Shown: piece by piece, positions 1 to 64,000 of the stretch
Numbering within the stretch: position 1 is the stretch's first letter
Layout of the letters: each line of letters starts with the position of its first letter
Assembly: GCA_964487735.1 (NCBI GenBank)
Contig: CAZASJ010000007.1
Coordinates: 8,446 to 72,445, forward strand
Direction of reading: 5' to 3'
Length of the DNA: 64,000 nucleotides
DNA from: an uncultured Bacteroidales bacterium
GTDB taxonomy: Bacteria > Bacteroidota > Bacteroidia > Bacteroidales > B18-G4
Notes under the pieces: model-generated
Told to the model about the DNA's origin: nothing
Database searches by the model: none
What the model saw: only the letters and a program-made list of their open reading frames with translations
Made by a program: the position numbers and the translations under genes

Positions 1-755
1 AGTCCGGTAGATAATGCATAATAGTCCATTGTGCAATCACCTTGATAAATACCAAGTTCGTTATTATCAGTAAATAAAATATCACCACTTGAGTTTATTC
101 TATTTATCTGATTGTATGATCCTGTTTCCCAGATTATTGTTTCTCCTTTGCTTGCACTTCTATCGCTTGACCCACTAATAAGATACTTCCCGTCGGGACT
201 ATATTTTACCCACGTCCAAGTCGTATTGTGTCCACCTAATGTGTCAATGAAAACTGAATTTTCAATATCCCAGATTCGTACTAACTGATCTGCTGAAGCA
301 ACTGCTAAAAATTTTCCATTTGGGCTGAATGAAAGAGAGTATATTGAATTGGGTAATTCCATATCAAATTCAGGAATCATCCCTTTAGCGATAACATTGT
401 GTGGTTTGATCTGAACTTGACTGATCTTTTCCCCTGTTTCTACATCCCAGAGAATAAAACTTCTATCCAAAGAACCACTGGCAATAAGTTTATTATCCCT
501 GCTTATTCTGGCACACCACACCTGATCAGTATGCCCCCTGAAAGTTCTTATTTCTGTATAAGTCTTTGCATCCCATATTTTAACCGTATTGTCCCATCCA
601 TGACTTACGATAAATTTCCCATCCGAACTATAGAATGCATTCTGAACTTTGTGCTTATGACCTTTAAGAATTTTGTATGGTTCAATATTCTCAGATTGTC
701 CAAAGATTGTTACACAATCAAAAACGAAGATCAATATTAAAGTAAGATATTTCAT
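1..755 (-). CDS. Secreted WD40-repeat protein (C-terminus lies beyond the window edge)
   Basis: Absent from the ORF track because it is open at base 1. The reverse strand from ATG (755..753) reads MKYLTLILIFVFDCVTIFGQSENIEPYKILKGHKHKVQNAFYSSDGKFIVSHGWDNTVKIWD..FRGHTDQVWCARISRDNKLIASGSLDRSFILWD..SPNGKFLAVASADQLVRIWD..GGHNTTWTWVKYSPDGKYLISGSSDRS with no stop down to base 1. It has a signal-like N-terminus followed by repeated GH..WD units. Confidence 0.85.
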   Translation of the reverse strand, partial: MKYLTLILIFVFDCVTIFGQSENIEPYKILKGHKHKVQNAFYSSDGKFIVSHGWDNTVKIWDAKTYTEIRTFRGHTDQVWCARISRDNKLIASGSLDRSFILWDVETGEKISQVQIKPHNVIAKGMIPEFDMELPNSIYSLSFSPNGKFLAVASADQLVRIWDIENSVFIDTLGGHNTTWTWVKYSPDGKYLISGSSDRSASKGETIIWETGSYNQINRINSSGDILFTDNNELGIYQGDCTMDYYALSTG

Positions 756-787
756 TGATTTTATTCCCTGTTCTACCACAAATATTT

Positions 788-1591
788 TCATTTTGCTAAT
801 TTATTGTCTGAGGAATATATAAATCTTAATCCATGATATAAACTTTGGAAAGGGACATGTCCCTCATTTTCGTAAATTTTTAATTTACAAACAATATTCT
901 CTTTCGATTCAATTGACCGCGTGAACCCTATTAGTTGCGTTTTACTATCTCCATCAGGATCAAGAAAATCGTTTTCTCCATATGTTAGGAATATTTTCTT
1001 TGTTTCATTCTGTTTCGTTATTATAAAATCATTTGTCAGATCAATGAAATACTCTTCACAGTCAGGAAATCCGCCGCTACAAGCAACGTATGAATCAAAC
1101 AAGTCAGGACTTGTCAGGAAACAGTAAATTGTAAAAATTGCACTTAAAGATTGTCCGCAAAGCAATTTTTCGTTTGATGTCCGATAAGAAGCATTGATGT
1201 ATGGAATTAATTCATTTTCAATAAATGCTTTATATTTTTCAGCTCCAGGATCTGATTTAAAATAGCTTGTTTTTGTTGGCATCATATCCCGGTTCCTGTT
1301 TGTGTTTTCAATTAGAACAACAATCATTTCGGGTATTAATTCGTCGATGTATGTCAACCTGTTAATTGTACCAACAGTCTCCATATACAAGTCTAAATCA
1401 CCGTCCAGTCGATAAATTACAGGATAAGATTTATCTGAATCATTATACCCCTTAGGAAGTTTTACAAAAAACGTTCTGTTTTCGTTTAATACTACTGAAG
1501 GAATAGAATCTTTAATACCAATAATGATTTCCTGGCCAAATAGTGCTGTGGTTGATAAAAATAATAAAGTTAAAAATTGGATAATTTTCAT
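788..1591 (-). CDS. Secreted esterase-family alpha/beta hydrolase ('putative esterase'/IroE-like)
   Basis: Signal peptide MKIIQFLTLLFLSTTALFGQ. Also YPVIYRLDGD block, nucleophile-elbow-like CGQSLSA, and C-terminal ENEGHVPF (candidate catalytic His). Confidence 0.75.
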   Translation of the reverse strand: MKIIQFLTLLFLSTTALFGQEIIIGIKDSIPSVVLNENRTFFVKLPKGYNDSDKSYPVIYRLDGDLDLYMETVGTINRLTYIDELIPEMIVVLIENTNRNRDMMPTKTSYFKSDPGAEKYKAFIENELIPYINASYRTSNEKLLCGQSLSAIFTIYCFLTSPDLFDSYVACSGGFPDCEEYFIDLTNDFIITKQNETKKIFLTYGENDFLDPDGDSKTQLIGFTRSIESKENIVCKLKIYENEGHVPFQSLYHGLRFIYSSDNKLAK

Positions 1592-1684
1592 TCAGATTAG
1601 TCTTTATTATTGCGATACGCTTGCTTTTTCAAAAATGCAGGCAATTTCTTTATACGCCCTATTCATCTGTGCGAAAATGTGAAT

Positions 1685-1820
1685 AAATCAATTCGTTTAT
1701 TAAATATTGAGCCTGGTTAATATTCTCTGTTTTAATACCAATATTTATGCCGTAATGGAGTACAACTGAATTTTAAATACGTATAGCCGTATTTTATCAG
1801 AAAATTAGAGCCAGATGTAA
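1685..1820. repeat. Copy 1 of a ~136 nt duplicated intergenic sequence (partner at 4622..4757)
   Basis: Alignment by eye to 4622..4757. Shared blocks include AAATCAATTC(G/A)TTTATTA, TATTCTCT, TATGCCGTAAT, CTGAATTT, TTATCAGAAAA and GATGTAA, roughly three quarters identical with small indels. It lies between the stop of 1826..4546 and the start of 788..1591. Confidence 0.8.
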
Positions 1821-1825
1821 TTATA

Positions 1826-4546
1826 TTAGTATACGTACATTTTTTGAGAGGAGGCTTCAGTATCTGAAACCAGCCGAACCAGATAAATTCCGCTTTTGAG
1901 CATACTTATATTCACCGTAGGATTGTAGCTGTTAATATTTTCCTTTATCTGAACCACTCCTGTAATGCCTATTATTTCTATTCTATCGATTAAAAAATCA
2001 GCCTCTATGTGGATCCTCTCATTTGCGGGATTTGGTGAGATACTGAATGTTTTTTGACTTGCATTTGGTGGACCTTCCGGTATATCTACTGAAAGATCCC
2101 CAAAAGTTACAATTTTATCCGGCCCGGGTACAGGAATTACAAAGAGATCATGATTCTCATAGTAATTCATTACTGATGATATCCCAATCATCGGGTAGAT
2201 TTCATCTTCATAAATCAGCTTCGTTGCTGTTAGTACAGCGGGATTTCCGGCATCATCAATTTTGATGTTGAACTGGAATTTTTCACCAGTTTCGAAAGTC
2301 TCAACAATTTCACCGGTTTCCGGATCAACTGCATGGTACTGATATAGACTTTGCAATGCATAAAACAATCCATCAACAGGGTTATATGCAGCAGACAGAC
2401 ATTGGTGGTTCACAGGAAAAGAAGCATTAATAAAAGAATTCTCTCCATCAATGTAAACAATTGGAAGAGAATAGGTGTAACACAGGGGAAGTGCCCATTG
2501 GGAATCATCGGAAAAGGCAAACCCAAAAATTGCGTCAGCCTCTGTTGGTAAAGAAGCAACAGTTTCCATTTGCTCGACATCCACTATACCAATAAAATAA
2601 TCGTCATATTCATCCCTTTCTAAATAAAAAAAGTATTTCCCATCAGGGCTAATATCTGCGGCTCCATAAATTACAACACCTGTATTTAAATTCCAGAAAC
2701 GTGCCCATTGTACATTCAGTGGAATTTTATCTACGATACTGCTGGCAGCGCCATCAAGCTTGATTTTGCTTAGATGACCCTCTGTTACGCCCCATGGATA
2801 ATAATCTAACAGATAAGCCCACTGACCATCCTTTGATACTTTCAAGGCATGAACATTAACATTACCAATATCAAGGGCTGCAATATATTTGTACGTATTC
2901 AAATCAAGGATCCGAATTGTGTCATGATAATCAGCCCATATAATTGCCTGGTTTTTATCAGGTATTATTTCAAATCCTGAAATACTTTTGTGGTATATTA
3001 ATGTGTCGGTCAGTCCGGTTTCAACATCCACCACACTTATGTTATGTGAAAGCCTATTACAGCTTATCAATTTCTTTCCATCATCGATCAGGTATGCCAT
3101 ATTCGTCTCGTCTGCTTCATAAGCATTTCCGGCATAAAATGAAGTATCAACGATGTAAGTGGCAGGATGGCTGATATCTATTGCATGCAATTCTTCCCCA
3201 AAGTGTTCAAATGTTGTATGCTCGCTCACACAATCGCTCAGAAACATTTTATTTCCTGAGGGGGAAATCGCCCCGGTCCATCCAACTTCAATATCGTCCG
3301 TTGATGTTTCCACCAATTGCCCGGTATTCATATCAATAATATCAAAATAGCCCAGGGTTAATACAACTGCATAATCAAGATCTTCAATTTTCATTACCGT
3401 ATTAGAGAATTTCATGTGGGCGGCAGGAATCGTATTATACTGATAGGTATTAAAATCAAAAAAGTAATACTCGGGAATAATCCAATCACCTGTGGCTAAC
3501 ATCTTCGAAGCATCAGAACTAACACATAAGTCGGCAAAATCCCCAACATAGAGGGTTGATGCAACAATTGAATCCATAATCGTCAGGCTTGTCATATTAA
3601 TCCTACAAGCTTTATATAAATCATTGGGATGCTCTATAAAAGCACAAAATAAAGTATCACCAGAATTTGAAAATCCTGCCCCCAGAAAGTAACCGGAGTT
3701 AAATGTTTGCAGCAAATCTCCATTCAGGGCGCTATATATACCGGAGGTATTATACCCACCACCATTTGCCGCCATAATTTTATCACCTGCAGGGCTTAAA
3801 TAAAATTTCATGAATTTAAACCCTACCCTACCATTGGCCCCAGTTCTTCCCAGCATAAAGATCTTCGGACCGGATGTTTCGAAAATTTGTGTTTCGGTTT
3901 CTAAATCATAAGCTGCAATTGCGCCTTTATCGTCATCAGTTAAACCCACGTATACGATACTATTGTCGGAATTGAGTTCAATCTGGCAGGGACTTTTTTC
4001 CAGTTTAATGGTAGAAGAAACCGAAAAAGTATTTAAATCAACTATCTGAATTTCTTTAGAATAATAACAACAAACATAAATAAAGTCGTCAGTAACTTTC
4101 ATATCCATGGGTCCCCGCCCGAGATCTATGATATGTTCAATCTCAAAATTATCCGCATTGTAAAGAAACAGATTATCGCTATGTTTGTGTAACACTGCAA
4201 TAGATTCACCATCAGCTGTATACGATATTCTTTGAACGAAATCCCCGTTGGGTGACGGTGAAGGATCGAAATTGGTCATCATATCTGAAAAATCTGAAGG
4301 GGTACTGATTCCCTGAGTAGATTCTTCATATAAATTGGCATCAATAATAAGTTTGCCTTCATCTGTATCGATGGTATAAATACCATCCTCTGAGACCTCA
4401 TCCAGGAAATAATTTTGAGCTGCTCCCTCGTCAAACAACCTCACGATAACAGGATTGCCTGAATCATCAAATAATACCTGACGATACTGGGAGAATACGT
4501 GTAGATTTACTGAAAGTAATAACGCAACAAAGAATAGTTTTTTCAT
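1826..4546 (-). CDS. Large secreted beta-propeller-like repeat protein with T9SS C-terminal sorting domain
   Basis: Signal peptide MKKLFFVALLLSVNLHVFSQ and a long repeat-rich body. The last ~75 aa (ISPNPANERIHIEADF..KSGIYLVRLVSDTEASSQKMYVY) fit the Por/T9SS CTD pattern. Confidence 0.75.
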   Translation of the reverse strand: MKKLFFVALLLSVNLHVFSQYRQVLFDDSGNPVIVRLFDEGAAQNYFLDEVSEDGIYTIDTDEGKLIIDANLYEESTQGISTPSDFSDMMTNFDPSPSPNGDFVQRISYTADGESIAVLHKHSDNLFLYNADNFEIEHIIDLGRGPMDMKVTDDFIYVCCYYSKEIQIVDLNTFSVSSTIKLEKSPCQIELNSDNSIVYVGLTDDDKGAIAAYDLETETQIFETSGPKIFMLGRTGANGRVGFKFMKFYLSPAGDKIMAANGGGYNTSGIYSALNGDLLQTFNSGYFLGAGFSNSGDTLFCAFIEHPNDLYKACRINMTSLTIMDSIVASTLYVGDFADLCVSSDASKMLATGDWIIPEYYFFDFNTYQYNTIPAAHMKFSNTVMKIEDLDYAVVLTLGYFDIIDMNTGQLVETSTDDIEVGWTGAISPSGNKMFLSDCVSEHTTFEHFGEELHAIDISHPATYIVDTSFYAGNAYEADETNMAYLIDDGKKLISCNRLSHNISVVDVETGLTDTLIYHKSISGFEIIPDKNQAIIWADYHDTIRILDLNTYKYIAALDIGNVNVHALKVSKDGQWAYLLDYYPWGVTEGHLSKIKLDGAASSIVDKIPLNVQWARFWNLNTGVVIYGAADISPDGKYFFYLERDEYDDYFIGIVDVEQMETVASLPTEADAIFGFAFSDDSQWALPLCYTYSLPIVYIDGENSFINASFPVNHQCLSAAYNPVDGLFYALQSLYQYHAVDPETGEIVETFETGEKFQFNIKIDDAGNPAVLTATKLIYEDEIYPMIGISSVMNYYENHDLFVIPVPGPDKIVTFGDLSVDIPEGPPNASQKTFSISPNPANERIHIEADFLIDRIEIIGITGVVQIKENINSYNPTVNISMLKSGIYLVRLVSDTEASSQKMYVY

Positions 4547-4621
4547 ACTTTTATAATTAAGCTGTCAATAAATATGGCCAACCATCTTTATATGCACTAA
4601 CATCAGTGCAAAAAAGCGCTT

Positions 4622-4757
4622 AAATCAATTCATTTATTAGATCTATACCATATTATTATTCTCTATTCTAAGTTCCAATGACTATGCCGTAATTGTATAC
4701 ACCTGAATTTGTAATACTTACAGTCTATCTTATCAGAAAAAATAAATTTGGATGTAA
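4622..4757. repeat. Copy 2 of the ~136 nt duplicated intergenic sequence (partner at 1685..1820)
   Basis: See copy 1. It lies between the stop of 4831..5499 and the start of 1826..4546. Confidence 0.8.
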
Positions 4758-4830
4758 AGTAAATTTACAGTCATTGTGAAATTAATTTACATGCTTTCTG
4801 GCCCGTGCAATACAAAATGTTGGCGGTTGT

Positions 4831-5499
4831 TTATTCTCCAAATCCTTTTGAAAATATAATAATAAGCTTTGGACGGACATCTTCTTTAGTGAATTTAGAA
4901 GAGCAAAATATTGCCGAATTAGTTGTTTCTGTATCAATACTAAATCCCATTAAACCGTAATTAGGAAGGCTGCCATTATACCATGATTTAACAAAAGTGG
5001 TAATGTCAACAACATGGTATGTATTCTTTGTTGGCCAATTACTTATTACCCTGGTTTCGGCTAATGTTTTTGGTTTGTGACTATAGCCAATATCTGTATT
5101 CCAGGGCTCACTTATGCACTCATATACTAATTTTCCTTGTTTATCACCATTATATTCTGCACAAACCAATTGCATTTTAGCTTCAATTATCTTTATTCCT
5201 TTGGGTAGTTCCTTTAAATCCCATTGCATTAAAAACCGTTCATCACAGTCATGATAATCAGCATCCTCTGTGACTTCATCTTTATAAAATCTACCTTGAT
5301 AATATATTTTCCCTTCTCCATTCGGATTTGCTGTATTTGGCTTGCAGGTACATATATATAAGTCTTTACTTATCGTTGTCAAGACCAATGTGTCATTCAA
5401 ACTTTTGGTTAAAGGCTCTTCATCCGCCTGTGATTTTACATTAAATGCTGAGAGGCTCAGCACACAGAACATTGTAATTAAGTATAAATTAGTTTTCAT
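4831..5499 (-). CDS. Secreted protein with DNRLRE-like module (function unknown)
   Basis: Signal peptide MKTNLYLITMFCVLSLSAFNVKSQA. Blocks EPWNTDIGYSHKP, HVVDITTFVKSWYNGSLPNYGLMGF and SSKFTKEDVRPKLIIIF resemble the DNRLRE secreted-domain pattern (recall-based). Confidence 0.55.
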   Translation of the reverse strand: MKTNLYLITMFCVLSLSAFNVKSQADEEPLTKSLNDTLVLTTISKDLYICTCKPNTANPNGEGKIYYQGRFYKDEVTEDADYHDCDERFLMQWDLKELPKGIKIIEAKMQLVCAEYNGDKQGKLVYECISEPWNTDIGYSHKPKTLAETRVISNWPTKNTYHVVDITTFVKSWYNGSLPNYGLMGFSIDTETTNSAIFCSSKFTKEDVRPKLIIIFSKGFGE

Positions 5500-5520
5500 T
5501 TTCCTGTTGTTAGTAGCTGG

Positions 5521-6585
5521 TTATTGGGGTTCATATATCTTAATAGCATTCATTAATAGTAGCTGTGTAATTCTAGCACTATTACTCTTTCCATACACTG
5601 AATTTGTTTTATAGGCTATCACAACATCGATTTCAGGAAAAACACTAATACTTTGTCCCAATGCCCCAAGTGCAGAATAAGCATTTTTGAGTCTTTCGTC
5701 GGTCGGGTTTTCAAACAGCCACCACATATATCCATAAGCATAGTGACCAAACAGGTCTTTCAATATTGGAACATTCTCGATCATTTCTTCAGATGTTGTT
5801 CGTAGTGTAAGCATCTCATTGACCCATTCTTCTGATATGACTTGCTCTTTATCCCACTTACCACGATTGAGCATTAGTAAGCCAATGCGAGCCATATCTC
5901 TTGTGGAAAACCACATATGGTAAGCAGGGAATAGTGATATTGTTGGATCTTCATATTTTCGTTGTAAGGATCTATCCCAATCCTGCATTTCAAGAGGTAT
6001 AGCAAGCTGGTCTTCAACATCATCGTAAATATTTCTTCCGCTTTCCTTTTCAAAAATGTAACCTGCCAAATTAAAATCATAATTGCTGTAAAGCCAATAG
6101 GATCCCGGTTCTTTGGTCCCTCTTTCCGGTGCGAAATCGCGAAAATCTCCTCCATTTGACCCCGTTAAATATATACCTGAGCGTGCCGAAATTAAATCCC
6201 TAATGGTCGCTTCTTTTTCAATTGGCAACATTTCCTTTACATCTTGAATACCTAATTCATTTAATGTTTCGTCCAAATTTATAACACCATTTTCAACGTA
6301 TTTTCCAAAGAGGATAGACAACACACTTTTACGACACGAAGCAATGTAGCTGTTTTCTTCAATGTTGCCATATTCAAAAACAATTTGCCCTTTATGGATA
6401 ATTAAATACCCGGTTATATGCGTGCTATCAATAATGTATCGGTTAAATTCTTTCATCTTTGTTGAATTCCAACCATCCGATTCGGGATCTTCATTATATG
6501 ACCAGTTTTGGCCTGGGAAAACCTGTGCAACTATATTTGTTGCTAGGAGAAAAAACAGAATTATAAATGACAATAAATTTTTCAT
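5521..6585 (-). CDS. Beta-lactamase-family serine hydrolase (class C / PBP4*-like fold)
   Basis: Signal peptide, SxxK motif in ASCRKSV, and YxN motif in YSNYDFNLAGY. Size is typical (354 aa). Confidence 0.85.
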   Translation of the reverse strand: MKNLLSFIILFFLLATNIVAQVFPGQNWSYNEDPESDGWNSTKMKEFNRYIIDSTHITGYLIIHKGQIVFEYGNIEENSYIASCRKSVLSILFGKYVENGVINLDETLNELGIQDVKEMLPIEKEATIRDLISARSGIYLTGSNGGDFRDFAPERGTKEPGSYWLYSNYDFNLAGYIFEKESGRNIYDDVEDQLAIPLEMQDWDRSLQRKYEDPTISLFPAYHMWFSTRDMARIGLLMLNRGKWDKEQVISEEWVNEMLTLRTTSEEMIENVPILKDLFGHYAYGYMWWLFENPTDERLKNAYSALGALGQSISVFPEIDVVIAYKTNSVYGKSNSARITQLLLMNAIKIYEPQ

Positions 6586-6633
6586 ATTATTAGATTTAAT
6601 TGCTGCTACCTTAAGTTAGGCCTCGTAATCATT

Positions 6634-7155
6634 TTATTCTTTGACAATCTCCGGATCACCATGAGAACCATGGTAATGCACAATCTTCCATTCGTTTTCT
6701 TCCTCTCTGCATGTTAGGGTAACTGCTCCTGGGGTGCGTTCGTGAACACCTTCCTTAGAAATACTATCCCAAATATAAACCATCGTTACCACCCCGGACT
6801 TCGCCGACAATACGACGGTTTCTATATATTCTATCTCGTGGGTATAGGATTTGAAGAAGGTGTAATCATCTGCCATGAAATTCGGAACACCATTAGCCCA
6901 TTTACTGTATGTATCGATATTAATACCATCAATCACAAGATGAAAATCTTCACTTTGGGTAAATAATGCAACTGCTCCTTCCGGATTGAATGGAGGTTCC
7001 CAACTTTTTAAAAAATCCATGGCTATCGTTTCCAATTTATTTTTGATTGCTGCTTGTTGGTCAATAGAAACTTCAGCCTTTTCATTACGACCAGGTTGAT
7101 TACAGCTACAAAACAGAATCAAAATAGAGAATAATAAGGATATTATTGTTTTCAT
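6634..7155 (-). CDS. NTF2/SnoaL-like (DUF4440-type) lipoprotein
   Basis: Lipobox-like LILFCSC. The C-terminal EWKIVHYHGSH is typical of NTF2-fold DUF4440/SnoaL-like domains (recall-based). Confidence 0.55.
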   Translation of the reverse strand: MKTIISLLFSILILFCSCNQPGRNEKAEVSIDQQAAIKNKLETIAMDFLKSWEPPFNPEGAVALFTQSEDFHLVIDGINIDTYSKWANGVPNFMADDYTFFKSYTHEIEYIETVVLSAKSGVVTMVYIWDSISKEGVHERTPGAVTLTCREEENEWKIVHYHGSHGDPEIVKE

Positions 7156-7307
7156 AGTAAACGTTATGAGACCTAATGGTTAGTATAAGAATAGTAGCCG
7201 ATTGCATGCTTCAAACTTGTCAAGTTACAAGGAAACTGATGTGTGCTACAATTTTTGAATTCACAACTGAACCGGCTATTATTTTTATACATTGTTAGTG
7301 GCATTAA

Positions 7308-8066
7308 TTATTTTTTATAGTTGAAAAACAATTCAATTGCATGCATATAATTATTCAAAAAATATATAATCTTATTTGGTTCATCCGAAATATTATAATG
7401 CCAATTTAATCCTTTGGGAGCATTTGATTTCAAGTTGTTTAAAAATGTTTCATTATAAACATCTTTCGCGCTACTTCCAAAAAGATAGTAGCTCACATTC
7501 TTGTCTTTTAGCTTTCCAAAAGCATCTTTTGAATTGACTTTATCAGATATTAGGCCTAAGTCAGGAACGTCTGCAATATACCCGTTAAACAAATCAGGTT
7601 TTTCCAACATCAAGTAGGTCGTTATTTCTGTTCCTGGCCCCCAGATTATTGTTTTCGTAAGATTATATTTGGAATCAAGATAGGGAAATAATTCTTCGTC
7701 AAAAAACCTGGCAAGTTTATCCATTTTGATTTCTATGCTTGCCGAATCAAAATCCGCATATTTATATTGTGGAAATCCAACAACAATGCAAGTTGGTATA
7801 CTCCTGTCATATGCCATTAATTCTGTACATGCAGAAAATGCTTTGAATGATGTATGTGCATCCAGCAATAATACCAATGGAAATTCTTTGTTTTCCTTGT
7901 AGTTAAAAGGGAGATGAATAAACAAATTAAGACTATCGTTAAGAATTTCAGATTTTATTCTTGTAGTAAATCCAAGTTTTGTTTGCTTAGAATCACCGAC
8001 ATTCTGCCCAATTGAGTTTGTTGCAAAAATTACCGAAATAGTTAATAACAAGATAATACTTTTCAT
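7308..8066 (-). CDS. Esterase-family alpha/beta-fold protein, probably catalytically degenerate
   Basis: Signal peptide and the same overall layout as 788..1591 (PLVLLLDAH.., EELFPYLDSKY, PDLFNGYIA). At the nucleophile-elbow position it reads GPGTE instead of G-x-S-x-G/S. Confidence 0.6.
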   Translation of the reverse strand: MKSIILLLTISVIFATNSIGQNVGDSKQTKLGFTTRIKSEILNDSLNLFIHLPFNYKENKEFPLVLLLDAHTSFKAFSACTELMAYDRSIPTCIVVGFPQYKYADFDSASIEIKMDKLARFFDEELFPYLDSKYNLTKTIIWGPGTEITTYLMLEKPDLFNGYIADVPDLGLISDKVNSKDAFGKLKDKNVSYYLFGSSAKDVYNETFLNNLKSNAPKGLNWHYNISDEPNKIIYFLNNYMHAIELFFNYKK

Positions 8067-8070
8067 GTTT

Positions 8071-9015
8071 CTATATTTTTTTCTTAAGGTTTTTAATAAT
8101 CTCTGTCGATACCCAAAAGATATCCTGCCCGGGGGTATGTCGCATGAAGAATAAATATTTCCCGTCGGGAGAAACTACTGGAAAACGCTCCATTTTCTCT
8201 GTGTTTATTTTATCTCCCATATTGATTGGAGTTCCCCAATTATTGTCATCAGTTTTAAAGCAAATGTATATATCAAGGCTTCCAAAACCTTCACTGTTCA
8301 ATCCTGAAAAGATGAGATAACTATTATCGGGTGAAACAAAAAATGCCCAAGCCGGTCTGAAATCAGAATGAATGATGACGGTATCCGGTATAGAAAATTT
8401 ACCGTCTGTATATTTAAATTTCAAGGGTTTTTCTTTTCGATTATAGGCGTAATTACCCATGTGGTAGGCATAGCCTTTTGAATTAAATGAGGGAGTCCAA
8501 TCACCATCTGCGGTATTTAATGGCTCTCCTGCATTGATAGGCTTGCTCCAGCCATTATCTGTCCGATTAACATACCAAACATCCTTTTCCCCATACCCTC
8601 CTTCTATGCCTGTGGAATAAAAATAAAGTCGATTTCCATCCGGACTGAAGCTGGGCCCTCCATTAAGACAAGTCAGATGATCTTTTATAAAATCTGCAAT
8701 CGCAGGTTTTGACCATTCTCCATTTTTAAATTCGGAGAAGTAAATTTGTTCAGAATTCTTCATTGAAGTATCGGCAGGAGGATATCTGGAAGACCAGGCC
8801 GACCAATATATTTCATCTCCTTTTGGAGAAATTGCCATTTGACAATGTTCGGCCCATGTGCTGTCAGAAACAATTCCGGGAGCAAATACTTCCGGGATTA
8901 ACCCAGGAGGTGTCAGCCCGAAATAGGCATCTTCAGATTCAAGAAAATTTTCTTCTGTTTGAGTGCAACCAAGAAGGGCTAATAAAGTGATGAATGAAAG
9001 GAAGATCTTTTTCAT
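8071..9015 (-). CDS. TolB-like PD40 beta-propeller lipoprotein
   Basis: Lipobox LLALLGCTQ. Repeated PD40 signatures SPKGDEIYW, SPDGNRLYFYS, SPDNSYLIFSG and SPDGKYLFFMR. Confidence 0.75.
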   Translation of the reverse strand: MKKIFLSFITLLALLGCTQTEENFLESEDAYFGLTPPGLIPEVFAPGIVSDSTWAEHCQMAISPKGDEIYWSAWSSRYPPADTSMKNSEQIYFSEFKNGEWSKPAIADFIKDHLTCLNGGPSFSPDGNRLYFYSTGIEGGYGEKDVWYVNRTDNGWSKPINAGEPLNTADGDWTPSFNSKGYAYHMGNYAYNRKEKPLKFKYTDGKFSIPDTVIIHSDFRPAWAFFVSPDNSYLIFSGLNSEGFGSLDIYICFKTDDNNWGTPINMGDKINTEKMERFPVVSPDGKYLFFMRHTPGQDIFWVSTEIIKNLKKKI

Positions 9016-9100
9016 CTTTTATCATATTTTAATCCACATTCGTTTTTAAGTTTTCTTTCCATTTTTATTAAGTGGGGTTAGTCTTTATTAACCAAGCTAT

Positions 9101-10501
9101 TTATTTAATCTGTTTCAAAATCCAATTTGTTATTTCTTCTAATGCTATTGGTGAAAAGGTTTGTTCTATTGATGCATATTCACTTGGTAATCCTGTTTCA
9201 CATTCTTGAAATAAATGATTTAAGTTTGACAATTCTTTTGTGCTAACATTTTTATTTCCACCCTTTTCTAAGGCTTTTTTAATAGCGTCTAAATTTACTT
9301 TTGCAGGTACTTGTAAGTCTTTCTCTCCATTAATAGCCAATACAGGGCATTTAACTTCTTCTAATATAAGTGCAGGATTATATTTTATGAAGCAACGCAT
9401 CCAGGGACTTGTTGATTGAGTTACCTGCAGGTTCACATATTCGTCTTCACTCATTCCTGCTGGTATTTCAGATTCAGGATTATCTTTTACTGCTTGCTTA
9501 ATATAGCTTGTTAATTCTGTTCTCAAGGAATCGGTATTATTAGATTTTAATACAATATCAAAAGCACCTTTACTAATAACTGTAGCTTTATGCAAATCAG
9601 CTTCACTAATTCCAGAAGCCTTTCCAATCAATTCTTGTTGCATTAATAGTAATTGGTCGCCACGTATTCCAGTACCTGCTAAAAGAACAATAAATTTTAT
9701 ATCTTTAAATTTCGCAGCTACTATTGGTGCAATTATTCCCCCTTCACTGTGCCCGATTAATCCAATTTCGTTTTGGTTTATTTCTTTTCTTGTTTGCAAA
9801 TATTTTATTGCAAATTCCACATCTGTTGCAAAGTCAAATGTTGTAGCATTTCCAAAGTCACCAGTAGACTCTGCGGTTCCTCGGTCATCAAACCTTAATA
9901 CTGCAATCCCGTTTTTAGTTAAATGGTCAGCTAAAACAAGGAAAGGTTTATGTCCTAACAATTCTTCATCTCTGTTCTGTGGTCCACTTCCACTTATCAG
10001 AATAACAGCTGGAAATACACCATTTTTTTCAGGGAAACTTAAAGTTCCTGCTAATACAATTTTATCCTTTGTATTTTCAAATTTTACCTCTTCAGAATAA
10101 TATGGATAGGGCTTGGTTGGCTCTTGTGGTTTGAAGACTTTTTCTTTTTCAATTTCCCCCTTAGTTAAAACCAGCGGAAAAGATTGATTCCCTTGAATAA
10201 ATGTTCCAATAAAAGCATTCTCCTTATTCAAAGTTCCTTCATACTTAATACCTGCATTTGATATTTCAAGTTTTAAAACAGAATTTTCATAACTTGTAGA
10301 AGTAACAGGAATACCTAATGCTCCCTGGTCAGGACTATCCATTGTTGAACTATACCCTTTTTCTGTTTGGGTAATATTAAAAACCAATCTCAATTGAACA
10401 CCTTGTACTTTCAATATGCCATTCCATTTACCTGAAATATCCTGTCCGTAAATTGATAAACATGTCAAAAATGCAATTATTATTAATGTTGATTTTTTCA
10501 T
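9101..10501 (-). CDS. Secreted alpha/beta hydrolase (S9/S33-like serine hydrolase)
   Basis: Signal peptide, nucleophile elbow IGHSEGG, downstream GEKDLQVP (Asp) and NLNHLF (His) candidates, and an N-terminal beta-rich extension. Confidence 0.8.
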   Translation of the reverse strand: MKKSTLIIIAFLTCLSIYGQDISGKWNGILKVQGVQLRLVFNITQTEKGYSSTMDSPDQGALGIPVTSTSYENSVLKLEISNAGIKYEGTLNKENAFIGTFIQGNQSFPLVLTKGEIEKEKVFKPQEPTKPYPYYSEEVKFENTKDKIVLAGTLSFPEKNGVFPAVILISGSGPQNRDEELLGHKPFLVLADHLTKNGIAVLRFDDRGTAESTGDFGNATTFDFATDVEFAIKYLQTRKEINQNEIGLIGHSEGGIIAPIVAAKFKDIKFIVLLAGTGIRGDQLLLMQQELIGKASGISEADLHKATVISKGAFDIVLKSNNTDSLRTELTSYIKQAVKDNPESEIPAGMSEDEYVNLQVTQSTSPWMRCFIKYNPALILEEVKCPVLAINGEKDLQVPAKVNLDAIKKALEKGGNKNVSTKELSNLNHLFQECETGLPSEYASIEQTFSPIALEEITNWILKQIK

Positions 10502-10547
10502 TTTTCCATTCTTTATAATTCATATTATTGGCTAATTCTTTGTATGC

Positions 10548-11741
10548 TTATTCTTCAGTCATATGTAATTCCATACGAATCATCTTATTCGCTATTTCCA
10601 GGCAAGCATTAGGTGTAGAATCAAAATCACAGGAATTTGTAGCCACCACAAAAGCCCTATCTAATTTTGGGGTGACCAAAACTGAAGCATACCAAATTTC
10701 ATTGCTTCCGGCATGGTTAAAGGTAATTCCTTTTGCCCAATCATGTTCTGAAACACCCCAGCCACCGGCATAAAAACCAACAGGTTCGATTAATTTGTCT
10801 AAATACTTGCGTTCCAATATTGGGTTTTCGCTTGTTAACTGAAGGGAAAGGAATTTAGCCCAGTCAGCTACACTACAATATACCCGTCCTGCAGGTCCAA
10901 TTGCTTCATCATAATAAGCGTCACTAGGCCACCATTTCCATACATACTTATTATGGCCCCAGGGTTGATCTGTTGATTTGTCTTTATTGGGATTGCCAAT
11001 TCCGGCAGTAGACATCCCCAAAGGATCGAATAAGCGTTGTTTCATTAAAATTTCCCAGCTTAAGCCCGTTATTTGTTCCGCCATACAGGCGGCAATTATA
11101 TATCCAAAATTTGAATAATGGAAGGAGTCAATTTCAAAGGTAGCCGGTGACTGTAAATTATCTTCTAAAATTGCCAAACGCCTTGCTTTAATTTCTTTCG
11201 AACTAAATGCACCCTCATCCCTTGGATTTTTCGGAATCCCGGCACGGTGGGTAAGTAGTTGCCATAGAGTAATGTTATAATAATCTGTATGAATCCTGTT
11301 TTTTAGCTGTGGAATAGCTTCTATCAATTTCATATCCCAGCCGAGCTTCCCTTCTGCAACCAAGGTGGCAAGCATGGTGGCTGTCATTGCTTTTCCACAT
11401 GAACCAAGATGAACCACATCACTCGTGCTAAACGCAATATCAGAACCCGCTTTACGGACACCTGCGGAAGCAATTGCAATTACACTATCGCCTGAGATTA
11501 TTGCAGCAATTATGCCAGGTGCTTCTCCATCATTTACTGCTTTACAAAGGATGTTATGAATTGAATCAGATTTATTTGATGCTGATTTTATTTGCGAATT
11601 TGTAGCATGCGTGCAAGACAGAATCATAACCACCAAGATCATGATCTGAACCAGGCAGAGAATATACTTCTTTCGTTTAGCTTGAGAATTCATTTTTTCT
11701 GCAATATTTAAATAACTCATGAGAATAGCGGTACCATCCAT
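10548..11741 (-). CDS. Beta-lactamase-family serine hydrolase
   Basis: SxxK in LGSCGKAM, YxN in YSNFGY, HAGS near the C-terminus. A more likely start is MNSQAKRKKYILCLV..MILSC at 11693 (lipoprotein-like). The longest ORF start (11741) shares one base with the stop of the upstream gene (TAATG). Confidence 0.85.
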   Translation of the reverse strand: MDGTAILMSYLNIAEKMNSQAKRKKYILCLVQIMILVVMILSCTHATNSQIKSASNKSDSIHNILCKAVNDGEAPGIIAAIISGDSVIAIASAGVRKAGSDIAFSTSDVVHLGSCGKAMTATMLATLVAEGKLGWDMKLIEAIPQLKNRIHTDYYNITLWQLLTHRAGIPKNPRDEGAFSSKEIKARRLAILEDNLQSPATFEIDSFHYSNFGYIIAACMAEQITGLSWEILMKQRLFDPLGMSTAGIGNPNKDKSTDQPWGHNKYVWKWWPSDAYYDEAIGPAGRVYCSVADWAKFLSLQLTSENPILERKYLDKLIEPVGFYAGGWGVSEHDWAKGITFNHAGSNEIWYASVLVTPKLDRAFVVATNSCDFDSTPNACLEIANKMIRMELHMTEE

Positions 11742-13564
11742 TAATCCACTGATAATTTACAAATTACGTCGTCTCCACCATCCGGATGCATCGTCATACT
11801 TTCTAGTTCTCCAGCCTCATTTACATTAAATGAAAATTCATAAACCGATCCAATTATAAAGAATTCATTTGGGGATCTTGGAAGTAAGGGAATGTCGCCT
11901 TGTTCAGGTATTTGCAATATCAACTGACTATCATTTTTGATAACAGTAAATAAAAAGCCCGGACTCAATTCAAATTTACCGACATATGTTTCCAGAATGG
12001 CATCTTCAACAGTCACATCTTTGTATAATTCCGCCTTGGTTGGCTCAGGGATGGCATTTAACAACAATCGCCCTACCATTGTATAAGTAGGCGGTTCAAT
12101 GGCATCTTTAGTGATGGGGAAACCTGTAATTCCGGCTTCTCCACGTTGGCCTGCTTCAGCAACAAAACTGATATTTCCATTTTTATCCGGGTGAAATCTA
12201 AATATAAAACTTGAACCAAAGTAGCTTGAGTAAAGGAGCTTATTATTTTTAATATCGATCACTGAAACAAAAGATTTTTTGCGCCCAAGAAATGTGGAAT
12301 TAAAGCTCTTCTCACAGACCGGAAACTCTGAATATAAGGCATTTTCAGTCATGGGTAAATCAGGAGAACTTGTTATTCCTCCAATAATGACAGTATCCTT
12401 ATTAAGAAAATATGCTGACATGACATGCTCATCTTCACTCCCCCCAAACAGGCTGGCGTATTCTAAGGTCATCGTTTCAGAATTAAATACCGACACATAG
12501 CAATCCTGCATCCCTGTATCTTTTATGTTTATCGCCTGATCAGTTAGTGGGAAACTTTCTGCCAAAGTGCTGCCACTTACAATCAATCTGTTTGGTTTTG
12601 CCCACTGTATAGGTGAACTCCAATATCCATTGGTTGCAAAATAGCTGAAATACAAAATTTTACTACCTGTCTCATCTATCTTAGCAATATAATGATCCAT
12701 TAAACCACTAGATTTAGGCATAATTATTTCTTTTCGAAAGGCATTATCAGTTACAGGTAAGTCTGTTGTATAAGTATTGCCTGATATATAAATATTGTCT
12801 TTGTCATCAATGGCAACACCGATAATCCCTTCCCTTGTGCTGCTTCCAAAGAAGGTGGAAAATAAAAGCTTTTCACCATCGTGACTAAATTTAGAAAGAA
12901 AACCATGCATATTATCTTTAATGTCAATGCTACCTTTAGTTAAAGGAAAGTCATTAGACTTGGTAGTTCCTCCAACAACAACATTCCCTTTAGAATCAAC
13001 CTTAATTCCTCCTGAGTTTACTGTTTCTTCAACTTCCCCGCCAATAAACGTAGAAAATATAATATCCGTTCCATCCGGGTTTATTTTAGTTACGAAAACA
13101 TCACCGGCCCAGGTTCCTTCACCATTGAAACTTGTGTCGTAGCTTCCGGCTGTTACAGGAAAGTCGGAAGAATGCGTTCCTCCGGCTATATATATATATC
13201 CTTCATCATCAACCGTTATTGCACTATGATGTTCTCTTTTGGTACCACCAATTAATGTAGCAAAGACGATTTCACCTTCGGGCGTATACTTTGCTACAAA
13301 GACATCTGCCTCTCCTTTAAGTTGTGTTTGATACGCTCCTTCTGTGGCCGGGAAATTCTTATCTCTGGTATTTCCACAAATATAAGTATAGCCATCGCTA
13401 TCGGTATAAATATCGAAACCTGATGCGTATTTATCGGTGTGTGATAGATAAGTAGAAAAACCAAGCGTAAATACCGTGGTATCTTGCAGTTGGTTTGTTT
13501 GCGATTTTAGAATCCCCTGGCATAGCAGCATCGCCAATACCATCATACTAAATTGTTTTTTCAT
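11741..13564 (-). CDS. Secreted SBBP-type beta-propeller repeat protein with small C-terminal beta-domain
   Basis: Signal peptide. At least 6 reiterations of G-x-T-x-S-x-D/N-F/L-P-x-T-x-x-A (GNTRDKNFPATEGAYQ, GGTHSSDFPVTAGSYD, GGTTKSNDFPLTKGSID, GNTYTTDLPVTDNAFR, GSTLAESFPLTDQAIN, GITSSPDLPMTENALY). The C-terminal YVGKFELSPGFLFTVIKNDSQLILQIPEQG..LLPRSPNEFF resembles the DUF3471-type domain usually appended to beta-lactamase-family enzymes (recall-based). Confidence 0.7.
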   Translation of the reverse strand: MKKQFSMMVLAMLLCQGILKSQTNQLQDTTVFTLGFSTYLSHTDKYASGFDIYTDSDGYTYICGNTRDKNFPATEGAYQTQLKGEADVFVAKYTPEGEIVFATLIGGTKREHHSAITVDDEGYIYIAGGTHSSDFPVTAGSYDTSFNGEGTWAGDVFVTKINPDGTDIIFSTFIGGEVEETVNSGGIKVDSKGNVVVGGTTKSNDFPLTKGSIDIKDNMHGFLSKFSHDGEKLLFSTFFGSSTREGIIGVAIDDKDNIYISGNTYTTDLPVTDNAFRKEIIMPKSSGLMDHYIAKIDETGSKILYFSYFATNGYWSSPIQWAKPNRLIVSGSTLAESFPLTDQAINIKDTGMQDCYVSVFNSETMTLEYASLFGGSEDEHVMSAYFLNKDTVIIGGITSSPDLPMTENALYSEFPVCEKSFNSTFLGRKKSFVSVIDIKNNKLLYSSYFGSSFIFRFHPDKNGNISFVAEAGQRGEAGITGFPITKDAIEPPTYTMVGRLLLNAIPEPTKAELYKDVTVEDAILETYVGKFELSPGFLFTVIKNDSQLILQIPEQGDIPLLPRSPNEFFIIGSVYEFSFNVNEAGELESMTMHPDGGDDVICKLSVD

Positions 13565-13681
13565 GTCGATTTTTTAAGTTTACTATATCGACAAACTAAG
13601 TGCCAAAAACTTGTTTTGCAACTAGCAAAATGATGAACAGTTATTTAAAATGATAAACGGTATAAAATCGGGGATAAGCGC

Positions 13682-14404
13682 TTATTTATGCGCTTTTTTA
13701 AGGTTCTTAAAGCAGTTGCGACTTACCTCAAAAGGGCCTTTGATATGCTTCATTCGAACCTGATGGTAGGTTTTTGAATAGGTTTCAACCTTTTCAATGA
13801 ATTTCAGGTTGACGATGCTTGAGCGATGAATTCTAATAAAAAAAGCCGGAGGTAGCTCAAGTTCCCACTGCTTTAAGGTTTTTAAGATGATATAACTAAT
13901 GCCACTTGTAGTTTCTATTTTTGAATGATTTCCTACAGATGAGATGGCGATGATGGTACTTATTTCAACAAATCGTGCAGTACAATTGGTTTGTTTGAGG
14001 TAGATTGAATCGTTATAGTCAAATTTCTTCACAGCATTTTGAGTTGCCGGGTTTTCAGATATTCTGTCGAGCGCTATTTTCAGGCGTTTTGGATCGACCG
14101 GTTTCAAAAGATAATCGCTTGCATTTACGTCAAATGCTTTGATAGCAAATTCATCGTATGCCGTAACAAAGATGATCTTGAAATCAACACAAACTTTATC
14201 CAGTAGGTCAAATCCATTTTCACCCGAAAGTTGAATGTCAAGGAAGACTAAATCAGGTTGGATCTTTTCAATCAACTTTATTGCTTTTGAAATATTATCG
14301 GCCTCGCCACTAATTACCATTTCAGGAAAGTCTTTCAATAAAAAGATAAGCTCTTTTCTTGCAGGGCGTTCATCGTCAATAATGATTGCTTTTATTGTAC
14401 CCAT
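13682..14404 (-). CDS. LytTR-family response regulator (REC + LytTR DNA-binding domain)
   Basis: REC motifs IIDDERPARKEL, DLVFLDIQL, YLLKP. The C-terminal LytTR block is IRIHRSSIVNLKFIEKV. Confidence 0.9.
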   Translation of the reverse strand: MGTIKAIIIDDERPARKELIFLLKDFPEMVISGEADNISKAIKLIEKIQPDLVFLDIQLSGENGFDLLDKVCVDFKIIFVTAYDEFAIKAFDVNASDYLLKPVDPKRLKIALDRISENPATQNAVKKFDYNDSIYLKQTNCTARFVEISTIIAISSVGNHSKIETTSGISYIILKTLKQWELELPPAFFIRIHRSSIVNLKFIEKVETYSKTYHQVRMKHIKGPFEVSRNCFKNLKKAHK

Positions 14405-14407
14405 TCT

Positions 14408-15475
14408 TTATTTAGCTATTTGATTTTTGTAATCACTGATAATTATCTGCGAAATCACCCATGAATTTTTTTCATATAGCCTGAATGAGTGCTTGTCGGG
14501 GAAATAAAGGGAAAGTCGCTTTTTGGTATTTTCTATTCCTGTTTTTGTTCCTTCGCTGCTTTTATCGCATTCAACTAAATGTCCGCTATTGTGAACACTA
14601 ATTTCAAGCTGGCTGTTTGCTTTGGCAACAATTTTTATGTTTAAAGGAATGCTGCTGGATTGCAAACCGAATTTTATTGCATTTTCAACGAGGGGTAGAA
14701 TGATAAAAAATGGAATCTTAATATTATATAGCTTTTCATCAATGTCATAAATAATATTCAGCTTTTCTTCAAATCTGATTTTTTGGATTTCAAGATAGTT
14801 TTTTATGGCATTGATTTCATTTTCAAAAGTATCGGTGGTTCCATTTTGGGATAATGAATACCGAAAGAAATTGGATAACTCTGTAATCATATTTCGAGCC
14901 ACCGTTTTGTCCTCTTCCACCATCGATCGAATGGTATTTAACGCATTAAATAAGAAATGAGGATTGATTTGGTATCGAAGCATTTGCAATTGAGCTTCAT
15001 TGGCAAGATTTGTTGCCTGCAGGGTCATTTCTTTTTGCTTTTTTAAATTAAGCCAATGATTAATGAGAAAATATAAACCTGCGAATGCGATAACAACAAA
15101 CAGAAAACTAAATGCTTTGACAAAATAATCATCACTAAATGATAAGGTGCCGGTCTTTACAAGATCAACAATGAAAGTACCAAGAATCATCCACATCAAT
15201 GAAAGGACATAACAGGCCGGTATAAAGAAGAGAATAAATGCTTTTTTGGATACCTGGTTTCTTTTGCTCAGGTAATTCAGCAGGAAGAATAATAGTGATA
15301 TTATAATATAACCACCTATAAATCTCGAGAAACTCACTAATATAATAGTACTAACAGGAGCCTCAACATAGGGATTGATTAGCCATGAGAAAGCGGTAAT
15401 GAAAAAGTATAACAACATCCCGCCTATTTTGGCTGCTTCAAATATGTAAGTCTCTTTTGGTTTTAAGTTCAACAT
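14408..15475 (-). CDS. LytS/YehU-type sensor histidine kinase
   Basis: Multi-TM N-terminus, His_kinase signature LRYQINPHFLFNALNTIRS, and a C-terminal HATPase-like region. Its stop is 3 nt upstream of the regulator's start. Confidence 0.9.
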   Translation of the reverse strand: MLNLKPKETYIFEAAKIGGMLLYFFITAFSWLINPYVEAPVSTIILVSFSRFIGGYIIISLLFFLLNYLSKRNQVSKKAFILFFIPACYVLSLMWMILGTFIVDLVKTGTLSFSDDYFVKAFSFLFVVIAFAGLYFLINHWLNLKKQKEMTLQATNLANEAQLQMLRYQINPHFLFNALNTIRSMVEEDKTVARNMITELSNFFRYSLSQNGTTDTFENEINAIKNYLEIQKIRFEEKLNIIYDIDEKLYNIKIPFFIILPLVENAIKFGLQSSSIPLNIKIVAKANSQLEISVHNSGHLVECDKSSEGTKTGIENTKKRLSLYFPDKHSFRLYEKNSWVISQIIISDYKNQIAK

Positions 15476-15640
15476 CTGCGAAACAAATGTAGTGAAATAA
15501 AAGATGTTTTTCAGGGTTCAGGTCCTATGCCTGCATTTCTGTAAGATGAGTTTGTCAACAACATTATTGTTAAAAAGAAACAAAGAAATTGACAATTAAA
15601 TTTTATCAGGATTTGGGGAATAAACTATCTTTAAAGAAAA

Positions 15641-16285
15641 ATGTACTGTATGAAAGCAATCGCATTTAACGGAAGCCCCAAACCCAAAGGAAATACATTC
15701 CACGCCCTTAAGATCGTTACTGATGAATTGGAAAAACAAGGAATTGAAACGGAAATTATTACGGTTGGCAATAAGAAAATATCAGGATGTTTAGCCTGTA
15801 ATATGTGTGTTAAAAACAGGGATGAGAAATGCATCCAGAAATCCGATCCGGTGAACGAGTGGATTCAGAAAATGAAAGAAGCCGATGGTATTTTACTGGG
15901 AAGCCCGGTACATTACGCATCCATCAGCGGAAATATGAAATCCTTTCTCGACAGGGCATTTTATGTAGCTGGAGCTAACGGAGGCATGCTTCGTTATAAA
16001 GTAGGAGCCTCAGTAATTGCTGTGAGGCGATCTGGAGGATTAACTGCTTTTCACGACATGAATAATTTCCTTACATATGCCGAGATGATGATCCCCACTT
16101 CAAATTATTGGAATGTGATTCATGGAGCTGCACCCGGAGAAGTGCTTAAGGATGCTGAGGGTGTCCAGATCATGGAAGTGCTTGGACGCAATATGGCCTA
16201 CCTTATGAAGCTTATAGAAGCTGGAAAAGACACAGTGAAAGCACCCGAAAAAACGAGGAAGACTTATACTAATTTTATTCGGTAA
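15641..16285 (+). CDS. Iron-sulfur flavoprotein (Isf)-like NADPH-dependent FMN reductase
   Basis: MKAIAFNGSPKPKGNT flavodoxin-like start. Compact Cys motif CLACNMCVKNRDEKC (Cx2Cx2Cx7C), as in Isf proteins. An alternative start is at 15650. Confidence 0.75.
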   Translation: MYCMKAIAFNGSPKPKGNTFHALKIVTDELEKQGIETEIITVGNKKISGCLACNMCVKNRDEKCIQKSDPVNEWIQKMKEADGILLGSPVHYASISGNMKSFLDRAFYVAGANGGMLRYKVGASVIAVRRSGGLTAFHDMNNFLTYAEMMIPTSNYWNVIHGAAPGEVLKDAEGVQIMEVLGRNMAYLMKLIEAGKDTVKAPEKTRKTYTNFIR

Positions 16286-16529
16286 ACAGAGAAAACCTAT
16301 TCATAGGTCCTGGCTATTTGTAGTACTCAAGCAAACCACACCCCAATCTATTAATAGGCAAATTGAGAAAATGTCCTCCTTTTTTCAAAACAGCTTAATA
16401 ATCGACAATTGAAAATTGATACAGATTAACTATATTTGAAATAGAGAAAGTTCACTTTAGCAATTCACTGAAAGCTGTCCAACTTTCTTTTAAGTCAACC
16501 ACAATACGAAAAAGCATTAAAGCACCTAA

Positions 16530-17423
16530 ATGAACCCTGTCATACTCATATTCATTCTTATAATAATTAGCTTCATATTGTTCTACTGGATTCGCAGATA
16601 TAACATGAGATGGAAATCGCCGAAGGAAGCTTTTCCGGCAGAATGGAAAATGATCTTAGTGCAGGAAGTCTTATTTTATAATTCATTGGCAGAAGACGAG
16701 AAAAAACGATTTGAATATAAAGTTCAGGAATTCCTATTGAATTGCAGAATAACTGGTATAGAAACTACGGTAGATGAGACTGACAAAGTGCTTATCGCGT
16801 CTAGTGCTATTATTCCAATATTTGCATTTGATGATTGGAAGTATTCTAATATTCATGAAGTTTTACTCTACCCGGCAATGTTTAATAAAAACTTTGACAC
16901 AGAAGGCACAGACAGAAATATTCTGGGGATGGTTGGAAATGGTTATATGGAAGGGATCATGACCCTGTCAAAACAAGCACTTAGACATGGATTTAAAAAT
17001 GAAACAGACAAGAAGAATACAGCTATCCATGAGTTTGTACACCTGATAGATAAGACAGATGGAACCATCGATGGTATTCCAACATTATTATTGGAAAAAC
17101 AATATACCATTCCATGGATTGACCTGATCAGTAAAAAAATAGAGGATGTATATGGAGGGAATTCAGACATCAACCCATATGGAGGAAGCAATCGGGCTGA
17201 ATTTTTCGCAGTTGCCAGCGAGTATTTCTTTGAACGTCCAAAATTGCTGAAGAAAAATCATCCTCAATTATACAATCTGATGGAAAAGACCTTTAAACAA
17301 GATATGTCGTTGAGGCCATTAAGAAAAAATAAAGTTAAGATTGGACGCAATAGTCCTTGTCCATGCAAAAGCGGAAAAAAGTTTAAGAATTGTTGCGGAC
17401 GTATACATTATCAGAAATCATGA
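16530..17423 (+). CDS. M90 (MtfA-like) zinc metallopeptidase with N-terminal TM helix and C-terminal SEC-C motif
   Basis: TM segment VILIFILIIISFILFYWI, HExxH in AIHEFVHLID, MtfA-type NRAEFFAVASEYFFERP, and terminal SPCPCKSGKKFKNCCG (SEC-C metal-binding motif). Confidence 0.85.
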   Translation: MNPVILIFILIIISFILFYWIRRYNMRWKSPKEAFPAEWKMILVQEVLFYNSLAEDEKKRFEYKVQEFLLNCRITGIETTVDETDKVLIASSAIIPIFAFDDWKYSNIHEVLLYPAMFNKNFDTEGTDRNILGMVGNGYMEGIMTLSKQALRHGFKNETDKKNTAIHEFVHLIDKTDGTIDGIPTLLLEKQYTIPWIDLISKKIEDVYGGNSDINPYGGSNRAEFFAVASEYFFERPKLLKKNHPQLYNLMEKTFKQDMSLRPLRKNKVKIGRNSPCPCKSGKKFKNCCGRIHYQKS

Positions 17424-17443
17424 TCATGAAAAGTCATGAGATT

Positions 17444-17552
17444 GTTCCCGGGAAACTTCACAATACCGACATGCAACCGGAGCGAGAGGTCCTTCCTCAC
17501 TCCGCTCCTCAGGAATTCCCCCGAGTACTCGGGGGAAGGACGAAGGACCCTC
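17444..17552. other. GC-rich multi-palindrome element (possible terminator, structured RNA or repeat)
   Basis: Perfect 22 nt palindrome TTCCCCCGAGTACTCGGGGGAA (17516..17537) and TTCCCGGGAA palindrome (17445..17454). Further pairings are GGAGCG..CGCTCC and GGTCCTTCC..GGAAGGAC(C). Direct CCTCAGG repeats flank the core. It is clearly more GC-rich than the surroundings. Confidence 0.5.
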
Positions 17553-17686
17553 AGGCTTTTAGCAAAACGCCAATAAGCCAACCCCTCAATGCAATAACAC
17601 TAAAGAATGAAAAAGAAGTCCTTTTTTAAAATCATTCCTAAGATAAAAAACATAAATTTGGCACTTTAATTTCAATAGGGAAGAAG

Positions 17687-18103
17687 ATGCAAAAGCTCAT
17701 ATTTTCTGAAAAAATTTACACTTATCATATCGACTTTGCCGGACACGTTAGTAACATTGTTTACATCCAATGGATGGAAAATTGTCGTATCCGTTTTTTG
17801 GAGGCTATTGGCTTTCCGGTTAGCGATCTTAACGAAGAAGAAGGCATAATACCCGTACTGGTTGAAACAAATATCATCTACAAAACCCCCTTCTATATGG
17901 GAAATGAAGTGCATATTGAGATGTGGGTTTCGAAAATGAACAATGCATCTGCCATTATGGAATTCCGTTTTTTCAATGAGAAAAAAGAACTATGTGCACG
18001 TGCCTGGCAGAAAGGATTGTTTATTGAGCGCAAATCAAAACGTCCCAAGCGAATAAGTCCGGAACACAAAACAGGATTTGAAAAATATTTTATTGAAGGA
18101 TAA
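17687..18103 (+). CDS. 4HBT/YbgC-like acyl-CoA thioesterase
   Basis: 138 aa hotdog-size protein. The N-terminal block YTYHIDFAGHVSNIVYIQWME is typical of the 4HBT thioesterase family. Confidence 0.8.
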   Translation: MQKLIFSEKIYTYHIDFAGHVSNIVYIQWMENCRIRFLEAIGFPVSDLNEEEGIIPVLVETNIIYKTPFYMGNEVHIEMWVSKMNNASAIMEFRFFNEKKELCARAWQKGLFIERKSKRPKRISPEHKTGFEKYFIEG

Positions 18104-18410
18104 ATTTTATCTGCATTAACATCATTTGATTCTCTATAAGAATCCATCTTATTTCGAGAAATTTCAATTCCGTCAATTTCTAATAACTATATCAAAAAAG
18201 CGAATCTAACAACTGAAATTGACCTCTAACACTCAAGTATAGTGGCCAGGCAAATGGAACACTCTTACCGCTTCATAAATATGCAATAAAAGGGGGGTAA
18301 TAGTAGCGGTATTTGCAGTTTGTACGGTTAGAATACCGTATTATTTCGTACCTTTATCGCAAGCCCTGATATGGGATCTTTTATTTCCTGATAGATTCAT
18401 AACAAAAAAT

Positions 18411-21323
18411 ATGAAGAAGCAATTATTTCGTTTTCTGTTCATTCTACTGATATGCTCCACATTTTCAATCACAAATACTAAAGCACAAAAGATCAGCAAT
18501 GAGGAAATCAGCCTGCGTATTGCATCATACAAGGCCGATGTGCGTGGCCCGTACAAGGACATCCGGTGGTTTTGTCCTGATGGATCATTCAAATCGCCAC
18601 AGGAAAGGTGTACTGAGCCAGGAGGGGTGCAGCGTGCCAGGTATAAGGACGAAATTATCAGTCTTGCCAATTCCAATCATGTTTTTCTTGGGCAAATATT
18701 ATCAACCACACCTTATGCCGACTTCTGGGATGAAAGCAATAATTATTCAAGAATAAAGCAATTCCAGATCGAAAAATACCTGATCGGGGTGGATAAGGGC
18801 TGGATCCTCAGGAAGGCTCAGTATTACCGTGGTGCTTTCCAGGCTGAAGATGAGGAACTCTGGGGCCTTGGCTTTTTCAACTGGCTGCTTGCCGATGATG
18901 CGGCTATTCAAACACAGTTCTTTCTGATCCGACAGGCATGCAAAGACATTCCTCACAATAATGATGATAATACCAAACAAAAAATCCGCCTAAACTCTAA
19001 GCTTATTTCCGATTCCTATCCACCTTTTCTTGATATCAGGGTAAAGATACATGGCCAGCCGGATAAATCTGATATTCAAAAAACAAAGGATTTCAGGCGA
19101 AGCCATCAGGAAAAAATGGCTGCTCCCGACCTGAAAATGATGGATGATCTGATCACAGATCTTGAGAAGCAGTACAAAGCATTTGATATTCAATCATTGG
19201 ACCGTTTAATTATGAAGCTGCCCGGCGGATCAAGCCTGAGGGAAACACTTCTCCATTTTCAAAGCAACTTCAAATCTTCAAAGAATGGGTTTGAAAGGAT
19301 CCAATTATTATCGGAGATCCTTGAAAAACTCAGAGCATCCATATTATCTGTCAAAACTTCAAGTGCAAGACTGGCTGTTATGGACATTTCCATCATTCTG
19401 GAAGACCTTCTGTTCAGGGAAGCCGGAGAATATAAGCCGGCAACCATAAAAGAATCCCTGCTGTACATCAACCAACTCGGACGGGCATCTGCCGGATGCG
19501 GATATCTCGAAGTGTGGGAATGGAAACATTTACAGAAATTCCTTTACGACGGCTCATATGACAAGATGAAGCAAGCCGAATTTATGAAGCTGTTTGAATC
19601 ATGCAGAAATATTGTGGAATGGGGCAGCAGTATGTTTATGGCTGTATATGAGGATGATATAAAACTATACAGTGGCTTTGAGCCCAAAACAGAAGGCTTT
19701 CTTGACGATAAGATTCGATCTTCTATACTGCTTCAGGTGGGAATTCAGGTAAGCTCCCTTGGCGACATTATGGCCCGCTACCTCCCTGCCGGCAATAGAA
19801 TTCTGGATATTGCAGGGCAGACATCCGCACGAGGGCTTAATCCGGGCTTTGCCAAAGGTGAACTGGTAGTGGTTCAAGGGTCAATTGATGGCCTTGTTGT
19901 GGAGAAAGACAAGATCTATATATTCAATAAGCCTCCCTCCGACCTCAAGCCTGTTGCCGGCATTATGACCGTAAGCGAAGGCAATCCGGTATCGCATGTA
20001 CAATTGCTTGCCAGGAACCTTGGCATTCCAAATGCCGTGATCTCAATGCAAAACCTTGATGAGCTTAAAAAATATTCAGGGCAGCATGTGTTTTACGCTG
20101 TTTCGTCGAAGGGTGTGATCGTTATGAAAAGAGAAAAGGATATGAATGAGGAGGAGGCCAAACTCTTTACAAAGAAAGAAAGGAGTGAAAATAAGATCAG
20201 CGTTCCGGTAGAAAAGATACGTTTGGATAATATGCGTGTTTTAAACCTCCGCGAAGTAGATGCTTTTTCATCGGGTATAGTGTGCGGACCAAAAGCTGCC
20301 AATCTTGGTCAATTAAAAAAGTTGTTCCCCGACAATGTAGTTGAGGGGCTCGTCATACCATTTGGCATTTTCATGCAGCATATGCAAATAGCCATGCCCG
20401 GACAACAAATGACATACTGGGAATACCTACAGAATATATTTGAGCAATCACGGATGATGAGACTATCGGGCGTGCCGGAAGCGGAAATAGAATCTTTTGA
20501 ATTGGGAGAGCTTGGCATATTCAGGGAAGCCATTGGCCGGATCAGCCTTTCAAAAGAGCTGATTGCCGAGCTTAATCAATTGTTTGTAGCGGTTTTTGGG
20601 AAGAAAATGGGTGAGATCCCGGTTTTCCTGAGAAGCGATACAAATATGGAAGACCTGAAAGATTTTACCGGTGCAGGACTCAACCTTACCCTCTTTAATG
20701 TGGTTTCTGCTGATGCCATTTTAAAAGGCATTCGTGATGTATGGGCATCGCCATACACCGAAAGAAGCTATAAATGGCGGCAGCGATATCTTTTAAACCC
20801 CGAAAATGTATTCCCTTCCATACTAATCATCCCCTCAGTAAATGTGGATTATTCAGGAGTACTGATAACAAAAGGCATTTCCTCAGGCTTGATGGAAGAT
20901 GCCACTGCAGCTTTTAGCAGGGGAGCAGGGGGTGCTGTCGACGGACAAGCTGCAGAGACCTACCTGCTTAAAAAAGCAGGCAAGGATATTTTATTGTTAC
21001 CGGCAAGAGAACCAAGTTATATATCATTACCTGCTTCAGGCGGCGTAAAAAAAGAATTTACTTCATTTGAGAGGGGAGTATTGAATGATCAGAACATTGC
21101 TTCGCTAAGAGAGATTGGGAGGGAAATACGAAACCGCTTGCCCGGCTTTGGCAGCAAGGGCCCTTTTGATATAGAGCTTGGATTTAAGGACAACAAACTC
21201 TGGCTCTTCCAGGTCAGGCCCTTCGTTGAAAATAAGAATGCCATTGGGCAGATTTACCTGGAATCATTGAATCCGATACTTAATGATAAAATGATTATTG
21301 AATTAATACACACCATACAATGA
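18411..21323 (+). CDS. Exported His-swivel / PPDK_N ATP-grasp 'dikinase-like' phosphotransferase with unassigned ~440-aa N-terminal domain
   Basis: Signal peptide MKKQLFRFLFILLICSTFSITNTKAQ. PEP-utilizer mobile-domain motif KPVAGIMTVSEGNPVSHVQLLARNLGIPNAV (His codon at 19995..19997). The C-terminal PPDK_N-type blocks are GPKAANLGQLKKLFP, PVFLRSDTNMEDL, VWASPYTERSYKWR and LWLFQVRPF. No TIM-barrel PEP/pyruvate domain is present. Confidence 0.8.
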   Translation: MKKQLFRFLFILLICSTFSITNTKAQKISNEEISLRIASYKADVRGPYKDIRWFCPDGSFKSPQERCTEPGGVQRARYKDEIISLANSNHVFLGQILSTTPYADFWDESNNYSRIKQFQIEKYLIGVDKGWILRKAQYYRGAFQAEDEELWGLGFFNWLLADDAAIQTQFFLIRQACKDIPHNNDDNTKQKIRLNSKLISDSYPPFLDIRVKIHGQPDKSDIQKTKDFRRSHQEKMAAPDLKMMDDLITDLEKQYKAFDIQSLDRLIMKLPGGSSLRETLLHFQSNFKSSKNGFERIQLLSEILEKLRASILSVKTSSARLAVMDISIILEDLLFREAGEYKPATIKESLLYINQLGRASAGCGYLEVWEWKHLQKFLYDGSYDKMKQAEFMKLFESCRNIVEWGSSMFMAVYEDDIKLYSGFEPKTEGFLDDKIRSSILLQVGIQVSSLGDIMARYLPAGNRILDIAGQTSARGLNPGFAKGELVVVQGSIDGLVVEKDKIYIFNKPPSDLKPVAGIMTVSEGNPVSHVQLLARNLGIPNAVISMQNLDELKKYSGQHVFYAVSSKGVIVMKREKDMNEEEAKLFTKKERSENKISVPVEKIRLDNMRVLNLREVDAFSSGIVCGPKAANLGQLKKLFPDNVVEGLVIPFGIFMQHMQIAMPGQQMTYWEYLQNIFEQSRMMRLSGVPEAEIESFELGELGIFREAIGRISLSKELIAELNQLFVAVFGKKMGEIPVFLRSDTNMEDLKDFTGAGLNLTLFNVVSADAILKGIRDVWASPYTERSYKWRQRYLLNPENVFPSILIIPSVNVDYSGVLITKGISSGLMEDATAAFSRGAGGAVDGQAAETYLLKKAGKDILLLPAREPSYISLPASGGVKKEFTSFERGVLNDQNIASLREIGREIRNRLPGFGSKGPFDIELGFKDNKLWLFQVRPFVENKNAIGQIYLESLNPILNDKMIIELIHTIQ

Positions 21324-22582
21324 TAAAAAGAAGCCTGCGCATATTGATCTTATACATTGCTTTTCCTCTTTACGCGATGACATATCCCATTGATGGTTAT
21401 CAAACAACAGGAATCAAGCGATTGCTTTACCTGCAGCTTGTTGAGGCAGGCGAAATAACAGGAACCCTGCCCAAGGAGGGTGCCCGGCTGGGCCTCAGCG
21501 AAATCAGACTGAACCTGACAGGCCCAAAAGGCGACAGCCTGACTGAAATGCCTGATATTGACAAGAAATTGCAAGCATCCGTAGATGCTTTATTTCCCAA
21601 CATTCATGAAAGTTATTCGCTTTCCATTCTTGATATTACTCCCGGCCGGCCAATCAGATATGCAAAACGCAAAGACAAACAAGGTTTTCAACCCGGCAGT
21701 ATCGCTAAGCTGATTGTGGTGGCCGGCCTCTTCAATGAATTAAAAAACCTTTATCCCGATTCATTTGAAGAGAGACAGCAGCTCCTGAGAGATAAGAAAG
21801 TTGTTGGCGGAAAATGGGTCATCACTGATGAACACACAGTTCCGATATTTGATATTGAGACCAAAACCCTGAAATCAAGGGTTGTCAGGGAAGATGACGT
21901 CTTCAGTTTGTATGAATGGGTTGATTATATGCTATCGGCCAGCAACAACAGTGCTGCCAGTGTAGTGTGGCGGGAAACGATCCTTATTCATGTGTTTGGG
22001 AAAGCATATCCTTATCTTACTGCGGAGCAGACAAATGAATATTTTTCTGGCGTTTCACAAGCACAAATGATGCAATTGGCAGTAGATCTTGTCAATGCAC
22101 CCATCAGGGATGTAGGCATAACAGAAGATGAAGCGCGTTTGGGAAGCTTCTTCACACGGGAAGCCAAGAGGATTATTCCGGGCAAGGGCGGAAGCATCGG
22201 CACTCCTGCCGGATTTATGAAATATCTCGTGGCCATGGAAAGAGGCCTCCTTGTTGATGAACAATCAAGCCTTGAGATCAAGCGTTTGATGTACATGACT
22301 GCCCGACGCATCAGGTACGCCTCATCTGAAGCGCTCAATACTGCAGCAGTATACTTTAAGTCAGGAAGCCTTTATCAATGCGTTGCGGAAGAAGGGTACA
22401 GCTGTGCTAAATATATGGGTAACAAAAGCAATTTCATGAATTCCGTGATCATTGTTGAACACAAAGACGGAACCAAATACATGGTCGTATTGATGTCGAA
22501 CGTACTTAAAAAAAATTCAGCGGCTGATCACAATGGCCTGGCAACACAGATCGACAGAACAATAAGAAAACCCTGGAAATAA
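21320..22582 (+). CDS. Exported class-A-fold (SxxK) serine hydrolase, beta-lactamase/DD-peptidase-like
   Basis: ATGA start/stop overlap with the upstream gene and a hydrophobic N-terminus LRILILYIAFPLYA. Motifs are SxxK in PGSIAKL (Ser codon at 21698..21700), SxN in SASNNS and KSG in FKSGSL. Confidence 0.7.
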   Translation: MIKRSLRILILYIAFPLYAMTYPIDGYQTTGIKRLLYLQLVEAGEITGTLPKEGARLGLSEIRLNLTGPKGDSLTEMPDIDKKLQASVDALFPNIHESYSLSILDITPGRPIRYAKRKDKQGFQPGSIAKLIVVAGLFNELKNLYPDSFEERQQLLRDKKVVGGKWVITDEHTVPIFDIETKTLKSRVVREDDVFSLYEWVDYMLSASNNSAASVVWRETILIHVFGKAYPYLTAEQTNEYFSGVSQAQMMQLAVDLVNAPIRDVGITEDEARLGSFFTREAKRIIPGKGGSIGTPAGFMKYLVAMERGLLVDEQSSLEIKRLMYMTARRIRYASSEALNTAAVYFKSGSLYQCVAEEGYSCAKYMGNKSNFMNSVIIVEHKDGTKYMVVLMSNVLKKNSAADHNGLATQIDRTIRKPWK

Positions 22583-22585
22583 GTA

Positions 22586-25441
22586 TCAGGAAATTTCTTT
22601 TCTGTTTTGGAGCACTTCTATAGTCCTGTTGGCAGAGAGCGCAATTTTGCTGTTCGGGTGATTCACATACTTGCCCACGACTGGAAGAAATTTTTTATCG
22701 TTCAATACTGATATAAGATTCAGGACTGCAAGCTTAACCGTAACATCCCTTCCTTCAAGCAGTGTACTGAAACACTCAGCCTGACCGATATCTTTGATCT
22801 TTAATTCATTTATTCCGTCCTTAGTAACTGATTCCTCCACAGATGTTTCAATAATGGGAATAAGGATCCTTTTCAGGTTGATCTCAAGTAGGTTATCAAG
22901 AAACTCAATGGCGCTGATCCTCAACTCTGATTTTTCACTTTTAAGGCCCTGATATGCGATATCAATTTCGTCCTGGGGATATTTAAGTCCCAGAAATTTA
23001 AAAATTCGGTCCAGGTTATCATCAAGCCTTCCTTCTAAAAGCTTGATCAGTCCAAGCCTTGTTTCAAAAACAATGTTCTCATCTGTTTTTCCTGAACGTG
23101 GCTTTACAATCCTATTTTGTTGCACATAAAGTGCTGTAAGGATATTCTGAAATAATTTTGCCTCATCAAAGATATTGTTAATGATTTGTTTTTTATTGAA
23201 AACCAGGTAAGGGCTTTGTCCTTTTATCACCGTCAGGCTGCGCACTGCTTCGCTTCTTACTATGATATCATCAAAATCGAGCAATTCAAACATAAAATCT
23301 ACACCAGCCTGGGTACCTATCCTTTCAACTACGGATGGGATGGCCCTGACGAAATCAGTGTTTGCCTTGTTTAGAATAACTTCTTCTTTCAGGAGGGTAA
23401 TGATTTTAAATCCATAATTTGCAAGGGCAGCCGACGCATCTGCACTAAATTCTTTACGCAATAGAAACTGATAAAGTACTGGTATAAATAATTCATCAAG
23501 GCTTATTCCGGCAGATTGGATGCCAGCCCTGATCAACTCCGCACTCTGCCCATTCAGGGCTTCCAGTATAAAAGGATAATATTCATCAAGGTGTGCACTG
23601 CCAATGGCTTTAAGAACATTTTTCTTTTTAAACAATCCTTCTTCCGTGTTTCCGCTCGTTTTCATCTCCGCAATTGATGCGCCAATGATAGCAGAAAGCT
23701 TAAATATCTGTTTCAGTTCGGGATTATCCCTGGTTTCATTTGCAATGGCAAGCAATGTTGCATACTTAATATGATAATCTCGATCAAGAAGAAATCGATT
23801 GATCACACTTTTTCTCTCATATGCAGAGTGTTCTATAATGTATTCTATTGCAGAAATCCGAACAGCCAAAGATTTATGGTGTGTAAAAGGGAGTATCTCA
23901 TCCGAAAGGTTCCGGGATCGATAAAAATAAAGCCTGCTTATTGCTTCCTTTATGACCTCCTCTGATGGGTGATGAAGCAACTTTTTGATTGGAATAAATA
24001 GCATTTCATGTTGAAAATCATCTGTATTCCGGAGTGCCAATAAAATTTGATTTTTAGTGCCATTTTCAAGGACCTTTGCCAAACCACCATAAACGGATTC
24101 TTTGTTCAGGTCGGGCATATTCTTCGATTCTTTCGATTGTTCTTTGTTCAGGTTCAGTTTCAATTTGAACAATTTGACGTATTCAAGGCGTACCCTGGAG
24201 GCATAAAAAAACCAGAGCAGGGTAAGCAAAATAATAACAAGGCTAATCACCTCCACCGGCAACTTAAAGGCAATAACCAGGGTGATCAGGATCAGCCCGC
24301 TCATCCCTGTAGCAAAGCTATCGACAAAAACATCAATAAAAGTCTTTGCCTGGTTCTTTGTTTCAATGGGAATAGGCAGGGCCAGTAATTCGATGGCAGA
24401 TTTATTAACTGACTGCTTCAGGCTTCCATCAGCGGACTTTATCAGGATAGCCGACCACAGGGCCGGAAAGAACATTACAGATAAGGCACCTATAAATATT
24501 CCGGCGGGAAGAAAGAACAATGACATGCCCACCCCAAAGGTTCCGACCACCCTTCGCGTAAGAAATAACTGGATGAGCAAGGAAATGATATTGATGTTTG
24601 AGAACCAAAACCCAAAGAAAGCGGTCAGTTCATCCTCATCGGTTATAAGCAGGGATGAGATGGCCGAAAACTGATAGTCGACCAGTCTTGCAACGAACAC
24701 ACCGATTGCTGTAATCAGGGCCAGGTAAGTCAGGTGTTTGGACTTCACAATAAGCCGGAGGGGGTGTTCTGATACCCTGCCCATCCTCTTCCTCCTTTTA
24801 TAGAGAGAAGTTGCAGTACTTTTATTGCTGTTCCATATCATCCTGATCAGAAAAATACAGACCACCAGAAAAAAAGCACCAATAAACAAAAGGTTTTCAC
24901 TCCCGATATACGGAGCAAGGATGGAGGTAAGATACCCTCCAAAGATGCCCCCGGCAATAGCAGCTCCCCCGATGAGGTTAAACAAGCGTTTCGCTTCGCG
25001 TGTGTTGAAAATAATGTTTGCCAGGATCCAGAACTGCGAGGTAGCCAAAACAGCAAATATCGCAACCCAAACATAAAAAACGTATAAGATCCATACATCT
25101 ATGATATTCATCTTTAGCAAAACCGTGAAAAGAAGGATGCATATCACAGAGATTAGCAAGGTATAGTGGATAATCCGGTTAAGAGGGATCTTATTGAGCA
25201 GCCTCGAATAAAATGTTGTAAGGATTCCTGCAAAAACAGCAACCAGAATAAATGCTATCGGAAGGTTTTCAATACCGGCATTTATAAGAAATAAGGAATT
25301 GATACTAGGCTTAATGATGAGAAGGGTTGATATAAGCAAAAAGATGGAAAGTTGCATCAGGAAGGTCCTTCTCAGTTCACCTTCCCGAATATCAAACGTC
25401 CTGTAAAAAAAATCTTTCGCCTTATCAACAGAGATCATCAA
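22586..25441 (-). CDS. TLC/Npt-family nucleotide-carrier-like membrane domain fused to a C-terminal HEAT-repeat domain
   Basis: About 11-12 hydrophobic segments in the first ~430 aa, with the TLC-type signature SQFWILANIIFNTREAKRLFNLIGGAAIAGGIFGG. The C-terminal ~500 aa have HEAT-like units (SLAVRISAIEYII, DIIVRSEAVRSLTVI, SELRISAIEFLDNLL, DVTVKLAVLNLISVL, NSKIALSANRTIEVL). Confidence 0.75.
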   Translation of the reverse strand: MMISVDKAKDFFYRTFDIREGELRRTFLMQLSIFLLISTLLIIKPSINSLFLINAGIENLPIAFILVAVFAGILTTFYSRLLNKIPLNRIIHYTLLISVICILLFTVLLKMNIIDVWILYVFYVWVAIFAVLATSQFWILANIIFNTREAKRLFNLIGGAAIAGGIFGGYLTSILAPYIGSENLLFIGAFFLVVCIFLIRMIWNSNKSTATSLYKRRKRMGRVSEHPLRLIVKSKHLTYLALITAIGVFVARLVDYQFSAISSLLITDEDELTAFFGFWFSNINIISLLIQLFLTRRVVGTFGVGMSLFFLPAGIFIGALSVMFFPALWSAILIKSADGSLKQSVNKSAIELLALPIPIETKNQAKTFIDVFVDSFATGMSGLILITLVIAFKLPVEVISLVIILLTLLWFFYASRVRLEYVKLFKLKLNLNKEQSKESKNMPDLNKESVYGGLAKVLENGTKNQILLALRNTDDFQHEMLFIPIKKLLHHPSEEVIKEAISRLYFYRSRNLSDEILPFTHHKSLAVRISAIEYIIEHSAYERKSVINRFLLDRDYHIKYATLLAIANETRDNPELKQIFKLSAIIGASIAEMKTSGNTEEGLFKKKNVLKAIGSAHLDEYYPFILEALNGQSAELIRAGIQSAGISLDELFIPVLYQFLLRKEFSADASAALANYGFKIITLLKEEVILNKANTDFVRAIPSVVERIGTQAGVDFMFELLDFDDIIVRSEAVRSLTVIKGQSPYLVFNKKQIINNIFDEAKLFQNILTALYVQQNRIVKPRSGKTDENIVFETRLGLIKLLEGRLDDNLDRIFKFLGLKYPQDEIDIAYQGLKSEKSELRISAIEFLDNLLEINLKRILIPIIETSVEESVTKDGINELKIKDIGQAECFSTLLEGRDVTVKLAVLNLISVLNDKKFLPVVGKYVNHPNSKIALSANRTIEVLQNRKEIS

Positions 25442-25468
25442 AGCAAATTTTTTATTTAATTGCGATTG

Positions 25469-26401
25469 TTACAAATCCGAACTCATCATCTTGTCAACAA
25501 TCGTAGCCAGTTCACGGAGGATATTCTCTCCATCGGCATCATCGAGCAAAGCTACAAGAATATATTTTCTGTGCGGCCCCCATACCAGTATGGAGTCTGA
25601 ATGAAATGTTTTCCACGAACCTGATTTCCTGAAAAGACGTGCTTGTGGTGCCGCTTTACTGAGTACACTCACAAATTTGTGATTGATTCCGGGGTTGTCC
25701 ATATATTGCATCATCTGTTTTGATCGCTCATAGTTGACCAACTTACCATAGGTCATAAGGTAATAGTATCTGCAGATTTGCGTTACCGTTCCCCCATGGC
25801 TTAATCCTTTCAAAGGATCCGGATGCCTCTCGCCGGTCTTGGCATATCTTTTCCCAACCCATAAACCACCACCATAATCTTCATCGTAAAGTTCATAGGC
25901 CGGATCCTCTAAAACGCTTTCTATTTTATCAAAACCAATAAGATCAATGAGTGCGGTAGCTGATGTATTGCTTGATACACTGATCATTTTACGCATGTTT
26001 TCCTGCAATTCAGGTGTTTCTTCTATTTCCCCCTTTTCGAGGGCATCCATTACAGCCAATAAAATGGCAATCTTTGGCAAACTGGCTGCATACATCATTA
26101 CATTTCCGTTCACACGGGCATATTTGACATCAAAAGGATCCGAAAGATCAACAATACCCACGGCCATTCTCTTCTGACTGATAAGCCTTTTCCACTTTGG
26201 TTTCAAATAAACATTTGCTTCCAGTTTTTTTTGGAAATCTTCATCAATAAGATTTCGTAGAGACATGAGCGAATCCTTCCCAAGATTAATGGGCAATTCA
26301 GGCACCTTTTCTCCGGCAATACTATCTTGCCCCTCCTGGGCATATTGTTGACAAGAAAACTGAAACATGATCAACAAAATCATCCAAATTCTTTTTTTCA
26401 T
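25469..26401 (-). CDS. Exported class-A-fold (SxxK) serine hydrolase, paralog-type of 21320..22582
   Basis: Signal/lipoprotein-like MKKRIWMILLIMFQFSC. Motifs are SxxK in AASLPKI, SxN in SVSSNTS and KSG in RKSGSW. Confidence 0.7.
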   Translation of the reverse strand: MKKRIWMILLIMFQFSCQQYAQEGQDSIAGEKVPELPINLGKDSLMSLRNLIDEDFQKKLEANVYLKPKWKRLISQKRMAVGIVDLSDPFDVKYARVNGNVMMYAASLPKIAILLAVMDALEKGEIEETPELQENMRKMISVSSNTSATALIDLIGFDKIESVLEDPAYELYDEDYGGGLWVGKRYAKTGERHPDPLKGLSHGGTVTQICRYYYLMTYGKLVNYERSKQMMQYMDNPGINHKFVSVLSKAAPQARLFRKSGSWKTFHSDSILVWGPHRKYILVALLDDADGENILRELATIVDKMMSSDL

Positions 26402-26770
26402 TGGTATTTCATTAATATTAGTACGTTATATCATACATCAAGACGAGCTAAACGTAAATTGTTACACCAACAATATACTTTAGTAAAATAAATTTTTGAA
26501 ATGATAAGTCGGCCCAATCCTTTTAACTCAAACGTGTCAGGCCTGATCATAACACACCTTTTTCAGGGGCATTAAGTTTGCGGGGGTATGATCAGGTATT
26601 CTCAAAATTAATAAATTAATTCACACCAATATTTTTAAACCTATACACCCCTCATCTTTACGTTAAGATTCAGGATTTAACTTCTAACAAAAGCGAAGCT
26701 TCTGCCCAGTCTGTCTTCAATTAGAAAAACCCAAAAACAGGCTGATGAGATTTTCACTACCTTTACAAAA

Positions 26771-27616
26771 ATGCTGCTTAATATTCATACTAAATATAAA
26801 AAAGAAACAATGAAAGCAATTACATCAAGACTGTTATTTATCTTAATTTTATTGATAGCTATTCCATTCAGCGGAATGGCCCAAAAAAGGCTTAATAAGA
26901 TTATCACTACCGGAGAGATCAAGGTAGGGATGTCCGGAGTACAACCGCCCTTTTCTATGCACAGTAACTCCGACAGCCTGATGGGTTATGAGGTTGATCT
27001 GGCTCAAATGATCGCAGAGTCCATGGGGGTAAAGCTGACAATTGTGGAAATCCCATTTGCAGACCTGCTGAAAGCGCTTGAAGATGGCAAAGTCGATGTC
27101 GTAATGTCCGGGATCACCATCACCCCAAAACGAAACCTGAAATCGATGTTTGTAGGGCCCTACATCGTTTCCGGGAAATCCATTTTGACAAGGTCAGAAA
27201 AACTGGCAGGCATTAACGAGCTCGGAGAACTTAATAATCCAAATGTAATACTGGCTGCTCTGGCAGGTTCGACCAGTGAAGAATTTGTTAGAAAAAACAT
27301 TCCATTAGCACAATTGAAGGTAACAAAGACCCATGATGAAGCAGTGAAAATGGTGATAAATAAACAAATCGATGCTTTATTCGCCGATTATCCTGTTTGT
27401 GTTTATGCCATGTTCCGCTACCCACTCATTGACCTTTCAATATTGGATCAGCCCCTGACCATAGAACCCATAGGCATTGCTTTGCCCGCTGATGGTTTTT
27501 TATTGCATAATCTCCTGCAAAACTATTTAAACTCCCTCCAGATCATTGGTGTCCTTGATGCCCTTGAATATAAATGGTTTGAATCTGGTGAATGGCTTGA
27601 CAAAGTGAAGATGTAA
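26771..27616 (+). CDS. Periplasmic solute-binding protein, family 3 (amino-acid/polar solute type)
   Basis: The likely start is MKAITSRLLFILILLIAIPFSGMAQ at 26810. SBP_bac_3-type blocks are GEIKVGMSGVQPPFS, GYEVDLAQMIAESMGVKL and VDVVMSGITITPKR. Confidence 0.8.
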   Translation: MLLNIHTKYKKETMKAITSRLLFILILLIAIPFSGMAQKRLNKIITTGEIKVGMSGVQPPFSMHSNSDSLMGYEVDLAQMIAESMGVKLTIVEIPFADLLKALEDGKVDVVMSGITITPKRNLKSMFVGPYIVSGKSILTRSEKLAGINELGELNNPNVILAALAGSTSEEFVRKNIPLAQLKVTKTHDEAVKMVINKQIDALFADYPVCVYAMFRYPLIDLSILDQPLTIEPIGIALPADGFLLHNLLQNYLNSLQIIGVLDALEYKWFESGEWLDKVKM

Positions 27617-27848
27617 AACTCAGGGGCACCATCGTGCACATTGGTTATACTACTATCAGGTGTTAAACAATCTTTGTTTTTCTCCAGTGATCGTTTACAT
27701 CATATGGTCTTCATTGTTTCTCCTGCTAACAATGTTTTGGGCTATGCATCCTGATACTCATAAGCATAAAATGTCACCGAAAAACACACGGAAATACCCT
27801 TATTAATTTTATACCTTTGGTAGATTCTATTATAAAGTAAAATAAATA

Positions 27849-28436
27849 GTGAAAATCTCTTTGATGAAACACACCATTATGATTAAAAAAATATTAATTC
27901 TAAGCATTTTTCTTTCTTTCTCCCTATGTATCTTGAGTCAGAATGCAACAAATTACAGGCAAGTCATTGAATCCACAAGTGTTCCCAATAAAGTGAAAGC
28001 TGCGTTTAACACCATGTATCCGGGGGCTTTTATAAAAATGTGGTATGTAACCAACATCGCTTATTGGTATCAGGATTATGGCCCATCTTATTATAATGGA
28101 TGGTACCAACCCCGAACAGTGGTGGTTTATAATTTCAGCGAACCTGCAAACTATGAAGTTGAATTTCTATATAATAATGAAAACAGCAGGGCTATTTTCA
28201 ACCGTTATGGAGTCTGGTTTGAAACCAGGACCAAGGTTGTCGCACTGCCTGATCAAATTGAAGCAGCAATAGACAATTCTGATTTCAGTAGCTGGAGAAG
28301 GTCGGATCACAAAGAACGCATTGAAGCTCCTGGCATGGCCGGCTCTGTCTACAGAATGCAGGTTTCACAAAAGCATCTTTCACAAATTATACGAATAGAT
28401 GACAATGGCAAAATTGTGCAAATTAAGTCCGAATAG
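27849..28436 (+). CDS. Secreted PepSY-like domain protein
   Basis: The likely start is MIKKILILSIF at 27879. VPNKVKAAFNTMYPGAFI and LPDQIEAAIDNS.. resemble tandem PepSY-like (putative beta-lactamase-inhibitor-like) units (recall-based). Confidence 0.5.
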   Translation: MKISLMKHTIMIKKILILSIFLSFSLCILSQNATNYRQVIESTSVPNKVKAAFNTMYPGAFIKMWYVTNIAYWYQDYGPSYYNGWYQPRTVVVYNFSEPANYEVEFLYNNENSRAIFNRYGVWFETRTKVVALPDQIEAAIDNSDFSSWRRSDHKERIEAPGMAGSVYRMQVSQKHLSQIIRIDDNGKIVQIKSE

Positions 28437-28474
28437 CGCTTCCCGGGTATTCTTCAATTTGTATACTGTATGTT

Positions 28475-29320
28475 ATGAATGAAACGAGAAAAATCCAGGT
28501 GCTGAAAAGCAATGGAGAAAGACAAGCCTTCGACAGAAATAAGTTGATCATGGCGCTTAAAAGATCAGGGGCCAGCCAGGAAAACCGTCAAAAAGCAGTT
28601 GAATTTGTTGAATCGAAACTTTTTGACGGAATTCCGACCAAGCAGATATATACGCTTGCTTTTGCAGCTTTGAAGAAGAAATCAACACGAATGGCAGGCC
28701 GCTACAAGCTAAAATCAGCCATTCTTCAATTTGGTCCTACGGGCTATCCTTTTGAAATATTTGTTGGTCGGTTATTTGAAACATTGGGTTACACAGTAGA
28801 AATTGGCGTTTTTATGCAAGGTGAATGTGTGCAACACGAGATAGATGTTCTTGCAAAGAAAGAAGGTAAAATTGTTGTTATTGAATGTAAATTTCACCAC
28901 GATCAAAGAGCAAAAACAAGCGTTCAGGTACCTTTGTACATTCATTCCCGGTTCCAGGACATTGAAGCATTGTGGAGGATGGAGCATCCCGGTGTGGATG
29001 TTAAATTTGAGGGATTCGTTGTTACCAACACACGCTTTTCAGAAGATGCCATGAACTATGCAAAATGTGCCGGCCTGGGTATGATCTCCTGGGATTATCC
29101 CCCAAATAAATGCCTTAGGTCATATGTAGATAACTCGGGTTTGCATCCTCTGACATCCCTTCTTTCTCTCAGAAAAGCAGAGCAACGATTCCTCCTGGAA
29201 AAAGGCTTGGTCTTGAGCAGTGAACTCGAAACCAACCAACATTTACTGCATGAAATGAACATCAGCGAAAAGCGGATTGGCAAAATATTAAAGGAAGCTA
29301 AAACCCTTATTGAGAAATAA
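28475..29320 (+). CDS. ATP-cone domain fused to Mrr-like PD-(D/E)xK restriction-endonuclease-fold domain
   Basis: N-terminal ATP-cone pattern IQVLKSNGERQAFDRNKLIMALKRSG. Nuclease core FEIFVGRLFETLGY..HEIDVLAKKEGKIVVIECKFH..GFVVTNTRFSEDAMNYA, plus a helix-hairpin-helix-like tail. Confidence 0.7.
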   Translation: MNETRKIQVLKSNGERQAFDRNKLIMALKRSGASQENRQKAVEFVESKLFDGIPTKQIYTLAFAALKKKSTRMAGRYKLKSAILQFGPTGYPFEIFVGRLFETLGYTVEIGVFMQGECVQHEIDVLAKKEGKIVVIECKFHHDQRAKTSVQVPLYIHSRFQDIEALWRMEHPGVDVKFEGFVVTNTRFSEDAMNYAKCAGLGMISWDYPPNKCLRSYVDNSGLHPLTSLLSLRKAEQRFLLEKGLVLSSELETNQHLLHEMNISEKRIGKILKEAKTLIEK

Positions 29321-29508
29321 AACATCCCTGCTTTTTGGAAAGCCGAAGCATCAATAGCCTTCAGCAATTCTCTGGCAACCAGAGCAGTTATCGTTTCACA
29401 CTTTTTTAGACAAACCTAGATTTGTGAACGCATATTCACAATAATATTTAATCTCTGATATTTAATTATTCTTATATTTGGGATAAGCCTAACCAAATTA
29501 TAACGAAT

Positions 29509-30729
29509 ATGAAAAAGAGCGTTTTATTCCCCTTGTTTTTTCTTTTAGCGTCCTCAATAGCGGCGCAAAACCTTCCAAATGCATATCAAAGTTTATCCTC
29601 CATGGGAGTTTTAAAGAATTCTAACGCAGAAATGATGCTGACCGACTCAACTCATGGATATTTTTTTGATATAAGCATCACTGACTCTATGCTCATCCAA
29701 AGACAATTTTTGGATTACAACCTGCGCGGACAAATGACCAATGATTCCATCCTGGCCTTATTTCTTGATACACTTGAATTGGGCTGGATAAGTTATATGA
29801 AAATGGATTATACCTACGATGGTCTGGCCAGATTAATCAACCGGACTACTTCCATTGGAAGCTGGACTGCAGGCGGATGGGTTCCCGAAAGCAGGGAATT
29901 GTTCTTCTATCTCAACAGCAGTTCTCTTGTTGATTATGAATTAGAGAACTTTTATGAGTGGAATAATTCAAACTGGCGCAATTACGACAGCACGATCTAT
30001 ACGAGAAATCTCATGCAGCAAATTGAATTTGCCTATCGGTTTGGTTGGAATCAAAATCCGGGAAATTACTACGCCAGCGGCTACCACAGCTTTGCATACA
30101 ATGATGACGGTTTGGAAATTGCCGATACTTCTTATGCCTACTATACCCCAGGGATTCCTACAATGTCCTATCTGGAAGTAAGCACCTATGATAATCTTGG
30201 ACAATTGATACGAGAAGTTGACTATTATTGGAATAGCACCAATAGTAGTTGGATGGAAGAAGATAAAGTTGAAATTACGTACGATCTGAATGGTAATTAT
30301 ATAACTATCCTAACTTTTGATTGGGACGAAATGCAATCTGCATGGATAAGCGATGAGGCCAATTACATGACTTATTATCCGGACAACAGCCCGCATTTAT
30401 GGAGGAATTATGAGCGAGACGAGAACAGCGGGATAATGATAAAAAACTTCACTTTTGAATTTTTCAGTAGCCTGCATGTTGTTGTGAACACAGATGAACT
30501 TAAGCCGGAAGAATCCATGCAACTCTATCCCAACCCCAGTACAGGCAGCATTGTCCTGGAAATGCCTTCGGCCGACTTTATTGAGATTATAAATATAAAT
30601 GGGCAGCTCCTCAAGCAATTTCGATGCTCAGCCGGGAAAAACAGCATTGACCTGAGCGATCTGGATCCGGGTATGTATTTTGTGAGGTCTCAAAAAGGGA
30701 GATTGCATCAAAGACTGATCATTCAATAG
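29509..30729 (+). CDS. Secreted YD-repeat-like protein with T9SS C-terminal sorting domain
   Basis: Signal peptide. YD-like motifs YTYDGLARLI, FAYNDDGLEI, STYDNLGQLI and ITYDLNGNYI. CTD is LYPNPSTGSIVLEM..PGMYFVRSQKGRLHQRLIIQ. Confidence 0.7.
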   Translation: MKKSVLFPLFFLLASSIAAQNLPNAYQSLSSMGVLKNSNAEMMLTDSTHGYFFDISITDSMLIQRQFLDYNLRGQMTNDSILALFLDTLELGWISYMKMDYTYDGLARLINRTTSIGSWTAGGWVPESRELFFYLNSSSLVDYELENFYEWNNSNWRNYDSTIYTRNLMQQIEFAYRFGWNQNPGNYYASGYHSFAYNDDGLEIADTSYAYYTPGIPTMSYLEVSTYDNLGQLIREVDYYWNSTNSSWMEEDKVEITYDLNGNYITILTFDWDEMQSAWISDEANYMTYYPDNSPHLWRNYERDENSGIMIKNFTFEFFSSLHVVVNTDELKPEESMQLYPNPSTGSIVLEMPSADFIEIININGQLLKQFRCSAGKNSIDLSDLDPGMYFVRSQKGRLHQRLIIQ

Positions 30730-31248
30730 GAAAGAAAACCAATTCTTACTATACAGAAAAGGCAAAACCGGCCTTTTTACTGAGGTAAAGGTTCCAACAG
30801 GATACATTTACTTTTCAAAGCTTGATTGTTATAGCCACCATTATGGGAATCAACGAGGTGTAAACATTCAGTATTCCTTATGGACCTGTGGATGCAGTTT
30901 TTCAGATGGAACGTCCTTTTCATTCCCTCAAAAAAAGCATGCGGTAATGACTATATCGGTCGGCTACCAATATTTTCCTCTCATTGTACCGGAAACCGTT
31001 GAAAACAAGCTCTGAACTGGGGGTAATACTAACACTTCCAACTGACACATAATTGGTACCAGGGAGGCCCGGGGACGAGGTTTGAACTTCCGTTTTTGAT
31101 TGGGTATCTTTTTTAATGCCTTAGTAAGTAATTGCCTAGCAATCATGTCATTATGGCAGCATTCTGGAATGTTTTATGACATTTTTTCCGAATTTGCCTC
31201 AAAACATCAAATTGGACACAATTTTGATATTATTCAGAAAAAACCAAG

Positions 31249-33843
31249 ATGATAAACTTAAATAAATTCACAATAAAGTCGCAGGAAGCGATCAATACTG
31301 CTCAGGAGATTGCAGTTTCGAATAATCAGCAGGCAGTTGACAGTATTCATTTACTTAAAGGTATTTTAAGGGCTGATGAAAATGTCATACCATACCTATT
31401 AAAGAAACTGAATGTCAATTTCCCTGTATTCTCCCAGGCAGTCGATCGCATCATCCAATCATTACCCACGGTAAGCGGTGGTGCTGAACCATACTTCACG
31501 AATGAAGCAAAAGAGGCGCTTCATAAGGCGCAATCTTACCTGAAGGAGTTCAATGATGAATTTGTTTCCATTGAACATTTGCTGCTTGCACTTCTGAGTG
31601 TAAAAAGCAGTGCTTCTACTTTGTTAAAAGACAACAACATTCAAAAAAAAGAGCTTATTGAGGCAATCAGGCAACTAAGAAATGGGACACAGGTAAACAG
31701 TCCAACCGGTGAAGACCAGCTTAATGCCCTGAACCGATATGCAAGAAATCTGAATGATCTTGCTTCCAATGGCAAACTGGATCCCGTTATCGGAAGAGAT
31801 GAGGAGATCAGAAGGGTCTTGCAGATTTTATCACGGAGGACAAAAAACAACCCCATTCTGATCGGCGAGCCAGGTGTTGGAAAGACGGCCATCGCCGAAG
31901 GCATTGCTCACAGGATTATAAACGGTGATGTACCCGATAACTTAAAAAGCAAACGCTTTTATTCTCTTGATATGGGCTCGCTCATTGCCGGGGCAAAATA
32001 CAAAGGAGAGTTTGAAGAACGACTTAAAAGTGTTATAAAGGAGGTGCTTAACTCAGATGGTGAGATCGTGCTTTTCATTGATGAGATCCACACGCTGGTT
32101 GGAGCTGGAGCTTCGGAAGGTGCTATGGATGCAGCTAATATCTTAAAACCGGCACTTGCCAGAGGGGAATTGAGAGCTGTTGGTGCCACTACACTGAAAG
32201 AATACCAGAAATATTTTGAAAAAGACAAGGCCCTGGAAAGACGCTTTCAAACGGTACTTGTGAATGAGCCGGATACCATTTCGAGCATATCCATCCTGAG
32301 AGGACTCAAAGAAAGATATGAATCACATCATAAGGTCCGCATTAAAGATGAGGCCATTGTTGCAGCCGTGGAACTCTCACAACGGTATATCACCGACAGG
32401 TTTTTGCCGGACAAAGCCATTGACCTGATCGATGAAGCAGCTTCCAAACTTCGTCTGGAAATAAATTCATTACCGGAAGAATTGGAAACAATCGAAAGAA
32501 AGATCAGGCAATTTGAGATTGAAAAAGAAGCCATCAAACGCGAAAATGACAAGAGCAAATTAAAGGCTATAGGGGAAGAATTGGCCAACCTGAACGATCA
32601 GCGAAGCGAACTTCGATCAAAATGGAAAGCAGAAAAAGAGATCATAGAGAACATCCAAAATGGGAAAAAACAAATAGAGGAATATAAGCTGGAAGCTGAA
32701 AAAGCCGAGAGAGAAGGTGATTTTGGGAAGGTGGCAGAATTGCGTTACGGACTGATCAAAGAAGTGGAAAGCAAAACTGAAAATTATAAATCACAATTAG
32801 TTGAATTGCAGGGAAACAAGCCCATGATCAATGAAGAAGTGGGTGCGGAAGAAATCGCAGATATTGTTTCAAAATGGACTGGCATCCCCATGAACAGGAT
32901 GTTGCAGAGCGAGCGTGAGAAACTCCTTCATCTGGAAGACGAACTGCATAAAAGAGTGGTTGGCCAGGATATTGCCATTGAAGCCATCGCGGATGCCATT
33001 CGCAGAAGCAGGGCCGGGCTTCAGGATGAGAAACGGCCTGTTGGATCTTTCATCTTCCTTGGAACAACCGGAGTGGGAAAAACAGAACTGGCCAAGGCCC
33101 TGGCCGAATTTCTGTTTAACAATGAAAATGCCATGGTCAGGATTGATATGTCGGAATATCAGGAACGCCATTCTGTATCACGTCTGATCGGAGCCCCTCC
33201 GGGCTATGTAGGCTATGATGAGAGCGGACAGCTGACAGAAGCCGTAAGGAGAAAACCCTATTCAGTGGTATTGCTGGATGAAATAGAAAAAGCACATCCC
33301 GATGTTTTTAACATCCTGCTACAGGTGTTGGATGATGGCAGACTAACCGACAATAAGGGCAGGGTAGTGGACTTTAAGAACACCATTATTATTATGACTT
33401 CAAACATAGGTTCTCATGTTATCCAGGAAAGGTTTTCAACCTTAACAGAAGAGAATGAATATGAATTGGTGAAGGATACCCGAAAAGAAGTAATGAACCT
33501 TCTAAGACAGGAAATCAGGCCGGAGTTTCTTAACCGCATCGATGAAATCATTATGTTCACTCCTTTAAATAAGAAAGAGATCCGTGAAATTGTAAGCCTG
33601 ATGTTCAAACAGGTTCAAAGTATGCTGGCCAAAAAAAATATTGAGCTCATCCTTTCAGAAAAGGCCATCGAGAAACTAACAGAAATGGGATATGACCCCC
33701 AATACGGAGCCCGACCGTTGAAAAGGGTCATACAAAAGAGTGTACTGAATGAACTATCGAAAATGATCCTCGCCAATAAGGTGAACACTGACCAGCCTAT
33801 ATCGATCGATACTGATGGGGATATATTCATTTTTAATAACTAA
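31249..33843 (+). CDS. clpB: ATP-dependent chaperone ClpB
   Basis: 864 aa with a Clp N-domain and two AAA+ modules ([24 protein letters not shown]; [31 protein letters not shown]), separated by a long coiled-coil middle domain. Confidence 0.98.
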
Positions 33844-33862
33844 ATCATTATCATAAGCATTC

Positions 33863-33893
33863 AAAACCCGGATGGAAGACATTCGGGTTTTTT
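33863..33893 (+). terminator. Rho-independent terminator downstream of clpB
   Basis: AAAACCCG (33863..33870) pairs with CGGGTTTT, with a 13 nt loop and a following T-run (CGGGTTTTTT, 33884..33893). It starts 20 nt after the clpB stop. Confidence 0.7.
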
Positions 33894-34099
33894 AATGCCA
33901 ATTTCTTAAACACACCTAAACACTTAGGGGAAACCATCTACCATCAGGAGACTTAAGCTTTAAATTGATCCTTTCTCAAAGCCATCTTGATTCATTCAGG
34001 AATGAACTAAAAACCCTCTTTCGCGCGTTTTAAAAGTACATTTATTGCATCGGCGTCAGCGTGAAGCGCAAGATGAATTGCATGCTGGTTAAGGCGTGA

Positions 34100-34414
34100 T
34101 TAAAAGATATTTCTGTAGAGATCAACAAAAAGGCATGAAGTAGTCTGACCCTGATACTTTAAAAACAGTTTTTTCTGCAACAGCCCTCCCAAGAATTGTC
34201 CGCTAAAAAATGCAGCAATAAATACAACAAAGGTAATCCAATGCCATCCGGTATGCATAAATACCCTAAGAAAGACGACCAGAGGCACCGGAAGATGGAT
34301 GGCCAGCATCCACTGCAGGCTGAATTTCCTGACATGAGCTCTCCAGTAACCAAATGGTATGTTCAAACAAATGATCAATATACCGATAAGAACCAATTTT
34401 CCAATGTCAGGCAT
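34100..34414 (-). CDS. Small 3-TM membrane protein, unknown function
   Basis: 104 aa with three hydrophobic segments (LVLIGILIICLNIPFGYW, MLAIHLPVPLVVFLRVF, ITFVVFIAAFFSGQFLGGLL). No family recognised. Confidence 0.4.
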   Translation of the reverse strand: MPDIGKLVLIGILIICLNIPFGYWRAHVRKFSLQWMLAIHLPVPLVVFLRVFMHTGWHWITFVVFIAAFFSGQFLGGLLQKKLFLKYQGQTTSCLFVDLYRNIF

Positions 34415-34668
34415 GTTCCAAATATAGGTTTTTTTAAATATGTAAGTATTAAAAAGCCTTTTCTTTCATTCAATTTATTCCACATTAGGTTTGATAAACC
34501 ATGAAACACTTAAATATTTAATTATTATATCAAAAAAAAAATTAAAAAGCGTGATCCATATTCATTTAAGAAGTAAGTTTATTATCAGAACCCACAGCCT
34601 TTACCTTCAAATGATGATACAACCCTATCATTGAACATTGAAGTTGAAGCATTTATAAAATCAATGCC

Positions 34669-35349
34669 ATGAACAAACAAACTCAAAAAAACAGATCATT
34701 CATTAAGAAAAGTTTTCGGCCGTTCCTGACAGGCTTGTTGGCTATATTCCCCCTGGTAATCACCATTGTGGTGATCATCTGGTTTATAAATTTCATGTCC
34801 TCATTGTTGGGTCCGGAAAGTGGTTTCGGGTTACTCCTACAGGATGTCGGACTGAACTTTGTCAGCAACAAGGTGGTTGCTTACCTTGTCGGGCTGAGTA
34901 TTTCGCTTGTTTTGATTTTCATTTTGGGACTGCTGGTACAGGCCGGATTACGGAATCAGTTTAGTATGATGACCGATGCCGTGATGACCCGGATCCCTGT
35001 AATCAAGACCATTTATGATGCATCCAAAAAAATCACCAACCTCTTCGACCTTAAGGACCAGCCCGATTTGAAGTCGATGAGCCCTGTAATGTGTTCTTTC
35101 GGTGGAAAAGGGGGAACAGCCGTCCTGGCATTATTAACTACACAAGAAGTAATCAGTATTGATGATCAGGAATACTATTCCATCATGATACCCACCTCTC
35201 CTGTTCCCATCGGAGGGGCTATCCTCTATGTACCCTGCTCCTGGGTGAAAAAAGTTGACTTCGGCATTGAAGGACTGGTAAATGTATATGTATCCATGGG
35301 TGTAACAGGTCCTGAATTGTTCCAGAAAAAAACGGAAAAGAAAATTTGA
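34669..35349 (+). CDS. DUF502-family membrane protein
   Basis: N-terminal TM pair LAIFPLVITIVVIIWFINF. Conserved DUF502-type block IMIPTSPVPIGGAILYVP. Confidence 0.8.
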   Translation: MNKQTQKNRSFIKKSFRPFLTGLLAIFPLVITIVVIIWFINFMSSLLGPESGFGLLLQDVGLNFVSNKVVAYLVGLSISLVLIFILGLLVQAGLRNQFSMMTDAVMTRIPVIKTIYDASKKITNLFDLKDQPDLKSMSPVMCSFGGKGGTAVLALLTTQEVISIDDQEYYSIMIPTSPVPIGGAILYVPCSWVKKVDFGIEGLVNVYVSMGVTGPELFQKKTEKKI

Positions 35350-35524
35350 CATGATCTTATATATTCATGAATCGCGGTAAATGATTGATCATGGAATTCT
35401 AATTAAACAAATTGAAGCATTCCCATTCCTGGAAACAGATAAAGGCAGCACAATTGTCTTTTGGGGTTCCGACAAAAAAGGAAAAGAAATATGGTTTGCA
35501 AGGATTTTGCCGGACTGATGAATA

Positions 35525-35626
35525 TTTTACCCCTCTGTCAGTCTCATACGACTCACATCTCCCCTGTTTCAGGGGAGAATATAAGGAAGTCTCGTGGTAA
35601 ACCACGAGGAATTATTTGATTAAATC
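35525..35626. repeat. Multi-hairpin intergenic repeat, copy A
   Basis: Modules are TTTTACCCCTCTGTCAGTC..GACTCACATCTCCCCT, hairpin TCTCCCCTG-TTT-CAGGGGAGA (35558..35578), GAGAATATAAGGAA, hairpin CTCGTGG-TAAA-CCACGAG (35591..35608), and ATTATTTGATTAAATC. It is homologous to 46293..46416 and 55211..55280, and ends 3 nt from the stop of the minus-strand gene 35630..37075. Confidence 0.75.
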
Positions 35627-35629
35627 TTT

Positions 35630-37075
35630 CTAAAATCCAAACCTGAGGAATCCAAATACAAGTGAAACAACAGGGTTTTCGCTTTTAAACCAAGTCAGAA
35701 CATCCCTGCTGGCAAAGCCCATCTCCCATAAGCTGTTTTCGGCATGCATCGGACGAAAAGTAAGGCCCACCGGAATATTCAATCCGTAGCCACCGCCGTA
35801 TGAAAGACCGCTGGAGAGCTGGAACCATTTTGCCGGGTTGTATTGCACTCCCCCTGCATAATATGGTTTAATATAAGCCCCCGGAAGATCCTGCTCGCCA
35901 AGAGGAATCAGAAATTCAAGCCCAACAGACAGTTGTTCCACAATCTGGTGGTTGGCTCCAAAACGTAAATTCATGGGCGTTGACACCTTTTTATCTTTCA
36001 GCCCTATCCATTTCCCCAAATTATCGTTATCGGCTATAATACCACCTGATTCTGAAAAGATGTTGTAGTTGTCGATACCCGGTGTTTCTATTTTCCAGAT
36101 GGGAACATTTTCTCCTTCATACACATTCCCATCCCAGGTAATGGATCCGATGTCATTCAATGAAATGGCCACCCTTGTTTTTTTATAAATCTCGAAAGAA
36201 AGACCTATATCCACACCAAATCCCATCCCGGCCGTTTGCCAGCCACTCCCGGTAAGTTCAGAGGGTGTAGGCTCATCATACTTAACACCATAAGCAGGGC
36301 CCAGGGCCTGATAACCTTCTACCTCAGTAACTGTAATGGAATTGTATTGCATGATCCCAAAACCCTGTAAAATTTTAAAGTCGATGCCGGCATAGAACTT
36401 AAAATTTTCCATGTTTACCAGCTTTCGGCCATAACCAATTACAAATTCATTATAAAATAAGTGGGATATATCGGTTGGATTGTAAAGTTTTGAAGCTGCC
36501 TCAGGATCAGTCGTATACCCTATGGTATCACCATTTGGCAAGGCTACTATGCTATCAAAATAAGGTGAATTATATCCTTCGAACAAAAATTCAGAAGCCT
36601 GTTCATTTAAGGTGCTGTGCCAGGATACCCGCTGACGAACGGCAAATGCAAAGCCTCCGATCTTTTCATCCTGGAATGAAACTCCAAACAGCGTATTTGA
36701 TACATTGATCAGCAATTCAGTATCTGTAAATCTTTTGATCGCATCATTTCGCTGACTCTTTGTTGAAAAGTCGGCACTATTACCGATCAGGTCTTTAAAA
36801 ACCATGCTTTTTGTAAGTGGTTCAGAGTAAATTGATATCCCGAATTCAAATAATCCAAGATGTAATTTATGGTCATCCTTCATCCATCCGAGGTTGGCAG
36901 GATTTACACCCAGGCTTTGGTAATCACCTAATGAAACAACGGAAAATCCTGATCCTGTGGAGTTAAATGCCCCACCATCCAATTGTGAATATACTCTGGG
37001 AACTGCACACAAAACAAGCATGCACAATAATACACGTATACCTATTCTCATAATTTGGGGTTTTGGGTTAATCAA
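35630..37075 (-). CDS. Outer-membrane beta-barrel protein (unknown family)
   Basis: Signal peptide ..VLCAVPRVYSQ, alternating beta-strand-like composition, and a C-terminal aromatic beta-signal ..LVFGFLRFGF. It sits immediately downstream of the AsmA-family gene. Confidence 0.6.
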   Translation of the reverse strand: MINPKPQIMRIGIRVLLCMLVLCAVPRVYSQLDGGAFNSTGSGFSVVSLGDYQSLGVNPANLGWMKDDHKLHLGLFEFGISIYSEPLTKSMVFKDLIGNSADFSTKSQRNDAIKRFTDTELLINVSNTLFGVSFQDEKIGGFAFAVRQRVSWHSTLNEQASEFLFEGYNSPYFDSIVALPNGDTIGYTTDPEAASKLYNPTDISHLFYNEFVIGYGRKLVNMENFKFYAGIDFKILQGFGIMQYNSITVTEVEGYQALGPAYGVKYDEPTPSELTGSGWQTAGMGFGVDIGLSFEIYKKTRVAISLNDIGSITWDGNVYEGENVPIWKIETPGIDNYNIFSESGGIIADNDNLGKWIGLKDKKVSTPMNLRFGANHQIVEQLSVGLEFLIPLGEQDLPGAYIKPYYAGGVQYNPAKWFQLSSGLSYGGGYGLNIPVGLTFRPMHAENSLWEMGFASRDVLTWFKSENPVVSLVFGFLRFGF

Positions 37076-37180
37076 ACAATCATTTCAAATTTCATGATAA
37101 ATATACATAAACAATATTTATCCAGCAATAATGAGAAACGAATTGCAAGAATCCCTTAAAATTAAGCTTACCCCAAGACC

Positions 37181-40054
37181 TTAAAGGGCATCCACCTTTT
37201 TCTGAGCATCGGACCTGATCTTTGCTGCTTGTTGCTGAGCGGTATTCATGATGCCTGCGGCCTTTTTATCGGCTTCAGTAATAACATTATCTGCCTCCGC
37301 ATAGGCCTTCTTTTTATATTCCTGTGAAGCGGTCTTAGCAGCTGCCTCGGCCAGCACTCCCTTCTTCTTCCCTTCATCCACAAGCTGTTTAGTATGGGCA
37401 TCGGCCTCTGTTTTCATCCTTTGGGATGCATCTCTGGCTATGGATTTAACCTGGTCCGATTGCTTACGGGCTTCATCTATGACCTGTTTTGCCTGCTGTT
37501 CGGCCGCATTTAAGATCTTCTGAGCTTCAAGCTTGGCTTTCTGCTCCAGGGCTTCTTTCTGTTTATCAATTTCTTGCTGGACATTTTGATTGATTTCTCC
37601 GATTGCATTTTTACCCCAATTGCCAATTGCAGGCTTTACAGTTGGATCCATTAAAGTTCCTCCAATCAATACGGCCAGATCAATCGTCTCCGCTGCGCCA
37701 ATATTGATTCCCTTTGCATTTGCCTGTCCGATCAGTCCGTTCATCACATTGTTGGCCTCCGCCCCAAGAATGCTTTTAGGAAGCTTGATTTTTAGGTCAT
37801 ACCCTATTGAATTATCAAATGCAGTCCAGCCTGAAAGATTGGCTTTCATCCCCGCCATCATTATATCAAGCGGCTTTATGATCAGCTTGCCTTCATCAAA
37901 GGCAAACAATATTTTCAGAGGATCAATATCCATAGATTTGAATGAGGCTATTTTGAGTGCATCAGACAATTTATTGAGTGTATTGACATTTTCCAGCTTT
38001 ATGGCCGAGGTATTCATCAATCCCTCACCGATGAACGTCACCCAATCGGGGCTCATATCATCTTTCAGGAGGGTATTAAAACTCATGTTGGTTGAAAAAT
38101 TTCCAATGGCATGCTCGAAAATGGGTGCATATTTTTGCAAAATGCCAAAGGCCTTCGAAGCCTTAACGAAATTGATGTCTTTCATATTCAGCGAAAAATC
38201 TACCTGGGGCTTGTCCGTATCTTTGGTATTATATGAACCATTGATTCCGACCGTACCATTAAACAGATTCCCACGCAGATTGCTCAGGCTCACTTTCTCA
38301 TCTTTTATGATTACCACGCCCTTTACCTCTGCTAATTCTATATTATCGTAAATGATTTTTTCAAATTCAGCATTTATTTCAAGGTCAATATTGGCTGGCA
38401 CCATAAATGCAGTCAGAGCAATTGTATCTGAATTGGATGAAGAGCCTGTTTCTTCTTCCGCTGTTTCACCGATAAACTGGTTTGCATTAAAAATCCCTGA
38501 GGATGCCTTGAATTTTCCTTGAAGGACTTTATCGCTAAAGGCATATCCCAGATAATCTGTCATCTTTCCTGTCAGGATCATATCACTGTCAATATACCGA
38601 AAATCAAGGTTTACCAGGTCGATATATGCCGGTGAGAAATTCATCTGGGCGTGTTTGATCTCAAATGTATTGTCAAATCCCTTCATGGAATAATTGATGT
38701 CCTTCATGAGTAGAGACCCGTATGCATTAAAGTCAGTGTATGCCTGATTTTCTATTGCCGACAGTTTTCCCTTCAAGGAAATATTAGCATCCAGCAATCC
38801 TGATAGTGATTCATCCGGTCCAAGAGGATAAACTTTGCTCAAGGCCGAAAGATCGAAATGCCCATTTACGCCTGCATCCACATAAGGGTCTGAAACTACA
38901 TTCCTTAAAAGTAATTTTGCTGTCACAGGATTCTCAAGCACTGAAAAGTCAAACTTTTTCACATCTATGACAGTATTATCGGCATCCCCTCCGGGGTTTT
39001 CAATATTGATGATCATATTAATTTTATTGACAGAGGCAGGAAGTCCGGAATATTGAAAAGATGCATTTTCTACCAGCAAGTCAAGCTTGAACGAAGGCAG
39101 GTTTGTTTCCGTAAATACTCCTTTTACATAGCCCCCCAGCGTAAGATCCCCACTTGTTTGAATATCCTGAAAATCTTTCTGATAAATAGCAGGGATAAGA
39201 GAAAGGAAGCTTTTGAATGAATTCCTGGAGGCAGCAAATGTGAGGATAATATTGGGGTCCCCTCCTGCCATGGCTACAGATCCATCAAATTGCAGAACCA
39301 ATTCATTAATGCTGAGTTCATTTTTCTTAAATGTATAGATCTCATTTTTCAGATCCGCATCAATCCATGCATCAAAGGAAAGCAGTACATCATTCAAATA
39401 AGAAACGCCATCCTGAACAAGTGTGAAGCCGGAAATTGTTGTTTTAGTACTCATGGATGTTTGATCGGCTGAAAAGTTCCCTGATAGACGATGGTCCATA
39501 TCCCTGACAATGACTTTCATGTTGCCCGGGATGTCTTCATAGGTAATATTTGCATCTATGATCTCAACCTTTTTTAAACGAAGATCAAAGGCAGAAGCCT
39601 CTTCATTCGCGGTAGTTGGTGCTGAAAGCTCCTCACTTTTGACTGCGATGTCCCAATTTGCTACGTCATTCTCCAACATCCTGAGATGAATGTCAGGCTC
39701 GACAATACGAATTTTCTTGACTTCGTAAGATTCAGCATTTATGACAGTAAATAAGTTGATAACAGCAGAAACTGACGAAATATCTGCCAATGTATCTCCC
39801 TCAAATTCACCCTTCCCAACCACCGTAACACCATCAAGGTGGAAACTGAAATCCGGAAAGTTTGTAAACAAGCTAAGGCCAAAATTCTCAAAATCTACTT
39901 TTGCTTCAACATTTTTATTAATCTCTGCCTTGGCGGCTTCCATGATCTTGCCTTTAAATGCAAAAGGCAGGATGAACATAGCTGCCAGCAGGACGACAAA
40001 AACAATAAAGACCACTTTGAGCACATTTAGGGTTCTACTCGCTTTGTTTTTCAT
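37181..40054 (-). CDS. AsmA-family (AsmA/TamB/YhdP-like) envelope protein with C-terminal amphipathic-helix tail
   Basis: N-terminal TM anchor LKVVFIVFVVLLAAMFILPFAF, followed by an ~800-aa beta-rich AsmA-like body (VDFENFGLSLFTNFPDFSFHLDGVTVVG..). The last ~135 aa are K/A/Q/E-rich helical repeats. Confidence 0.8.
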   Translation of the reverse strand: MKNKASRTLNVLKVVFIVFVVLLAAMFILPFAFKGKIMEAAKAEINKNVEAKVDFENFGLSLFTNFPDFSFHLDGVTVVGKGEFEGDTLADISSVSAVINLFTVINAESYEVKKIRIVEPDIHLRMLENDVANWDIAVKSEELSAPTTANEEASAFDLRLKKVEIIDANITYEDIPGNMKVIVRDMDHRLSGNFSADQTSMSTKTTISGFTLVQDGVSYLNDVLLSFDAWIDADLKNEIYTFKKNELSINELVLQFDGSVAMAGGDPNIILTFAASRNSFKSFLSLIPAIYQKDFQDIQTSGDLTLGGYVKGVFTETNLPSFKLDLLVENASFQYSGLPASVNKINMIINIENPGGDADNTVIDVKKFDFSVLENPVTAKLLLRNVVSDPYVDAGVNGHFDLSALSKVYPLGPDESLSGLLDANISLKGKLSAIENQAYTDFNAYGSLLMKDINYSMKGFDNTFEIKHAQMNFSPAYIDLVNLDFRYIDSDMILTGKMTDYLGYAFSDKVLQGKFKASSGIFNANQFIGETAEEETGSSSNSDTIALTAFMVPANIDLEINAEFEKIIYDNIELAEVKGVVIIKDEKVSLSNLRGNLFNGTVGINGSYNTKDTDKPQVDFSLNMKDINFVKASKAFGILQKYAPIFEHAIGNFSTNMSFNTLLKDDMSPDWVTFIGEGLMNTSAIKLENVNTLNKLSDALKIASFKSMDIDPLKILFAFDEGKLIIKPLDIMMAGMKANLSGWTAFDNSIGYDLKIKLPKSILGAEANNVMNGLIGQANAKGINIGAAETIDLAVLIGGTLMDPTVKPAIGNWGKNAIGEINQNVQQEIDKQKEALEQKAKLEAQKILNAAEQQAKQVIDEARKQSDQVKSIARDASQRMKTEADAHTKQLVDEGKKKGVLAEAAAKTASQEYKKKAYAEADNVITEADKKAAGIMNTAQQQAAKIRSDAQKKVDAL

Positions 40055-40356
40055 AATAGTAAAATTGAAATGAGACTGTTGTATATGCTTTAAAAATAAA
40101 AACTTATGGCAAAATTAGTCTTAAATTAAAGAATATGCATCTATATTCCTTTTTTTGACAGAAAATATAGAACATAGATAGTTTATTAGCAGAAATTAAG
40201 ACACTTCACAATGCCGAAGGAATCCAATGCAGTCATTCATAAACATAAATATATCACAGAACATTAATTGCACAATATTCCTTACATTTATCAATTAATT
40301 TAAAATTCTGATCGGGAAAAGAGGGATTTTATTTATAATCATCTAGCCACAATCAC

Positions 40357-41952
40357 ATGAAGGAAAGCCTGTTACACCTATCCAACATTGAAGATTACAA
40401 TGTGCTTCCGGATACCGGAAAGAATATTCTGGAGAACTTCATCCATGAATTCAGAAAAAACAAAAATGAATCTTTTGCCTGGGATGAAAATTCGGGAACA
40501 AGCACCCGTAAAAGTTTTTTCCTGAAGGCAGCAGTGGTGTCACAATTGATTAAGTCACGGGTTCACGGGAAATATGTCGGAATCATGCTGCCTGCATTGC
40601 AATCAACTACTTTGCTGATCATTTCATCCTATATGGCGGGAAAGATACCGGTGATGTTGAATTGGACTGTCGGGCATAAAGTACTGACTGCCTGCGCCAA
40701 TATTACAAAACTGGAAGTAATCATCACCGCAGGTGCTTTTTATGAGAAAATTCAGGATCAACTTCCAGAGGACATCAGCAAACGACTGTTGTTGCTGGAC
40801 AAGGAAGTGAAGAATATTAGCCTGGGCATGAAAATTAAGGGCGTCTTGATGTCAAAATTCCCTGCTTTGATCAATACAAAACTCGACGAAACTGCCGTCG
40901 TTTTATTCACATCCGGAAGTGAGACAGTTCCTAAAGCAGTTCCATTGACTCATAAGAATGTTGTGAGCAACCTGGCTTTTTCCTTGAAGAATTTTGAAAT
41001 TCGTGTGAACGGTATATTCCTTAGTTTTCTCCCTCCCTTTCACAGTTTTGGTTTCACAGTGTTATCGGTCCTCCCCCTTATAACTGGAGTAAAGGCGGCC
41101 TATACTCCCAATCCAACCAATATACGGGAGGTGGTGGATGTGTTAAAACATACGAAAGCCAACAACATCATTGTAACGCCCACCCTGTTGAGGATGATCA
41201 TGGAACGTGCTTCAAAAGAAGATATGGCTTCTGTTGAGTTGGTTATCTCAGGAGCTGAAAGCCTTCATAAAGATACCTTCAATCAGTTCATGTCACTGAC
41301 CGGAAATCAATCCATTATTATTGAGGGCTACGGAATAACCGAATGCAGTCCGATCGTGAGCCTCACTCCTAAAGACAAGCCCAAACTGAATAGCGTGGGG
41401 AAGATCATTGAGGGACTCAGTTGCCACATCATCAACATAGAAACCGACATGCCTCTTTCTCAGGGAGAAGAGGGGATGATCATGGTTAAAGGCGACAGTA
41501 TTTTCAATGGATATATGGATGATGGCATCGAAAACCCCTTTGTTGAGATTGAAGGGGAAATGTATTATCGTACCGGCGACCTAGGCTACCTGGATGAAGA
41601 AGGTTATTTGTTTATCACCGGCAGATTAAAGCGATTTGTCAAGATCGGTGGTGAGATGGTGAGCATGCCCTATCTGGAAAAAATACTTCTTGAAAAATAC
41701 GGTGAAGAAGGCAGGCAGGTATTGGCAGTAGAAGGGAGTGATAAAACCAAAGAGCCTAACGTTACCTTGTTTACTGTCAATGAGCTTGAACTGAGCGAAG
41801 TCAATAAGTATCTGAGGGAAGTTGGGGTTGCTTCTATTTTTAAGATCCGCGCCATCCGCGTTATAGAGGAAATACCCTTATTGGGAAGTGGAAAAACAAA
41901 TTACCGCGCACTAAAAGCGATCCTTGAGAAAGACATCCCTAAAGAAGAATAA
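40357..41952 (+). CDS. AMP-binding acyl-activating enzyme (Aas C-terminal/acyl-ACP synthetase-like)
   Basis: Adenylation motifs VLFTSGSETVPKAVPLTHKNV, GYGITECSP, YRTGDLGYLDEEGYLFITGRLKRFVKIGGEMVS and GSGKTNY. Confidence 0.85.
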   Translation: MKESLLHLSNIEDYNVLPDTGKNILENFIHEFRKNKNESFAWDENSGTSTRKSFFLKAAVVSQLIKSRVHGKYVGIMLPALQSTTLLIISSYMAGKIPVMLNWTVGHKVLTACANITKLEVIITAGAFYEKIQDQLPEDISKRLLLLDKEVKNISLGMKIKGVLMSKFPALINTKLDETAVVLFTSGSETVPKAVPLTHKNVVSNLAFSLKNFEIRVNGIFLSFLPPFHSFGFTVLSVLPLITGVKAAYTPNPTNIREVVDVLKHTKANNIIVTPTLLRMIMERASKEDMASVELVISGAESLHKDTFNQFMSLTGNQSIIIEGYGITECSPIVSLTPKDKPKLNSVGKIIEGLSCHIINIETDMPLSQGEEGMIMVKGDSIFNGYMDDGIENPFVEIEGEMYYRTGDLGYLDEEGYLFITGRLKRFVKIGGEMVSMPYLEKILLEKYGEEGRQVLAVEGSDKTKEPNVTLFTVNELELSEVNKYLREVGVASIFKIRAIRVIEEIPLLGSGKTNYRALKAILEKDIPKEE

Positions 41953-41970
41953 ACAGAGGAGTTCTGTTTT
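41951..41970. terminator. Candidate bidirectional terminator hairpin between convergent genes
   Basis: AAACAGA-GGAGT-TCTGTTTT overlaps or follows the stop of 40357..41952. The stem is short, so support is weak. Confidence 0.35.
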
Positions 41971-41980
41971 CGGAAATAAC

Positions 41981-43339
41981 TTAAAATCCATGTTTATCTA
42001 CCAGATAAATAATGGCGGCCATGCATCCTGACCCCAGCTGCAATTCACGAATATGGACCTTATCAAAGGTATCGTAGGCCGAATGATGAAGATCCATGTA
42101 GCGTTGCGGATCTGTCCTGTATCCTATCAAGGGAACAGCAAATTTCTTCAGTGGGCCGATATCAACGCCACTTCCACCCTTTTTTATATAATCAATTCCA
42201 TAAGGCTCCAGCAAGGGTTGATAGGCTGATATTATATTAAAAACACTGTCAACTGCATCGACAGTAAAGCCTTCAGGCGTGAAGCCTCCGGCATCCGCTT
42301 CAAGGGCAAAATAATTCAGGATATTATTCAATTCTGAATACTCAGCATAGGCCTTCCCTCCCGATTGGTAAAGTTCTTCATCCATGAACATGATGGCCCT
42401 GATCGTTCTTTTATTATCAATTCCAAGTTCTTTAAAAATCCTCAGGATATCTGCCGTTTGTACGCAACCAATGCCATCATCATGCGCTCCCGGACTGTTG
42501 AACCAGGCATCAATATGACCTCCCACTAAAATATACTCATCTGGATATTCACTCCCCCTGATATCAGCGATCAGGTTATAGGACGTTATCTCCTCTATAT
42601 CTTCAGCATCGATAATCAATTTCAGTTTTACATTTTCGTCGGCCTGCAATATTTCACTTAGAAGGTCGGCATCAATGGTACTAATAGCTGCACTGGGTAT
42701 TTTAACATCATTGAAACGTGTAGAGCCCGTATGGGGAAATGTATCCATCCTGGTTCCAACTGATCTTACCAGCACCCCGGCGGCGCCCAGTTCTGCAGCC
42801 AGGGCAGGTCCTCGGGAACGCTGATCCACCGCATTGCCATATATCCTGAACGTATTGATAAGCGTCAGGTCCACAGGTCGGTGAAAGAATACGATCCTGT
42901 CTTTTAACTGAGCCGGGTCCAGGGTCTTCAGTTCTTCCAATCCCTGCACTTCTATAAGCTGTGCCAGCAATCCTTCTCCTGGAGTGGATGGAGATGGTCC
43001 CAATGCATCAACCCGTAGCCCAATTTCATTTCCATCAAACAAAACACTGGCAGAAGTAGAATGGCATTTCCAGGCAGGGGTTTTAAATTCCTGAAGAAAA
43101 ACAGTGTCTGCACCGAGTTCTTCAAAATATCCCTTCATATAGTCCAGGGCTATGATCGATTCTTCAGAACCCACCAACCTGCCCGGGGCAGATTCGCAGA
43201 GGTATTCCAGATTATGATATGCTACATCACTTAGAAGAACATTATCAAAGATTTGGCTGATCGTTTTTTCATCAGGGTTCTGTGAGAAAGAAGCATTAAG
43301 CATCAATGCGAAAACAAAAAACAGGAGGAAACGTAACAT
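41981..43339 (-). CDS. M28-family aminopeptidase with PA domain
   Basis: Signal peptide. M28 metal-ligand block LVGGHIDAWFNSPGAHDDGIGC, followed by MFMDEE and a later HHSAYD. Confidence 0.85.
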   Translation of the reverse strand: MLRFLLFFVFALMLNASFSQNPDEKTISQIFDNVLLSDVAYHNLEYLCESAPGRLVGSEESIIALDYMKGYFEELGADTVFLQEFKTPAWKCHSTSASVLFDGNEIGLRVDALGPSPSTPGEGLLAQLIEVQGLEELKTLDPAQLKDRIVFFHRPVDLTLINTFRIYGNAVDQRSRGPALAAELGAAGVLVRSVGTRMDTFPHTGSTRFNDVKIPSAAISTIDADLLSEILQADENVKLKLIIDAEDIEEITSYNLIADIRGSEYPDEYILVGGHIDAWFNSPGAHDDGIGCVQTADILRIFKELGIDNKRTIRAIMFMDEELYQSGGKAYAEYSELNNILNYFALEADAGGFTPEGFTVDAVDSVFNIISAYQPLLEPYGIDYIKKGGSGVDIGPLKKFAVPLIGYRTDPQRYMDLHHSAYDTFDKVHIRELQLGSGCMAAIIYLVDKHGF

Positions 43340-43375
43340 GCTTTTTTGTTGGTATAATTTAAGTATCTATTGACA

Positions 43376-46186
43376 TTATATCGGGTTCATCTCATTCAGC
43401 TTTTCTTTAGCAATATTGGCTTTCTCATAATCATCCTCAGCATCTTTCCAGATATCCACCGCTCTTTCAAGGAATTCCATTGCCTTTCTGTCGTCACCCT
43501 TTTCAAAGTATATAAGTGCTGCTTCATAATTGCTAACTGGATCATAGGGTATATGCGTCATGCTGATCAATACCTCTTTTTCTGCATTTTGGATATCATC
43601 CATATTTCGATAACATTCAGAGATCCTGGTATGCAAAGGATAAAGGGAGGCATTCATCTTCAGGCATTCCCTATAATAATCAATGGCCTGAGAATACTCT
43701 TCTTTCAACTGGCTTAATTTTGCCTGAGCATAATAAATATTTGCGAGGAGCATTTCTTCCCCAAAATCCTTAATAAGGTCTTCGGCTCCCGTAATAGCTG
43801 CTTCGGCCTTTTCTACTTCACCTGTTTCCGCATAAATAAGTAAATAACCAAAAGGCACGACATTGTCTAAAGGAGGTTCAAGCTTTGCAGCAATTTCTTC
43901 CAAAATCTTAAAGGCTTTATCAAGTTCTCCTGCATGAATATATGGTTCCATATTAAAGACCCTGAAGACCATCAGATCTTTGGGTGGCAAAATGGATTCG
44001 TAACATGCTAATTTCTGTTCATATGCTTCGAGGCTCCTGGCTGTTTGTCCCCTGGTAATGTATAGTTTTTCCAAACCACCATATACCTTGGCACTGTCCC
44101 GCGCGGACTTAGCAATATTCAGTGCATCCAAATATTGTTCGAGGGCATGATCAAAATCAAGGGAAAACAATGAAAGATTTGCCAGATCATTCTTAATGGT
44201 TAATTCTTCGCTGGCATTTGCAAGCAACATTGCCTTGTTATAATTCTCTCTTGCTTTCTCAATATTGCCGGTTTGCATGTAAAAAGTTCCCAGGTTCTTG
44301 TACGATCCCATTTCCTGAGGTAACTTATCGGCATAAAGCTGATAATTGATTAGAGCCGAATCATAATTCCCTAATTGCATGTAATAATCCGCCAAAGTTT
44401 CCAACACCTGGTATCTTTCCGGGTCCAGGCGCAGAATCTCATTAAACTCATGAATCGCCTCTGTATACATATTGCGTATCGCATATCGCTGTGCTAATGT
44501 AGAGTGTGCATTTATATCATCAGGATAAAGATCTGCCCACATTTTTACAGTTGCCAGTGCTTTTTCAGGTTCCTGATCCAATACATAATTAATATATTTT
44601 ACAATAAATTGCTGACGCTCCGGAAGCTTATAAAGAAGGTCAATTGCCGACTCCAAAGCACCTTGTGCTGCCTCAAAATTATTGGTATTGAAATATGAAA
44701 TGGTTATCGTTACAAAGGCCAGTGCAAAACCGGGATCTTCCTTTAGTGCAAGGTCGAGGTATCTGACATTCTCGTCCCAATTATAAAAAATGGCTTCTTT
44801 GCCTGCCATTGTGAAATAATAAAGAGCCTTTTCAGAATTTGTAAAAATTTCAGAAACGGGCAGGTCAATGGTTTCTGAGATATGAGATTCGGGCAGGCCC
44901 AATGCTTTTTTGACCTCAATAGATAATTTATCAACCAATTTGAAAATACTTTTGTCTTCAACTATAATTTCGGCGATCTCCCGTGTAAGTTTGGTATCGT
45001 ATACCTTCACATAAGCCCTGTAAATGCCATTTTCCTTGTTCAGGTCGCCAAACATGAAGTAATTCATGTATTTTTCAGCTGCGAAGCGTTTCATTAGCGT
45101 TATAGGGAGGCCGGTACCATCTTCATATCCTGCTTCCGCCATTTTTTGAAAACTAGACATTGTATTTCCGGGTGTTATAAGCAGATCCTGTGAGAGGTCG
45201 TATTCCAGCATGGGAGGTATGCTATACTGCAAATAATCAAGGGCAGTATCTTCTGATATGTTTTGAAAACTGAAAATTAAAATTTTCTTTCTGAACTCAT
45301 TTTTAACAATGACCTTTTCAATCTTTTCACCATCTTCATTCTCAAGGGTCATCTTTGTTGTGATGGCCCCAAGGTCTTTCCCCTGAAAAACAAATACAAG
45401 CATTAGAGTTGCTGCTAAAATATTCACAGGCAAACCTATCAATTCAACCTTTGTCCACCTGCTGGTATCTCTTCTCCCATGATAATAAGAAACAAGTAAT
45501 ATACTCGGCAGCAATGATATGAGAATATACCAAACAAAGTTGGTAAGGTGAGGTGAAAGCATGTATTCCTTTGCCATGTAGCCCACGACCAGTTTGATCA
45601 TAAAAGCAGATATCAGATAAAGGCCAAGAATCTGGATCACACGTCGTTTCCACATATCTTTAAAAAACGGTATCCTTTCCCGGGATCCAATCCCAAATTC
45701 TTCTACAATCTGATAAATCTCAACTGCAGAATTAACCCCTTTCAAGTCTTTTTTCCCAATAGAAACAGTATTGATATCTGTCTGGTTCCGAATCTGGCTT
45801 CTTACGTCCTCAGAAATACAAATTCCGCCTGCAGGAGCCAGGGGCTCAATTCTGGCCGCAATATTAACGGCAGAACCAAATACATCGCCTTCTTCGAAGA
45901 TAACATCTCCAATATGTATTCCGGCCCTGATCGTAAGTTCTTCGTCTTTCAGTTTCTCCTGAGCAGCTATGGCGAAGCGCACAGCCCTGTTGGCACTGGT
46001 AAACATCATCAGCAGGCCATCGCCAATTTCCTTAATTACTTCTCCCCCAAATTCCTTTACCATAGGGAATAAGAGTTCTCTTTGCCTGGCTAGAAGTTTC
46101 ATCGTTCCCTCTTCATCGGCTTCCATCCGCCTGGTATAACCAACGATATCAGTAAATACTATTGCAGCCAATTTATGATCTTTCAT
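43376..46186 (-). CDS. Class III adenylate/guanylate cyclase domain - 3 TM - large TPR-repeat protein
   Basis: N-terminal cyclase blocks AAIVFTDIVGYTRRME, KEIGDGLLMMF, RAGIHIGDV and GDVFGSAVNIAARIE. Three hydrophobic segments follow, then ~640 aa of TPR-like repeats. Confidence 0.85.
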   Translation of the reverse strand: MKDHKLAAIVFTDIVGYTRRMEADEEGTMKLLARQRELLFPMVKEFGGEVIKEIGDGLLMMFTSANRAVRFAIAAQEKLKDEELTIRAGIHIGDVIFEEGDVFGSAVNIAARIEPLAPAGGICISEDVRSQIRNQTDINTVSIGKKDLKGVNSAVEIYQIVEEFGIGSRERIPFFKDMWKRRVIQILGLYLISAFMIKLVVGYMAKEYMLSPHLTNFVWYILISLLPSILLVSYYHGRRDTSRWTKVELIGLPVNILAATLMLVFVFQGKDLGAITTKMTLENEDGEKIEKVIVKNEFRKKILIFSFQNISEDTALDYLQYSIPPMLEYDLSQDLLITPGNTMSSFQKMAEAGYEDGTGLPITLMKRFAAEKYMNYFMFGDLNKENGIYRAYVKVYDTKLTREIAEIIVEDKSIFKLVDKLSIEVKKALGLPESHISETIDLPVSEIFTNSEKALYYFTMAGKEAIFYNWDENVRYLDLALKEDPGFALAFVTITISYFNTNNFEAAQGALESAIDLLYKLPERQQFIVKYINYVLDQEPEKALATVKMWADLYPDDINAHSTLAQRYAIRNMYTEAIHEFNEILRLDPERYQVLETLADYYMQLGNYDSALINYQLYADKLPQEMGSYKNLGTFYMQTGNIEKARENYNKAMLLANASEELTIKNDLANLSLFSLDFDHALEQYLDALNIAKSARDSAKVYGGLEKLYITRGQTARSLEAYEQKLACYESILPPKDLMVFRVFNMEPYIHAGELDKAFKILEEIAAKLEPPLDNVVPFGYLLIYAETGEVEKAEAAITGAEDLIKDFGEEMLLANIYYAQAKLSQLKEEYSQAIDYYRECLKMNASLYPLHTRISECYRNMDDIQNAEKEVLISMTHIPYDPVSNYEAALIYFEKGDDRKAMEFLERAVDIWKDAEDDYEKANIAKEKLNEMNPI

Positions 46187-46292
46187 GCTTTTAAGAAAAT
46201 TAATTATAGCAAAGCTAAGTATTTATATAACATTAAAGAAGGAAGGATGTTTAGAGGGATCGCTAAAGAAAGGAAATTCTAAAATTGACTAT

Positions 46293-46416
46293 CCCCGTGC
46301 AAGCCAAGGGGTATTACTTTACCCCTCTGTCAGTCATTCGACTGACATCTCCCCTCATATTTAGAAGAGAATATGAGGAACCCTTAGGCTAGCCACACAA
46401 AACTAATTGATTTAAG
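46293..46416. repeat. Multi-hairpin intergenic repeat, copy B (more diverged)
   Basis: CCCCGTGCAAGCCAAGGGGTATTAC + TTTACCCCTCTGTCAGTCATTCGACTGACATCTCCCCT + GAGAATATGAGGAA + ..CTAATTGATTTAAG. Module order is collinear with copy A. It lies between divergent gene starts. Confidence 0.7.
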
Positions 46417-46544
46417 AAATCCCTGACTTTTATGCTAATTTCATTCAGGCCTAGATGGGTCTGATGATGAATCTTCGAGTGATTATTATATGACCATAAA
46501 TATACAATCGAACACAATCAATGCTAAAAATATTTAAATGAAAA

Positions 46545-47774
46545 ATGATAAATCATTACTTTCACATTTTTATTTTTATTGAGTTAAGAAGCATGAATAC
46601 GTTTAACCTGAAAGAAGTAAAAGACTCTCAAAGCATTAGAGATTTTCTGGATTTTCCGTCAAGATTATACAAAAGGGAAAAGAACTGGTCAAGACCACTT
46701 GATGATGATATTGAGAAAGTATTCGATCCGAAAAGAAATAAAAAATTCAGGAAAGGGAATGCTAAAAGATGGATACTAAAAGACAAGGATAACAAAGTCG
46801 TTGGACGGGTGGCGGCCTTCTATGATCTGAGTATTGCCAACAATAACAAACAACCCACAGGAGGTCTGGGCTTTTTTGATTGCATTTACAATCAGCAAGC
46901 GGCCAATACATTATTCAATACCTGCAAGGAATGGCTGAAGGAAGAAGGAATGGAAGCAATGGATGGACCCATAAATTTCGGTGATCGTGACCTTTTCTGG
47001 GGTTGCCTCTCGGATGGGTTTTATGAGCCTGTTTACAATATGCCCTATAACTTCCCCTATTATAATGCGCTTTTTGAAGCTTATGGGTTTCAAAACTATT
47101 TTAATCAATACACCTACCTCCGCAAGATCGTCAAAAACGGATTTAATGATGCCATACTGGAAAAGGCAAGAAGAGTTTTTGACAACCCTGATTACACTTT
47201 TGAGATCTATGATCCTTCGAAGCCGGAAAAAATGGCCGAAGAATTCATGTTCATTTTCAATTCCGCATGGGCCCGTTTCCCCGGGGTGCCTAAAACCTCG
47301 AAGGCGCATAGTCTTGCTCTTTTAAAGCAACTGAAGCCCATTATGGACAAACGGCTTATTCATCTTGCTTACTACAAAGGCGAGCCGGTTGGGTTTTTTA
47401 TTATGATGCAGGACATTTCTCAGATAACAAGAAGGTTCAATGGCAAACTTAACCTCATCAATAAACTCAGGCTTCTGTATTACCTGAAATGCACCAAAAG
47501 CATAACCCGTATTATTGGAAGGCTTTTTGGCGTTGTACCAGAACATCAGGGGAAAGGTGTTGAGGGCGGCCTTGTGGTGGCATTTGAACGCCTTGCTTTG
47601 GAGCCGGGATTCCCCTACACCGATCTGGAACTAAACTGGATTGGTGACTTCAATCCAACCATGATGAAGGTATGTGAGCAGATAGGCGCCAACATCTATA
47701 AAACCCACATAACGTATCGCTATTTATTCGATAAAAATGCTCCTTTTGAAAGGGCTAAAAAGGTAAATGTTTAG
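46545..47774 (+). CDS. Conserved GNAT-fold-like acyltransferase family protein (function unknown)
   Basis: The likely start is MNTFNLKEV at 46593. Blocks GPINFGDRDLFWGCLSDGF and PYNFPYYNALFEAYGF, plus the C-terminal VVPEHQGKGVEGGL (acetyl-CoA-site-like Q/RxxGxG/A). The family assignment is recall-based. Confidence 0.45.
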   Translation: MINHYFHIFIFIELRSMNTFNLKEVKDSQSIRDFLDFPSRLYKREKNWSRPLDDDIEKVFDPKRNKKFRKGNAKRWILKDKDNKVVGRVAAFYDLSIANNNKQPTGGLGFFDCIYNQQAANTLFNTCKEWLKEEGMEAMDGPINFGDRDLFWGCLSDGFYEPVYNMPYNFPYYNALFEAYGFQNYFNQYTYLRKIVKNGFNDAILEKARRVFDNPDYTFEIYDPSKPEKMAEEFMFIFNSAWARFPGVPKTSKAHSLALLKQLKPIMDKRLIHLAYYKGEPVGFFIMMQDISQITRRFNGKLNLINKLRLLYYLKCTKSITRIIGRLFGVVPEHQGKGVEGGLVVAFERLALEPGFPYTDLELNWIGDFNPTMMKVCEQIGANIYKTHITYRYLFDKNAPFERAKKVNV

Positions 47775-47911
47775 TCACTGTCTGTGATTGCTATAAGCGG
47801 ATTTACGCCCAAGAACGAAGGCTTTCTTCTTGAAAAATTCCCTCATATATTGGTTTATAGTAAGTATACTATTAATCCATATCAACAGATCACAAATACA
47901 ATAAGGAGTAA

Positions 47912-48260
47912 ATGTCTGAACAAAAACGCCAGTTAGCAATGATTATGTTCACTGATATTGCAGCTTACACTGCTATGGTGGGTGAAGATGAGTCCGATGC
48001 TTTTTCATTATTGAAAATCAATCGCAAACTCCACGAAAAATGGATCGATCGCTATAATGGCAAGTGGTTGAAAGAAATGGGCGATGGCGTTCTTGCCAGA
48101 ATTTATTCATTGACCGGTAATTGAAACTTGCAATTGAACTGATCAATTACTTACTTGCTAAGCCTGGTAATTTTACAAAAAAGTTCTTGAATTCGATCCA
48201 TCCTTTGATAAAATAAGGAATACAACAGAGTATCAGGAAATCATGTTGAAGCAATTCTAA
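47912..48260 (+). pseudogene. Decayed remnant of a class III cyclase-TPR gene
   Basis: The 70-aa ORF starts like a cyclase domain (QLAMIMFTDIAAYTAMV.., KEMGDGVLA) but stops at 48124. The -1 frame continues LKLAIELINYLLAKPGNF (48121..48216). A third frame gives KKVLEFDPSFDKIRNTTEYQEIMLKQF* (48171..48260), which looks like a TPR-protein C-terminal tail. Confidence 0.55.
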
Positions 48261-48279
48261 ATCAATGTGGTGTTGAACA

Positions 48280-49857
48280 TTGGGAAAGTCTGCTAATTTT
48301 GCAATAAATCTATCCATTATGGCATCAACAGACTTTCTCATCACCAAGATAATTGCAACCCTCGGACCCGCCTCTGCCGGAAAGGAAAACATCCGAAAGC
48401 TCATTGAAGCAGGCACCAGGGTATTCAGGATCAATTTTTCTCATGGAAGCTTTAGTGACTACGATAAGCTCGTAAAAGACATTCGCCATGTGCAGGCACA
48501 AATCGGGATCTATGTTGCCATCATGGGCGACCTTTCTGGTCCTAAAATCAGGGTTGGCAAAGTCGTTGATGGAGGGGTGATGCTCAAAAAAGGAAGTGAA
48601 ATCAACTTTATTCACAAAGAGATCATTGGCGGGTCGAAGGGTTATGAGCAAACATTTTCAACAAACTATCCATCCCTTATTGAAGAAGTTAAAATTGGAG
48701 AAAAGATCCTGCTGGATGATGGGAATATTGAACTTAAATGCATCTCTAATAAAGCAGATGGAGACCAGGCAGGCATTCGATGCCGGGTGGTAGCAGGAAA
48801 TCTATTGAGCAGTGGCAAAGGCATTAACCTGCCCGATAGTGAGCTATCGGTTCCTTCCCTCACTGAAAAAGACATTGCCTGTGCTTCCTACGCCGTAGAA
48901 AAAGAATTTGACTTCCTGGCCCTGAGTTTTGTCCGCAGCGGCAAGGATATCAGGGAATTGAAGAACCTCCTCACAAAGTTGGATGTCAGGCCAAAAGGAC
49001 TGGATATCACCGGGGGTGACCTTGGATTTTCAACCCTCTACGATGATGATTACATTCCGGTGATCAGTAAAATTGAAAAGCCACAAGCCATTAAAAACCT
49101 GGATGACATCCTTGAAGAAACGGATGGTGTCATGGTTGCACGTGGCGATCTTGGAGTGGAAATGGACCTGGCAGAAGTGGCCATCACACAAAAATATATC
49201 ATTCAAAAATGCAGAGAATATGGCAAGCCCGTTATTGTCGCTACCCAGATGCTGCAAAGCATGATCAATGAACCTGTTCCAACCAGGGCAGAAGTTTCAG
49301 ATGTGGCCAATGCCATCATTGACGGAGCGGACGCTGTAATGCTTTCGGGGGAGACCGCAGTGGGGAAATACCCTGTGAAATCAGTTAAGATGATGGCAAG
49401 GATTGCCCGCAAGACAAATGCGTATGTAAAAAGCATTGATGATATTTCTGAGAAGCTCATCCGATCAAAAGAGACTTTGAACCGCAAGGCTGCCATGGCA
49501 AGGGGTGTACACCAGATCGCACGTGACATCCAGGCAAAATTCATCGTCACCTGGTCTCATTCCGGTGGCAGCAGTGTATTCCTGTCGCAGCAACGCATGG
49601 ATGTACCCTTAATCGCCTTCGGTGAAAATGAAAAGAGATTAAGACAACTTTCCATTCTCCATAGCATTACGCCCATTTTTATGAAACAGCCCGAATCGGG
49701 CAGTAAGTTTATCGCTATCGTTGACAAATTGCTACAAAAGAACAAATGGGCCAAGAATGGAGATCCCATTATCATTGTGGCATCAGAGCCCATTACAAAA
49801 AGAGGAATCACCAACAGGCTTGTGATTCACTATATTGGTGAACATATCAATGATTAG
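48280..49857 (+). CDS. pyk: Pyruvate kinase
   Basis: TKIIATLGPAS, FRINFSHGS, GDLSGPKIRVG, MVARGDLGVEM, ATQMLQSM, SGETAVGKYP. The probable true start is ATG at 48319 (MASTDFL..); the track start at 48280 is TTG. Confidence 0.95.
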   Translation: MGKSANFAINLSIMASTDFLITKIIATLGPASAGKENIRKLIEAGTRVFRINFSHGSFSDYDKLVKDIRHVQAQIGIYVAIMGDLSGPKIRVGKVVDGGVMLKKGSEINFIHKEIIGGSKGYEQTFSTNYPSLIEEVKIGEKILLDDGNIELKCISNKADGDQAGIRCRVVAGNLLSSGKGINLPDSELSVPSLTEKDIACASYAVEKEFDFLALSFVRSGKDIRELKNLLTKLDVRPKGLDITGGDLGFSTLYDDDYIPVISKIEKPQAIKNLDDILEETDGVMVARGDLGVEMDLAEVAITQKYIIQKCREYGKPVIVATQMLQSMINEPVPTRAEVSDVANAIIDGADAVMLSGETAVGKYPVKSVKMMARIARKTNAYVKSIDDISEKLIRSKETLNRKAAMARGVHQIARDIQAKFIVTWSHSGGSSVFLSQQRMDVPLIAFGENEKRLRQLSILHSITPIFMKQPESGSKFIAIVDKLLQKNKWAKNGDPIIIVASEPITKRGITNRLVIHYIGEHIND

Positions 49858-49938
49858 TTCTTAACTTTAACATTATTCAAGGAACAATCTATAACATACG
49901 GGATCAGATTCCTAATGTATATGATTTACAGCATCTGC

Positions 49939-50571
49939 CTACTCATTGAGAAATTGTGTAAACACCTTCACAAACCTAGCTACATGATAGCCATCGATAA
50001 GGCCATGATGCACTTGCACTGAGAGGGGCAGAAATGAGTTGCTATTCTCTTCAAATATTTTCCCGAAGGAGATCTTGGGAATGGAATCTCCGTCACCAAA
50101 GTTCCTGGGATGGCTCAGACCGGTGAAGCTAAACCATGGCAAAGCGGTATAATGAATTACATCAATTCTTTCGGGAGCAGTAAAGAGGCCGCTCAGCTTC
50201 CTTACCCTTTCGATTTCAGTTTTCAATTTTAATTGAAAAAGATAAAAATCATCAACAAAATCCATCTGGGCAAAACCAAAAGTGCCATCCTCACGGCCAA
50301 TGGTTGGGGAAGCATGAACAACATCATATTCAAAAACATCTTCCCCTTCAATCCTGTACCTGAATTCCTTTACCTGATTGGCTGCTTTCATGGCATTAAA
50401 AAGATACCAGCCAAATATTGAATTCCCACAGATGATGGTCTTCTTAAGGCCCTCCGTACACTTTATATTCATGTTCAGGTGATAAAAAGGCTCACCAAAA
50501 TTTTTAAAAAAGCCAAAATGCTCTTTTCTGTTCCAGGTATCCAGGTCAAGTTTATTTTTCATGATATACAA
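49939..50571 (-). CDS. Chloramphenicol O-acetyltransferase family (type A CAT-like) protein
   Basis: WNRKEHFGFFKNFGEPFY N-terminal block and catalytic-His block LSVQVHHGLIDGYHVARF. The likely start is MKNKLDL at 50562. Confidence 0.85.
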   Translation of the reverse strand: MYIMKNKLDLDTWNRKEHFGFFKNFGEPFYHLNMNIKCTEGLKKTIICGNSIFGWYLFNAMKAANQVKEFRYRIEGEDVFEYDVVHASPTIGREDGTFGFAQMDFVDDFYLFQLKLKTEIERVRKLSGLFTAPERIDVIHYTALPWFSFTGLSHPRNFGDGDSIPKISFGKIFEENSNSFLPLSVQVHHGLIDGYHVARFVKVFTQFLNE

Positions 50572-50736
50572 AGATATGAATGAAAGTTATTCCATTCACC
50601 CGGGACCAGATCGCTTGCCAATCCCATTGAAAGGGATCATCCAATTATACCGGACAACAGTATTTTGAAAAAGTGAATCTGAACAATACAACTATAGGTC
50701 TGTTTATATCATATATACAAACCTATTTTATTCCCT

Positions 50737-52086
50737 ATGAAAAAAACTTACGCATATTTAGGCATCCCTTTCGTTGCTATAATTTTCATCCTTATGGCTT
50801 ACAATACGGGTTCGCCCGGCGGCAAATCAGGTTCACCGGGAGATGGTGGAGCCACCTGTGTGCAATGCCATACCGGAACTGCAAACCAGGTTAACGACTG
50901 GATTACTACAAACATTCCACTTACAGGATATGTGCCCGGGAACACCTATACCATTACGCTTACAGGAACGCATACCGGAGTTGTAAAATTCGGTTTTGAA
51001 GTAAGTGCAGAAAATAGCAGCAATGCGAAAGTCGGGACTTTCATTCTTAACGATCCCGTTCAAACGAAATTCACAAATGGCAATGCTGCCGTTACACATA
51101 CAAACAATGGCAACACCCCATCAGGAAACAGCAAAACATGGACGGTCGACTGGACGGCTCCGTCTGCAGGGACAGGAGATGTAGGCATTTATGCTGCATT
51201 CAATGCTGCCAATGGCAATGGCGGAACATCGGGTGATGTTATTTACAAGACCAGCCTTTTTGTATCCGAAGCTGCTAACCCTGAGCTCGTTTCCATTAAT
51301 CCTGATGAGGGCGATCAGGGTGCAAATATTTCTGCAAGCATATCAGGACTTGGCACTTCATGGTCCGGTACTCCAATGGTAAATTTAAGTTTTTCAGGCA
51401 ATCCGGCTGAAATGATCACTGCCACCGGAATTACTGTTACCAATCCCACTACCATCCAGGCAAGCTTCAGTATTCCGACTGACGCAAGTTCCGGTCTGTG
51501 GGATGTAAATGTTGATGCACTAAGCTTAGAAGACGGCTTTACAGTGAATGAGGTGATCATGTCACTGACTTCCATTATGCCTGATTCCGCAACACAGGGA
51601 GATATGCTCACCGCTACCATTTTAGCCAGCAACACATCTTTTGTTGGAACAGTACCCGATGTTTTCATTTCCAACAGCATCAATCCCTCTGAAACAATTG
51701 CCGCCGGCTCAGTAAATGTATTAAGCAACACCGAACTTCAGGCAGACTTCAGTATACCCCTTGATGCCAGTGTGGGTGTTTGGGACCTGCATGTGGATAT
51801 GATGATGTTAGAAGATGGATTTGAGGTACACCTCCTAACCGGCTTAAAAGAATTAAGTTTCGAAGGACTGGAAGTATATCCAAATCCAACTGAAGGCATG
51901 CTCATGTTGAACATCAGGGAAAATGCCGATGTTAAACTCTTGGATATGTCGGGAAATGAAATTGAAAACTTCCGTGTTACAGCAGGATCAAATCAACTCA
52001 ACCTGACAGGCAGACCAGCCGGAATATATTTCCTGCAGATCATTGCTGAAGGTAAAATGGAGCGAAGGAAAATTGTAGTCAAATAG
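50737..52086 (+). CDS. Secreted Reeler-like domain protein with CxxCH motif, two Ig-like repeats and T9SS C-terminal sorting domain
   Basis: Signal peptide. GSPGGKSGSPGDGGATCVQCHTG..YTITLTG..FGFEVSA..WTVDWTAP..NAANGNGGTSGDVIY resembles the bacterial Reeler-like pattern (recall-based). Two ~90-aa tandem repeats end in LEDGFTV/LEDGFEV. CTD is VYPNPTEGMLMLNI..PAGIYFLQIIAEGKMERRKIVVK. Confidence 0.7.
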   Translation: MKKTYAYLGIPFVAIIFILMAYNTGSPGGKSGSPGDGGATCVQCHTGTANQVNDWITTNIPLTGYVPGNTYTITLTGTHTGVVKFGFEVSAENSSNAKVGTFILNDPVQTKFTNGNAAVTHTNNGNTPSGNSKTWTVDWTAPSAGTGDVGIYAAFNAANGNGGTSGDVIYKTSLFVSEAANPELVSINPDEGDQGANISASISGLGTSWSGTPMVNLSFSGNPAEMITATGITVTNPTTIQASFSIPTDASSGLWDVNVDALSLEDGFTVNEVIMSLTSIMPDSATQGDMLTATILASNTSFVGTVPDVFISNSINPSETIAAGSVNVLSNTELQADFSIPLDASVGVWDLHVDMMMLEDGFEVHLLTGLKELSFEGLEVYPNPTEGMLMLNIRENADVKLLDMSGNEIENFRVTAGSNQLNLTGRPAGIYFLQIIAEGKMERRKIVVK

Positions 52087-52089
52087 TGT

Positions 52090-52722
52090 TTAGTTGCCAC
52101 CGATTTTGATGATGAGGCCACCATGGAAGTCGCCCTGTAACGGAGCTACAACAGAATTCACACCCACTCCTGACCCGCCGGTACCGACGTACATGCCTAC
52201 GCCACCAAAGTACATTGGCATGAGCATACGTCCGCGTAACATGATGCCAATGCGTTCGGAGAACATGACTTTAACTCCCAGGCCTAGAGCAACCGAAAAG
52301 CGCCAAACATCCTTAAAAGAATTGTCGTTGGGACTAAACCAGGTGGCTCCTAATGACATAGACCCAAATGGCGTTAGTTTGGTACTTTGAGAATAAAATT
52401 TAGAGATACCACCTACTTGAATATAGTTGGTTGAAATATTGGTTTCTGCATAGGGGAAATCCGAATAACCAAAATTGGGTTGGAAAGAAGCCTTGCTGTC
52501 CATCCTGGAATAATTTAGTTCAACATCCAGAAAATCATGAACAGGCACAAGCAATGAAACCCCATAGTCCAGCCCATTGTCAATTTTCAGCTTCCCTTCG
52601 TAGTAATTAATACTCCCTCCAAACATATATCCTGCAAAAGGCACGATCTCAATGCCTTGTGCAAAGAGCAATGATGGGAAAGAAATGGCAACCAAGAGTA
52701 ATTTTATTTTTTTCATATTCAA
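52090..52722 (-). CDS. Small outer-membrane beta-barrel protein (OmpW/OMP_b-brl-like)
   Basis: Signal peptide MKKIKLLLVAISFPSLLFAQ. 210 aa with alternating Gly/aromatic beta-strand pattern. Confidence 0.6.
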   Translation of the reverse strand: MNMKKIKLLLVAISFPSLLFAQGIEIVPFAGYMFGGSINYYEGKLKIDNGLDYGVSLLVPVHDFLDVELNYSRMDSKASFQPNFGYSDFPYAETNISTNYIQVGGISKFYSQSTKLTPFGSMSLGATWFSPNDNSFKDVWRFSVALGLGVKVMFSERIGIMLRGRMLMPMYFGGVGMYVGTGGSGVGVNSVVAPLQGDFHGGLIIKIGGN

Positions 52723-52957
52723 TATTTAAAATTAGATTCGCTTTAAAATTTGGATAAAACTACAAAATATGCAGGTATATAAGTAAGAGATAATCCCGTT
52801 CAATTCACTTCAAGGAATGTTGAGTCTGTATTAAACAACATGATCAAAAATTGGAATTACTACAGTACGGGATAATTTAATGAATTCATTCTAAGTGTTA
52901 GATATTCTATTATTTACATCATTTTTCAATAAAAAAGGCCTGGCCTTCAGACATATA

Positions 52958-53023
52958 CACACCTACTGAATTCTGACTACTGACTTCTTGCCTGTAAATT
53001 TTTCCCCGCACAGTAATGAATTG
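52958..53023. repeat. Left arm of inverted repeat bracketing the OMP gene 53109..54629
   Basis: 52971..52990 TTCTGACTACTGACTTCTTG is the exact reverse complement of 54743..54762. Flanking similarity is imperfect (CACACC/GGTGTG; CCTGTAAATTTTTCCCCG vs CGGGGAAAATTTTGCAGA; CCCCGCACAGTAATGA vs CCCCGGACAGCTATGA). Confidence 0.8.
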
Positions 53024-53108
53024 GAATATATAAACTTTAAGAATGGAATAAGGGCCCCATATAGAACGCCTTTCACCTTATTGAGAAATTGACTATATTT
53101 GATTCACA

Positions 53109-54629
53109 TTGCAAAGGCAAAATATGGGATTAAAAAAACTACCCAAATGCATTTTATTCGCTGCTTTTTTCCTTTTGATTGTACCCAGTATACAGGGGCA
53201 GACCTTCAATCACTGGATGCGTAATTTCAATGAGGAATCTTCCCTGCTTGCAGGTGCTGTTGTTGGTGGAGGGTCAGGACCAAGCGCGATTTATTACAAC
53301 CCTGCCAGTATCTCGGAAATTAAAGAATCCAAATTATCATTTCACGCAAGTTTGTTTTCATTTAACTTTTTTAAAGTGAAGAATGCATTGGGGGATGGAA
53401 TCGACCTGAACAGAACCATCATAGGTATTGAGCCTCGCTTTATTTCCTATATGATCAAACCAAAGAACCACCCTGACTGGAATGTAGAGTTGGCCATACT
53501 AAACAATCAGAAATATAATATCGACTTCATACAGTCGGTAGATACAAGGGAGGATGTATTAACACATATTCCCGGGGAGGAGAGATATTTTGCCCTGTTT
53601 CAGTACTCCAATAAGTACCGCGATGACTGGATTGGGGCTGGCTGGTCGTTGAACCTTACAGACAAGCTCTCAATGGGGGTCAGTATGTTTGTTACGATCA
53701 AATCAATGGAATACAATAATGTCCTTACGATTGAGGCCTATCCCATTGACACAACGATACAGGGATTTTCACAGAGCGATTTCTATTCTGCCAGCTACCA
53801 CGCCAATAATTACGTAAAATACAATGATTATCGATTGCTCTGGAAAATTGGTTTAACATATAAAACGGATCGCTATAGTTTTGGGCTTTGCTTTACCACT
53901 CCTTCTATTGGTGGTATATACTCTGATGGAAAAAGGGTTTCCAAGGAAAAGAAACAGGCCAACATTTATGACCCGGAAACAGGAGATCCCATTCCTGATT
54001 ATGTAATCACTGACTATCAGGAAAAGGGAAATGTAGCGGTAAATCATAAATCAACATTGTCGGTTGCCGCCGGCTTTACCTGGCATTCAATGAACAAGTC
54101 CAAATCCTTCTACTCAACAGTGGAGTATTTTGGAGGGCTTGATCCCTATAGATTAGTGCAGGCCAACGAGAGTCCTAACCTTTCATCCCAAAATATCGAG
54201 AACACCTTTGCAGCCAACGAATGGCTAACAACTGTGAGCGGAGCAAATCCTGTACTCAACGGAGCCATTGGTTTCAGCTGGCTTATACGGAAAGACCTCA
54301 ACCTGATGACCGGTTTCCGTACAGATTTTAACTATGTAAAGAACTTTGATTATGGACCATATGACGAATCAAACATGCTCAAAGGGCTTTATGCCGATTA
54401 TTACCACCTCACAGGGGGCTTATTATATACCCTTAAAGGTTTTGATCTGATAACAGGTTTACAATATACCTTAGCATCGGAAAACCATTTAAAACAACTC
54501 GTGAATCTATCCGATCCTTTGGAATACAATTATACTGAAATGGCCCCCCTGCAAGGAGATCGTCAGAATACCATGAGCCTGCTTTCAAATTCAATCAGCC
54601 TGTATGTGGGTGCAAGCTTTAATTTCTGA
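53109..54629 (+). CDS. Outer-membrane beta-barrel protein (unknown family)
   Basis: The probable start is ATG at 53124 (MGLKKLPKCILFAAFFLLIVPSIQGQ signal peptide). The composition is beta-rich and the protein ends SLYVGASFNF (OMP beta-signal with terminal Phe). Confidence 0.6.
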   Translation: MQRQNMGLKKLPKCILFAAFFLLIVPSIQGQTFNHWMRNFNEESSLLAGAVVGGGSGPSAIYYNPASISEIKESKLSFHASLFSFNFFKVKNALGDGIDLNRTIIGIEPRFISYMIKPKNHPDWNVELAILNNQKYNIDFIQSVDTREDVLTHIPGEERYFALFQYSNKYRDDWIGAGWSLNLTDKLSMGVSMFVTIKSMEYNNVLTIEAYPIDTTIQGFSQSDFYSASYHANNYVKYNDYRLLWKIGLTYKTDRYSFGLCFTTPSIGGIYSDGKRVSKEKKQANIYDPETGDPIPDYVITDYQEKGNVAVNHKSTLSVAAGFTWHSMNKSKSFYSTVEYFGGLDPYRLVQANESPNLSSQNIENTFAANEWLTTVSGANPVLNGAIGFSWLIRKDLNLMTGFRTDFNYVKNFDYGPYDESNMLKGLYADYYHLTGGLLYTLKGFDLITGLQYTLASENHLKQLVNLSDPLEYNYTEMAPLQGDRQNTMSLLSNSISLYVGASFNF

Positions 54630-54709
54630 AAAAGGATAAGAAAAATCCAAGAACCTATATTCGGAACAATATACAGGCATGTACAAAATATACTAAAATG
54701 TGAGGTTTT

Positions 54710-54768
54710 GGAATCATAGCTGTCCGGGGAAAATTTTGCAGACAAGAAGTCAGTAGTCAGAAGGTGTG
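54710..54768. repeat. Right arm of inverted repeat bracketing the OMP gene
   Basis: See the left arm. The perfect 20 bp core is CAAGAAGTCAGTAGTCAGAA at 54743..54762. Confidence 0.8.
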
Positions 54769-54777
54769 AAAGTTTGG

Positions 54778-55087
54778 TTTTATATATATTAGTGTCCGGT
54801 TAAAACTAATCATTGAATATGATAGGAGGGGATTTCTCAATCACCGTTCATTCGAAATGACATGATATCTTGTCAAACAATAGAAGGGCGCGGCGCTCCG
54901 ATGATTGATATTTATTGTGCGCCGCGCCCTTCTCCTATATTAAATGGTCGTGTCATTTCGACCGAAGGGAGAAATCCCCCTCGAATGAAGTACAAGCCCT
55001 TCGTTAGTAGTCCTTGTTATCAACCAACAATACCAGGCTATTAAGAGGGTTGTCATTGTTTTAACCGGACACTAATATTTTATATAT
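54778..55087. mobile_element. MITE-like non-autonomous element with terminal inverted repeats, internal GC-rich long hairpin and putative AT-rich target-site duplication
   Basis: The TIRs are ATTAGTGTCCGGTTAAAAC (54788..54806) and GTTTTAACCGGACACTAAT (55058..55076). Direct TTTTATATAT lies at 54778..54787 and 55078..55087. Internally, a 14 bp perfect stem GAAGGGCGCGGCGC (54883..54896) pairs with GCGCCGCGCCCTTC (54919..54932). It is extended by TCGAAATGACA/TGTCATTTCGA and GGGGATTTCTC/GAGAAATCCCC pairings. No credible ORF is present. Confidence 0.6.
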
Positions 55088-55210
55088 CTGAATTTATCAT
55101 TTTCGGCAGGATTATAAAGATCGGCATTTAGGATTTTTTAAGCCTTGGAGAAATTTTAGCCATTCTTTAGGGTTTTATTCCGAGTAATCGGGGAAAAAAT
55201 CCATTCGGAA

Positions 55211-55280
55211 ATTACCCTTTCTTAAGAGAAGAATATAAGGAATGCCCGTGGCAAGCCACGAGGTATTATTTGATTAGATT
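55211..55280. repeat. Multi-hairpin intergenic repeat, copy C (5' module deleted)
   Basis: GAAGAATATAAGGAATGCCCGTGGCAAGCCACGAGGTATTATTTGATTAGATT is ~85% identical by eye to the 3' half of copy A (35573..35626). It lies 24 nt from the stop of the minus-strand MFS gene. Confidence 0.75.
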
Positions 55281-55304
55281 TTGCTATTATTTTAAGAATA
55301 AGAT

Positions 55305-56663
55305 TTAGCTTTTATTCAAGGGCAAATCAACCCCGTATCCATTCCTTTTATCCTGATATTTAAGCAAGAGGGCAAAGAACAGTCCGAGGAAGCTCAAGAA
55401 TATGAACAACAACATGGTTGGGGTATAATTCAGTGTTTCTGCGTTGGCAAGGTTTGTTTTGTCCAGGATGATTCCAGCCAGAAGGGGCACACCCCACAGG
55501 CCTAAATTCTGAATTGAATACATCAGGCCATAGGCGGTCCCGATTTCTTTATCCTTCACCAGGCGTACCATCGAAGGCCACATAGCTGCCGGAACCAGGC
55601 TGAAAGCCACACCCAGTAATATCATCGGAATATGAGGTGGGATATTGGTAAAGGTAAAACTGAGGTGAACGATGAGTAAAACCACCGATCCCGCGATCAT
55701 GGCAGTAGCAGCTTTCCCGTATCTGTCGATGATAAATCCGAAAAAGGGTGTAAAAAACAGTGTGCCCAAAGGCAGCAGTGAAGCAATTTGCCCACTGGCT
55801 TCATAACTCATACCAAATTTATTGAGCAAAAAGTCAGGTGCAAAGGCGTTGAAAGGAAAAACCGCCGAATAAAAGGTTACACAGATAATGGCAATGAAGA
55901 TGTATGCCCGGTTTCCCAGCAGATCAAAAACATCACTAAACTTAAATTTATCAATGCTTTCCTTTTTAGTTGTAAGTTCAATCTGCCGGTCAAGCTTCAT
56001 GTCAAAAAGCATATAAATCATGAATGCAAACAAACCGCTCAGGGTAAGAATGGCAGCCAGCCAAATTGCGGTATCAAGTTGGGCTCCCCCATCTGCCAAA
56101 ACGGGTGATAATTGAAGAGCGGCAAATGTTCCCAGGCGACCAAAACCTACTTTCAGTCCAAAAGCCAGTGCAAGGTCTTTCCCTTTAAACCACTTTACAA
56201 GGATCTTGCTCACCACCACTATGCTTGTTTCAGCGCCCAGGCCAAAGAAAAAGCGTCCCAGCAACATCATTTTCAGCTCGGGTGAATATGAAGGCCAGAA
56301 GGATTGCATAAAACCATATCCCAGACCACCGGAGCTGTATATTTTTGAGGCACCATAGGCGGTAAGCAATGCGCCAAAAGCCATGAAGAAAATAAACATA
56401 AAACCGGTCCGGCGTATCCCGAGCTTATCAAGAATGATACCCCCAACAACCGCCATTAAGAGAAAAGTATTGGGGATAGAATAAAAGGAAACAAAGAGGC
56501 CGTAATCCGTATTGGTAAAGCCAAATTCCTTGGTCATCAAATCCTTGAGCGTAGAAAAAGCGTCGTAGAAATAGTAGTTGACCGAGAGGATAAAACCCAC
56601 CAGTATTAGGATACCCCAGCGAACCCAGGGCTTTTCGTTCATTGCTTTGTTTAGCCGTTGCAT
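55305..56663 (-). CDS. MFS transporter
   Basis: About 12 hydrophobic segments. MFS loop motif GGIILDKLGIRRTG between TM2 and TM3. Confidence 0.85.
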   Translation of the reverse strand: MQRLNKAMNEKPWVRWGILILVGFILSVNYYFYDAFSTLKDLMTKEFGFTNTDYGLFVSFYSIPNTFLLMAVVGGIILDKLGIRRTGFMFIFFMAFGALLTAYGASKIYSSGGLGYGFMQSFWPSYSPELKMMLLGRFFFGLGAETSIVVVSKILVKWFKGKDLALAFGLKVGFGRLGTFAALQLSPVLADGGAQLDTAIWLAAILTLSGLFAFMIYMLFDMKLDRQIELTTKKESIDKFKFSDVFDLLGNRAYIFIAIICVTFYSAVFPFNAFAPDFLLNKFGMSYEASGQIASLLPLGTLFFTPFFGFIIDRYGKAATAMIAGSVVLLIVHLSFTFTNIPPHIPMILLGVAFSLVPAAMWPSMVRLVKDKEIGTAYGLMYSIQNLGLWGVPLLAGIILDKTNLANAETLNYTPTMLLFIFLSFLGLFFALLLKYQDKRNGYGVDLPLNKS

Positions 56664-56773
56664 AGAGGATTTTAGGGAAGCTAAAGTAAGAATAAATATT
56701 GGGACGGGCGACAGGCTAAGGGCAACAGCTCTTTTTCGTCGCCACCTCTAATGGAAAAGATCAATGCATAATC

Positions 56774-57811
56774 CTATTTGGATAGTATGTTATAGCCCAG
56801 CCCATCTTCCCTGGGCAGGAATAAATCAGTATCGTTAAGATCAGGCTGATCTCCATGAAAAATTCTGAAATAAAATTGCCTGATGTTGGGACTTTTTGAA
56901 GGGACAGGCCCTATAAAATAAGTATGGCTTGGCCCGGGTGGAATCTTAAATCCAACGGCCTTGGTAAAATCGATATATATGGCCTTTTTAGCCAAGGGCA
57001 TTTTGGGGCTGACACCCAGCTGCTCTCCCATTGAGGTAAATACCCTGGCACCATTTAAATTGATATCTTTTCTATTGCTAATCACATAGACATTTTCCGA
57101 AATATGAAGCTCATCTAACCATAGGTTATGCCCCTCCTGCTCTATTGAAGCAGCATTGATTATCACGTTATCGAAAAGATTATGTTCAAGCCCTTCTAAT
57201 ACCTTTTCCTTTACAGCCAATTCGATATAGTAGTTTCCTAAACTATGCATTAGCATAGAGAGCTTGTTCTCCTTAGGCCAAATCGCGGATTGCTTATATT
57301 TCTGTAGCATTAAGAGTAATTCTCTAAAATGATTCAGCCCTGCCTCTACATTTGTTCTTGAGTTTTTAAAATTCTTTATCCCATTTCCCTTATTCAACAT
57401 AGATGGCCAGCTAAAAACAATCACCTTAACATCGTACAGATTTTGAATATCAAGCCCTCTGACCGCTGCATCAATCGGTATTTTACTATCTCCATGAATA
57501 AATAGCAGCCAATCGTTACCCGGCTGTGCAAAAAGATCTGTTAAACTAAAATCAGGATTTTTATCGCAATGAATGCTGTCGCTGTCAGATTCAACTATAA
57601 ATACTTTCAGGGAATTTCGATGATCAATCTCATTTTTCAACACCATCCAGTCATCCTGTATGGTATCAACCTGCCTGTTGGTGATCAGTGGAAGCAAGGG
57701 ATCCGTGATATTGTAAAGTTTATACATGCTTATATCATGCTGGGCATCAAGCCTTAAACCAACACATAATATAATAAATAGGATCAATATCTTCTGAAAA
57801 TGCATCACCAT
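56774..57811 (-). CDS. DUF900-type alpha/beta hydrolase
   Basis: Signal/TM N-terminus. WLLFIHGDSK and nucleophile elbow MHSLGNYY match the DUF900 pattern (recall-based). Confidence 0.6.
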   Translation of the reverse strand: MVMHFQKILILFIILCVGLRLDAQHDISMYKLYNITDPLLPLITNRQVDTIQDDWMVLKNEIDHRNSLKVFIVESDSDSIHCDKNPDFSLTDLFAQPGNDWLLFIHGDSKIPIDAAVRGLDIQNLYDVKVIVFSWPSMLNKGNGIKNFKNSRTNVEAGLNHFRELLLMLQKYKQSAIWPKENKLSMLMHSLGNYYIELAVKEKVLEGLEHNLFDNVIINAASIEQEGHNLWLDELHISENVYVISNRKDINLNGARVFTSMGEQLGVSPKMPLAKKAIYIDFTKAVGFKIPPGPSHTYFIGPVPSKSPNIRQFYFRIFHGDQPDLNDTDLFLPREDGLGYNILSK

Positions 57812-57924
57812 TGAAGTTTATATATACCTTGTAAATATACAAAACTCCAGCCTCACATGAAGAATATTACCAACTGATTTTATATGCAAAAACCTTATTC
57901 ATGAAAAATGAAGGGATGATTGTC

Positions 57925-58851
57925 CTATTGAAAGATTATTTTCCTGCAAACAGTATGATTTCCCCTCCGGATGCATAACAGATAAACCCCTTTTGACACC
58001 TTCAAATCTGCTGCAGATGATTCGAAATGATGCTTCCCACGGGAAAGCCAGCCGTCATAAATTTGATTAAGCTGTTTACCCTGTAAATCAAAAATAGAAA
58101 AAGTGTAATTCCCTTCCTGTATATCATCGAAAGAAATGTTTACATTTTCGGAAACAGGGTTTGGAAATATTTTCAATGATTTATCAAGCCCAAATTCATC
58201 TACTGCAGCAGGTTCTGTGTAGGTGATTGTAAGAATGGGAGCATAAAATTCACCCCCAAATTCCCAGGAGCATGCAGCTTTAGGGTAATCCTCACCAAAA
58301 CCCGGGTTTGTTCCTTTAAAAAAGAACACCATGGCATTATTTTTCAGCCAGCCTTCCATATCAATAACTTCCTGAACAACATCACGGATATCATGTGTTC
58401 TCTGGTTTGGACCTGGTATGAATGCCTGCCACTCTGATGCGGCCCAGAATTCACTACGGTTTGTCGTTAGCCTGTCACTAATATTATATTCAACACCGGA
58501 AAATGGCAAAGGATTGGGATCTAATTCACAACGAACCCTTATCCCTGTAGTATCGTCATTGGCTTCAAAAGCGTAAAACTGAATATAGGCTGATTCAATG
58601 GTAGAGCCCGGTGCTATTGGAACAGATTGATACCGAAGCCCTATATGATAATACATTGCCGGTGGAAAAGTATACCCGACGAAAAGGTTTTCTGCTTCTA
58701 CAAACATTTCACCCGTGGGGTCCTCCCATGCAGGGTCACGGTATAATTGGTATGCATCGTCGTTCCCATCTGTAATATATAATGTAATTGTTTCCTGGGC
58801 CTGCATAATCCCAAATAAAATACAAACTAGGAGTACCAATAACTTTTTCAT
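57925..58851 (-). CDS. Secreted protein with DNRLRE-like module and T9SS C-terminal sorting domain
   Basis: Signal peptide MKKLLVLLVCILFGIMQAQ. IAPGSTIESAYIQFYAFEAND.., HDIRDVVQEVIDMEGWLKNNAMVFFF, APILTITY. CTD is IFPNPVSENVNISF..KGVYLLCIRRGNHTVCRKIIFQ. Confidence 0.65.
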   Translation of the reverse strand: MKKLLVLLVCILFGIMQAQETITLYITDGNDDAYQLYRDPAWEDPTGEMFVEAENLFVGYTFPPAMYYHIGLRYQSVPIAPGSTIESAYIQFYAFEANDDTTGIRVRCELDPNPLPFSGVEYNISDRLTTNRSEFWAASEWQAFIPGPNQRTHDIRDVVQEVIDMEGWLKNNAMVFFFKGTNPGFGEDYPKAACSWEFGGEFYAPILTITYTEPAAVDEFGLDKSLKIFPNPVSENVNISFDDIQEGNYTFSIFDLQGKQLNQIYDGWLSRGKHHFESSAADLKVSKGVYLLCIRRGNHTVCRKIIFQ

Positions 58852-59008
58852 AGCATATGTTTCTGGGTTAACCTATGCTAAGATACTGAATTTGAAAGCA
58901 AAAGTCCAGTAAAACTGTTGGGTGTTAAGTGTTGAGTGTTGAGTTGAGACCGGAGATAAGCGTGTCACTTTACGCAGTATGCCATCTGCCGGCAAAGCTC
59001 AAGGCCTT

Positions 59009-59887
59009 TTATACTTCCTTCTCTGCATCACTGGCGCAAAGTACCGGAATCCCAAGTTCATTGGTGAGAATCGACTCTTTATCGGAATCAGCAAAATAGT
59101 AGTTTTCCTGTGTAGGATTTACCATGATCGTGATCAGATCGGCACTATTTTTTTCAGCATATTGTAAAGTCTGCTTTGCAAAGCCAACTGAAAATACACT
59201 CTGGTCTTCAACCACCCGTTTATACCTGATTCCCTTTTCTGAAAAACCACTTTCAGCCAGGATAATATTATCCCTGAGTTTTTCTGTTTGTTCAAAGCCG
59301 GGCTTTGTAATAGAGTACAAATGAATCTCAGGATCAAATAGGCCCGCCACAAATACCATGGCTTCAACTTTCTTATCGTAGTCATCCTGTCCCCCAACAG
59401 GGAATATAACCGACTTGAATCCCTCTTCGGGAATGCATGATTTTTCCTGAACAACAAGGGTTGGAACAGGGATTCGTTTCAATAGTTTCAGTATATCAGG
59501 GCCAAAAAACTTCTGCCGTAGGCCTTTTCGGCCATGTGTTGCCATCACAAGCATACGAATGCTGTTTTGTGAAGCCATTTCAGGGATGGTGGTAAAAATG
59601 CTTCCTTCTTCACAGAAATAATCACATTGAATCCCCTTTGATTCATTTACCCTGTCGGCAATCTCTTTTAGCTTGGTCTTACAAACATCCATTGACCGGC
59701 CTTCGTCTTCAAAAACATGTAGCAGGCTGATAGTAAACTGGCTCTTTTTAGCAAGGAATACACCAAATTCTACAGCTTTGTCAGATGCATCAGTAAAATC
59801 TACCGGTATCAGTATTCTGTTCTCCATAATATGCGAATTATTTAAGGGATTATTATTTATCCAAAAAACAAATATAATCAATATCAA
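59009..59887 (-). CDS. Tandem universal stress protein (UspA-family) domains
   Basis: The probable start is MENRILIPVDFTDAS at 59827. The first Usp unit ends MATHGRKGLRQKFFGPDILKLLKRIPVPTLVV, and a second Usp-like unit follows. Confidence 0.85.
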   Translation of the reverse strand: MILIIFVFWINNNPLNNSHIMENRILIPVDFTDASDKAVEFGVFLAKKSQFTISLLHVFEDEGRSMDVCKTKLKEIADRVNESKGIQCDYFCEEGSIFTTIPEMASQNSIRMLVMATHGRKGLRQKFFGPDILKLLKRIPVPTLVVQEKSCIPEEGFKSVIFPVGGQDDYDKKVEAMVFVAGLFDPEIHLYSITKPGFEQTEKLRDNIILAESGFSEKGIRYKRVVEDQSVFSVGFAKQTLQYAEKNSADLITIMVNPTQENYYFADSDKESILTNELGIPVLCASDAEKEV

Positions 59888-59934
59888 AAGTTTATGCCTG
59901 TGATTTTTCTTAATATTGTGTTAAAAAGCAGTTC

Positions 59935-60741
59935 ATGACATTAATAGAAAAGTATGGCCCATGGGCAGTCATAGCCGGATCGGCAGAAGGTCTGGGAGAA
60001 GCATGGTCGCGTGCATTGGCCCGAAAGGGGATAAATTTAATTATGGTCGACCGCCAGGAAAATAAACTTCTTGAGCTGGCCGAAAAACTTCGGCTTGACC
60101 ATGGCATTTTAACCAAAACCATATCTCTTGATCTTTCCAATCCCGAATCATCTGAAAAGATCATGCAAGCAGTTTCCGGGTATAAATGCCGGCTATTAAT
60201 TTATAACGCAGCTTTCAGCCTTATCAAGCCATTCATCTCCCATACAAAGGAAGAACTCGATCAGTTTATAAGTATAAATACCTATACACAAATTCAATTG
60301 GTTCATGCTTTCTCAAAATTCCTTATCAGTCAAGGCAGCGGTGGTGGAATCATCATGATGTCGTCTCTGGCAGGGCTGATCGGTATGCAACTGGTTGCAC
60401 CCTACGCTGCAACTAAAGCTTTTGCCTGGAACCTTTCCGAAGCCATTCATCATGAGCTCAAAACACATAAGATCGATGTGATGGCCTGTATTGCCGGGGC
60501 TACCTCCACACCTGCATACAACAAAACAAATCCCGTATATGGTACACTCAAACCCCTGGTGATGAAACCTGAGGATGTTGCTGAAACAGCCCTCAAAAAA
60601 CTGGGCAGAAAAAGTTTATTTATTCCAGGATTTTCAAACCGTATGAATTATTTCATCCTTACACGACTGCTGCCCCGTAAAACAGCATCCCGCCTCGCGA
60701 ACAACACAATGAAAAAAATGTACTCTAAAAATCAATCCTGA
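59935..60741 (+). CDS. SDR-family oxidoreductase
   Basis: Cofactor loop AVIAGSAEGLGEAWSRALARKG, NAA, and catalytic S..YAATKAF (YxxxK). Confidence 0.9.
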   Translation: MTLIEKYGPWAVIAGSAEGLGEAWSRALARKGINLIMVDRQENKLLELAEKLRLDHGILTKTISLDLSNPESSEKIMQAVSGYKCRLLIYNAAFSLIKPFISHTKEELDQFISINTYTQIQLVHAFSKFLISQGSGGGIIMMSSLAGLIGMQLVAPYAATKAFAWNLSEAIHHELKTHKIDVMACIAGATSTPAYNKTNPVYGTLKPLVMKPEDVAETALKKLGRKSLFIPGFSNRMNYFILTRLLPRKTASRLANNTMKKMYSKNQS

Positions 60742-60742
60742 T

Positions 60743-62677
60743 ATGATGCTCAAACATCTGACAAAACTTGCTTTCTTCATCTTCATCTCAACGTTATTCA
60801 GTTGTAGCCATGCTCCATCCGAAAAGCCCAACATCATTATCATTTTTACCGATGATCAGGGTTACGCCGACCTGGGTTGCTATGGGGCAAAGGGATTTGA
60901 AACTCCCAACATAGATCGCCTGGCAGATGAGGGCATGCGATTTACAAGTTTTTATGTTTCAGAGGCCGTTTGCAGTGCCTCCAGGTCTTCACTCCTGACA
61001 GGATGCTATGCCCAGCGTGTCGGGATCCGCGGGGCGCTCTCCCCTTTTTCCATGACCGGCCTGAACAGGGAAGAAGAAACCATTGCTGCTATGCTTAAAA
61101 AACAAGGCTACAATACGTGTATGGTGGGCAAATGGCACCTGGGAAGCATCCCCGATTTCTATCCTGTAAATTATGGTTTTGATGAATACCTGGGAATCCC
61201 CTATTCAAACGATATGTGGCCGGTAGGATATGATGGAAGGTCCATCTCCGAAGGGTATAAAAGCATCTATCCTCCCCTGCCCCTGATCGAGGGGACTTCT
61301 GTAATAGATACCTTTAACAATCTTGCTGATCAGGAAAGAATAACAAGCCTGTATACTGCGCGGGCCATAGATTTTATTGAACGAAATACTGACTCCCCGT
61401 TTTTCCTTTATGTAGCTCACAATATGGTGCATGTGCCGCTGGCTGTATCAGAAAAATTTGCCGGAAGTTCCAAGCAGGGGATGTATGGCGATGTAATGCA
61501 GGAAATTGACTGGTCGCTTGGTGAGATCATGAAAAGCCTGCAGAAAAACGGGCTCGATGAAAAGACACTTATTATATATGCCAGCGACAATGGCCCCTGG
61601 TTGAATTTTGGCAATCATGGAGGCTCTGCTTTTCCGCTACGCGAAGGAAAAGGGAATGCCTGGGAAGGTGGTGTAAGAGTACCATGCATCATGTATTACC
61701 CCCAAATAATTGAGGCAGGTTCTGTGGTAGAGAATATGGCCTCAACCCTCGACATCCTTCCGACAATAGCAGCCCTTACGGGATCTCCCCTTCCGGAAAA
61801 AGAAATTGATGGGATAAACATTTTGCCCCTGTTGCAAGGCCAGCATGATGCAAACCCCAGAAATGAGTTCATTTACTATTATGAGGGGGCACTGTGCGCG
61901 GTAAGGCGAGGTGACTGGAAGCTTGTATTACCCCATAAATACCGCTCATACGCAGGTGTTAAGCCAGGAAAAGACGGAATCCCCGGGCCCTATAGCCGCG
62001 GTCAGGCCGGACTTGAATTGTACAACCTTCAAATGGATGTAGAAGAAAACGATGACCTGGCAGAAGGCAATCCTCAAAAGGTAGCGGAGCTGATGGCTAT
62101 GGCAGACAGTGTGAAGATCGCATTGGGCGACAGGGCAAGTGGCATTAAGGGAAATTCAAATCGGTCTCCCGGACGGATCAGGATGAATAATAGTCATACA
62201 GATCATAAAGCGAAATTAAAGAAATATACCCTGAAATATAAACCCAGTTACCGCTATCCGGGGGGCAGTGAATATGCCCTGACCGATGGATTTATGGCTT
62301 CTCTGGAGTTTAGCGATGAAAGCTGGATGGGATTTCATGGCGATGACCTTGAACTTGTAATCGATCTTGAAAAACAAACAGATATTCATACCATCAAAAT
62401 CAGCTTTCTGAGCAACCAGGCTTCCTGGATCTTCCTGCCGCTGAAAATTGAGGTTTTTACAGCTGACAATACCACTGAATTCAATCTGCTTGATTCACAG
62501 GAATTTGGCAATCCTGACAAAGACCTGGAAATCGGGAAACACATGTATAAATACTCAGGTTCTGCTAAAACTCAATTCCTGAGGATTATTGCAAAAAACA
62601 CGGGTATTTGCCCCGACTGGCATCCCGGCTATGGTGAGCATGCGTGGTTATTCGTGGATGAGATCGTTATTGAATAA
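60743..62677 (+). CDS. Formylglycine-dependent sulfatase with C-terminal discoidin (F5/8 type C)-like domain
   Basis: Signal/lipoprotein-like N-terminus ..STLFSCSH. PNIIIIFTDDQGYADLGCYG and Cys-type FGly motif CSASRSSLLTG. The ~140-aa C-terminal beta-sandwich-like extension ends WLFVDEIVIE. Confidence 0.9.
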   Translation: MMLKHLTKLAFFIFISTLFSCSHAPSEKPNIIIIFTDDQGYADLGCYGAKGFETPNIDRLADEGMRFTSFYVSEAVCSASRSSLLTGCYAQRVGIRGALSPFSMTGLNREEETIAAMLKKQGYNTCMVGKWHLGSIPDFYPVNYGFDEYLGIPYSNDMWPVGYDGRSISEGYKSIYPPLPLIEGTSVIDTFNNLADQERITSLYTARAIDFIERNTDSPFFLYVAHNMVHVPLAVSEKFAGSSKQGMYGDVMQEIDWSLGEIMKSLQKNGLDEKTLIIYASDNGPWLNFGNHGGSAFPLREGKGNAWEGGVRVPCIMYYPQIIEAGSVVENMASTLDILPTIAALTGSPLPEKEIDGINILPLLQGQHDANPRNEFIYYYEGALCAVRRGDWKLVLPHKYRSYAGVKPGKDGIPGPYSRGQAGLELYNLQMDVEENDDLAEGNPQKVAELMAMADSVKIALGDRASGIKGNSNRSPGRIRMNNSHTDHKAKLKKYTLKYKPSYRYPGGSEYALTDGFMASLEFSDESWMGFHGDDLELVIDLEKQTDIHTIKISFLSNQASWIFLPLKIEVFTADNTTEFNLLDSQEFGNPDKDLEIGKHMYKYSGSAKTQFLRIIAKNTGICPDWHPGYGEHAWLFVDEIVIE

Positions 62678-62718
62678 TGAATAATAAACATGGAATAATG
62701 AAGTAATTATTCAACATT

Positions 62719-64000
62719 CTATTTCAGCGGCATACCATTCATCCAGGGGGCACCGGCATCGATCAGTTTTTGTTCAAAAGCAGGGATCAGCTCATTTACG
62801 ATCACTTCCAGATCAACTTTTAGTCCTGTGAATTGCTCCTGAGCGATCGCAAGGCACATTTGCTGTGTGGCCGTTGGGCCATAATTCATATTCCAGAATC
62901 CGCCTGAAGCTGTTCCCAGGCGTTGTCTTACAGTTGGATAATCGTATTCACTCATTTCCTGTTTCGCCGGGTCGCCATACACCTGCTCTTCAAACTCAGC
63001 CAGCTCTTTCTTCAAGCCGTAAAGCTCTTCATATAATGAGGCTGCGGGAGTGGGCATCCTCGAAAGTGCTTTTTCCATACCGGCAAGCTTTTTCTTTGCT
63101 TCGCCAAGCACAATGGAAGCCGCTGATGTGGCCTCAAGCATCAGGTTGATCTCTTTTCTAAATGCCTGAGCATCGACCGGATCCATGCCCTTCAGGGCGC
63201 CCTCGAACAACTTCACAACATTGAACTCAACAGGGCCTGCAAGTTCTGTGATCTGCCCTTCAACTTCTTTGGAAATACTGGCAGCGTATTTCCCCGGTAT
63301 AACATTGCTGCCGGATGGCACCCATCCGCCTGAGGATGCTTCCCTGTGGATATCGATTGCTCCCCAGGCCGGATACCTCAGGTCCCAGGATTCCCTGTGA
63401 AAGCCTTTTGCAGTAGATCCACTGATCTTCCTTACAACATTTCCATCCATATCCCTGATGGTGATCCAAAGCTTTGGTTTTTCTTCCAAACGCTCCTCCT
63501 TCAGCACTTCCCATTCAGGAAATGCAAGAGCTTGCTCATCCTTCATCAGTTTGCTTTCCTCTTTCTTCCGGGCTGATTCCTTTGTGCTTAAGCCCTCTGC
63601 CAGATGATAGGTTATTACGGCACCATAGGCCGGATTTTCTGCTTTGTATACCGAAGCTCCCTGTGAACCGGCACCCTGTCGGTAAGAAAACATCCAGGCA
63701 TCCCTGATGGCATACATGCTGACCTCCTCTTTTAATTTTTCTTCTGTGATCTCACGTAGTGGAGTATAATCATCAAACACGAAAAATCCCCTGCCAAAGG
63801 ATGCACAAACCAGATCACCGCGTTCTTTTTGTATTACCAGGTCGCGGAATGAGATGCAGGGTATGCCCCCCTGCAGTTTGATCCACTTCACGCCACCATC
63901 AATGGTAAAAAATACACCATATTCAGTCGCTGCAAACATCAGCTCCGCTTTCACGAAATCCTGAACAACACGCCATACTAGATGATTTTCAGGGATATCC
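62719..64000 (-). CDS. C-terminal part of a large BNR/sortilin(VPS10)-like repeat protein (N-terminus beyond window edge)
   Basis: The reading frame stays open upstream of the track's GTG start through base 64000 (..DIPENHLVWRVVQDFVKAELMFAATEYG). It has a BNR-like unit FFTIDGGVKW. The tail resembles the C-terminal region of ~1000-aa Bacteroidota BNR/sortilin-like proteins (recall-based). Confidence 0.6.
   Translation of the reverse strand, partial: DIPENHLVWRVVQDFVKAELMFAATEYGVFFTIDGGVKWIKLQGGIPCISFRDLVIQKERGDLVCASFGRGFFVFDDYTPLREITEEKLKEEVSMYAIRDAWMFSYRQGAGSQGASVYKAENPAYGAVITYHLAEGLSTKESARKKEESKLMKDEQALAFPEWEVLKEERLEEKPKLWITIRDMDGNVVRKISGSTAKGFHRESWDLRYPAWGAIDIHREASSGGWVPSGSNVIPGKYAASISKEVEGQITELAGPVEFNVVKLFEGALKGMDPVDAQAFRKEINLMLEATSAASIVLGEAKKKLAGMEKALSRMPTPAASLYEELYGLKKELAEFEEQVYGDPAKQEMSEYDYPTVRQRLGTASGGFWNMNYGPTATQQMCLAIAQEQFTGLKVDLEVIVNELIPAFEQKLIDAGAPWMNGMPLK

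Follow-up and report, generated by a model that had tools for sequence, protein, structure and literature searches.

A conserved four-gene module in Bacteroidota joins a candidate nucleotide carrier to an exported dikinase-like enzyme and two SxxK serine hydrolases

The window (the whole 64,000-nucleotide stretch of DNA analysed, from an uncultured Bacteroidales bacterium) contains four ORFs, DIK, HYD1, NTT-HEAT and HYD2, which the ORF list places exactly where an earlier sequence-only reading had put them (Table 1). The genes form two convergent transcription units, not one operon. An ATGA at 21320-21323 joins the DIK stop to the HYD1 start (sequence context ...CAATGATAAAA); the convergent stops, TAA at 22580-22582 and, on the opposite strand, TGA (read here as TCA, 22586-22588), are separated by the 3 nt GTA; and 27 nt lie between HYD2 and NTT-HEAT. 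All of these junctions, as previously described, were read from the sequence. The listed start of NTT-HEAT is a TTG at 25441, but because an ATG directly follows it the true start is probably 25438.

Table 1. Coordinates of the four genes and their predicted domains within the window.
Feature	Position	Strand	Details
DIK, exported His-swivel/ATP-grasp dikinase-like enzyme	18411..21323	+	970 aa; ORF, Pfam PPDK_N
DIK signal peptide (predicted)	18411..18485	+	residues 1-25, MKKQLFRFLFILLICSTFSITNTKA, cleavage before Q
DIK N-domain, presumed substrate domain	18486..19853	+	residues 26-481; all-alpha; conserved motif RGPYKDIRWFCxDG...C
DIK swivel phosphohistidine domain	19830..20093	+	residues ~474-561; His529 at 19995-19997 in GNPVSHVQLLARNLGIPN
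DIK ATP-grasp nucleotide-binding domain	20235..21245	+	residues ~609-945; C-terminal to swivel
HYD1, exported SxxK serine hydrolase	21320..22582	+	420 aa; start overlaps DIK stop
NTT-HEAT, carrier plus HEAT repeats	22586-25441	-	951 aa
NTT/TLC-type carrier domain of NTT-HEAT	24152..25441	-	residues ~1-430; 12 TM by homology
HEAT-repeat domain of NTT-HEAT	22586..24151	-	residues ~431-951; presumably cytoplasmic
HYD2, exported SxxK serine hydrolase, PBP-A/class A type	25469..26401	-	310 aa; Pfam Beta-lactamase2

DIK matched Pfam PPDK_N (E 1e-21, residues 704-945) and, in the PDB, PEP synthase and rifampin phosphotransferase chains, including the RPH structures 5hv1 and 5fbs; full-length orthologues are widespread at 53-60% identity. 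The domains are ordered substrate domain, His swivel, ATP-grasp. The swivel scored 16.2 bits with Pfam PEP-utilizers, below the cut-off of 23.1, and aligned with residues 384-472, the swivel domain, in PEP synthase 8a8e, with the putative catalytic His529 conserved in 69/75 DIK family representatives. NCBIfam and PDB alignments to the ATP-grasp domain begin at ~609; the rifamycin-inactivating phosphotransferase model NF041857 matched there with E 2.4e-19, at a score of 69 vs a cut-off of 999. The motif RSDTNxEDL..FTGAG and residues E922, Q934 and R936 are kept in 70-72 of the 75, and by these alignments the catalytic motifs of DIK are intact.

The N-domain gave a confident AF2 model (pLDDT 84.6, pTM 0.81). 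Foldseek, proposed for this region in the sequence-only reading, returned no fold relative in the PDB at E <= 1e-3, and there was no Pfam match at E <= 10. Its relatives fall into 448 clusters among 1.84 billion representatives; in the full-length matches listed, proteins of ~970 aa, about 20-70 residues precede the domain, and among the matches listed this predicted helical domain of ~450 aa occurs in no other architecture. Cys55 and Cys67, just past the putative cleavage site, are conserved in 73/75 representatives (window numbering, family alignment). Export of DIK, HYD1 and HYD2 was assessed by manual inspection of sequence features. For DIK, a basic n-region, hydrophobic core and small-residue cleavage site were found in 75/80 orthologues, the remaining 5 lying on cut contigs, and in 14/14 distant DIKs whose N-termini were inspected, mostly with AxA-type sites; putative signal peptides likewise occur across the HYD1 and HYD2 orthologues, so judged, and the export signals postulated for all three proteins are present throughout the family. 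The Cys pair of DIK, and a second conserved pair in HYD1, likewise speak for export.

Both hydrolases carry the SxxK, SxN and KSG motifs originally reported for them, and these proved invariant among orthologues (HYD1: S127-x-x-K130, S208-N-N210, K347-S-G349, along with Cys354 and Cys362; HYD2: S106-L-P-K109, S142-x-N144, K258-S-G260). The AF2 model of HYD1 (pLDDT 89.5) was most similar by Foldseek to class A beta-lactamases, CTX-M, Toho-1 and KPC-2 among them, and to PBP-A (E 2.5e-10, TM-score ~0.7 on target), at 11-17% identity to the solved structures; the model thus places HYD1 in the class A beta-lactamase/PBP-A fold, as had been claimed for it. HYD2 matched Pfam Beta-lactamase2 (E 2.7e-16), and its profile weakly matched PBP-A Tll2115 and the beta-lactamase 4ewf. 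The earlier description of the two as paralogs holds in that profile-profile comparison (92% probability, E 6e-7, 18% identity) assigns them to one superfamily; it was overstated as to closeness, pairwise BLASTP giving E 0.07, and the divergence is ancient. Overstated too was the lipoprotein-like character of HYD2, since the Cys is found in just 4/71 orthologues and most have an ordinary signal peptide.

The assignment of NTT-HEAT as a TLC/Npt-type carrier with HEAT repeats stood for the family, whereas the window protein itself had no match to Pfam TLC even at E 10 and scored on MFS_1 (E 1.4e-5), so that the assignment rests on orthologues and the family profile. Pfam TLC was matched by 24/35 carrier orthologues; the family profile matched the AtNTT1 structures 9j3j (E 8.8e-15) and 9j3n (E 1.1e-12); the motif K-x-S..E-L..P...K...K..IDVV is conserved; and the sources annotate orthologues as Npt1/Npt2 or AAA ATP:ADP antiporter. 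The carrier is on these grounds a true NTT/TLC homologue, with K+R counts in its loops consistent with an N-in topology. The HEAT domain matched Pfam HEAT_2 (E 4e-9; 35/35 orthologues) and, by profile, alphaRep and HEAT structures. NTTs exchange ATP vs ADP plus phosphate (PMC2606016). NTT-HEAT fusions are widespread and uncharacterised, and every characterised NTT takes up nucleotides or NAD, whether as importer or as exchanger (PMC5381601).

We assessed gene linkage in 80 species-level genomes/loci carrying DIK. HYD1 lay next to DIK in 78/80, the carrier in 75/80 and HYD2 in 71/80, and 71/80 shared the identical order and orientation DIK+ HYD1+ NTT-HEAT- HYD2-, the exceptions being mostly cut contigs or insertions; two loci (L039 and L049) have DIK and HYD1 with no carrier nearby. 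The window's flanking genes recur in just 0-4 of the 80, and no fifth conserved gene family was found across these loci. Because 71/80 loci are identical while the flanks vary, chance arrangement is untenable: the four genes are a conserved envelope module. The named genera that carry it are marine or saline. Five distant loci (L081, L082, L086, L087 and L091), whose DIK N-domains, like those of the distant loci generally, show 24-29% identity, contain the complete set of four components arranged in three further orders, at 42-66% GC in the four measured (L081, L082, L086 and L087); a sixth, at a contig edge (L084), has three of the four. The carrier in distant modules is a plain TLC protein lacking the HEAT domain. 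HYD1 is directly downstream of DIK in 78/80 loci and in 8/8 module-type distant loci sampled, the 4-nt overlap recurring in the window, L082, L086, L087, L089 and L090, and HYD2 is also present in 5 distant loci. A DIK-like paralogue clade (L085 and L092) has no detectable PPDK_N domain and no module. The sequence-only reading had argued from the paired hydrolases that the two halves belong together, and had suggested looking for co-localization of at least three of the four genes across Bacteroidota; all four were together in 71/80 loci, in full agreement with that argument, as are the shuffled distant loci. These loci show a predicted NTT/TLC-type inner-membrane carrier genetically locked to three putatively Sec-exported proteins.

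The best-fitting mechanism, to which we would give slightly less than an even chance, is ATP export by the carrier feeding a periplasmic dikinase. The carrier would run outwards, releasing ATP (or another NTP) into the periplasm in return for AMP/ADP plus phosphate; DIK would pyrophosphorylate its own His529 from ATP and hand on one phosphate to a substrate that lies in the envelope and is bound by the N-domain; HYD1 and HYD2 would act on the same substrate, before or after phosphorylation; and the HEAT domain, taken as cytoplasmic, would gate the carrier such that ATP is released on demand only. Our leading guess for the substrate is a peptide-bearing envelope polymer, e.g., peptidoglycan, because the hydrolases resemble PBP-A; as the N-domain has no fold relative, it is these PBP-A-like enzymes that carry the guess. 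The logic may be likened to that of plastids during the night: ATP enters through an NTT, and glucan, water dikinase (GWD) phosphorylates starch, opening it to attack by hydrolases. Each of the proposed checks that was run came out in favour of the sequence-only reading, and its interpretation is overall supported, with the supply of ATP by the carrier, offered there as inference, a putative step that fits the evidence. That reading knew of no described system of such composition, and we found no description of this four-component module in the literature searched.

The periplasm is an ATP-free compartment in textbooks; the export mechanism, if true, would have these bacteria deliver ATP into it via a dedicated carrier. 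ATP availability in the periplasm is called an outstanding question in a report on periplasmic Lig E (10.64898/2026.03.22.713542). Several observations run against export: characterised NTTs import nucleotides, and sequence gives a candidate carrier without direction or substrate; periplasmic ATP could leak via outer-membrane channels, at a cost; the window carrier has no Pfam TLC match of its own; L039 and L049 have no nearby carrier; and the L085/L092 clade has no module.

A periplasmic detoxification or resistance unit, its carrier still supplying ATP, is unlikely. Here the target would be exogenous, either an antibiotic entering the cell envelope or a toxin of algal/cyanobacterial origin; an RPH-like dikinase would phosphorylate it, and its hydrolysis, or that of related compounds, would fall to the two beta-lactamase-fold enzymes, as might be expected from the match of the DIK ATP-grasp to NF041857 and RPH structures and of HYD1 to true class A beta-lactamases. 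However, the RPH model score is far below its cut-off, the domain order is unlike that of RPH, and the N-domain has no match to the RIF-binding domain of the RPH structures deposited in the PDB; the pattern of conservation (many families, 50-60% identity, fixed synteny) is vertical and core-like, unlike a mobile resistance island, and on neither side of the module does the window have mobile-element genes. Less likely again, we judge, is import, in which the exported enzymes would act on an organic phosphate or a nucleotide-containing substrate, either external or in the periplasm, with the dikinase running towards NTP or yielding a nucleotide product that the NTT salvages as nutrient or energy. 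The inward action of characterised NTTs favours this; dikinases of the pyruvate, phosphate dikinase (PPDK) type are reversible, and phosphorus scavenging is common in the marine/saline habitats of the named genera. Water dikinases of GWD or PEPS type, however, are effectively irreversible, and to our knowledge no sufficiently energetic candidate for a phosphoryl donor exists in the periplasm; import leaves no role for two SxxK acyl-serine enzymes, and the module has no conserved phosphatase, nucleotidase or binding protein.

We consider it improbable that DIK acts without periplasmic nucleotide turnover, as a binding/scaffold protein or single-use factor for two PBP-like enzymes, with NTT-HEAT regulatory or carrying a non-nucleotide solute, e.g., a cell-wall fragment like AmpG. 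The MFS_1 score of the window carrier would accord with this, as would the L085/L092 clade, whose lack of a detectable PPDK_N domain implies that a scaffold can persist once the catalytic domain has gone; against it, the catalytic His and ATP-binding motifs of module-linked DIKs are under strong purifying selection (69-72/75), the structures matched by the carrier family are those of NTTs rather than of AmpG-type MFS proteins, and the carrier of distant modules is a plain TLC protein. That the four genes are mere neighbours without shared function, as two convergent units might suggest, is scarcely credible and effectively refuted by the conserved arrangement, the unshared flanks and the re-clustering of the same components in other orders in deeply divergent genomes.

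Among known systems, glucan, water dikinase and phosphoglucan, water dikinase resemble DIK in domain order, with an N-terminal substrate region, phosphohistidine domain and C-terminal PPDK_N-type domain, the GWD order reportedly being that set out by Mikkelsen et al. in 2004/2005. The plastid enzyme also works in a compartment given ATP by an NTT-family carrier, as DIK may do. There, phosphorylation readies the polymer for hydrolases (PMC12892837). Unlike GWD, DIK has no CBM45 or CBM20 and has an all-alpha N-domain without PDB relative; its module would operate in the bacterial periplasm, with SxxK acyl-serine enzymes, not amylases, as partners. RPH and PEP synthase/PPDK share the ATP-grasp and swivel His domains with DIK, so the same dikinase chemistry may be expected, but DIK has a permuted order (swivel before ATP-grasp), has neither the PEP/pyruvate TIM barrel of PEP synthase/PPDK nor the RIF-binding domain of RPH, and scored 69-86 bits with their NCBIfam equivalog models vs cut-offs of 598-999. 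RPH and PEPS are cytoplasmic enzymes, whereas DIK has a putative signal peptide. Lig E, an ATP-dependent DNA ligase, resembles DIK in its signal peptide and need for ATP outside the cytoplasm; it belongs to an unrelated enzyme family, and the available portion of its report mentions no dedicated carrier (10.64898/2026.03.22.713542). The NTT-HEAT fusions of Major et al. 2017 (PMC5381601) share the architecture of the window carrier, a TLC/NTT domain with HEAT repeats C-terminal to it; the only neighbour mentioned there is a cNMP-binding domain, and no obligate neighbourhood of exported dikinase plus two serine hydrolases is reported, while distant modules differ from these fusions in having an unfused TLC carrier. 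PBP-A (Tll2115) and class A beta-lactamases share the fold and the SxxK, SxN and KSG motifs with HYD1 and HYD2; HYD1 differs by an N-terminal extension of ~100 residues and by an insertion at residues ~160-196, and genetic linkage to a dikinase and a carrier sets both hydrolases apart.

We examined if the four genes that the sequence-only reading had proposed as an envelope phosphotransfer module (the dikinase-like DIK, the SxxK serine hydrolases HYD1 and HYD2, and the TLC-type carrier with HEAT repeats, NTT-HEAT) are neighbours in other genomes. One genome was taken per species carrying DIK, which gave 80 loci from Flavobacteriaceae, Saprospiraceae, Lewinellaceae, Cyclobacteriaceae, Fulvivirga, Roseivirgaceae, Lentimicrobiaceae, Bacteroidales and Marinilabiliales, and Balneolales, and thirteen proteins of the window were compared to these loci by tblastn. 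DIK was present in 80/80, HYD1 in 78/80, NTT-HEAT in 75/80 and HYD2 in 71/80; each of the nine flanking genes was found in 0–4 of the 80. Tractable organisms with the module include Cellulophaga baltica (L060), Maribacter (L023) and Kordia algicida (L062). All four genes were present at 71 loci, and every one of these (71/71) had the order and orientation DIK+ HYD1+ NTT-HEAT– HYD2–, in full agreement with the proposed neighbourhood. All-against-all clustering of the ORFs of the 80 loci revealed no fifth conserved gene. Most of the incomplete loci were cut contigs or had an insertion. Just two, L039 (Flagellimonas nanhaiensis) and L049 (a Lutibacter MAG), were without the carrier within reach; both kept DIK and HYD1, neither NTT-HEAT nor HYD2 was found in the fetched flanks, and the missing genes may have been relocated or lost. 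A 3.6-kb contig binned as Anaerolineales (L067, JBFGQG010000427.1) held a DIK fragment 60% identical to that of the window; mis-binning of Bacteroidota DNA is the likeliest explanation, rather than the module within Chloroflexota.

Coordinates and arrangement of features in the window and in distantly related loci (L081–L092)
Feature	Locus	Coordinates	Strand	Length or arrangement
DIK	window	18411-21323	+	970 aa
HYD1	window	21320-22582	+	420 aa
NTT-HEAT	window	22586-25441	-	951 aa
HYD2	window	25469-26401	-	310 aa
ATGA, DIK stop / HYD1 start	window	21320-21323	+	
HYD1 stop (TAA)	window	22580-22582	+	
Spacer between convergent stops	window	22583-22585		3 nt
NTT-HEAT stop (TGA)	window	22586-22588	-	
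4HBT-type thioesterase	window	17687-18103		308 nt upstream of DIK
LytTR response regulator with LytS-type histidine kinase (presumed)	window	13682-15475		upstream of module
Protein with SEC-C-like end (presumed)	window	16530-17423		upstream of module
Module	L081			DIK, HYD1, then reverse-strand HYD2, then TLC
Module	L082, L091			HYD2 + TLC divergent from DIK + HYD1
Module	L086			TLC divergent from DIK + HYD1; HYD2 on reverse strand
Module	L087/L088			DIK, HYD1, reverse-strand HYD2 copy, TLC, second reverse-strand HYD2
Partial module	L084			DIK, HYD1, TLC; contig edge
Partial module	L089, L090			DIK + HYD1; short contigs
Region with two HYD2 copies	L087 (same in L088)	12934-17807		66% GC
First HYD2 copy	L087	14224-15165	-	
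Second HYD2 copy	L087	16752-17807	-	
TLC carrier with He_PIG domain	L086	8272-9915	-	547 aa
Two 4HBT genes adjoining module	L084	5761-6685		
DIK-like paralogue	L085	2543-5299		clade range 918-954 aa
DIK-like paralogue	L092	8001-10865		clade range 918-954 aa

The ORF coordinates, the ATGA overlap of DIK and HYD1, the convergent gap and the 27-nt gap from HYD2 to NTT-HEAT were checked within the window sequence and are as first described. The listed start of NTT-HEAT is a TTG at 25441 and the very next codon is ATG, so the true start is probably at 25438 (950 aa). Translational coupling of DIK and HYD1 is seen in the window, and again in five of the distant loci (L082, L086, L087, L089 and L090). 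At the site equivalent to the convergent stops, tblastn matches suggested an overlap of HYD1 and the carrier gene in L008, L046, L054 and L061. Scanning the window from 18000 to 26900 revealed no intrinsic terminator between the two stops; with the genes this tight or overlapping, either the mRNA 3' ends overlap, or termination occurs inside the opposite gene. Scans of the same interval for sigma-70 promoters and intrinsic terminators gave chance level only, and an Rfam search of the whole window gave no match. The 4HBT-type thioesterase gene upstream of DIK was rejected as a module member, being absent from 80/80 Bacteroidota loci, and its proximity is probably coincidence; two 4HBT genes also adjoin the module in the distant locus L084. 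Farther upstream, labelled by eye from translations, are a presumed LytS-type histidine kinase together with a LytTR response regulator, and a presumed protein that closes with a SEC-C-like CPCKSGKKFKNCCG motif; neither the pair nor this protein was conserved beside the module in the 80 loci.

Genomic context was also taken for ten distant representatives of DIK with 24–34% identity over the N-domain (DIK residues 26–481, the presumed substrate domain). Five of these loci (L081, L082, L086, L087/L088 and L091) hold all four components in three other gene orders, and the loci measured ranged from 42 to 66% GC. That the same four components are kept through shuffling of gene order is strong evidence of joint function. 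At about 400–550 aa, the carriers of these loci are plain TLC proteins from which the HEAT domain is absent, which shows that the core partner is the carrier and not its HEAT domain. A 746-aa "HYD1" call in L087 is probably HYD1 merged with a frame antisense to the first HYD2 copy. The carrier of L086 has an Ig-like (He_PIG) domain in place of HEAT, and such a domain after TM12 would be unusual for the cytoplasmic side.

DIK was assessed by Pfam and by alignment to PDB structures, and is a His-swivel dikinase by both features tested, the ATP-grasp domain and the swivel (phosphohistidine) domain with catalytic His. The ATP-grasp domain PPDK_N (PF01326) was matched at residues 704–945 (E 1e-21), its 78 bits lying well over the cut-off of 27. 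DIK aligned to PDB entries 8a8e and 5hv1; on the PEP synthase 8a8e the ATP-grasp domain covers residues ~609–942. The swivel match to PEP-utilizers at 512–552 was weak (16.2 bits against a cut-off of 23.1); residues 474–561 aligned to the 8a8e swivel, so that GNPVSHVQLLARNLGIPN falls over the catalytic TSH region, its SH opposite the catalytic SH. Together these alignments give the domain order N-terminal region, swivel, ATP-grasp. Among 75 full-length family representatives His529 is kept in 69, and the ATP-grasp motif R741-S-D-T-N-x-E-D748, as well as E922, Q934 and R936, in 70–72; the exceptions presumably are a separate DIK-like clade (P0415 in L085 and P0410 in L092). These paralogues have a signal peptide and an N-domain 29–30% identical to that of DIK; no PPDK_N match was obtained for them and no hydrolase or carrier lies nearby. 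Their conserved context consists of DUF2911/TPR upstream and SnoaL_5 plus a WYL regulator downstream, on contigs rich in Por_Secre_tail (T9SS) genes, and they may represent a pseudoenzyme offshoot.

DIK does not belong to the PEP synthase, rifampin phosphotransferase (RPH) or PigC family, since its NCBIfam equivalog scores for these were all far under their cut-offs. For PEP synthase/PPDK the scores were 75–86 against cut-offs of 598–883, the C-terminal PEP/pyruvate TIM barrel is absent and the domain order differs; for RPH the score was 69 against 999 (NF041857), the N-domain was unmatched to RPH PDB structures and the swivel is not C-terminal. Residues 1–496 had no Pfam match even at E 10. 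An AlphaFold2 model of the N-domain (pLDDT 84.6, pTM 0.81) is almost all helical, and a Foldseek search of the PDB with this model gave no fold relative at E <= 1e-3; the best rows were 14-3-3 and helical-repeat proteins with E > 0.3 and query TM-scores < 0.2. A phmmer search of 1.84 billion cluster representatives matched only 448 clusters, and the full-length matches listed are proteins of about 970 aa in which the domain begins about 20–70 residues into the chain, i.e., in one architecture only. We regard the N-domain as a new domain family of ~450 aa.

The SxxK, SxN and KSG motifs are invariant among HYD1 orthologues, and likewise among HYD2 orthologues. HYD2 matched Pfam PF13354 (Beta-lactamase2) at E 2.7e-16, and HYD1 barely passed for the same family (22.4 bits, cut-off 22). 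Searches of PDB sequences with either hydrolase, as single sequence or profile, returned marginal matches only, and a fold search was therefore needed for HYD1. Its AF2 model (pLDDT 89.5) matched 5tfq, 2j9o, 4ewf and CTX-M structures by Foldseek at E 2.5e-10 to 1e-9 with target TM-scores of ~0.7, and the modelled fold is that of the class A beta-lactamase / cyanobacterial PBP-A type. The two hydrolases had been called paralogs: that they share one superfamily and its motifs held up (hhalign probability 92%, E 6e-7), but they are only distant kin, and recent paralogy is ruled out by a BLASTP E of 0.07 together with a profile identity of 18%.

For NTT-HEAT of the window alone, Pfam gave a HEAT_2 match, a weak MFS_1 match and no TLC match. 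Across its orthologues TLC (PF03219) was matched in 24/35 (best E 1.4e-13) and HEAT_2 in 35/35, and the source annotations name Npt1/Npt2 or AAA ATP:ADP antiporter. A family profile of the first 440 residues matched structures of AtNTT1, the ATP/ADP carrier of Arabidopsis plastids, namely 9j3j (E 8.8e-15) and 9j3n (E 1.1e-12), over a span from TM4 to TM12. The carrier is thereby placed as an NTT/TLC homologue (TC 2.A.12) and a predicted nucleotide carrier, which bears out the proposal of a TLC/Npt carrier joined to HEAT repeats. Loop charge counts are compatible with an N-in topology, and with 12 TM segments by homology this would put the HEAT domain in the cytoplasm.

Export of DIK, HYD1 and HYD2, also part of the sequence-only reading, is predicted from their N-termini: orthologues of each have a variable N-terminus (basic start, hydrophobic core, small-residue cleavage site), after which the mature protein opens with conserved residues (RGPYKDIRWFCxDG for DIK, YPIDGY for HYD1). 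A hydrophobic 9-mer lies within the first 70 residues in 75/80 DIK, 77/78 HYD1 and 71/71 HYD2 orthologues, the DIK orthologues without it being truncated contigs. Signal-peptide features were likewise seen in 14/14 distant DIK N-termini examined, with mostly AxA-type cleavage sites. In DIK, Cys55 and Cys67 are conserved in 73/75, and in HYD1 Cys354 and Cys362 are invariant among orthologues; either pair is consistent with a predicted disulfide formed under oxidising conditions outside the cytoplasm. Tat-like signal peptides were few, so that export is predicted via Sec, in unfolded form, and loading of DIK with phosphate in the cytoplasm would then not be possible. The description of HYD2 as lipoprotein-like was overstated; the lipobox-like Cys of the window protein occurs in only 4/71 orthologues.

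A carrier homologue is genetically locked to a predicted exported ATP-grasp/His-swivel enzyme, catalytically intact by its motifs, and to two predicted exported SxxK enzymes; the original interpretation is supported within the reach of sequence analysis, with the supply of ATP to DIK still inferred. NTTs are known to exchange ATP against ADP plus phosphate (PMC2606016); the carrier would export ATP and retrieve AMP/ADP and phosphate. DIK would use His529 to pass the beta-phosphate on to a substrate that its N-domain holds, HYD1 and HYD2 would act on the same substrate, and the HEAT domain may gate the carrier from the cytoplasmic side. We hold this ATP-export model, envelope substrate included, tentatively, as falling just short of an even chance. 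The wider statement, that many free-living Gram-negatives export ATP to the periplasm via an NTT-family carrier and so power an exported dikinase, with an envelope component phosphorylated and then processed by two PBP-like enzymes, is one that we lean against while thinking it possible. The substrate could instead be an exogenous toxin or antibiotic; the hydrolases have beta-lactamase family matches, and DIK lies outside the rifampin phosphotransferase family. A further rival is that the carrier imports a product made outside. DIK might also be non-catalytic, as its DIK-like relatives may be; its own His529 and ATP-grasp residues are kept in nearly all representatives. Mere co-location of the four genes is effectively excluded by the 71 loci with identical arrangement, the lack of a fifth family and the re-clustering of the same components in distant loci.

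By architecture, a TLC domain with C-terminal HEAT repeats, NTT-HEAT fits the NTT-HEAT fusion clade, which Major et al. 2017 described as monophyletic, widespread and uncharacterised, with a cNMP-binding domain the sole neighbour mentioned (PMC5381601). No later characterisation was found; the only later papers seen to use "NTT-HEAT" date from 2019, both with titles not on its function. Within open-access PMC and bioRxiv the module is undescribed: no system of such composition was found, and Major et al. 2017 was the only relevant paper. The module would give NTT-HEAT proteins a first functional context. The periplasm is commonly described as ATP-free, with Tol-Pal, TonB, Bam and Lpt explained as workarounds, and the cofactor source of periplasmic ATP-dependent enzymes, e.g., Lig E, is called an outstanding question (10.64898/2026.03.22.713542). 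As a genetically defined, widespread pairing of a predicted nucleotide carrier with a predicted exported ATP-grasp dikinase whose catalytic motifs are intact, the module makes this question directly testable, and it would point to a phosphorylation whose target is the cell envelope or an incoming compound, in marine Bacteroidota and possibly other lineages. If the wider statement above is true, no dedicated system for supplying ATP to the periplasm would precede this one, and the NTT-HEAT family, like free-living NTTs in general, would gain its first function, with transport running the opposite way from the energy parasitism of Rickettsia and Chlamydia.

Except for the N-domain, each component falls in a known superfamily, and the whole system matches no known kind. 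In PEP synthase and rifampin phosphotransferase the order of swivel and ATP-grasp is reversed relative to DIK. Plant glucan, water dikinases have a substrate-binding module, a His domain and a C-terminal nucleotide-binding domain; DIK shares this order with the glucan/phosphoglucan, water dikinases, whereas their CBM45 or CBM20 is absent from DIK, whose residues 1–496 are without a Pfam match and whose N-domain is modelled as all-alpha. The nearest functional analogy is the plastid, where ATP enters through an NTT and starch, once phosphorylated by glucan, water dikinase, is open to hydrolases (PMC12892837).

Follow-up and report, generated by a model that had tools for sequence, protein, structure and literature searches.

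Gene content and domain organisation of the locus

The window, by which we mean the whole 64,000-nucleotide stretch of DNA that was analysed, contains a module of four genes, which encode a putative dikinase, a 420-aa beta-lactamase-fold enzyme, an NTT/TLC transporter and a 310-aa PBP-A-like enzyme. Their main features are as follows (position, strand, assignment):

18411..21323, +, dikinase gene (970-aa open reading frame and its translation)
18411..18485, +, signal peptide, residues 1-25, with predicted SPase I cleavage between TKA and Q, whereby Gln26 becomes the N-terminus
18486..19820, +, putative acceptor domain, residues 26-470, in which about 20 helices come after a small beta-hairpin with Cys55/Cys67
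19821..20210, +, phosphohistidine swivel domain and linker, residues 471-600, with the predicted catalytic His529 (19995..19997) in the motif GNPVSHVQLLARNLGIPN
20211..21245, +, PPDK_N-type ATP-grasp domain, residues 601-945 (PF01326, Foldseek and hhalign)
21320..22582, +, exported 420-aa beta-lactamase/PBP-fold serine enzyme (weak PF13354 match, own signal peptide)
22586..24151, -, C-terminal HEAT-repeat domain of the transporter (HEAT_2 in 21/21 members, alphaRep/HEAT matches in the PDB)
24152..25441, -, NTT/TLC-type domain of the transporter, residues 1 to ~430 of a 951-aa protein, ~12 TM segments (family profile, PF03219)
25469..26401, -, exported 310-aa class-A beta-lactamase / PBP-A-like serine enzyme, upstream of the transporter (PF13354, E 2.7e-16)

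Every peptide quoted in the initial annotation of the dikinase was found in the translation of 18411..21323, and the codon given there for His529 reads 'cat'. The protein begins with a signal peptide, continues with an all-alpha domain of 445 residues and then a phosphohistidine swivel domain, and ends with a PPDK_N ATP-grasp domain (AF2 model with a pLDDT of 84.4 and a pTM of 0.81). More than 1000 homologues were retrieved at E <= 0.001, and the 120 that were listed are full length (~965 aa). The sequence data support the assignment of the gene product as a putative PEP-utilizer-family dikinase in which the acceptor domain comes first, followed by the His swivel and then the ATP-grasp domain. 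Literature searches yielded no description of the dikinase or of the four-gene module.

Signal peptide and predicted localisation

Essentially all of the 120 close homologues have a hydrophobic N-terminus, and a simple hydrophobicity cut-off recognised a signal-peptide-like N-terminus in 69 of the 81 full-length sequences that represent the wider family. The initial annotation had considered that a mis-called start codon might account for the apparent signal peptide; since this segment is conserved in both close and wider homologues, the start is not mis-called. Gln26 is at least 90% conserved, and the pattern [ASGTP]Q occurs 8-26 residues ahead of an RGPY motif in 119 of 120 homologues. In Bacteroidetes, a Gln is typically found at the mature N-terminus after the SPase I cut (Q-rule; PMC5837995). 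In the dikinases of Bacteroidota, the predicted signal peptide ends at such a Q-rule Gln, and the conserved Cys pair comes next. These features suggest that the dikinase resides outside the cytoplasm, i.e. in the periplasm. A Pfam scan of the protein reported no T9SS C-terminal domain. A T9SS cargo is encoded in the window.

N-terminal acceptor domain

The region comprising residues 27-470, which had matched nothing recognisable at the outset, indeed lacks a counterpart in Pfam, NCBIfam, PDB sequences and PDB folds: a PDB sequence search with the acceptor domain returned nothing at E <= 10, and a Foldseek search against the PDB gave no match (best E 0.049, TM 0.12; the AF2 model of the domain has a pLDDT of 84.8). 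In a profile search that covered 1.84 billion representatives, it proved essentially confined to the dikinase architecture. Swivelling-histidine dikinases gain a new type of putative acceptor domain with it. The Cys pair pointed out in the initial annotation, Cys55 and Cys67, does not vary among close homologues and is at least 90% conserved across the family, and the invariant polar residues of the domain comprise Q74, Y139, R140, Q144, E148, R193, H214 and R308. Searches for riboswitches and for informative extra neighbours of the dikinase genes found none that could point to the acceptor.

In size and helical content, the domain is similar to the central domain of plant alpha-glucan,water dikinase (GWD). 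A comparison of the two by profile (9HA9 was not among the Foldseek or PDB-sequence matches) gave a profile-profile score of 19.9 (E 0.12), which lies within the shuffle null of 17-18.5 +/- 2.6. No match to PF23229 (GWD central domain) was obtained among 46 diverse family members, and neither these nor the dikinase itself contain PF23166 or any other CBM.

Phosphohistidine and ATP-grasp domains

The mobile domain proposed for residues ~480-570 holds at the family level, with PF00391 detected in 45 of 46 diverse members (best E 1.5e-6); the match of the dikinase in the window alone is sub-threshold (E 0.008, 16.2 bits vs a gathering score of 23.1). Precomputed annotations list PF00391 for many of the proteobacterial members, and PF22973 (GWD1_pHisD) is faintly matched by 7 of the 46. 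The domain aligns with the His domain of PpsA. His529 and its surrounding motif are conserved in homologues, being invariant down to 29% identity.

The PPDK_N ATP-grasp assignment was confirmed by PF01326, which matches residues 704-945 (E 1e-21, 78 bits vs a cut-off of 27) and is found in all 46 family members. Consistently, the NCBIfam PpsA and RPH models align to residues 609-940 with their own N-terminal ~330 positions, and Foldseek retrieved rifampin phosphotransferase (RPH; 5hv1, E 3e-14) as well as PpsA and PPDK. K628, R741-S742-D743, E747-D748, E922, Q934 and R936 are invariant in this domain. From the conserved ATP and Mg ligands, His529 is predicted to be autophosphorylated from the beta-phosphate of ATP, with release of AMP.

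Comparison with known dikinases

Alignment to PpsA (8a8e) placed the His domain of the dikinase at residues 474-561 and its ATP-grasp domain at 705-942, in the order given by the initial annotation, whereas in PpsA itself the ATP-grasp domain (116-363) precedes the His domain (384-472). Both proteins, as well as PPDK, share homologous ATP-grasp and His chemistry with conserved ATP/Mg ligands and an SH motif, but PpsA and PPDK have the ATP-grasp domain first and contain a PEP/pyruvate TIM barrel. The barrel had been reported missing from the dikinase, and no PEP-utilizers_C match was found in it or in the 46 diverse family members. Some database records name such proteins 'phosphoenolpyruvate synthase', and these names would be explained by an ordinary cytoplasmic PpsA-like enzyme whose start was mis-called or whose N-terminus is hydrophobic by chance. 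This explanation is extremely unlikely, and in effect already contradicted by the sequence evidence: the signal peptide, the Q-rule Gln and the Cys pair are conserved family-wide, the order of domains is permuted, the barrel is absent and the soluble partners are all exported, too. PEP synthase identity was likewise rejected with the NCBIfam PpsA models, which gave 66-86 bits against cut-offs of 598-883.

In domain order, the dikinase resembles plant enzymes. StGWD1 consists of two CBM45 modules, an all-alpha central domain, a His domain and an ATP-binding domain (PMC13553574). The dikinase shows the same core order as GWD1/SEX1 (EC 2.7.9.4) and phosphoglucan,water dikinase (PWD), namely an all-alpha acceptor domain of ~440 aa followed first by the His domain and then by the ATP-binding domain, and none of them has a TIM barrel. 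A comparison with GWD1 (Arabidopsis-type) by hhalign produced a single collinear alignment (query 436-945, template 429-920; probability 98.6%, E 7e-16). The His domain alone scored 26.1 against GWD, compared with 12.3 +/- 2.3 for shuffles (~6 sd, E 9e-4), and the two ATP domains aligned with an E of 1.6e-15. The differences concern the remainder of the protein and its setting: GWD and PWD carry CBM45 or CBM20, whereas the dikinase starts with a signal peptide and Cys-hairpin; GWD is plastidial, whereas the dikinase is bacterial, predicted to be periplasmic and linked to NTT and PBP-like genes. In addition, its RSDTNxEDL..GAGLN motif is found at a PpsA-like position, whereas the GWD look-alike, RSDSNGEDLEGYAGAGLY, lies near the C-terminus of GWD. 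Of the earlier X,water-dikinase or GWD-like reading, the architecture, the His/ATP homology and the conserved signal peptide thus stand; a CBM is absent and kinship to the GWD central domain is not detectable, so that 'GWD-like' refers to the architecture and the His/ATP module and not to the substrate.

RPH, PigC/RedH, phenylphosphate synthase and HpeI likewise combine a PPDK_N ATP-grasp domain with a phosphohistidine swivel and an acceptor domain that is helical and not a TIM barrel; among them, RPH (5hv1, see above) and HpeI (9goj, E 1.4e-11) gave the best structural matches in Foldseek. RPH is cytoplasmic, has the order ATP-grasp, acceptor, His, and aligns with the dikinase over the ATP-grasp domain only; with 69 bits in NF041857, against a cut-off of 999, and a different domain order, identity with RPH was rejected.

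Conservation of the module and its serine enzymes

In the 80 genomes compared, the four genes are the only ones conserved around the dikinase. The gene for the 420-aa enzyme, whose start overlaps the dikinase stop codon (ATGA), lies directly downstream of it in 78 of the 80 loci with a median gap of 2 nt, and the gene for the 310-aa enzyme is found in 71 of them. All four genes occur in ++-- order within ~8 kb in 66 of 70 testable Bacteroidota/Balneolota loci; a nearby transporter is absent from 2 of these 70 and several kb away in a few others. The quartet is found again in each of the four informative contigs (Sulfuriflexus mobilis and Guyparkeria, both Gammaproteobacteria, plus two further contigs) of a subfamily with ~30% identity, the named members of which are Proteobacteria. 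In a fifth contig of this subfamily (L084), a 497-aa MFS_1 protein occupies the transporter position. Among the taxa with a dikinase are marine heterotrophs at one end and chemolithotrophs that oxidise sulfur or iron at the other. The module is chromosomal with varied flanks, its orthologues are 50-60% identical across Bacteroidota families, and the acceptor domain is highly conserved.

Both serine enzymes carry signal peptides, and one contains an invariant Cys pair. A comparison of 24 sequences of the 420-aa enzyme, with Proteobacteria represented, showed S127xxK130, S208xN210, K347SG349 and C354/C362 to be invariant. The 310-aa enzyme of the window, probably a lipoprotein as judged from its N-terminal sequence (...FQFSC), has the invariant motifs S106xxK109, S142xN144 and K258SG260, and its nearest solved relative is PBP-A Tll2115 (2j7v, E 5e-5).

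Partners of the class-A beta-lactamase fold with intact SxxK, SxN and KSG motifs could belong to a system for the periplasmic inactivation of antibiotics or xenobiotics, in which an RPH-like kinase and two beta-lactamase-type hydrolases act on a toxic compound. RPH provides the closest solved structures, an RPH model of NCBIfam can be aligned, and the name 'rifampicin phosphotransferase' is given to one JGI record. Nevertheless, we regard this explanation as very unlikely, because the match to RPH is limited to the ATP-grasp domain, the acceptor domain has no similarity to the RIF-binding domain, the 310-aa protein is nearest to a DD-peptidase, PBP-A, and not to a true beta-lactamase, and the chromosomal location, varied flanks, orthologue identities and conserved acceptor domain form a housekeeping-type pattern.

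Transporter encoded next to the dikinase

The 951-aa neighbour has the architecture of the NTT-HEAT fusions described by Major et al. in 2017 (PMC5381601), its HEAT domain presumably being cytoplasmic. A family profile restricted to the TM region matched the ADP/ATP carriers 9j3n (E 2e-24) and 9j3j (E 7e-23) in the PDB and no other transporter. PF03219 (TLC) is matched by 14 of 21 transporter members (best E 9e-13), the sequence of the window alone reaching just MFS_1 (E 1.4e-5). The motifs FW.LAN, EAKR and K..IDVV are shared with ADP/ATP carriers; orthologues are named 'Npt1/Npt2 family nucleotide transporter' at NCBI, and the PGAP name is 'NTP/NDP exchange transporter'. Plain TLC partners without a HEAT domain complete the quartet in the subfamily with ~30% identity (L085, L086, L089 and L090), and the proteobacterial versions are HEAT-less. 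The protein is specifically NTT-like and is predicted to exchange nucleotides.

NTT-HEAT fusions of free-living bacteria were reported as uncharacterised, with no function assigned; the NTTs characterised so far all take nucleotides up into parasites or plastids, no ATP exporter is known among them, and the cargo of the family is diverse (PMC5381601). The cargo need not be ATP here, because NAD, SAM and further nucleotides are transported within the family, too; the direction of NTTs, being exchangers, follows the gradients. The transporter might move the substrate of the pathway or its phosphorylated product, with the phosphate donor coming from elsewhere (environmental ATP or other NTPs) and the module serving scavenging or uptake. 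Apart from the diverse cargo and the import seen in all characterised cases (PMC5381601), this reading gains from the fact that gene linkage shows a functional connection and not the cargo, and from the partner at the distant locus L084 being scored as MFS_1 only. We consider it unlikely, since it leaves no ATP source in the module although the catalytic residues of the ATP-grasp domain are invariant, since ADP/ATP carriers are all that the profile of the transporter retrieved from the PDB, and since the range of taxa argues against a nutrient-specific pathway.

The periplasm is classically regarded as ATP-free, and PPDK-type chemistry is reversible in PPDK itself. Together with the import by characterised NTTs (PMC5381601), both points would suit an exported protein that is not a kinase, being either a binding or sensor protein with its fold kept or an enzyme that works in reverse, synthesising ATP from AMP and a periplasmic high-energy phosphate for import by the NTT. 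Such a role is very unlikely. Over ~29-60% identity, there is no variation in the catalytic His, the Mg/ATP ligands or the P-loop-equivalent Lys, which makes a loss of catalysis improbable. Against the reverse direction, the reactions of water dikinases (PpsA, GWD) are essentially irreversible, the dikinase has no PPi/PEP-type domain, and the module has no evident periplasmic donor.

A candidate role in ATP-dependent envelope modification

The initial annotation had found the export of an ATP-dependent enzyme puzzling; the conserved NTT/TLC neighbour and the two exported beta-lactamase-fold enzymes offer a candidate answer. With an NTT-family transporter beside an exported dikinase across phyla, some bacteria may deliberately feed ATP into the periplasm. 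The interpretation we favour, to which we give about even chances, is a periplasmic X,water dikinase that is supplied with ATP exported by the NTT and acts together with the two serine enzymes on an envelope substrate. The dikinase would be exported by Sec and its signal peptide cut off, steps for which the sequence features are observed. Its C-terminal ATP-grasp domain would take up ATP in the periplasm and, by homology to PpsA, GWD and RPH, transfer the beta-phosphate to His529 with release of AMP and Pi. The His domain would then swing to the all-alpha N-terminal domain and phosphorylate the acceptor bound there. As suggested by the conserved gene linkage, the neighbouring NTT/TLC NTP/NDP exchanger would deliver ATP to the periplasm and return the spent nucleotide, and the two exported PBP/beta-lactamase-fold enzymes would work on the same substrate, before or after its phosphorylation. 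Leakage of ATP through outer-membrane porins could speak against such a supply.

Because the partners are PBP-A-like and the invariant residues of the acceptor domain strongly cationic, the acceptor may perhaps be an anionic component of the cell envelope, such as a peptidoglycan peptide or glycan, a weakly held suggestion. A more specific version of the proposal appears doubtful to us: the four genes might constitute a self-contained periplasmic ATP chemistry, in which the NTT exports ATP and retrieves AMP/ADP(+Pi), the dikinase phosphorylates a wall component, possibly a carboxylate to give an acyl-phosphate, and the PBP-like enzymes capture or process the activated component.

Unlike Npt of Rickettsia and Chlamydia or plastid NTT1, the transporter is linked to an exported ATP-grasp enzyme, which would imply an outward supply of ATP and not energy parasitism. 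A precedent is provided by another enzyme that has a signal peptide and depends on extracytoplasmic ATP (PMC10799422; bioRxiv 10.64898/2026.03.22.713542); its fold and chemistry are unrelated to those of the dikinase, and the titles and abstracts of matching papers make no mention of a dedicated nucleotide transporter.

In the textbook view, processes in the envelope draw their power indirectly, from ABC transporters of the inner membrane, from the proton-motive force via TonB/Tol or from pre-activated substrates (D-Ala-D-Ala, lipid-linked donors). With a seemingly intact exported ATP enzyme and a transporter of the ATP/ADP-exchanger family conserved across phyla, the module represents a testable exception to the ATP-free periplasm. 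If the more specific version of the proposal is true, the periplasm of bacteria would have, for the first time, a supply line dedicated to ATP, the envelope could be modified with the power of ATP beyond the cytoplasmic membrane, and NTT(-HEAT) proteins of free-living bacteria would receive their first function. The module would, in any case, offer a first functional setting for these NTT and NTT-HEAT proteins, whose role was noted in 2017 as lacking an explanation (PMC5381601). Should the substrate be related to peptidoglycan, there would also be a bearing on cell-wall biology and beta-lactam-type inhibitors. The assignment of the family would, moreover, set right the names of hundreds of proteins mis-annotated as 'PEP synthase' or 'rifampicin phosphotransferase'.

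Genomic context of the dikinase gene

The main finding of this analysis is the genomic context of the dikinase gene, an uninterrupted reading frame of 970 codons that lies in a module of four genes.

18411..21323, + strand: dikinase (970 aa)
21320..22582, + strand: 420-aa serine enzyme, directly downstream of the dikinase gene; present in 78 of 80 loci
22586..25441, - strand: 951-aa NTT-HEAT transporter, convergent; present in 75 of 80 loci
25469..26401, - strand: 310-aa PBP-A-like enzyme, upstream of the 951-aa gene; present in 71 of 80 loci

Gene neighbourhoods were sampled in 80 genome loci around dikinase homologues. When all ORFs of these loci were clustered all-against-all, the four module families were the only broadly conserved ones, with the next real family found in 17/80 loci. 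All four genes were present in 66 of the 70 loci having enough downstream sequence, always in the order ++-- and with a median span of 8.0 kb. The dikinase and 420-aa genes were separated by a median of 2 nt, and in the window they overlap by ATGA. The quartet was also recovered in 4/4 informative distant contigs (Sulfuriflexus mobilis AP018725.1, Guyparkeria halopsychrophila and two metagenomic contigs); a fifth distant contig (L084) encodes an MFS protein where the TLC protein stands elsewhere, and two more were too short to include downstream genes. As judged from gene order, the dikinase is tightly linked, across phyla, to an NTT-family (ATP/ADP-exchanger-type) transporter and two predicted exported PBP-fold serine enzymes. 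The dikinase itself is a variant of an already known kind of enzyme; the four-gene module appears to be undescribed so far.

None of the upstream neighbours of the dikinase gene in the window was conserved beside it (0/80 loci), and the thioesterase, M90 peptidase and FMN reductase encoded there were thus rejected as functional partners. In two proteobacterial-type loci (L084 and L089), an outer-membrane beta-barrel protein (OmpW/OMP_b-brl or OmpA-like) adjoins the module, which may be coincidence; no such neighbour was seen in the Bacteroidota loci among the 80 clustered. Sigma-70 promoter and terminator sites were not above shuffled sequences, in a scan that is uninformative for Bacteroidota.

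Domain organization and catalytic residues

All peptides quoted in the initial annotation were found in the dikinase translation, and the codon of His529 ('cat') was located at 19995..19997. Pfam assigned PPDK_N (PF01326) to residues 704-945 (E 1e-21), whereas PEP-utilizers (PF00391), likewise proposed from the sequence, remained sub-threshold at residues 512-552 when the window sequence was searched alone (E 0.008, 16.2 bits vs a gathering score of 23.1). The latter assignment held at the family level: in an alignment of 46 sequences, PEP-utilizers was detected in 45 members (best E 1.5e-6), PPDK_N in all 46, and PF22973, the GWD1 phosphohistidine domain, was touched by 7. The alignment included a ~30%-identical subfamily whose named members are Proteobacteria (Sulfuriflexus, Guyparkeria, Thiobacillus, Mariprofundus, Nevskiales, Syntrophobacterales and Myxococcales). 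Using phmmer against the PDB, residues 705-942 were aligned to the ATP-grasp domain of PpsA (8a8e, 116-363) and, separately, residues 474-561 to its His domain (384-472), where the catalytic SH motifs line up; both domains are therefore present, in the order opposite to that of PpsA, PPDK and rifampin phosphotransferase (RPH). No TIM-barrel domain was found by Pfam in the dikinase or the 46 aligned family members, so that the original observation of a His domain preceding the ATP-grasp domain, with no TIM barrel, is confirmed.

At E <= 0.001, more than 1000 dikinase homologues were scored. Those listed, 120 in number, are for the most part full-length proteins (about 965 aa) at 53-60% identity from Bacteroidota and Balneolota. 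Their records are labelled no more specifically than 'PEP/pyruvate-binding domain-containing protein' or, incorrectly, 'phosphoenolpyruvate synthase'. Against the NCBIfam models of PpsA, rifampin phosphotransferase and PigC, residues ~609-940 align to the N-terminal ~330 positions, with scores of about a tenth of the respective cut-offs. A dikinase fragment 60% identical to the Bacteroidota dikinase was found on a 3.6-kb contig binned as 'Anaerolineales bacterium' (L067, JBFGQG010000427.1), which is probably mis-binned.

Residues S528-H529, K628, R741-S742-D743, E747-D748, E922, Q934, R936 and P937 are invariant over the 46-sequence set, His529 thus being kept by all homologues aligned. From the PpsA alignments above, they are read as the catalytic histidine and the nucleotide/Mg site of the ATP-grasp domain, and on this ground the dikinase, an enzyme of the swivelling-histidine type, is predicted to be catalytically competent. 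That the protein is not a working kinase, which the invariance of these residues makes unlikely, or that it runs in reverse, is considered highly improbable.

A full-length AlphaFold2 model based on a 53-sequence alignment was confident (pLDDT 84.4, pTM 0.81). Foldseek matched it to rifampin phosphotransferase (5hv1, E 3e-14), HpeI, PpsA and PPDK, with the top matches spanning roughly 340 columns that correspond to the ATP-grasp domain.

Comparison with plant glucan,water dikinase

In potato GWD1, a plant alpha-glucan,water dikinase, two CBM45 modules precede an all-alpha 'central domain' of 20 helices (aa 483-926) without PDB equivalent, after which come a His domain and then an ATP-binding domain (PMC13553574, 2026). 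Profile-profile comparisons were performed with real GWD1 sequences, the retrieval query being a 100% match to Arabidopsis GWD1. The dikinase family and the GWD core gave a single collinear alignment in hhalign (probability 98.6%, E 7e-16, 444 columns), which begins at the final acceptor-domain helix, covers the His domain and ends with the ATP domain. Compared alone, the His domain scored 26.1 (shuffles 12.3 +/- 2.3) and the ATP domain reached an E of 1.6e-15. The N-terminal domain scored 19.9 against the GWD central domain, within the range of shuffled controls (17-18.5 +/- 2.6, maximum 26). A second hit between these two domains reported in a full-length hhalign -alt run (probability 70%, E 4e-5; KIHGQP..D on KLHNNTSPDD) was rejected as evidence of homology, since the second-alignment values (69.93 / 4.1e-05 / 51.58) were constant whatever was aligned, shuffled controls included; the score of 51.58 was printed again for unrelated alignments to block-shuffled templates, which marks the statistic as an untrustworthy artefact. 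No CBM was found by Pfam in the 46 aligned dikinase family members.

The GWD-like reading of the initial annotation therefore stands for the architecture and the His/ATP module but does not extend to the substrate: unlike that module, the acceptor domain has no detectable relation to its GWD counterpart, the central domain, so GWD gives no guide to what the substrate is.

In the dikinase, the motif VFLRSDTNMEDLKDFTGAGLNLT (residues 738-763, 20622..20699) occupies its canonical PpsA position before VWASP. A near-identical motif, IFRSDSNGEDLEGYAGAGLYDSVP, lies near the C-terminus of plant GWD1 (P0397), after VWASKWNERAY, and the pair appeared as a separate off-diagonal hhalign match. The displaced motif in GWD1 may reflect a rearrangement inside the GWD ATP-grasp domain.

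The putative N-terminal acceptor domain

The AlphaFold2 model of residues 27-475 was also confident (pLDDT 84.8), and the predicted domain consists of about 20 helices preceded by a short beta-hairpin on which Cys55 and Cys67 lie. In agreement with the early impression that this region resembles no recognised domain, Foldseek detected no fold match in the PDB (best E 0.049, TM 0.12), and the domain profile retrieved 0 matches at E <= 10 from PDB sequences. A search of 1.84 billion representative proteins yielded 626 clusters; among the matches listed, almost all have the ~970-aa dikinase architecture or are fragments of it, and the domain starts 20-60 residues from the N-terminus. The region is thus a novel, family-specific putative acceptor domain. 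Its invariant polar residues in the 46-sequence alignment are Q74, Y139, R140, Q144, E148, R193, H214 and R308, with R210, K212 and D221 near-invariant. No Rfam match (riboswitch or other RNA) that could serve as a clue to the ligand was obtained in 17400..27000 at E <= 1.

Predicted export of the dikinase

The N-terminus (MKKQLFRFLFILLICSTFSITNTKA, followed by Q) has an n-h-c layout. The signal peptide called initially is retained in the family: an equivalent segment was present in 120/120 close homologues and, based on a simple hydrophobicity cut-off, in 69/81 full-length representatives of the wider family, GC-rich proteobacterial ones included, with some of the remainder apparently truncated at the N-terminus. 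Gln26 is at least 90% conserved, and a small residue plus Gln was found 8-26 residues ahead of the RGPY..IRWFC.DG motif in 119/120 homologues, which fits the 'Q-rule' for signal peptidase I substrates of Bacteroidetes (PMC5837995, PMC10653852). Cys55 and Cys67 vary little or not at all, as expected of a disulfide formed outside the cytoplasm. A mis-annotated cytoplasmic PpsA, as the name of some homologues would have it, is hardly credible beside these features and the reversed domain order.

Secretion by the type IX system was rejected, as the Pfam scan reported no C-terminal sorting domain (Por_Secre_tail) in the dikinase, though the protein encoded at 1826..4546 (-) has one; the periplasm is therefore the likely predicted destination. 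The sequence contains no twin-arginine motif, so translocation would take place in the unfolded state, and the dikinase would be unable to bring bound nucleotide along. A precedent for a periplasm-targeted ATP-dependent enzyme is Lig E (PMC10799422).

Partner proteins and proposed function

In the 951-aa protein, HEAT repeats come after about 12 TM segments. In the PDB, a family profile of the TM part alone matched no transporters except the ADP/ATP carriers 9j3n (E 2e-24) and 9j3j (plastid NTT1, E 7e-23), and the motifs FW.LAN, EAKR and K..IDVV are common to the family and the solved carriers. PF03219 (TLC) was matched by 14/21 family members; the proteobacterial partners lack HEAT repeats and match TLC, and transporter partners are named 'NTP/NDP exchange transporter' or 'Npt1/Npt2 family nucleotide transporter' at NCBI. 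NTT-HEAT fusions are widespread in free-living bacteria, their function being unexplained as of 2017 (PMC5381601). The transporter would deliver ATP to the periplasm and recover the spent nucleotide. That its cargo is the substrate or product of the dikinase rather than ATP would also fit the gene linkage, but seems unlikely in view of the matches to ADP/ATP carriers.

Both serine enzymes carry signal peptides and invariant SxxK, SxN and KSG motifs; the 310-aa protein is lipoprotein-like in the window, and in the 420-aa protein a pair of Cys residues is likewise invariant. The nearest solved relative of the 310-aa family is PBP-A Tll2115 (E 5e-5), a DD-peptidase with a class-A beta-lactamase fold; none was found for the 420-aa family. 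These folds, together with the Foldseek match to rifampin phosphotransferase, might suggest a periplasmic cluster for antibiotic inactivation, which we regard as improbable beside the PBP-A relationship. PADLOC, which covers anti-phage defence, matched none of the four module proteins.

In the ATP-supplied reaction that we propose, His529 of the dikinase would relay the beta-phosphate to an acceptor bound by the N-terminal domain, and the two serine enzymes would work on the same substrate. As to the acceptor, the PBP-A-like partners and the invariant cationic residues point, tentatively at best, to an anionic component of the envelope, for instance peptidoglycan. In literature searches, no pairing of a dedicated nucleotide transporter with a periplasm-targeted ATP-dependent enzyme came up, and nothing specific was found on the module, periplasmic ATP export, bacterial exported GWD-like enzymes or NTT1 structure. 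The module offers a testable exception to the idea of a periplasm without an ATP economy.

Other genes in the window

53109..54629, + strand: 506-aa ORF with TTG start, no Pfam match at E <= 1e-5
43376..46186, - strand: 936-aa protein, N-terminal adenylate/guanylate cyclase domain, then TPR repeats
16530..17423, + strand: 297-aa M90 (MtfA-like) metallopeptidase (PF06167, E 1e-64) with a C-terminal SEC-C zinc-binding motif (PF02810, E 1e-7)
27849..28436, + strand: 195-aa protein, near-threshold PepSY_like ('putative beta-lactamase-inhibitor-like'; E 4e-6, 27.4 vs 28.3 bits)
28475..29320, + strand: 281-aa protein, N-terminal ATP-cone (E 4e-7) and Mrr_cat restriction-endonuclease-type domain (E 2.5e-6)
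1826..4546, - strand: 906-aa protein with the type-IX-secretion C-terminal sorting domain

The M90 metallopeptidase gene, upstream of the dikinase gene, was conserved with it in 0/80 loci, and the PepSY_like gene, two genes from the beta-lactamase-fold gene, accompanied the module in 0/80. The 281-aa protein, which looks like a nucleotide-sensing nuclease, was placed outside the module because only 4/80 loci have it. The sorting domain of the 906-aa protein fits the Bacteroidota origin of the window.
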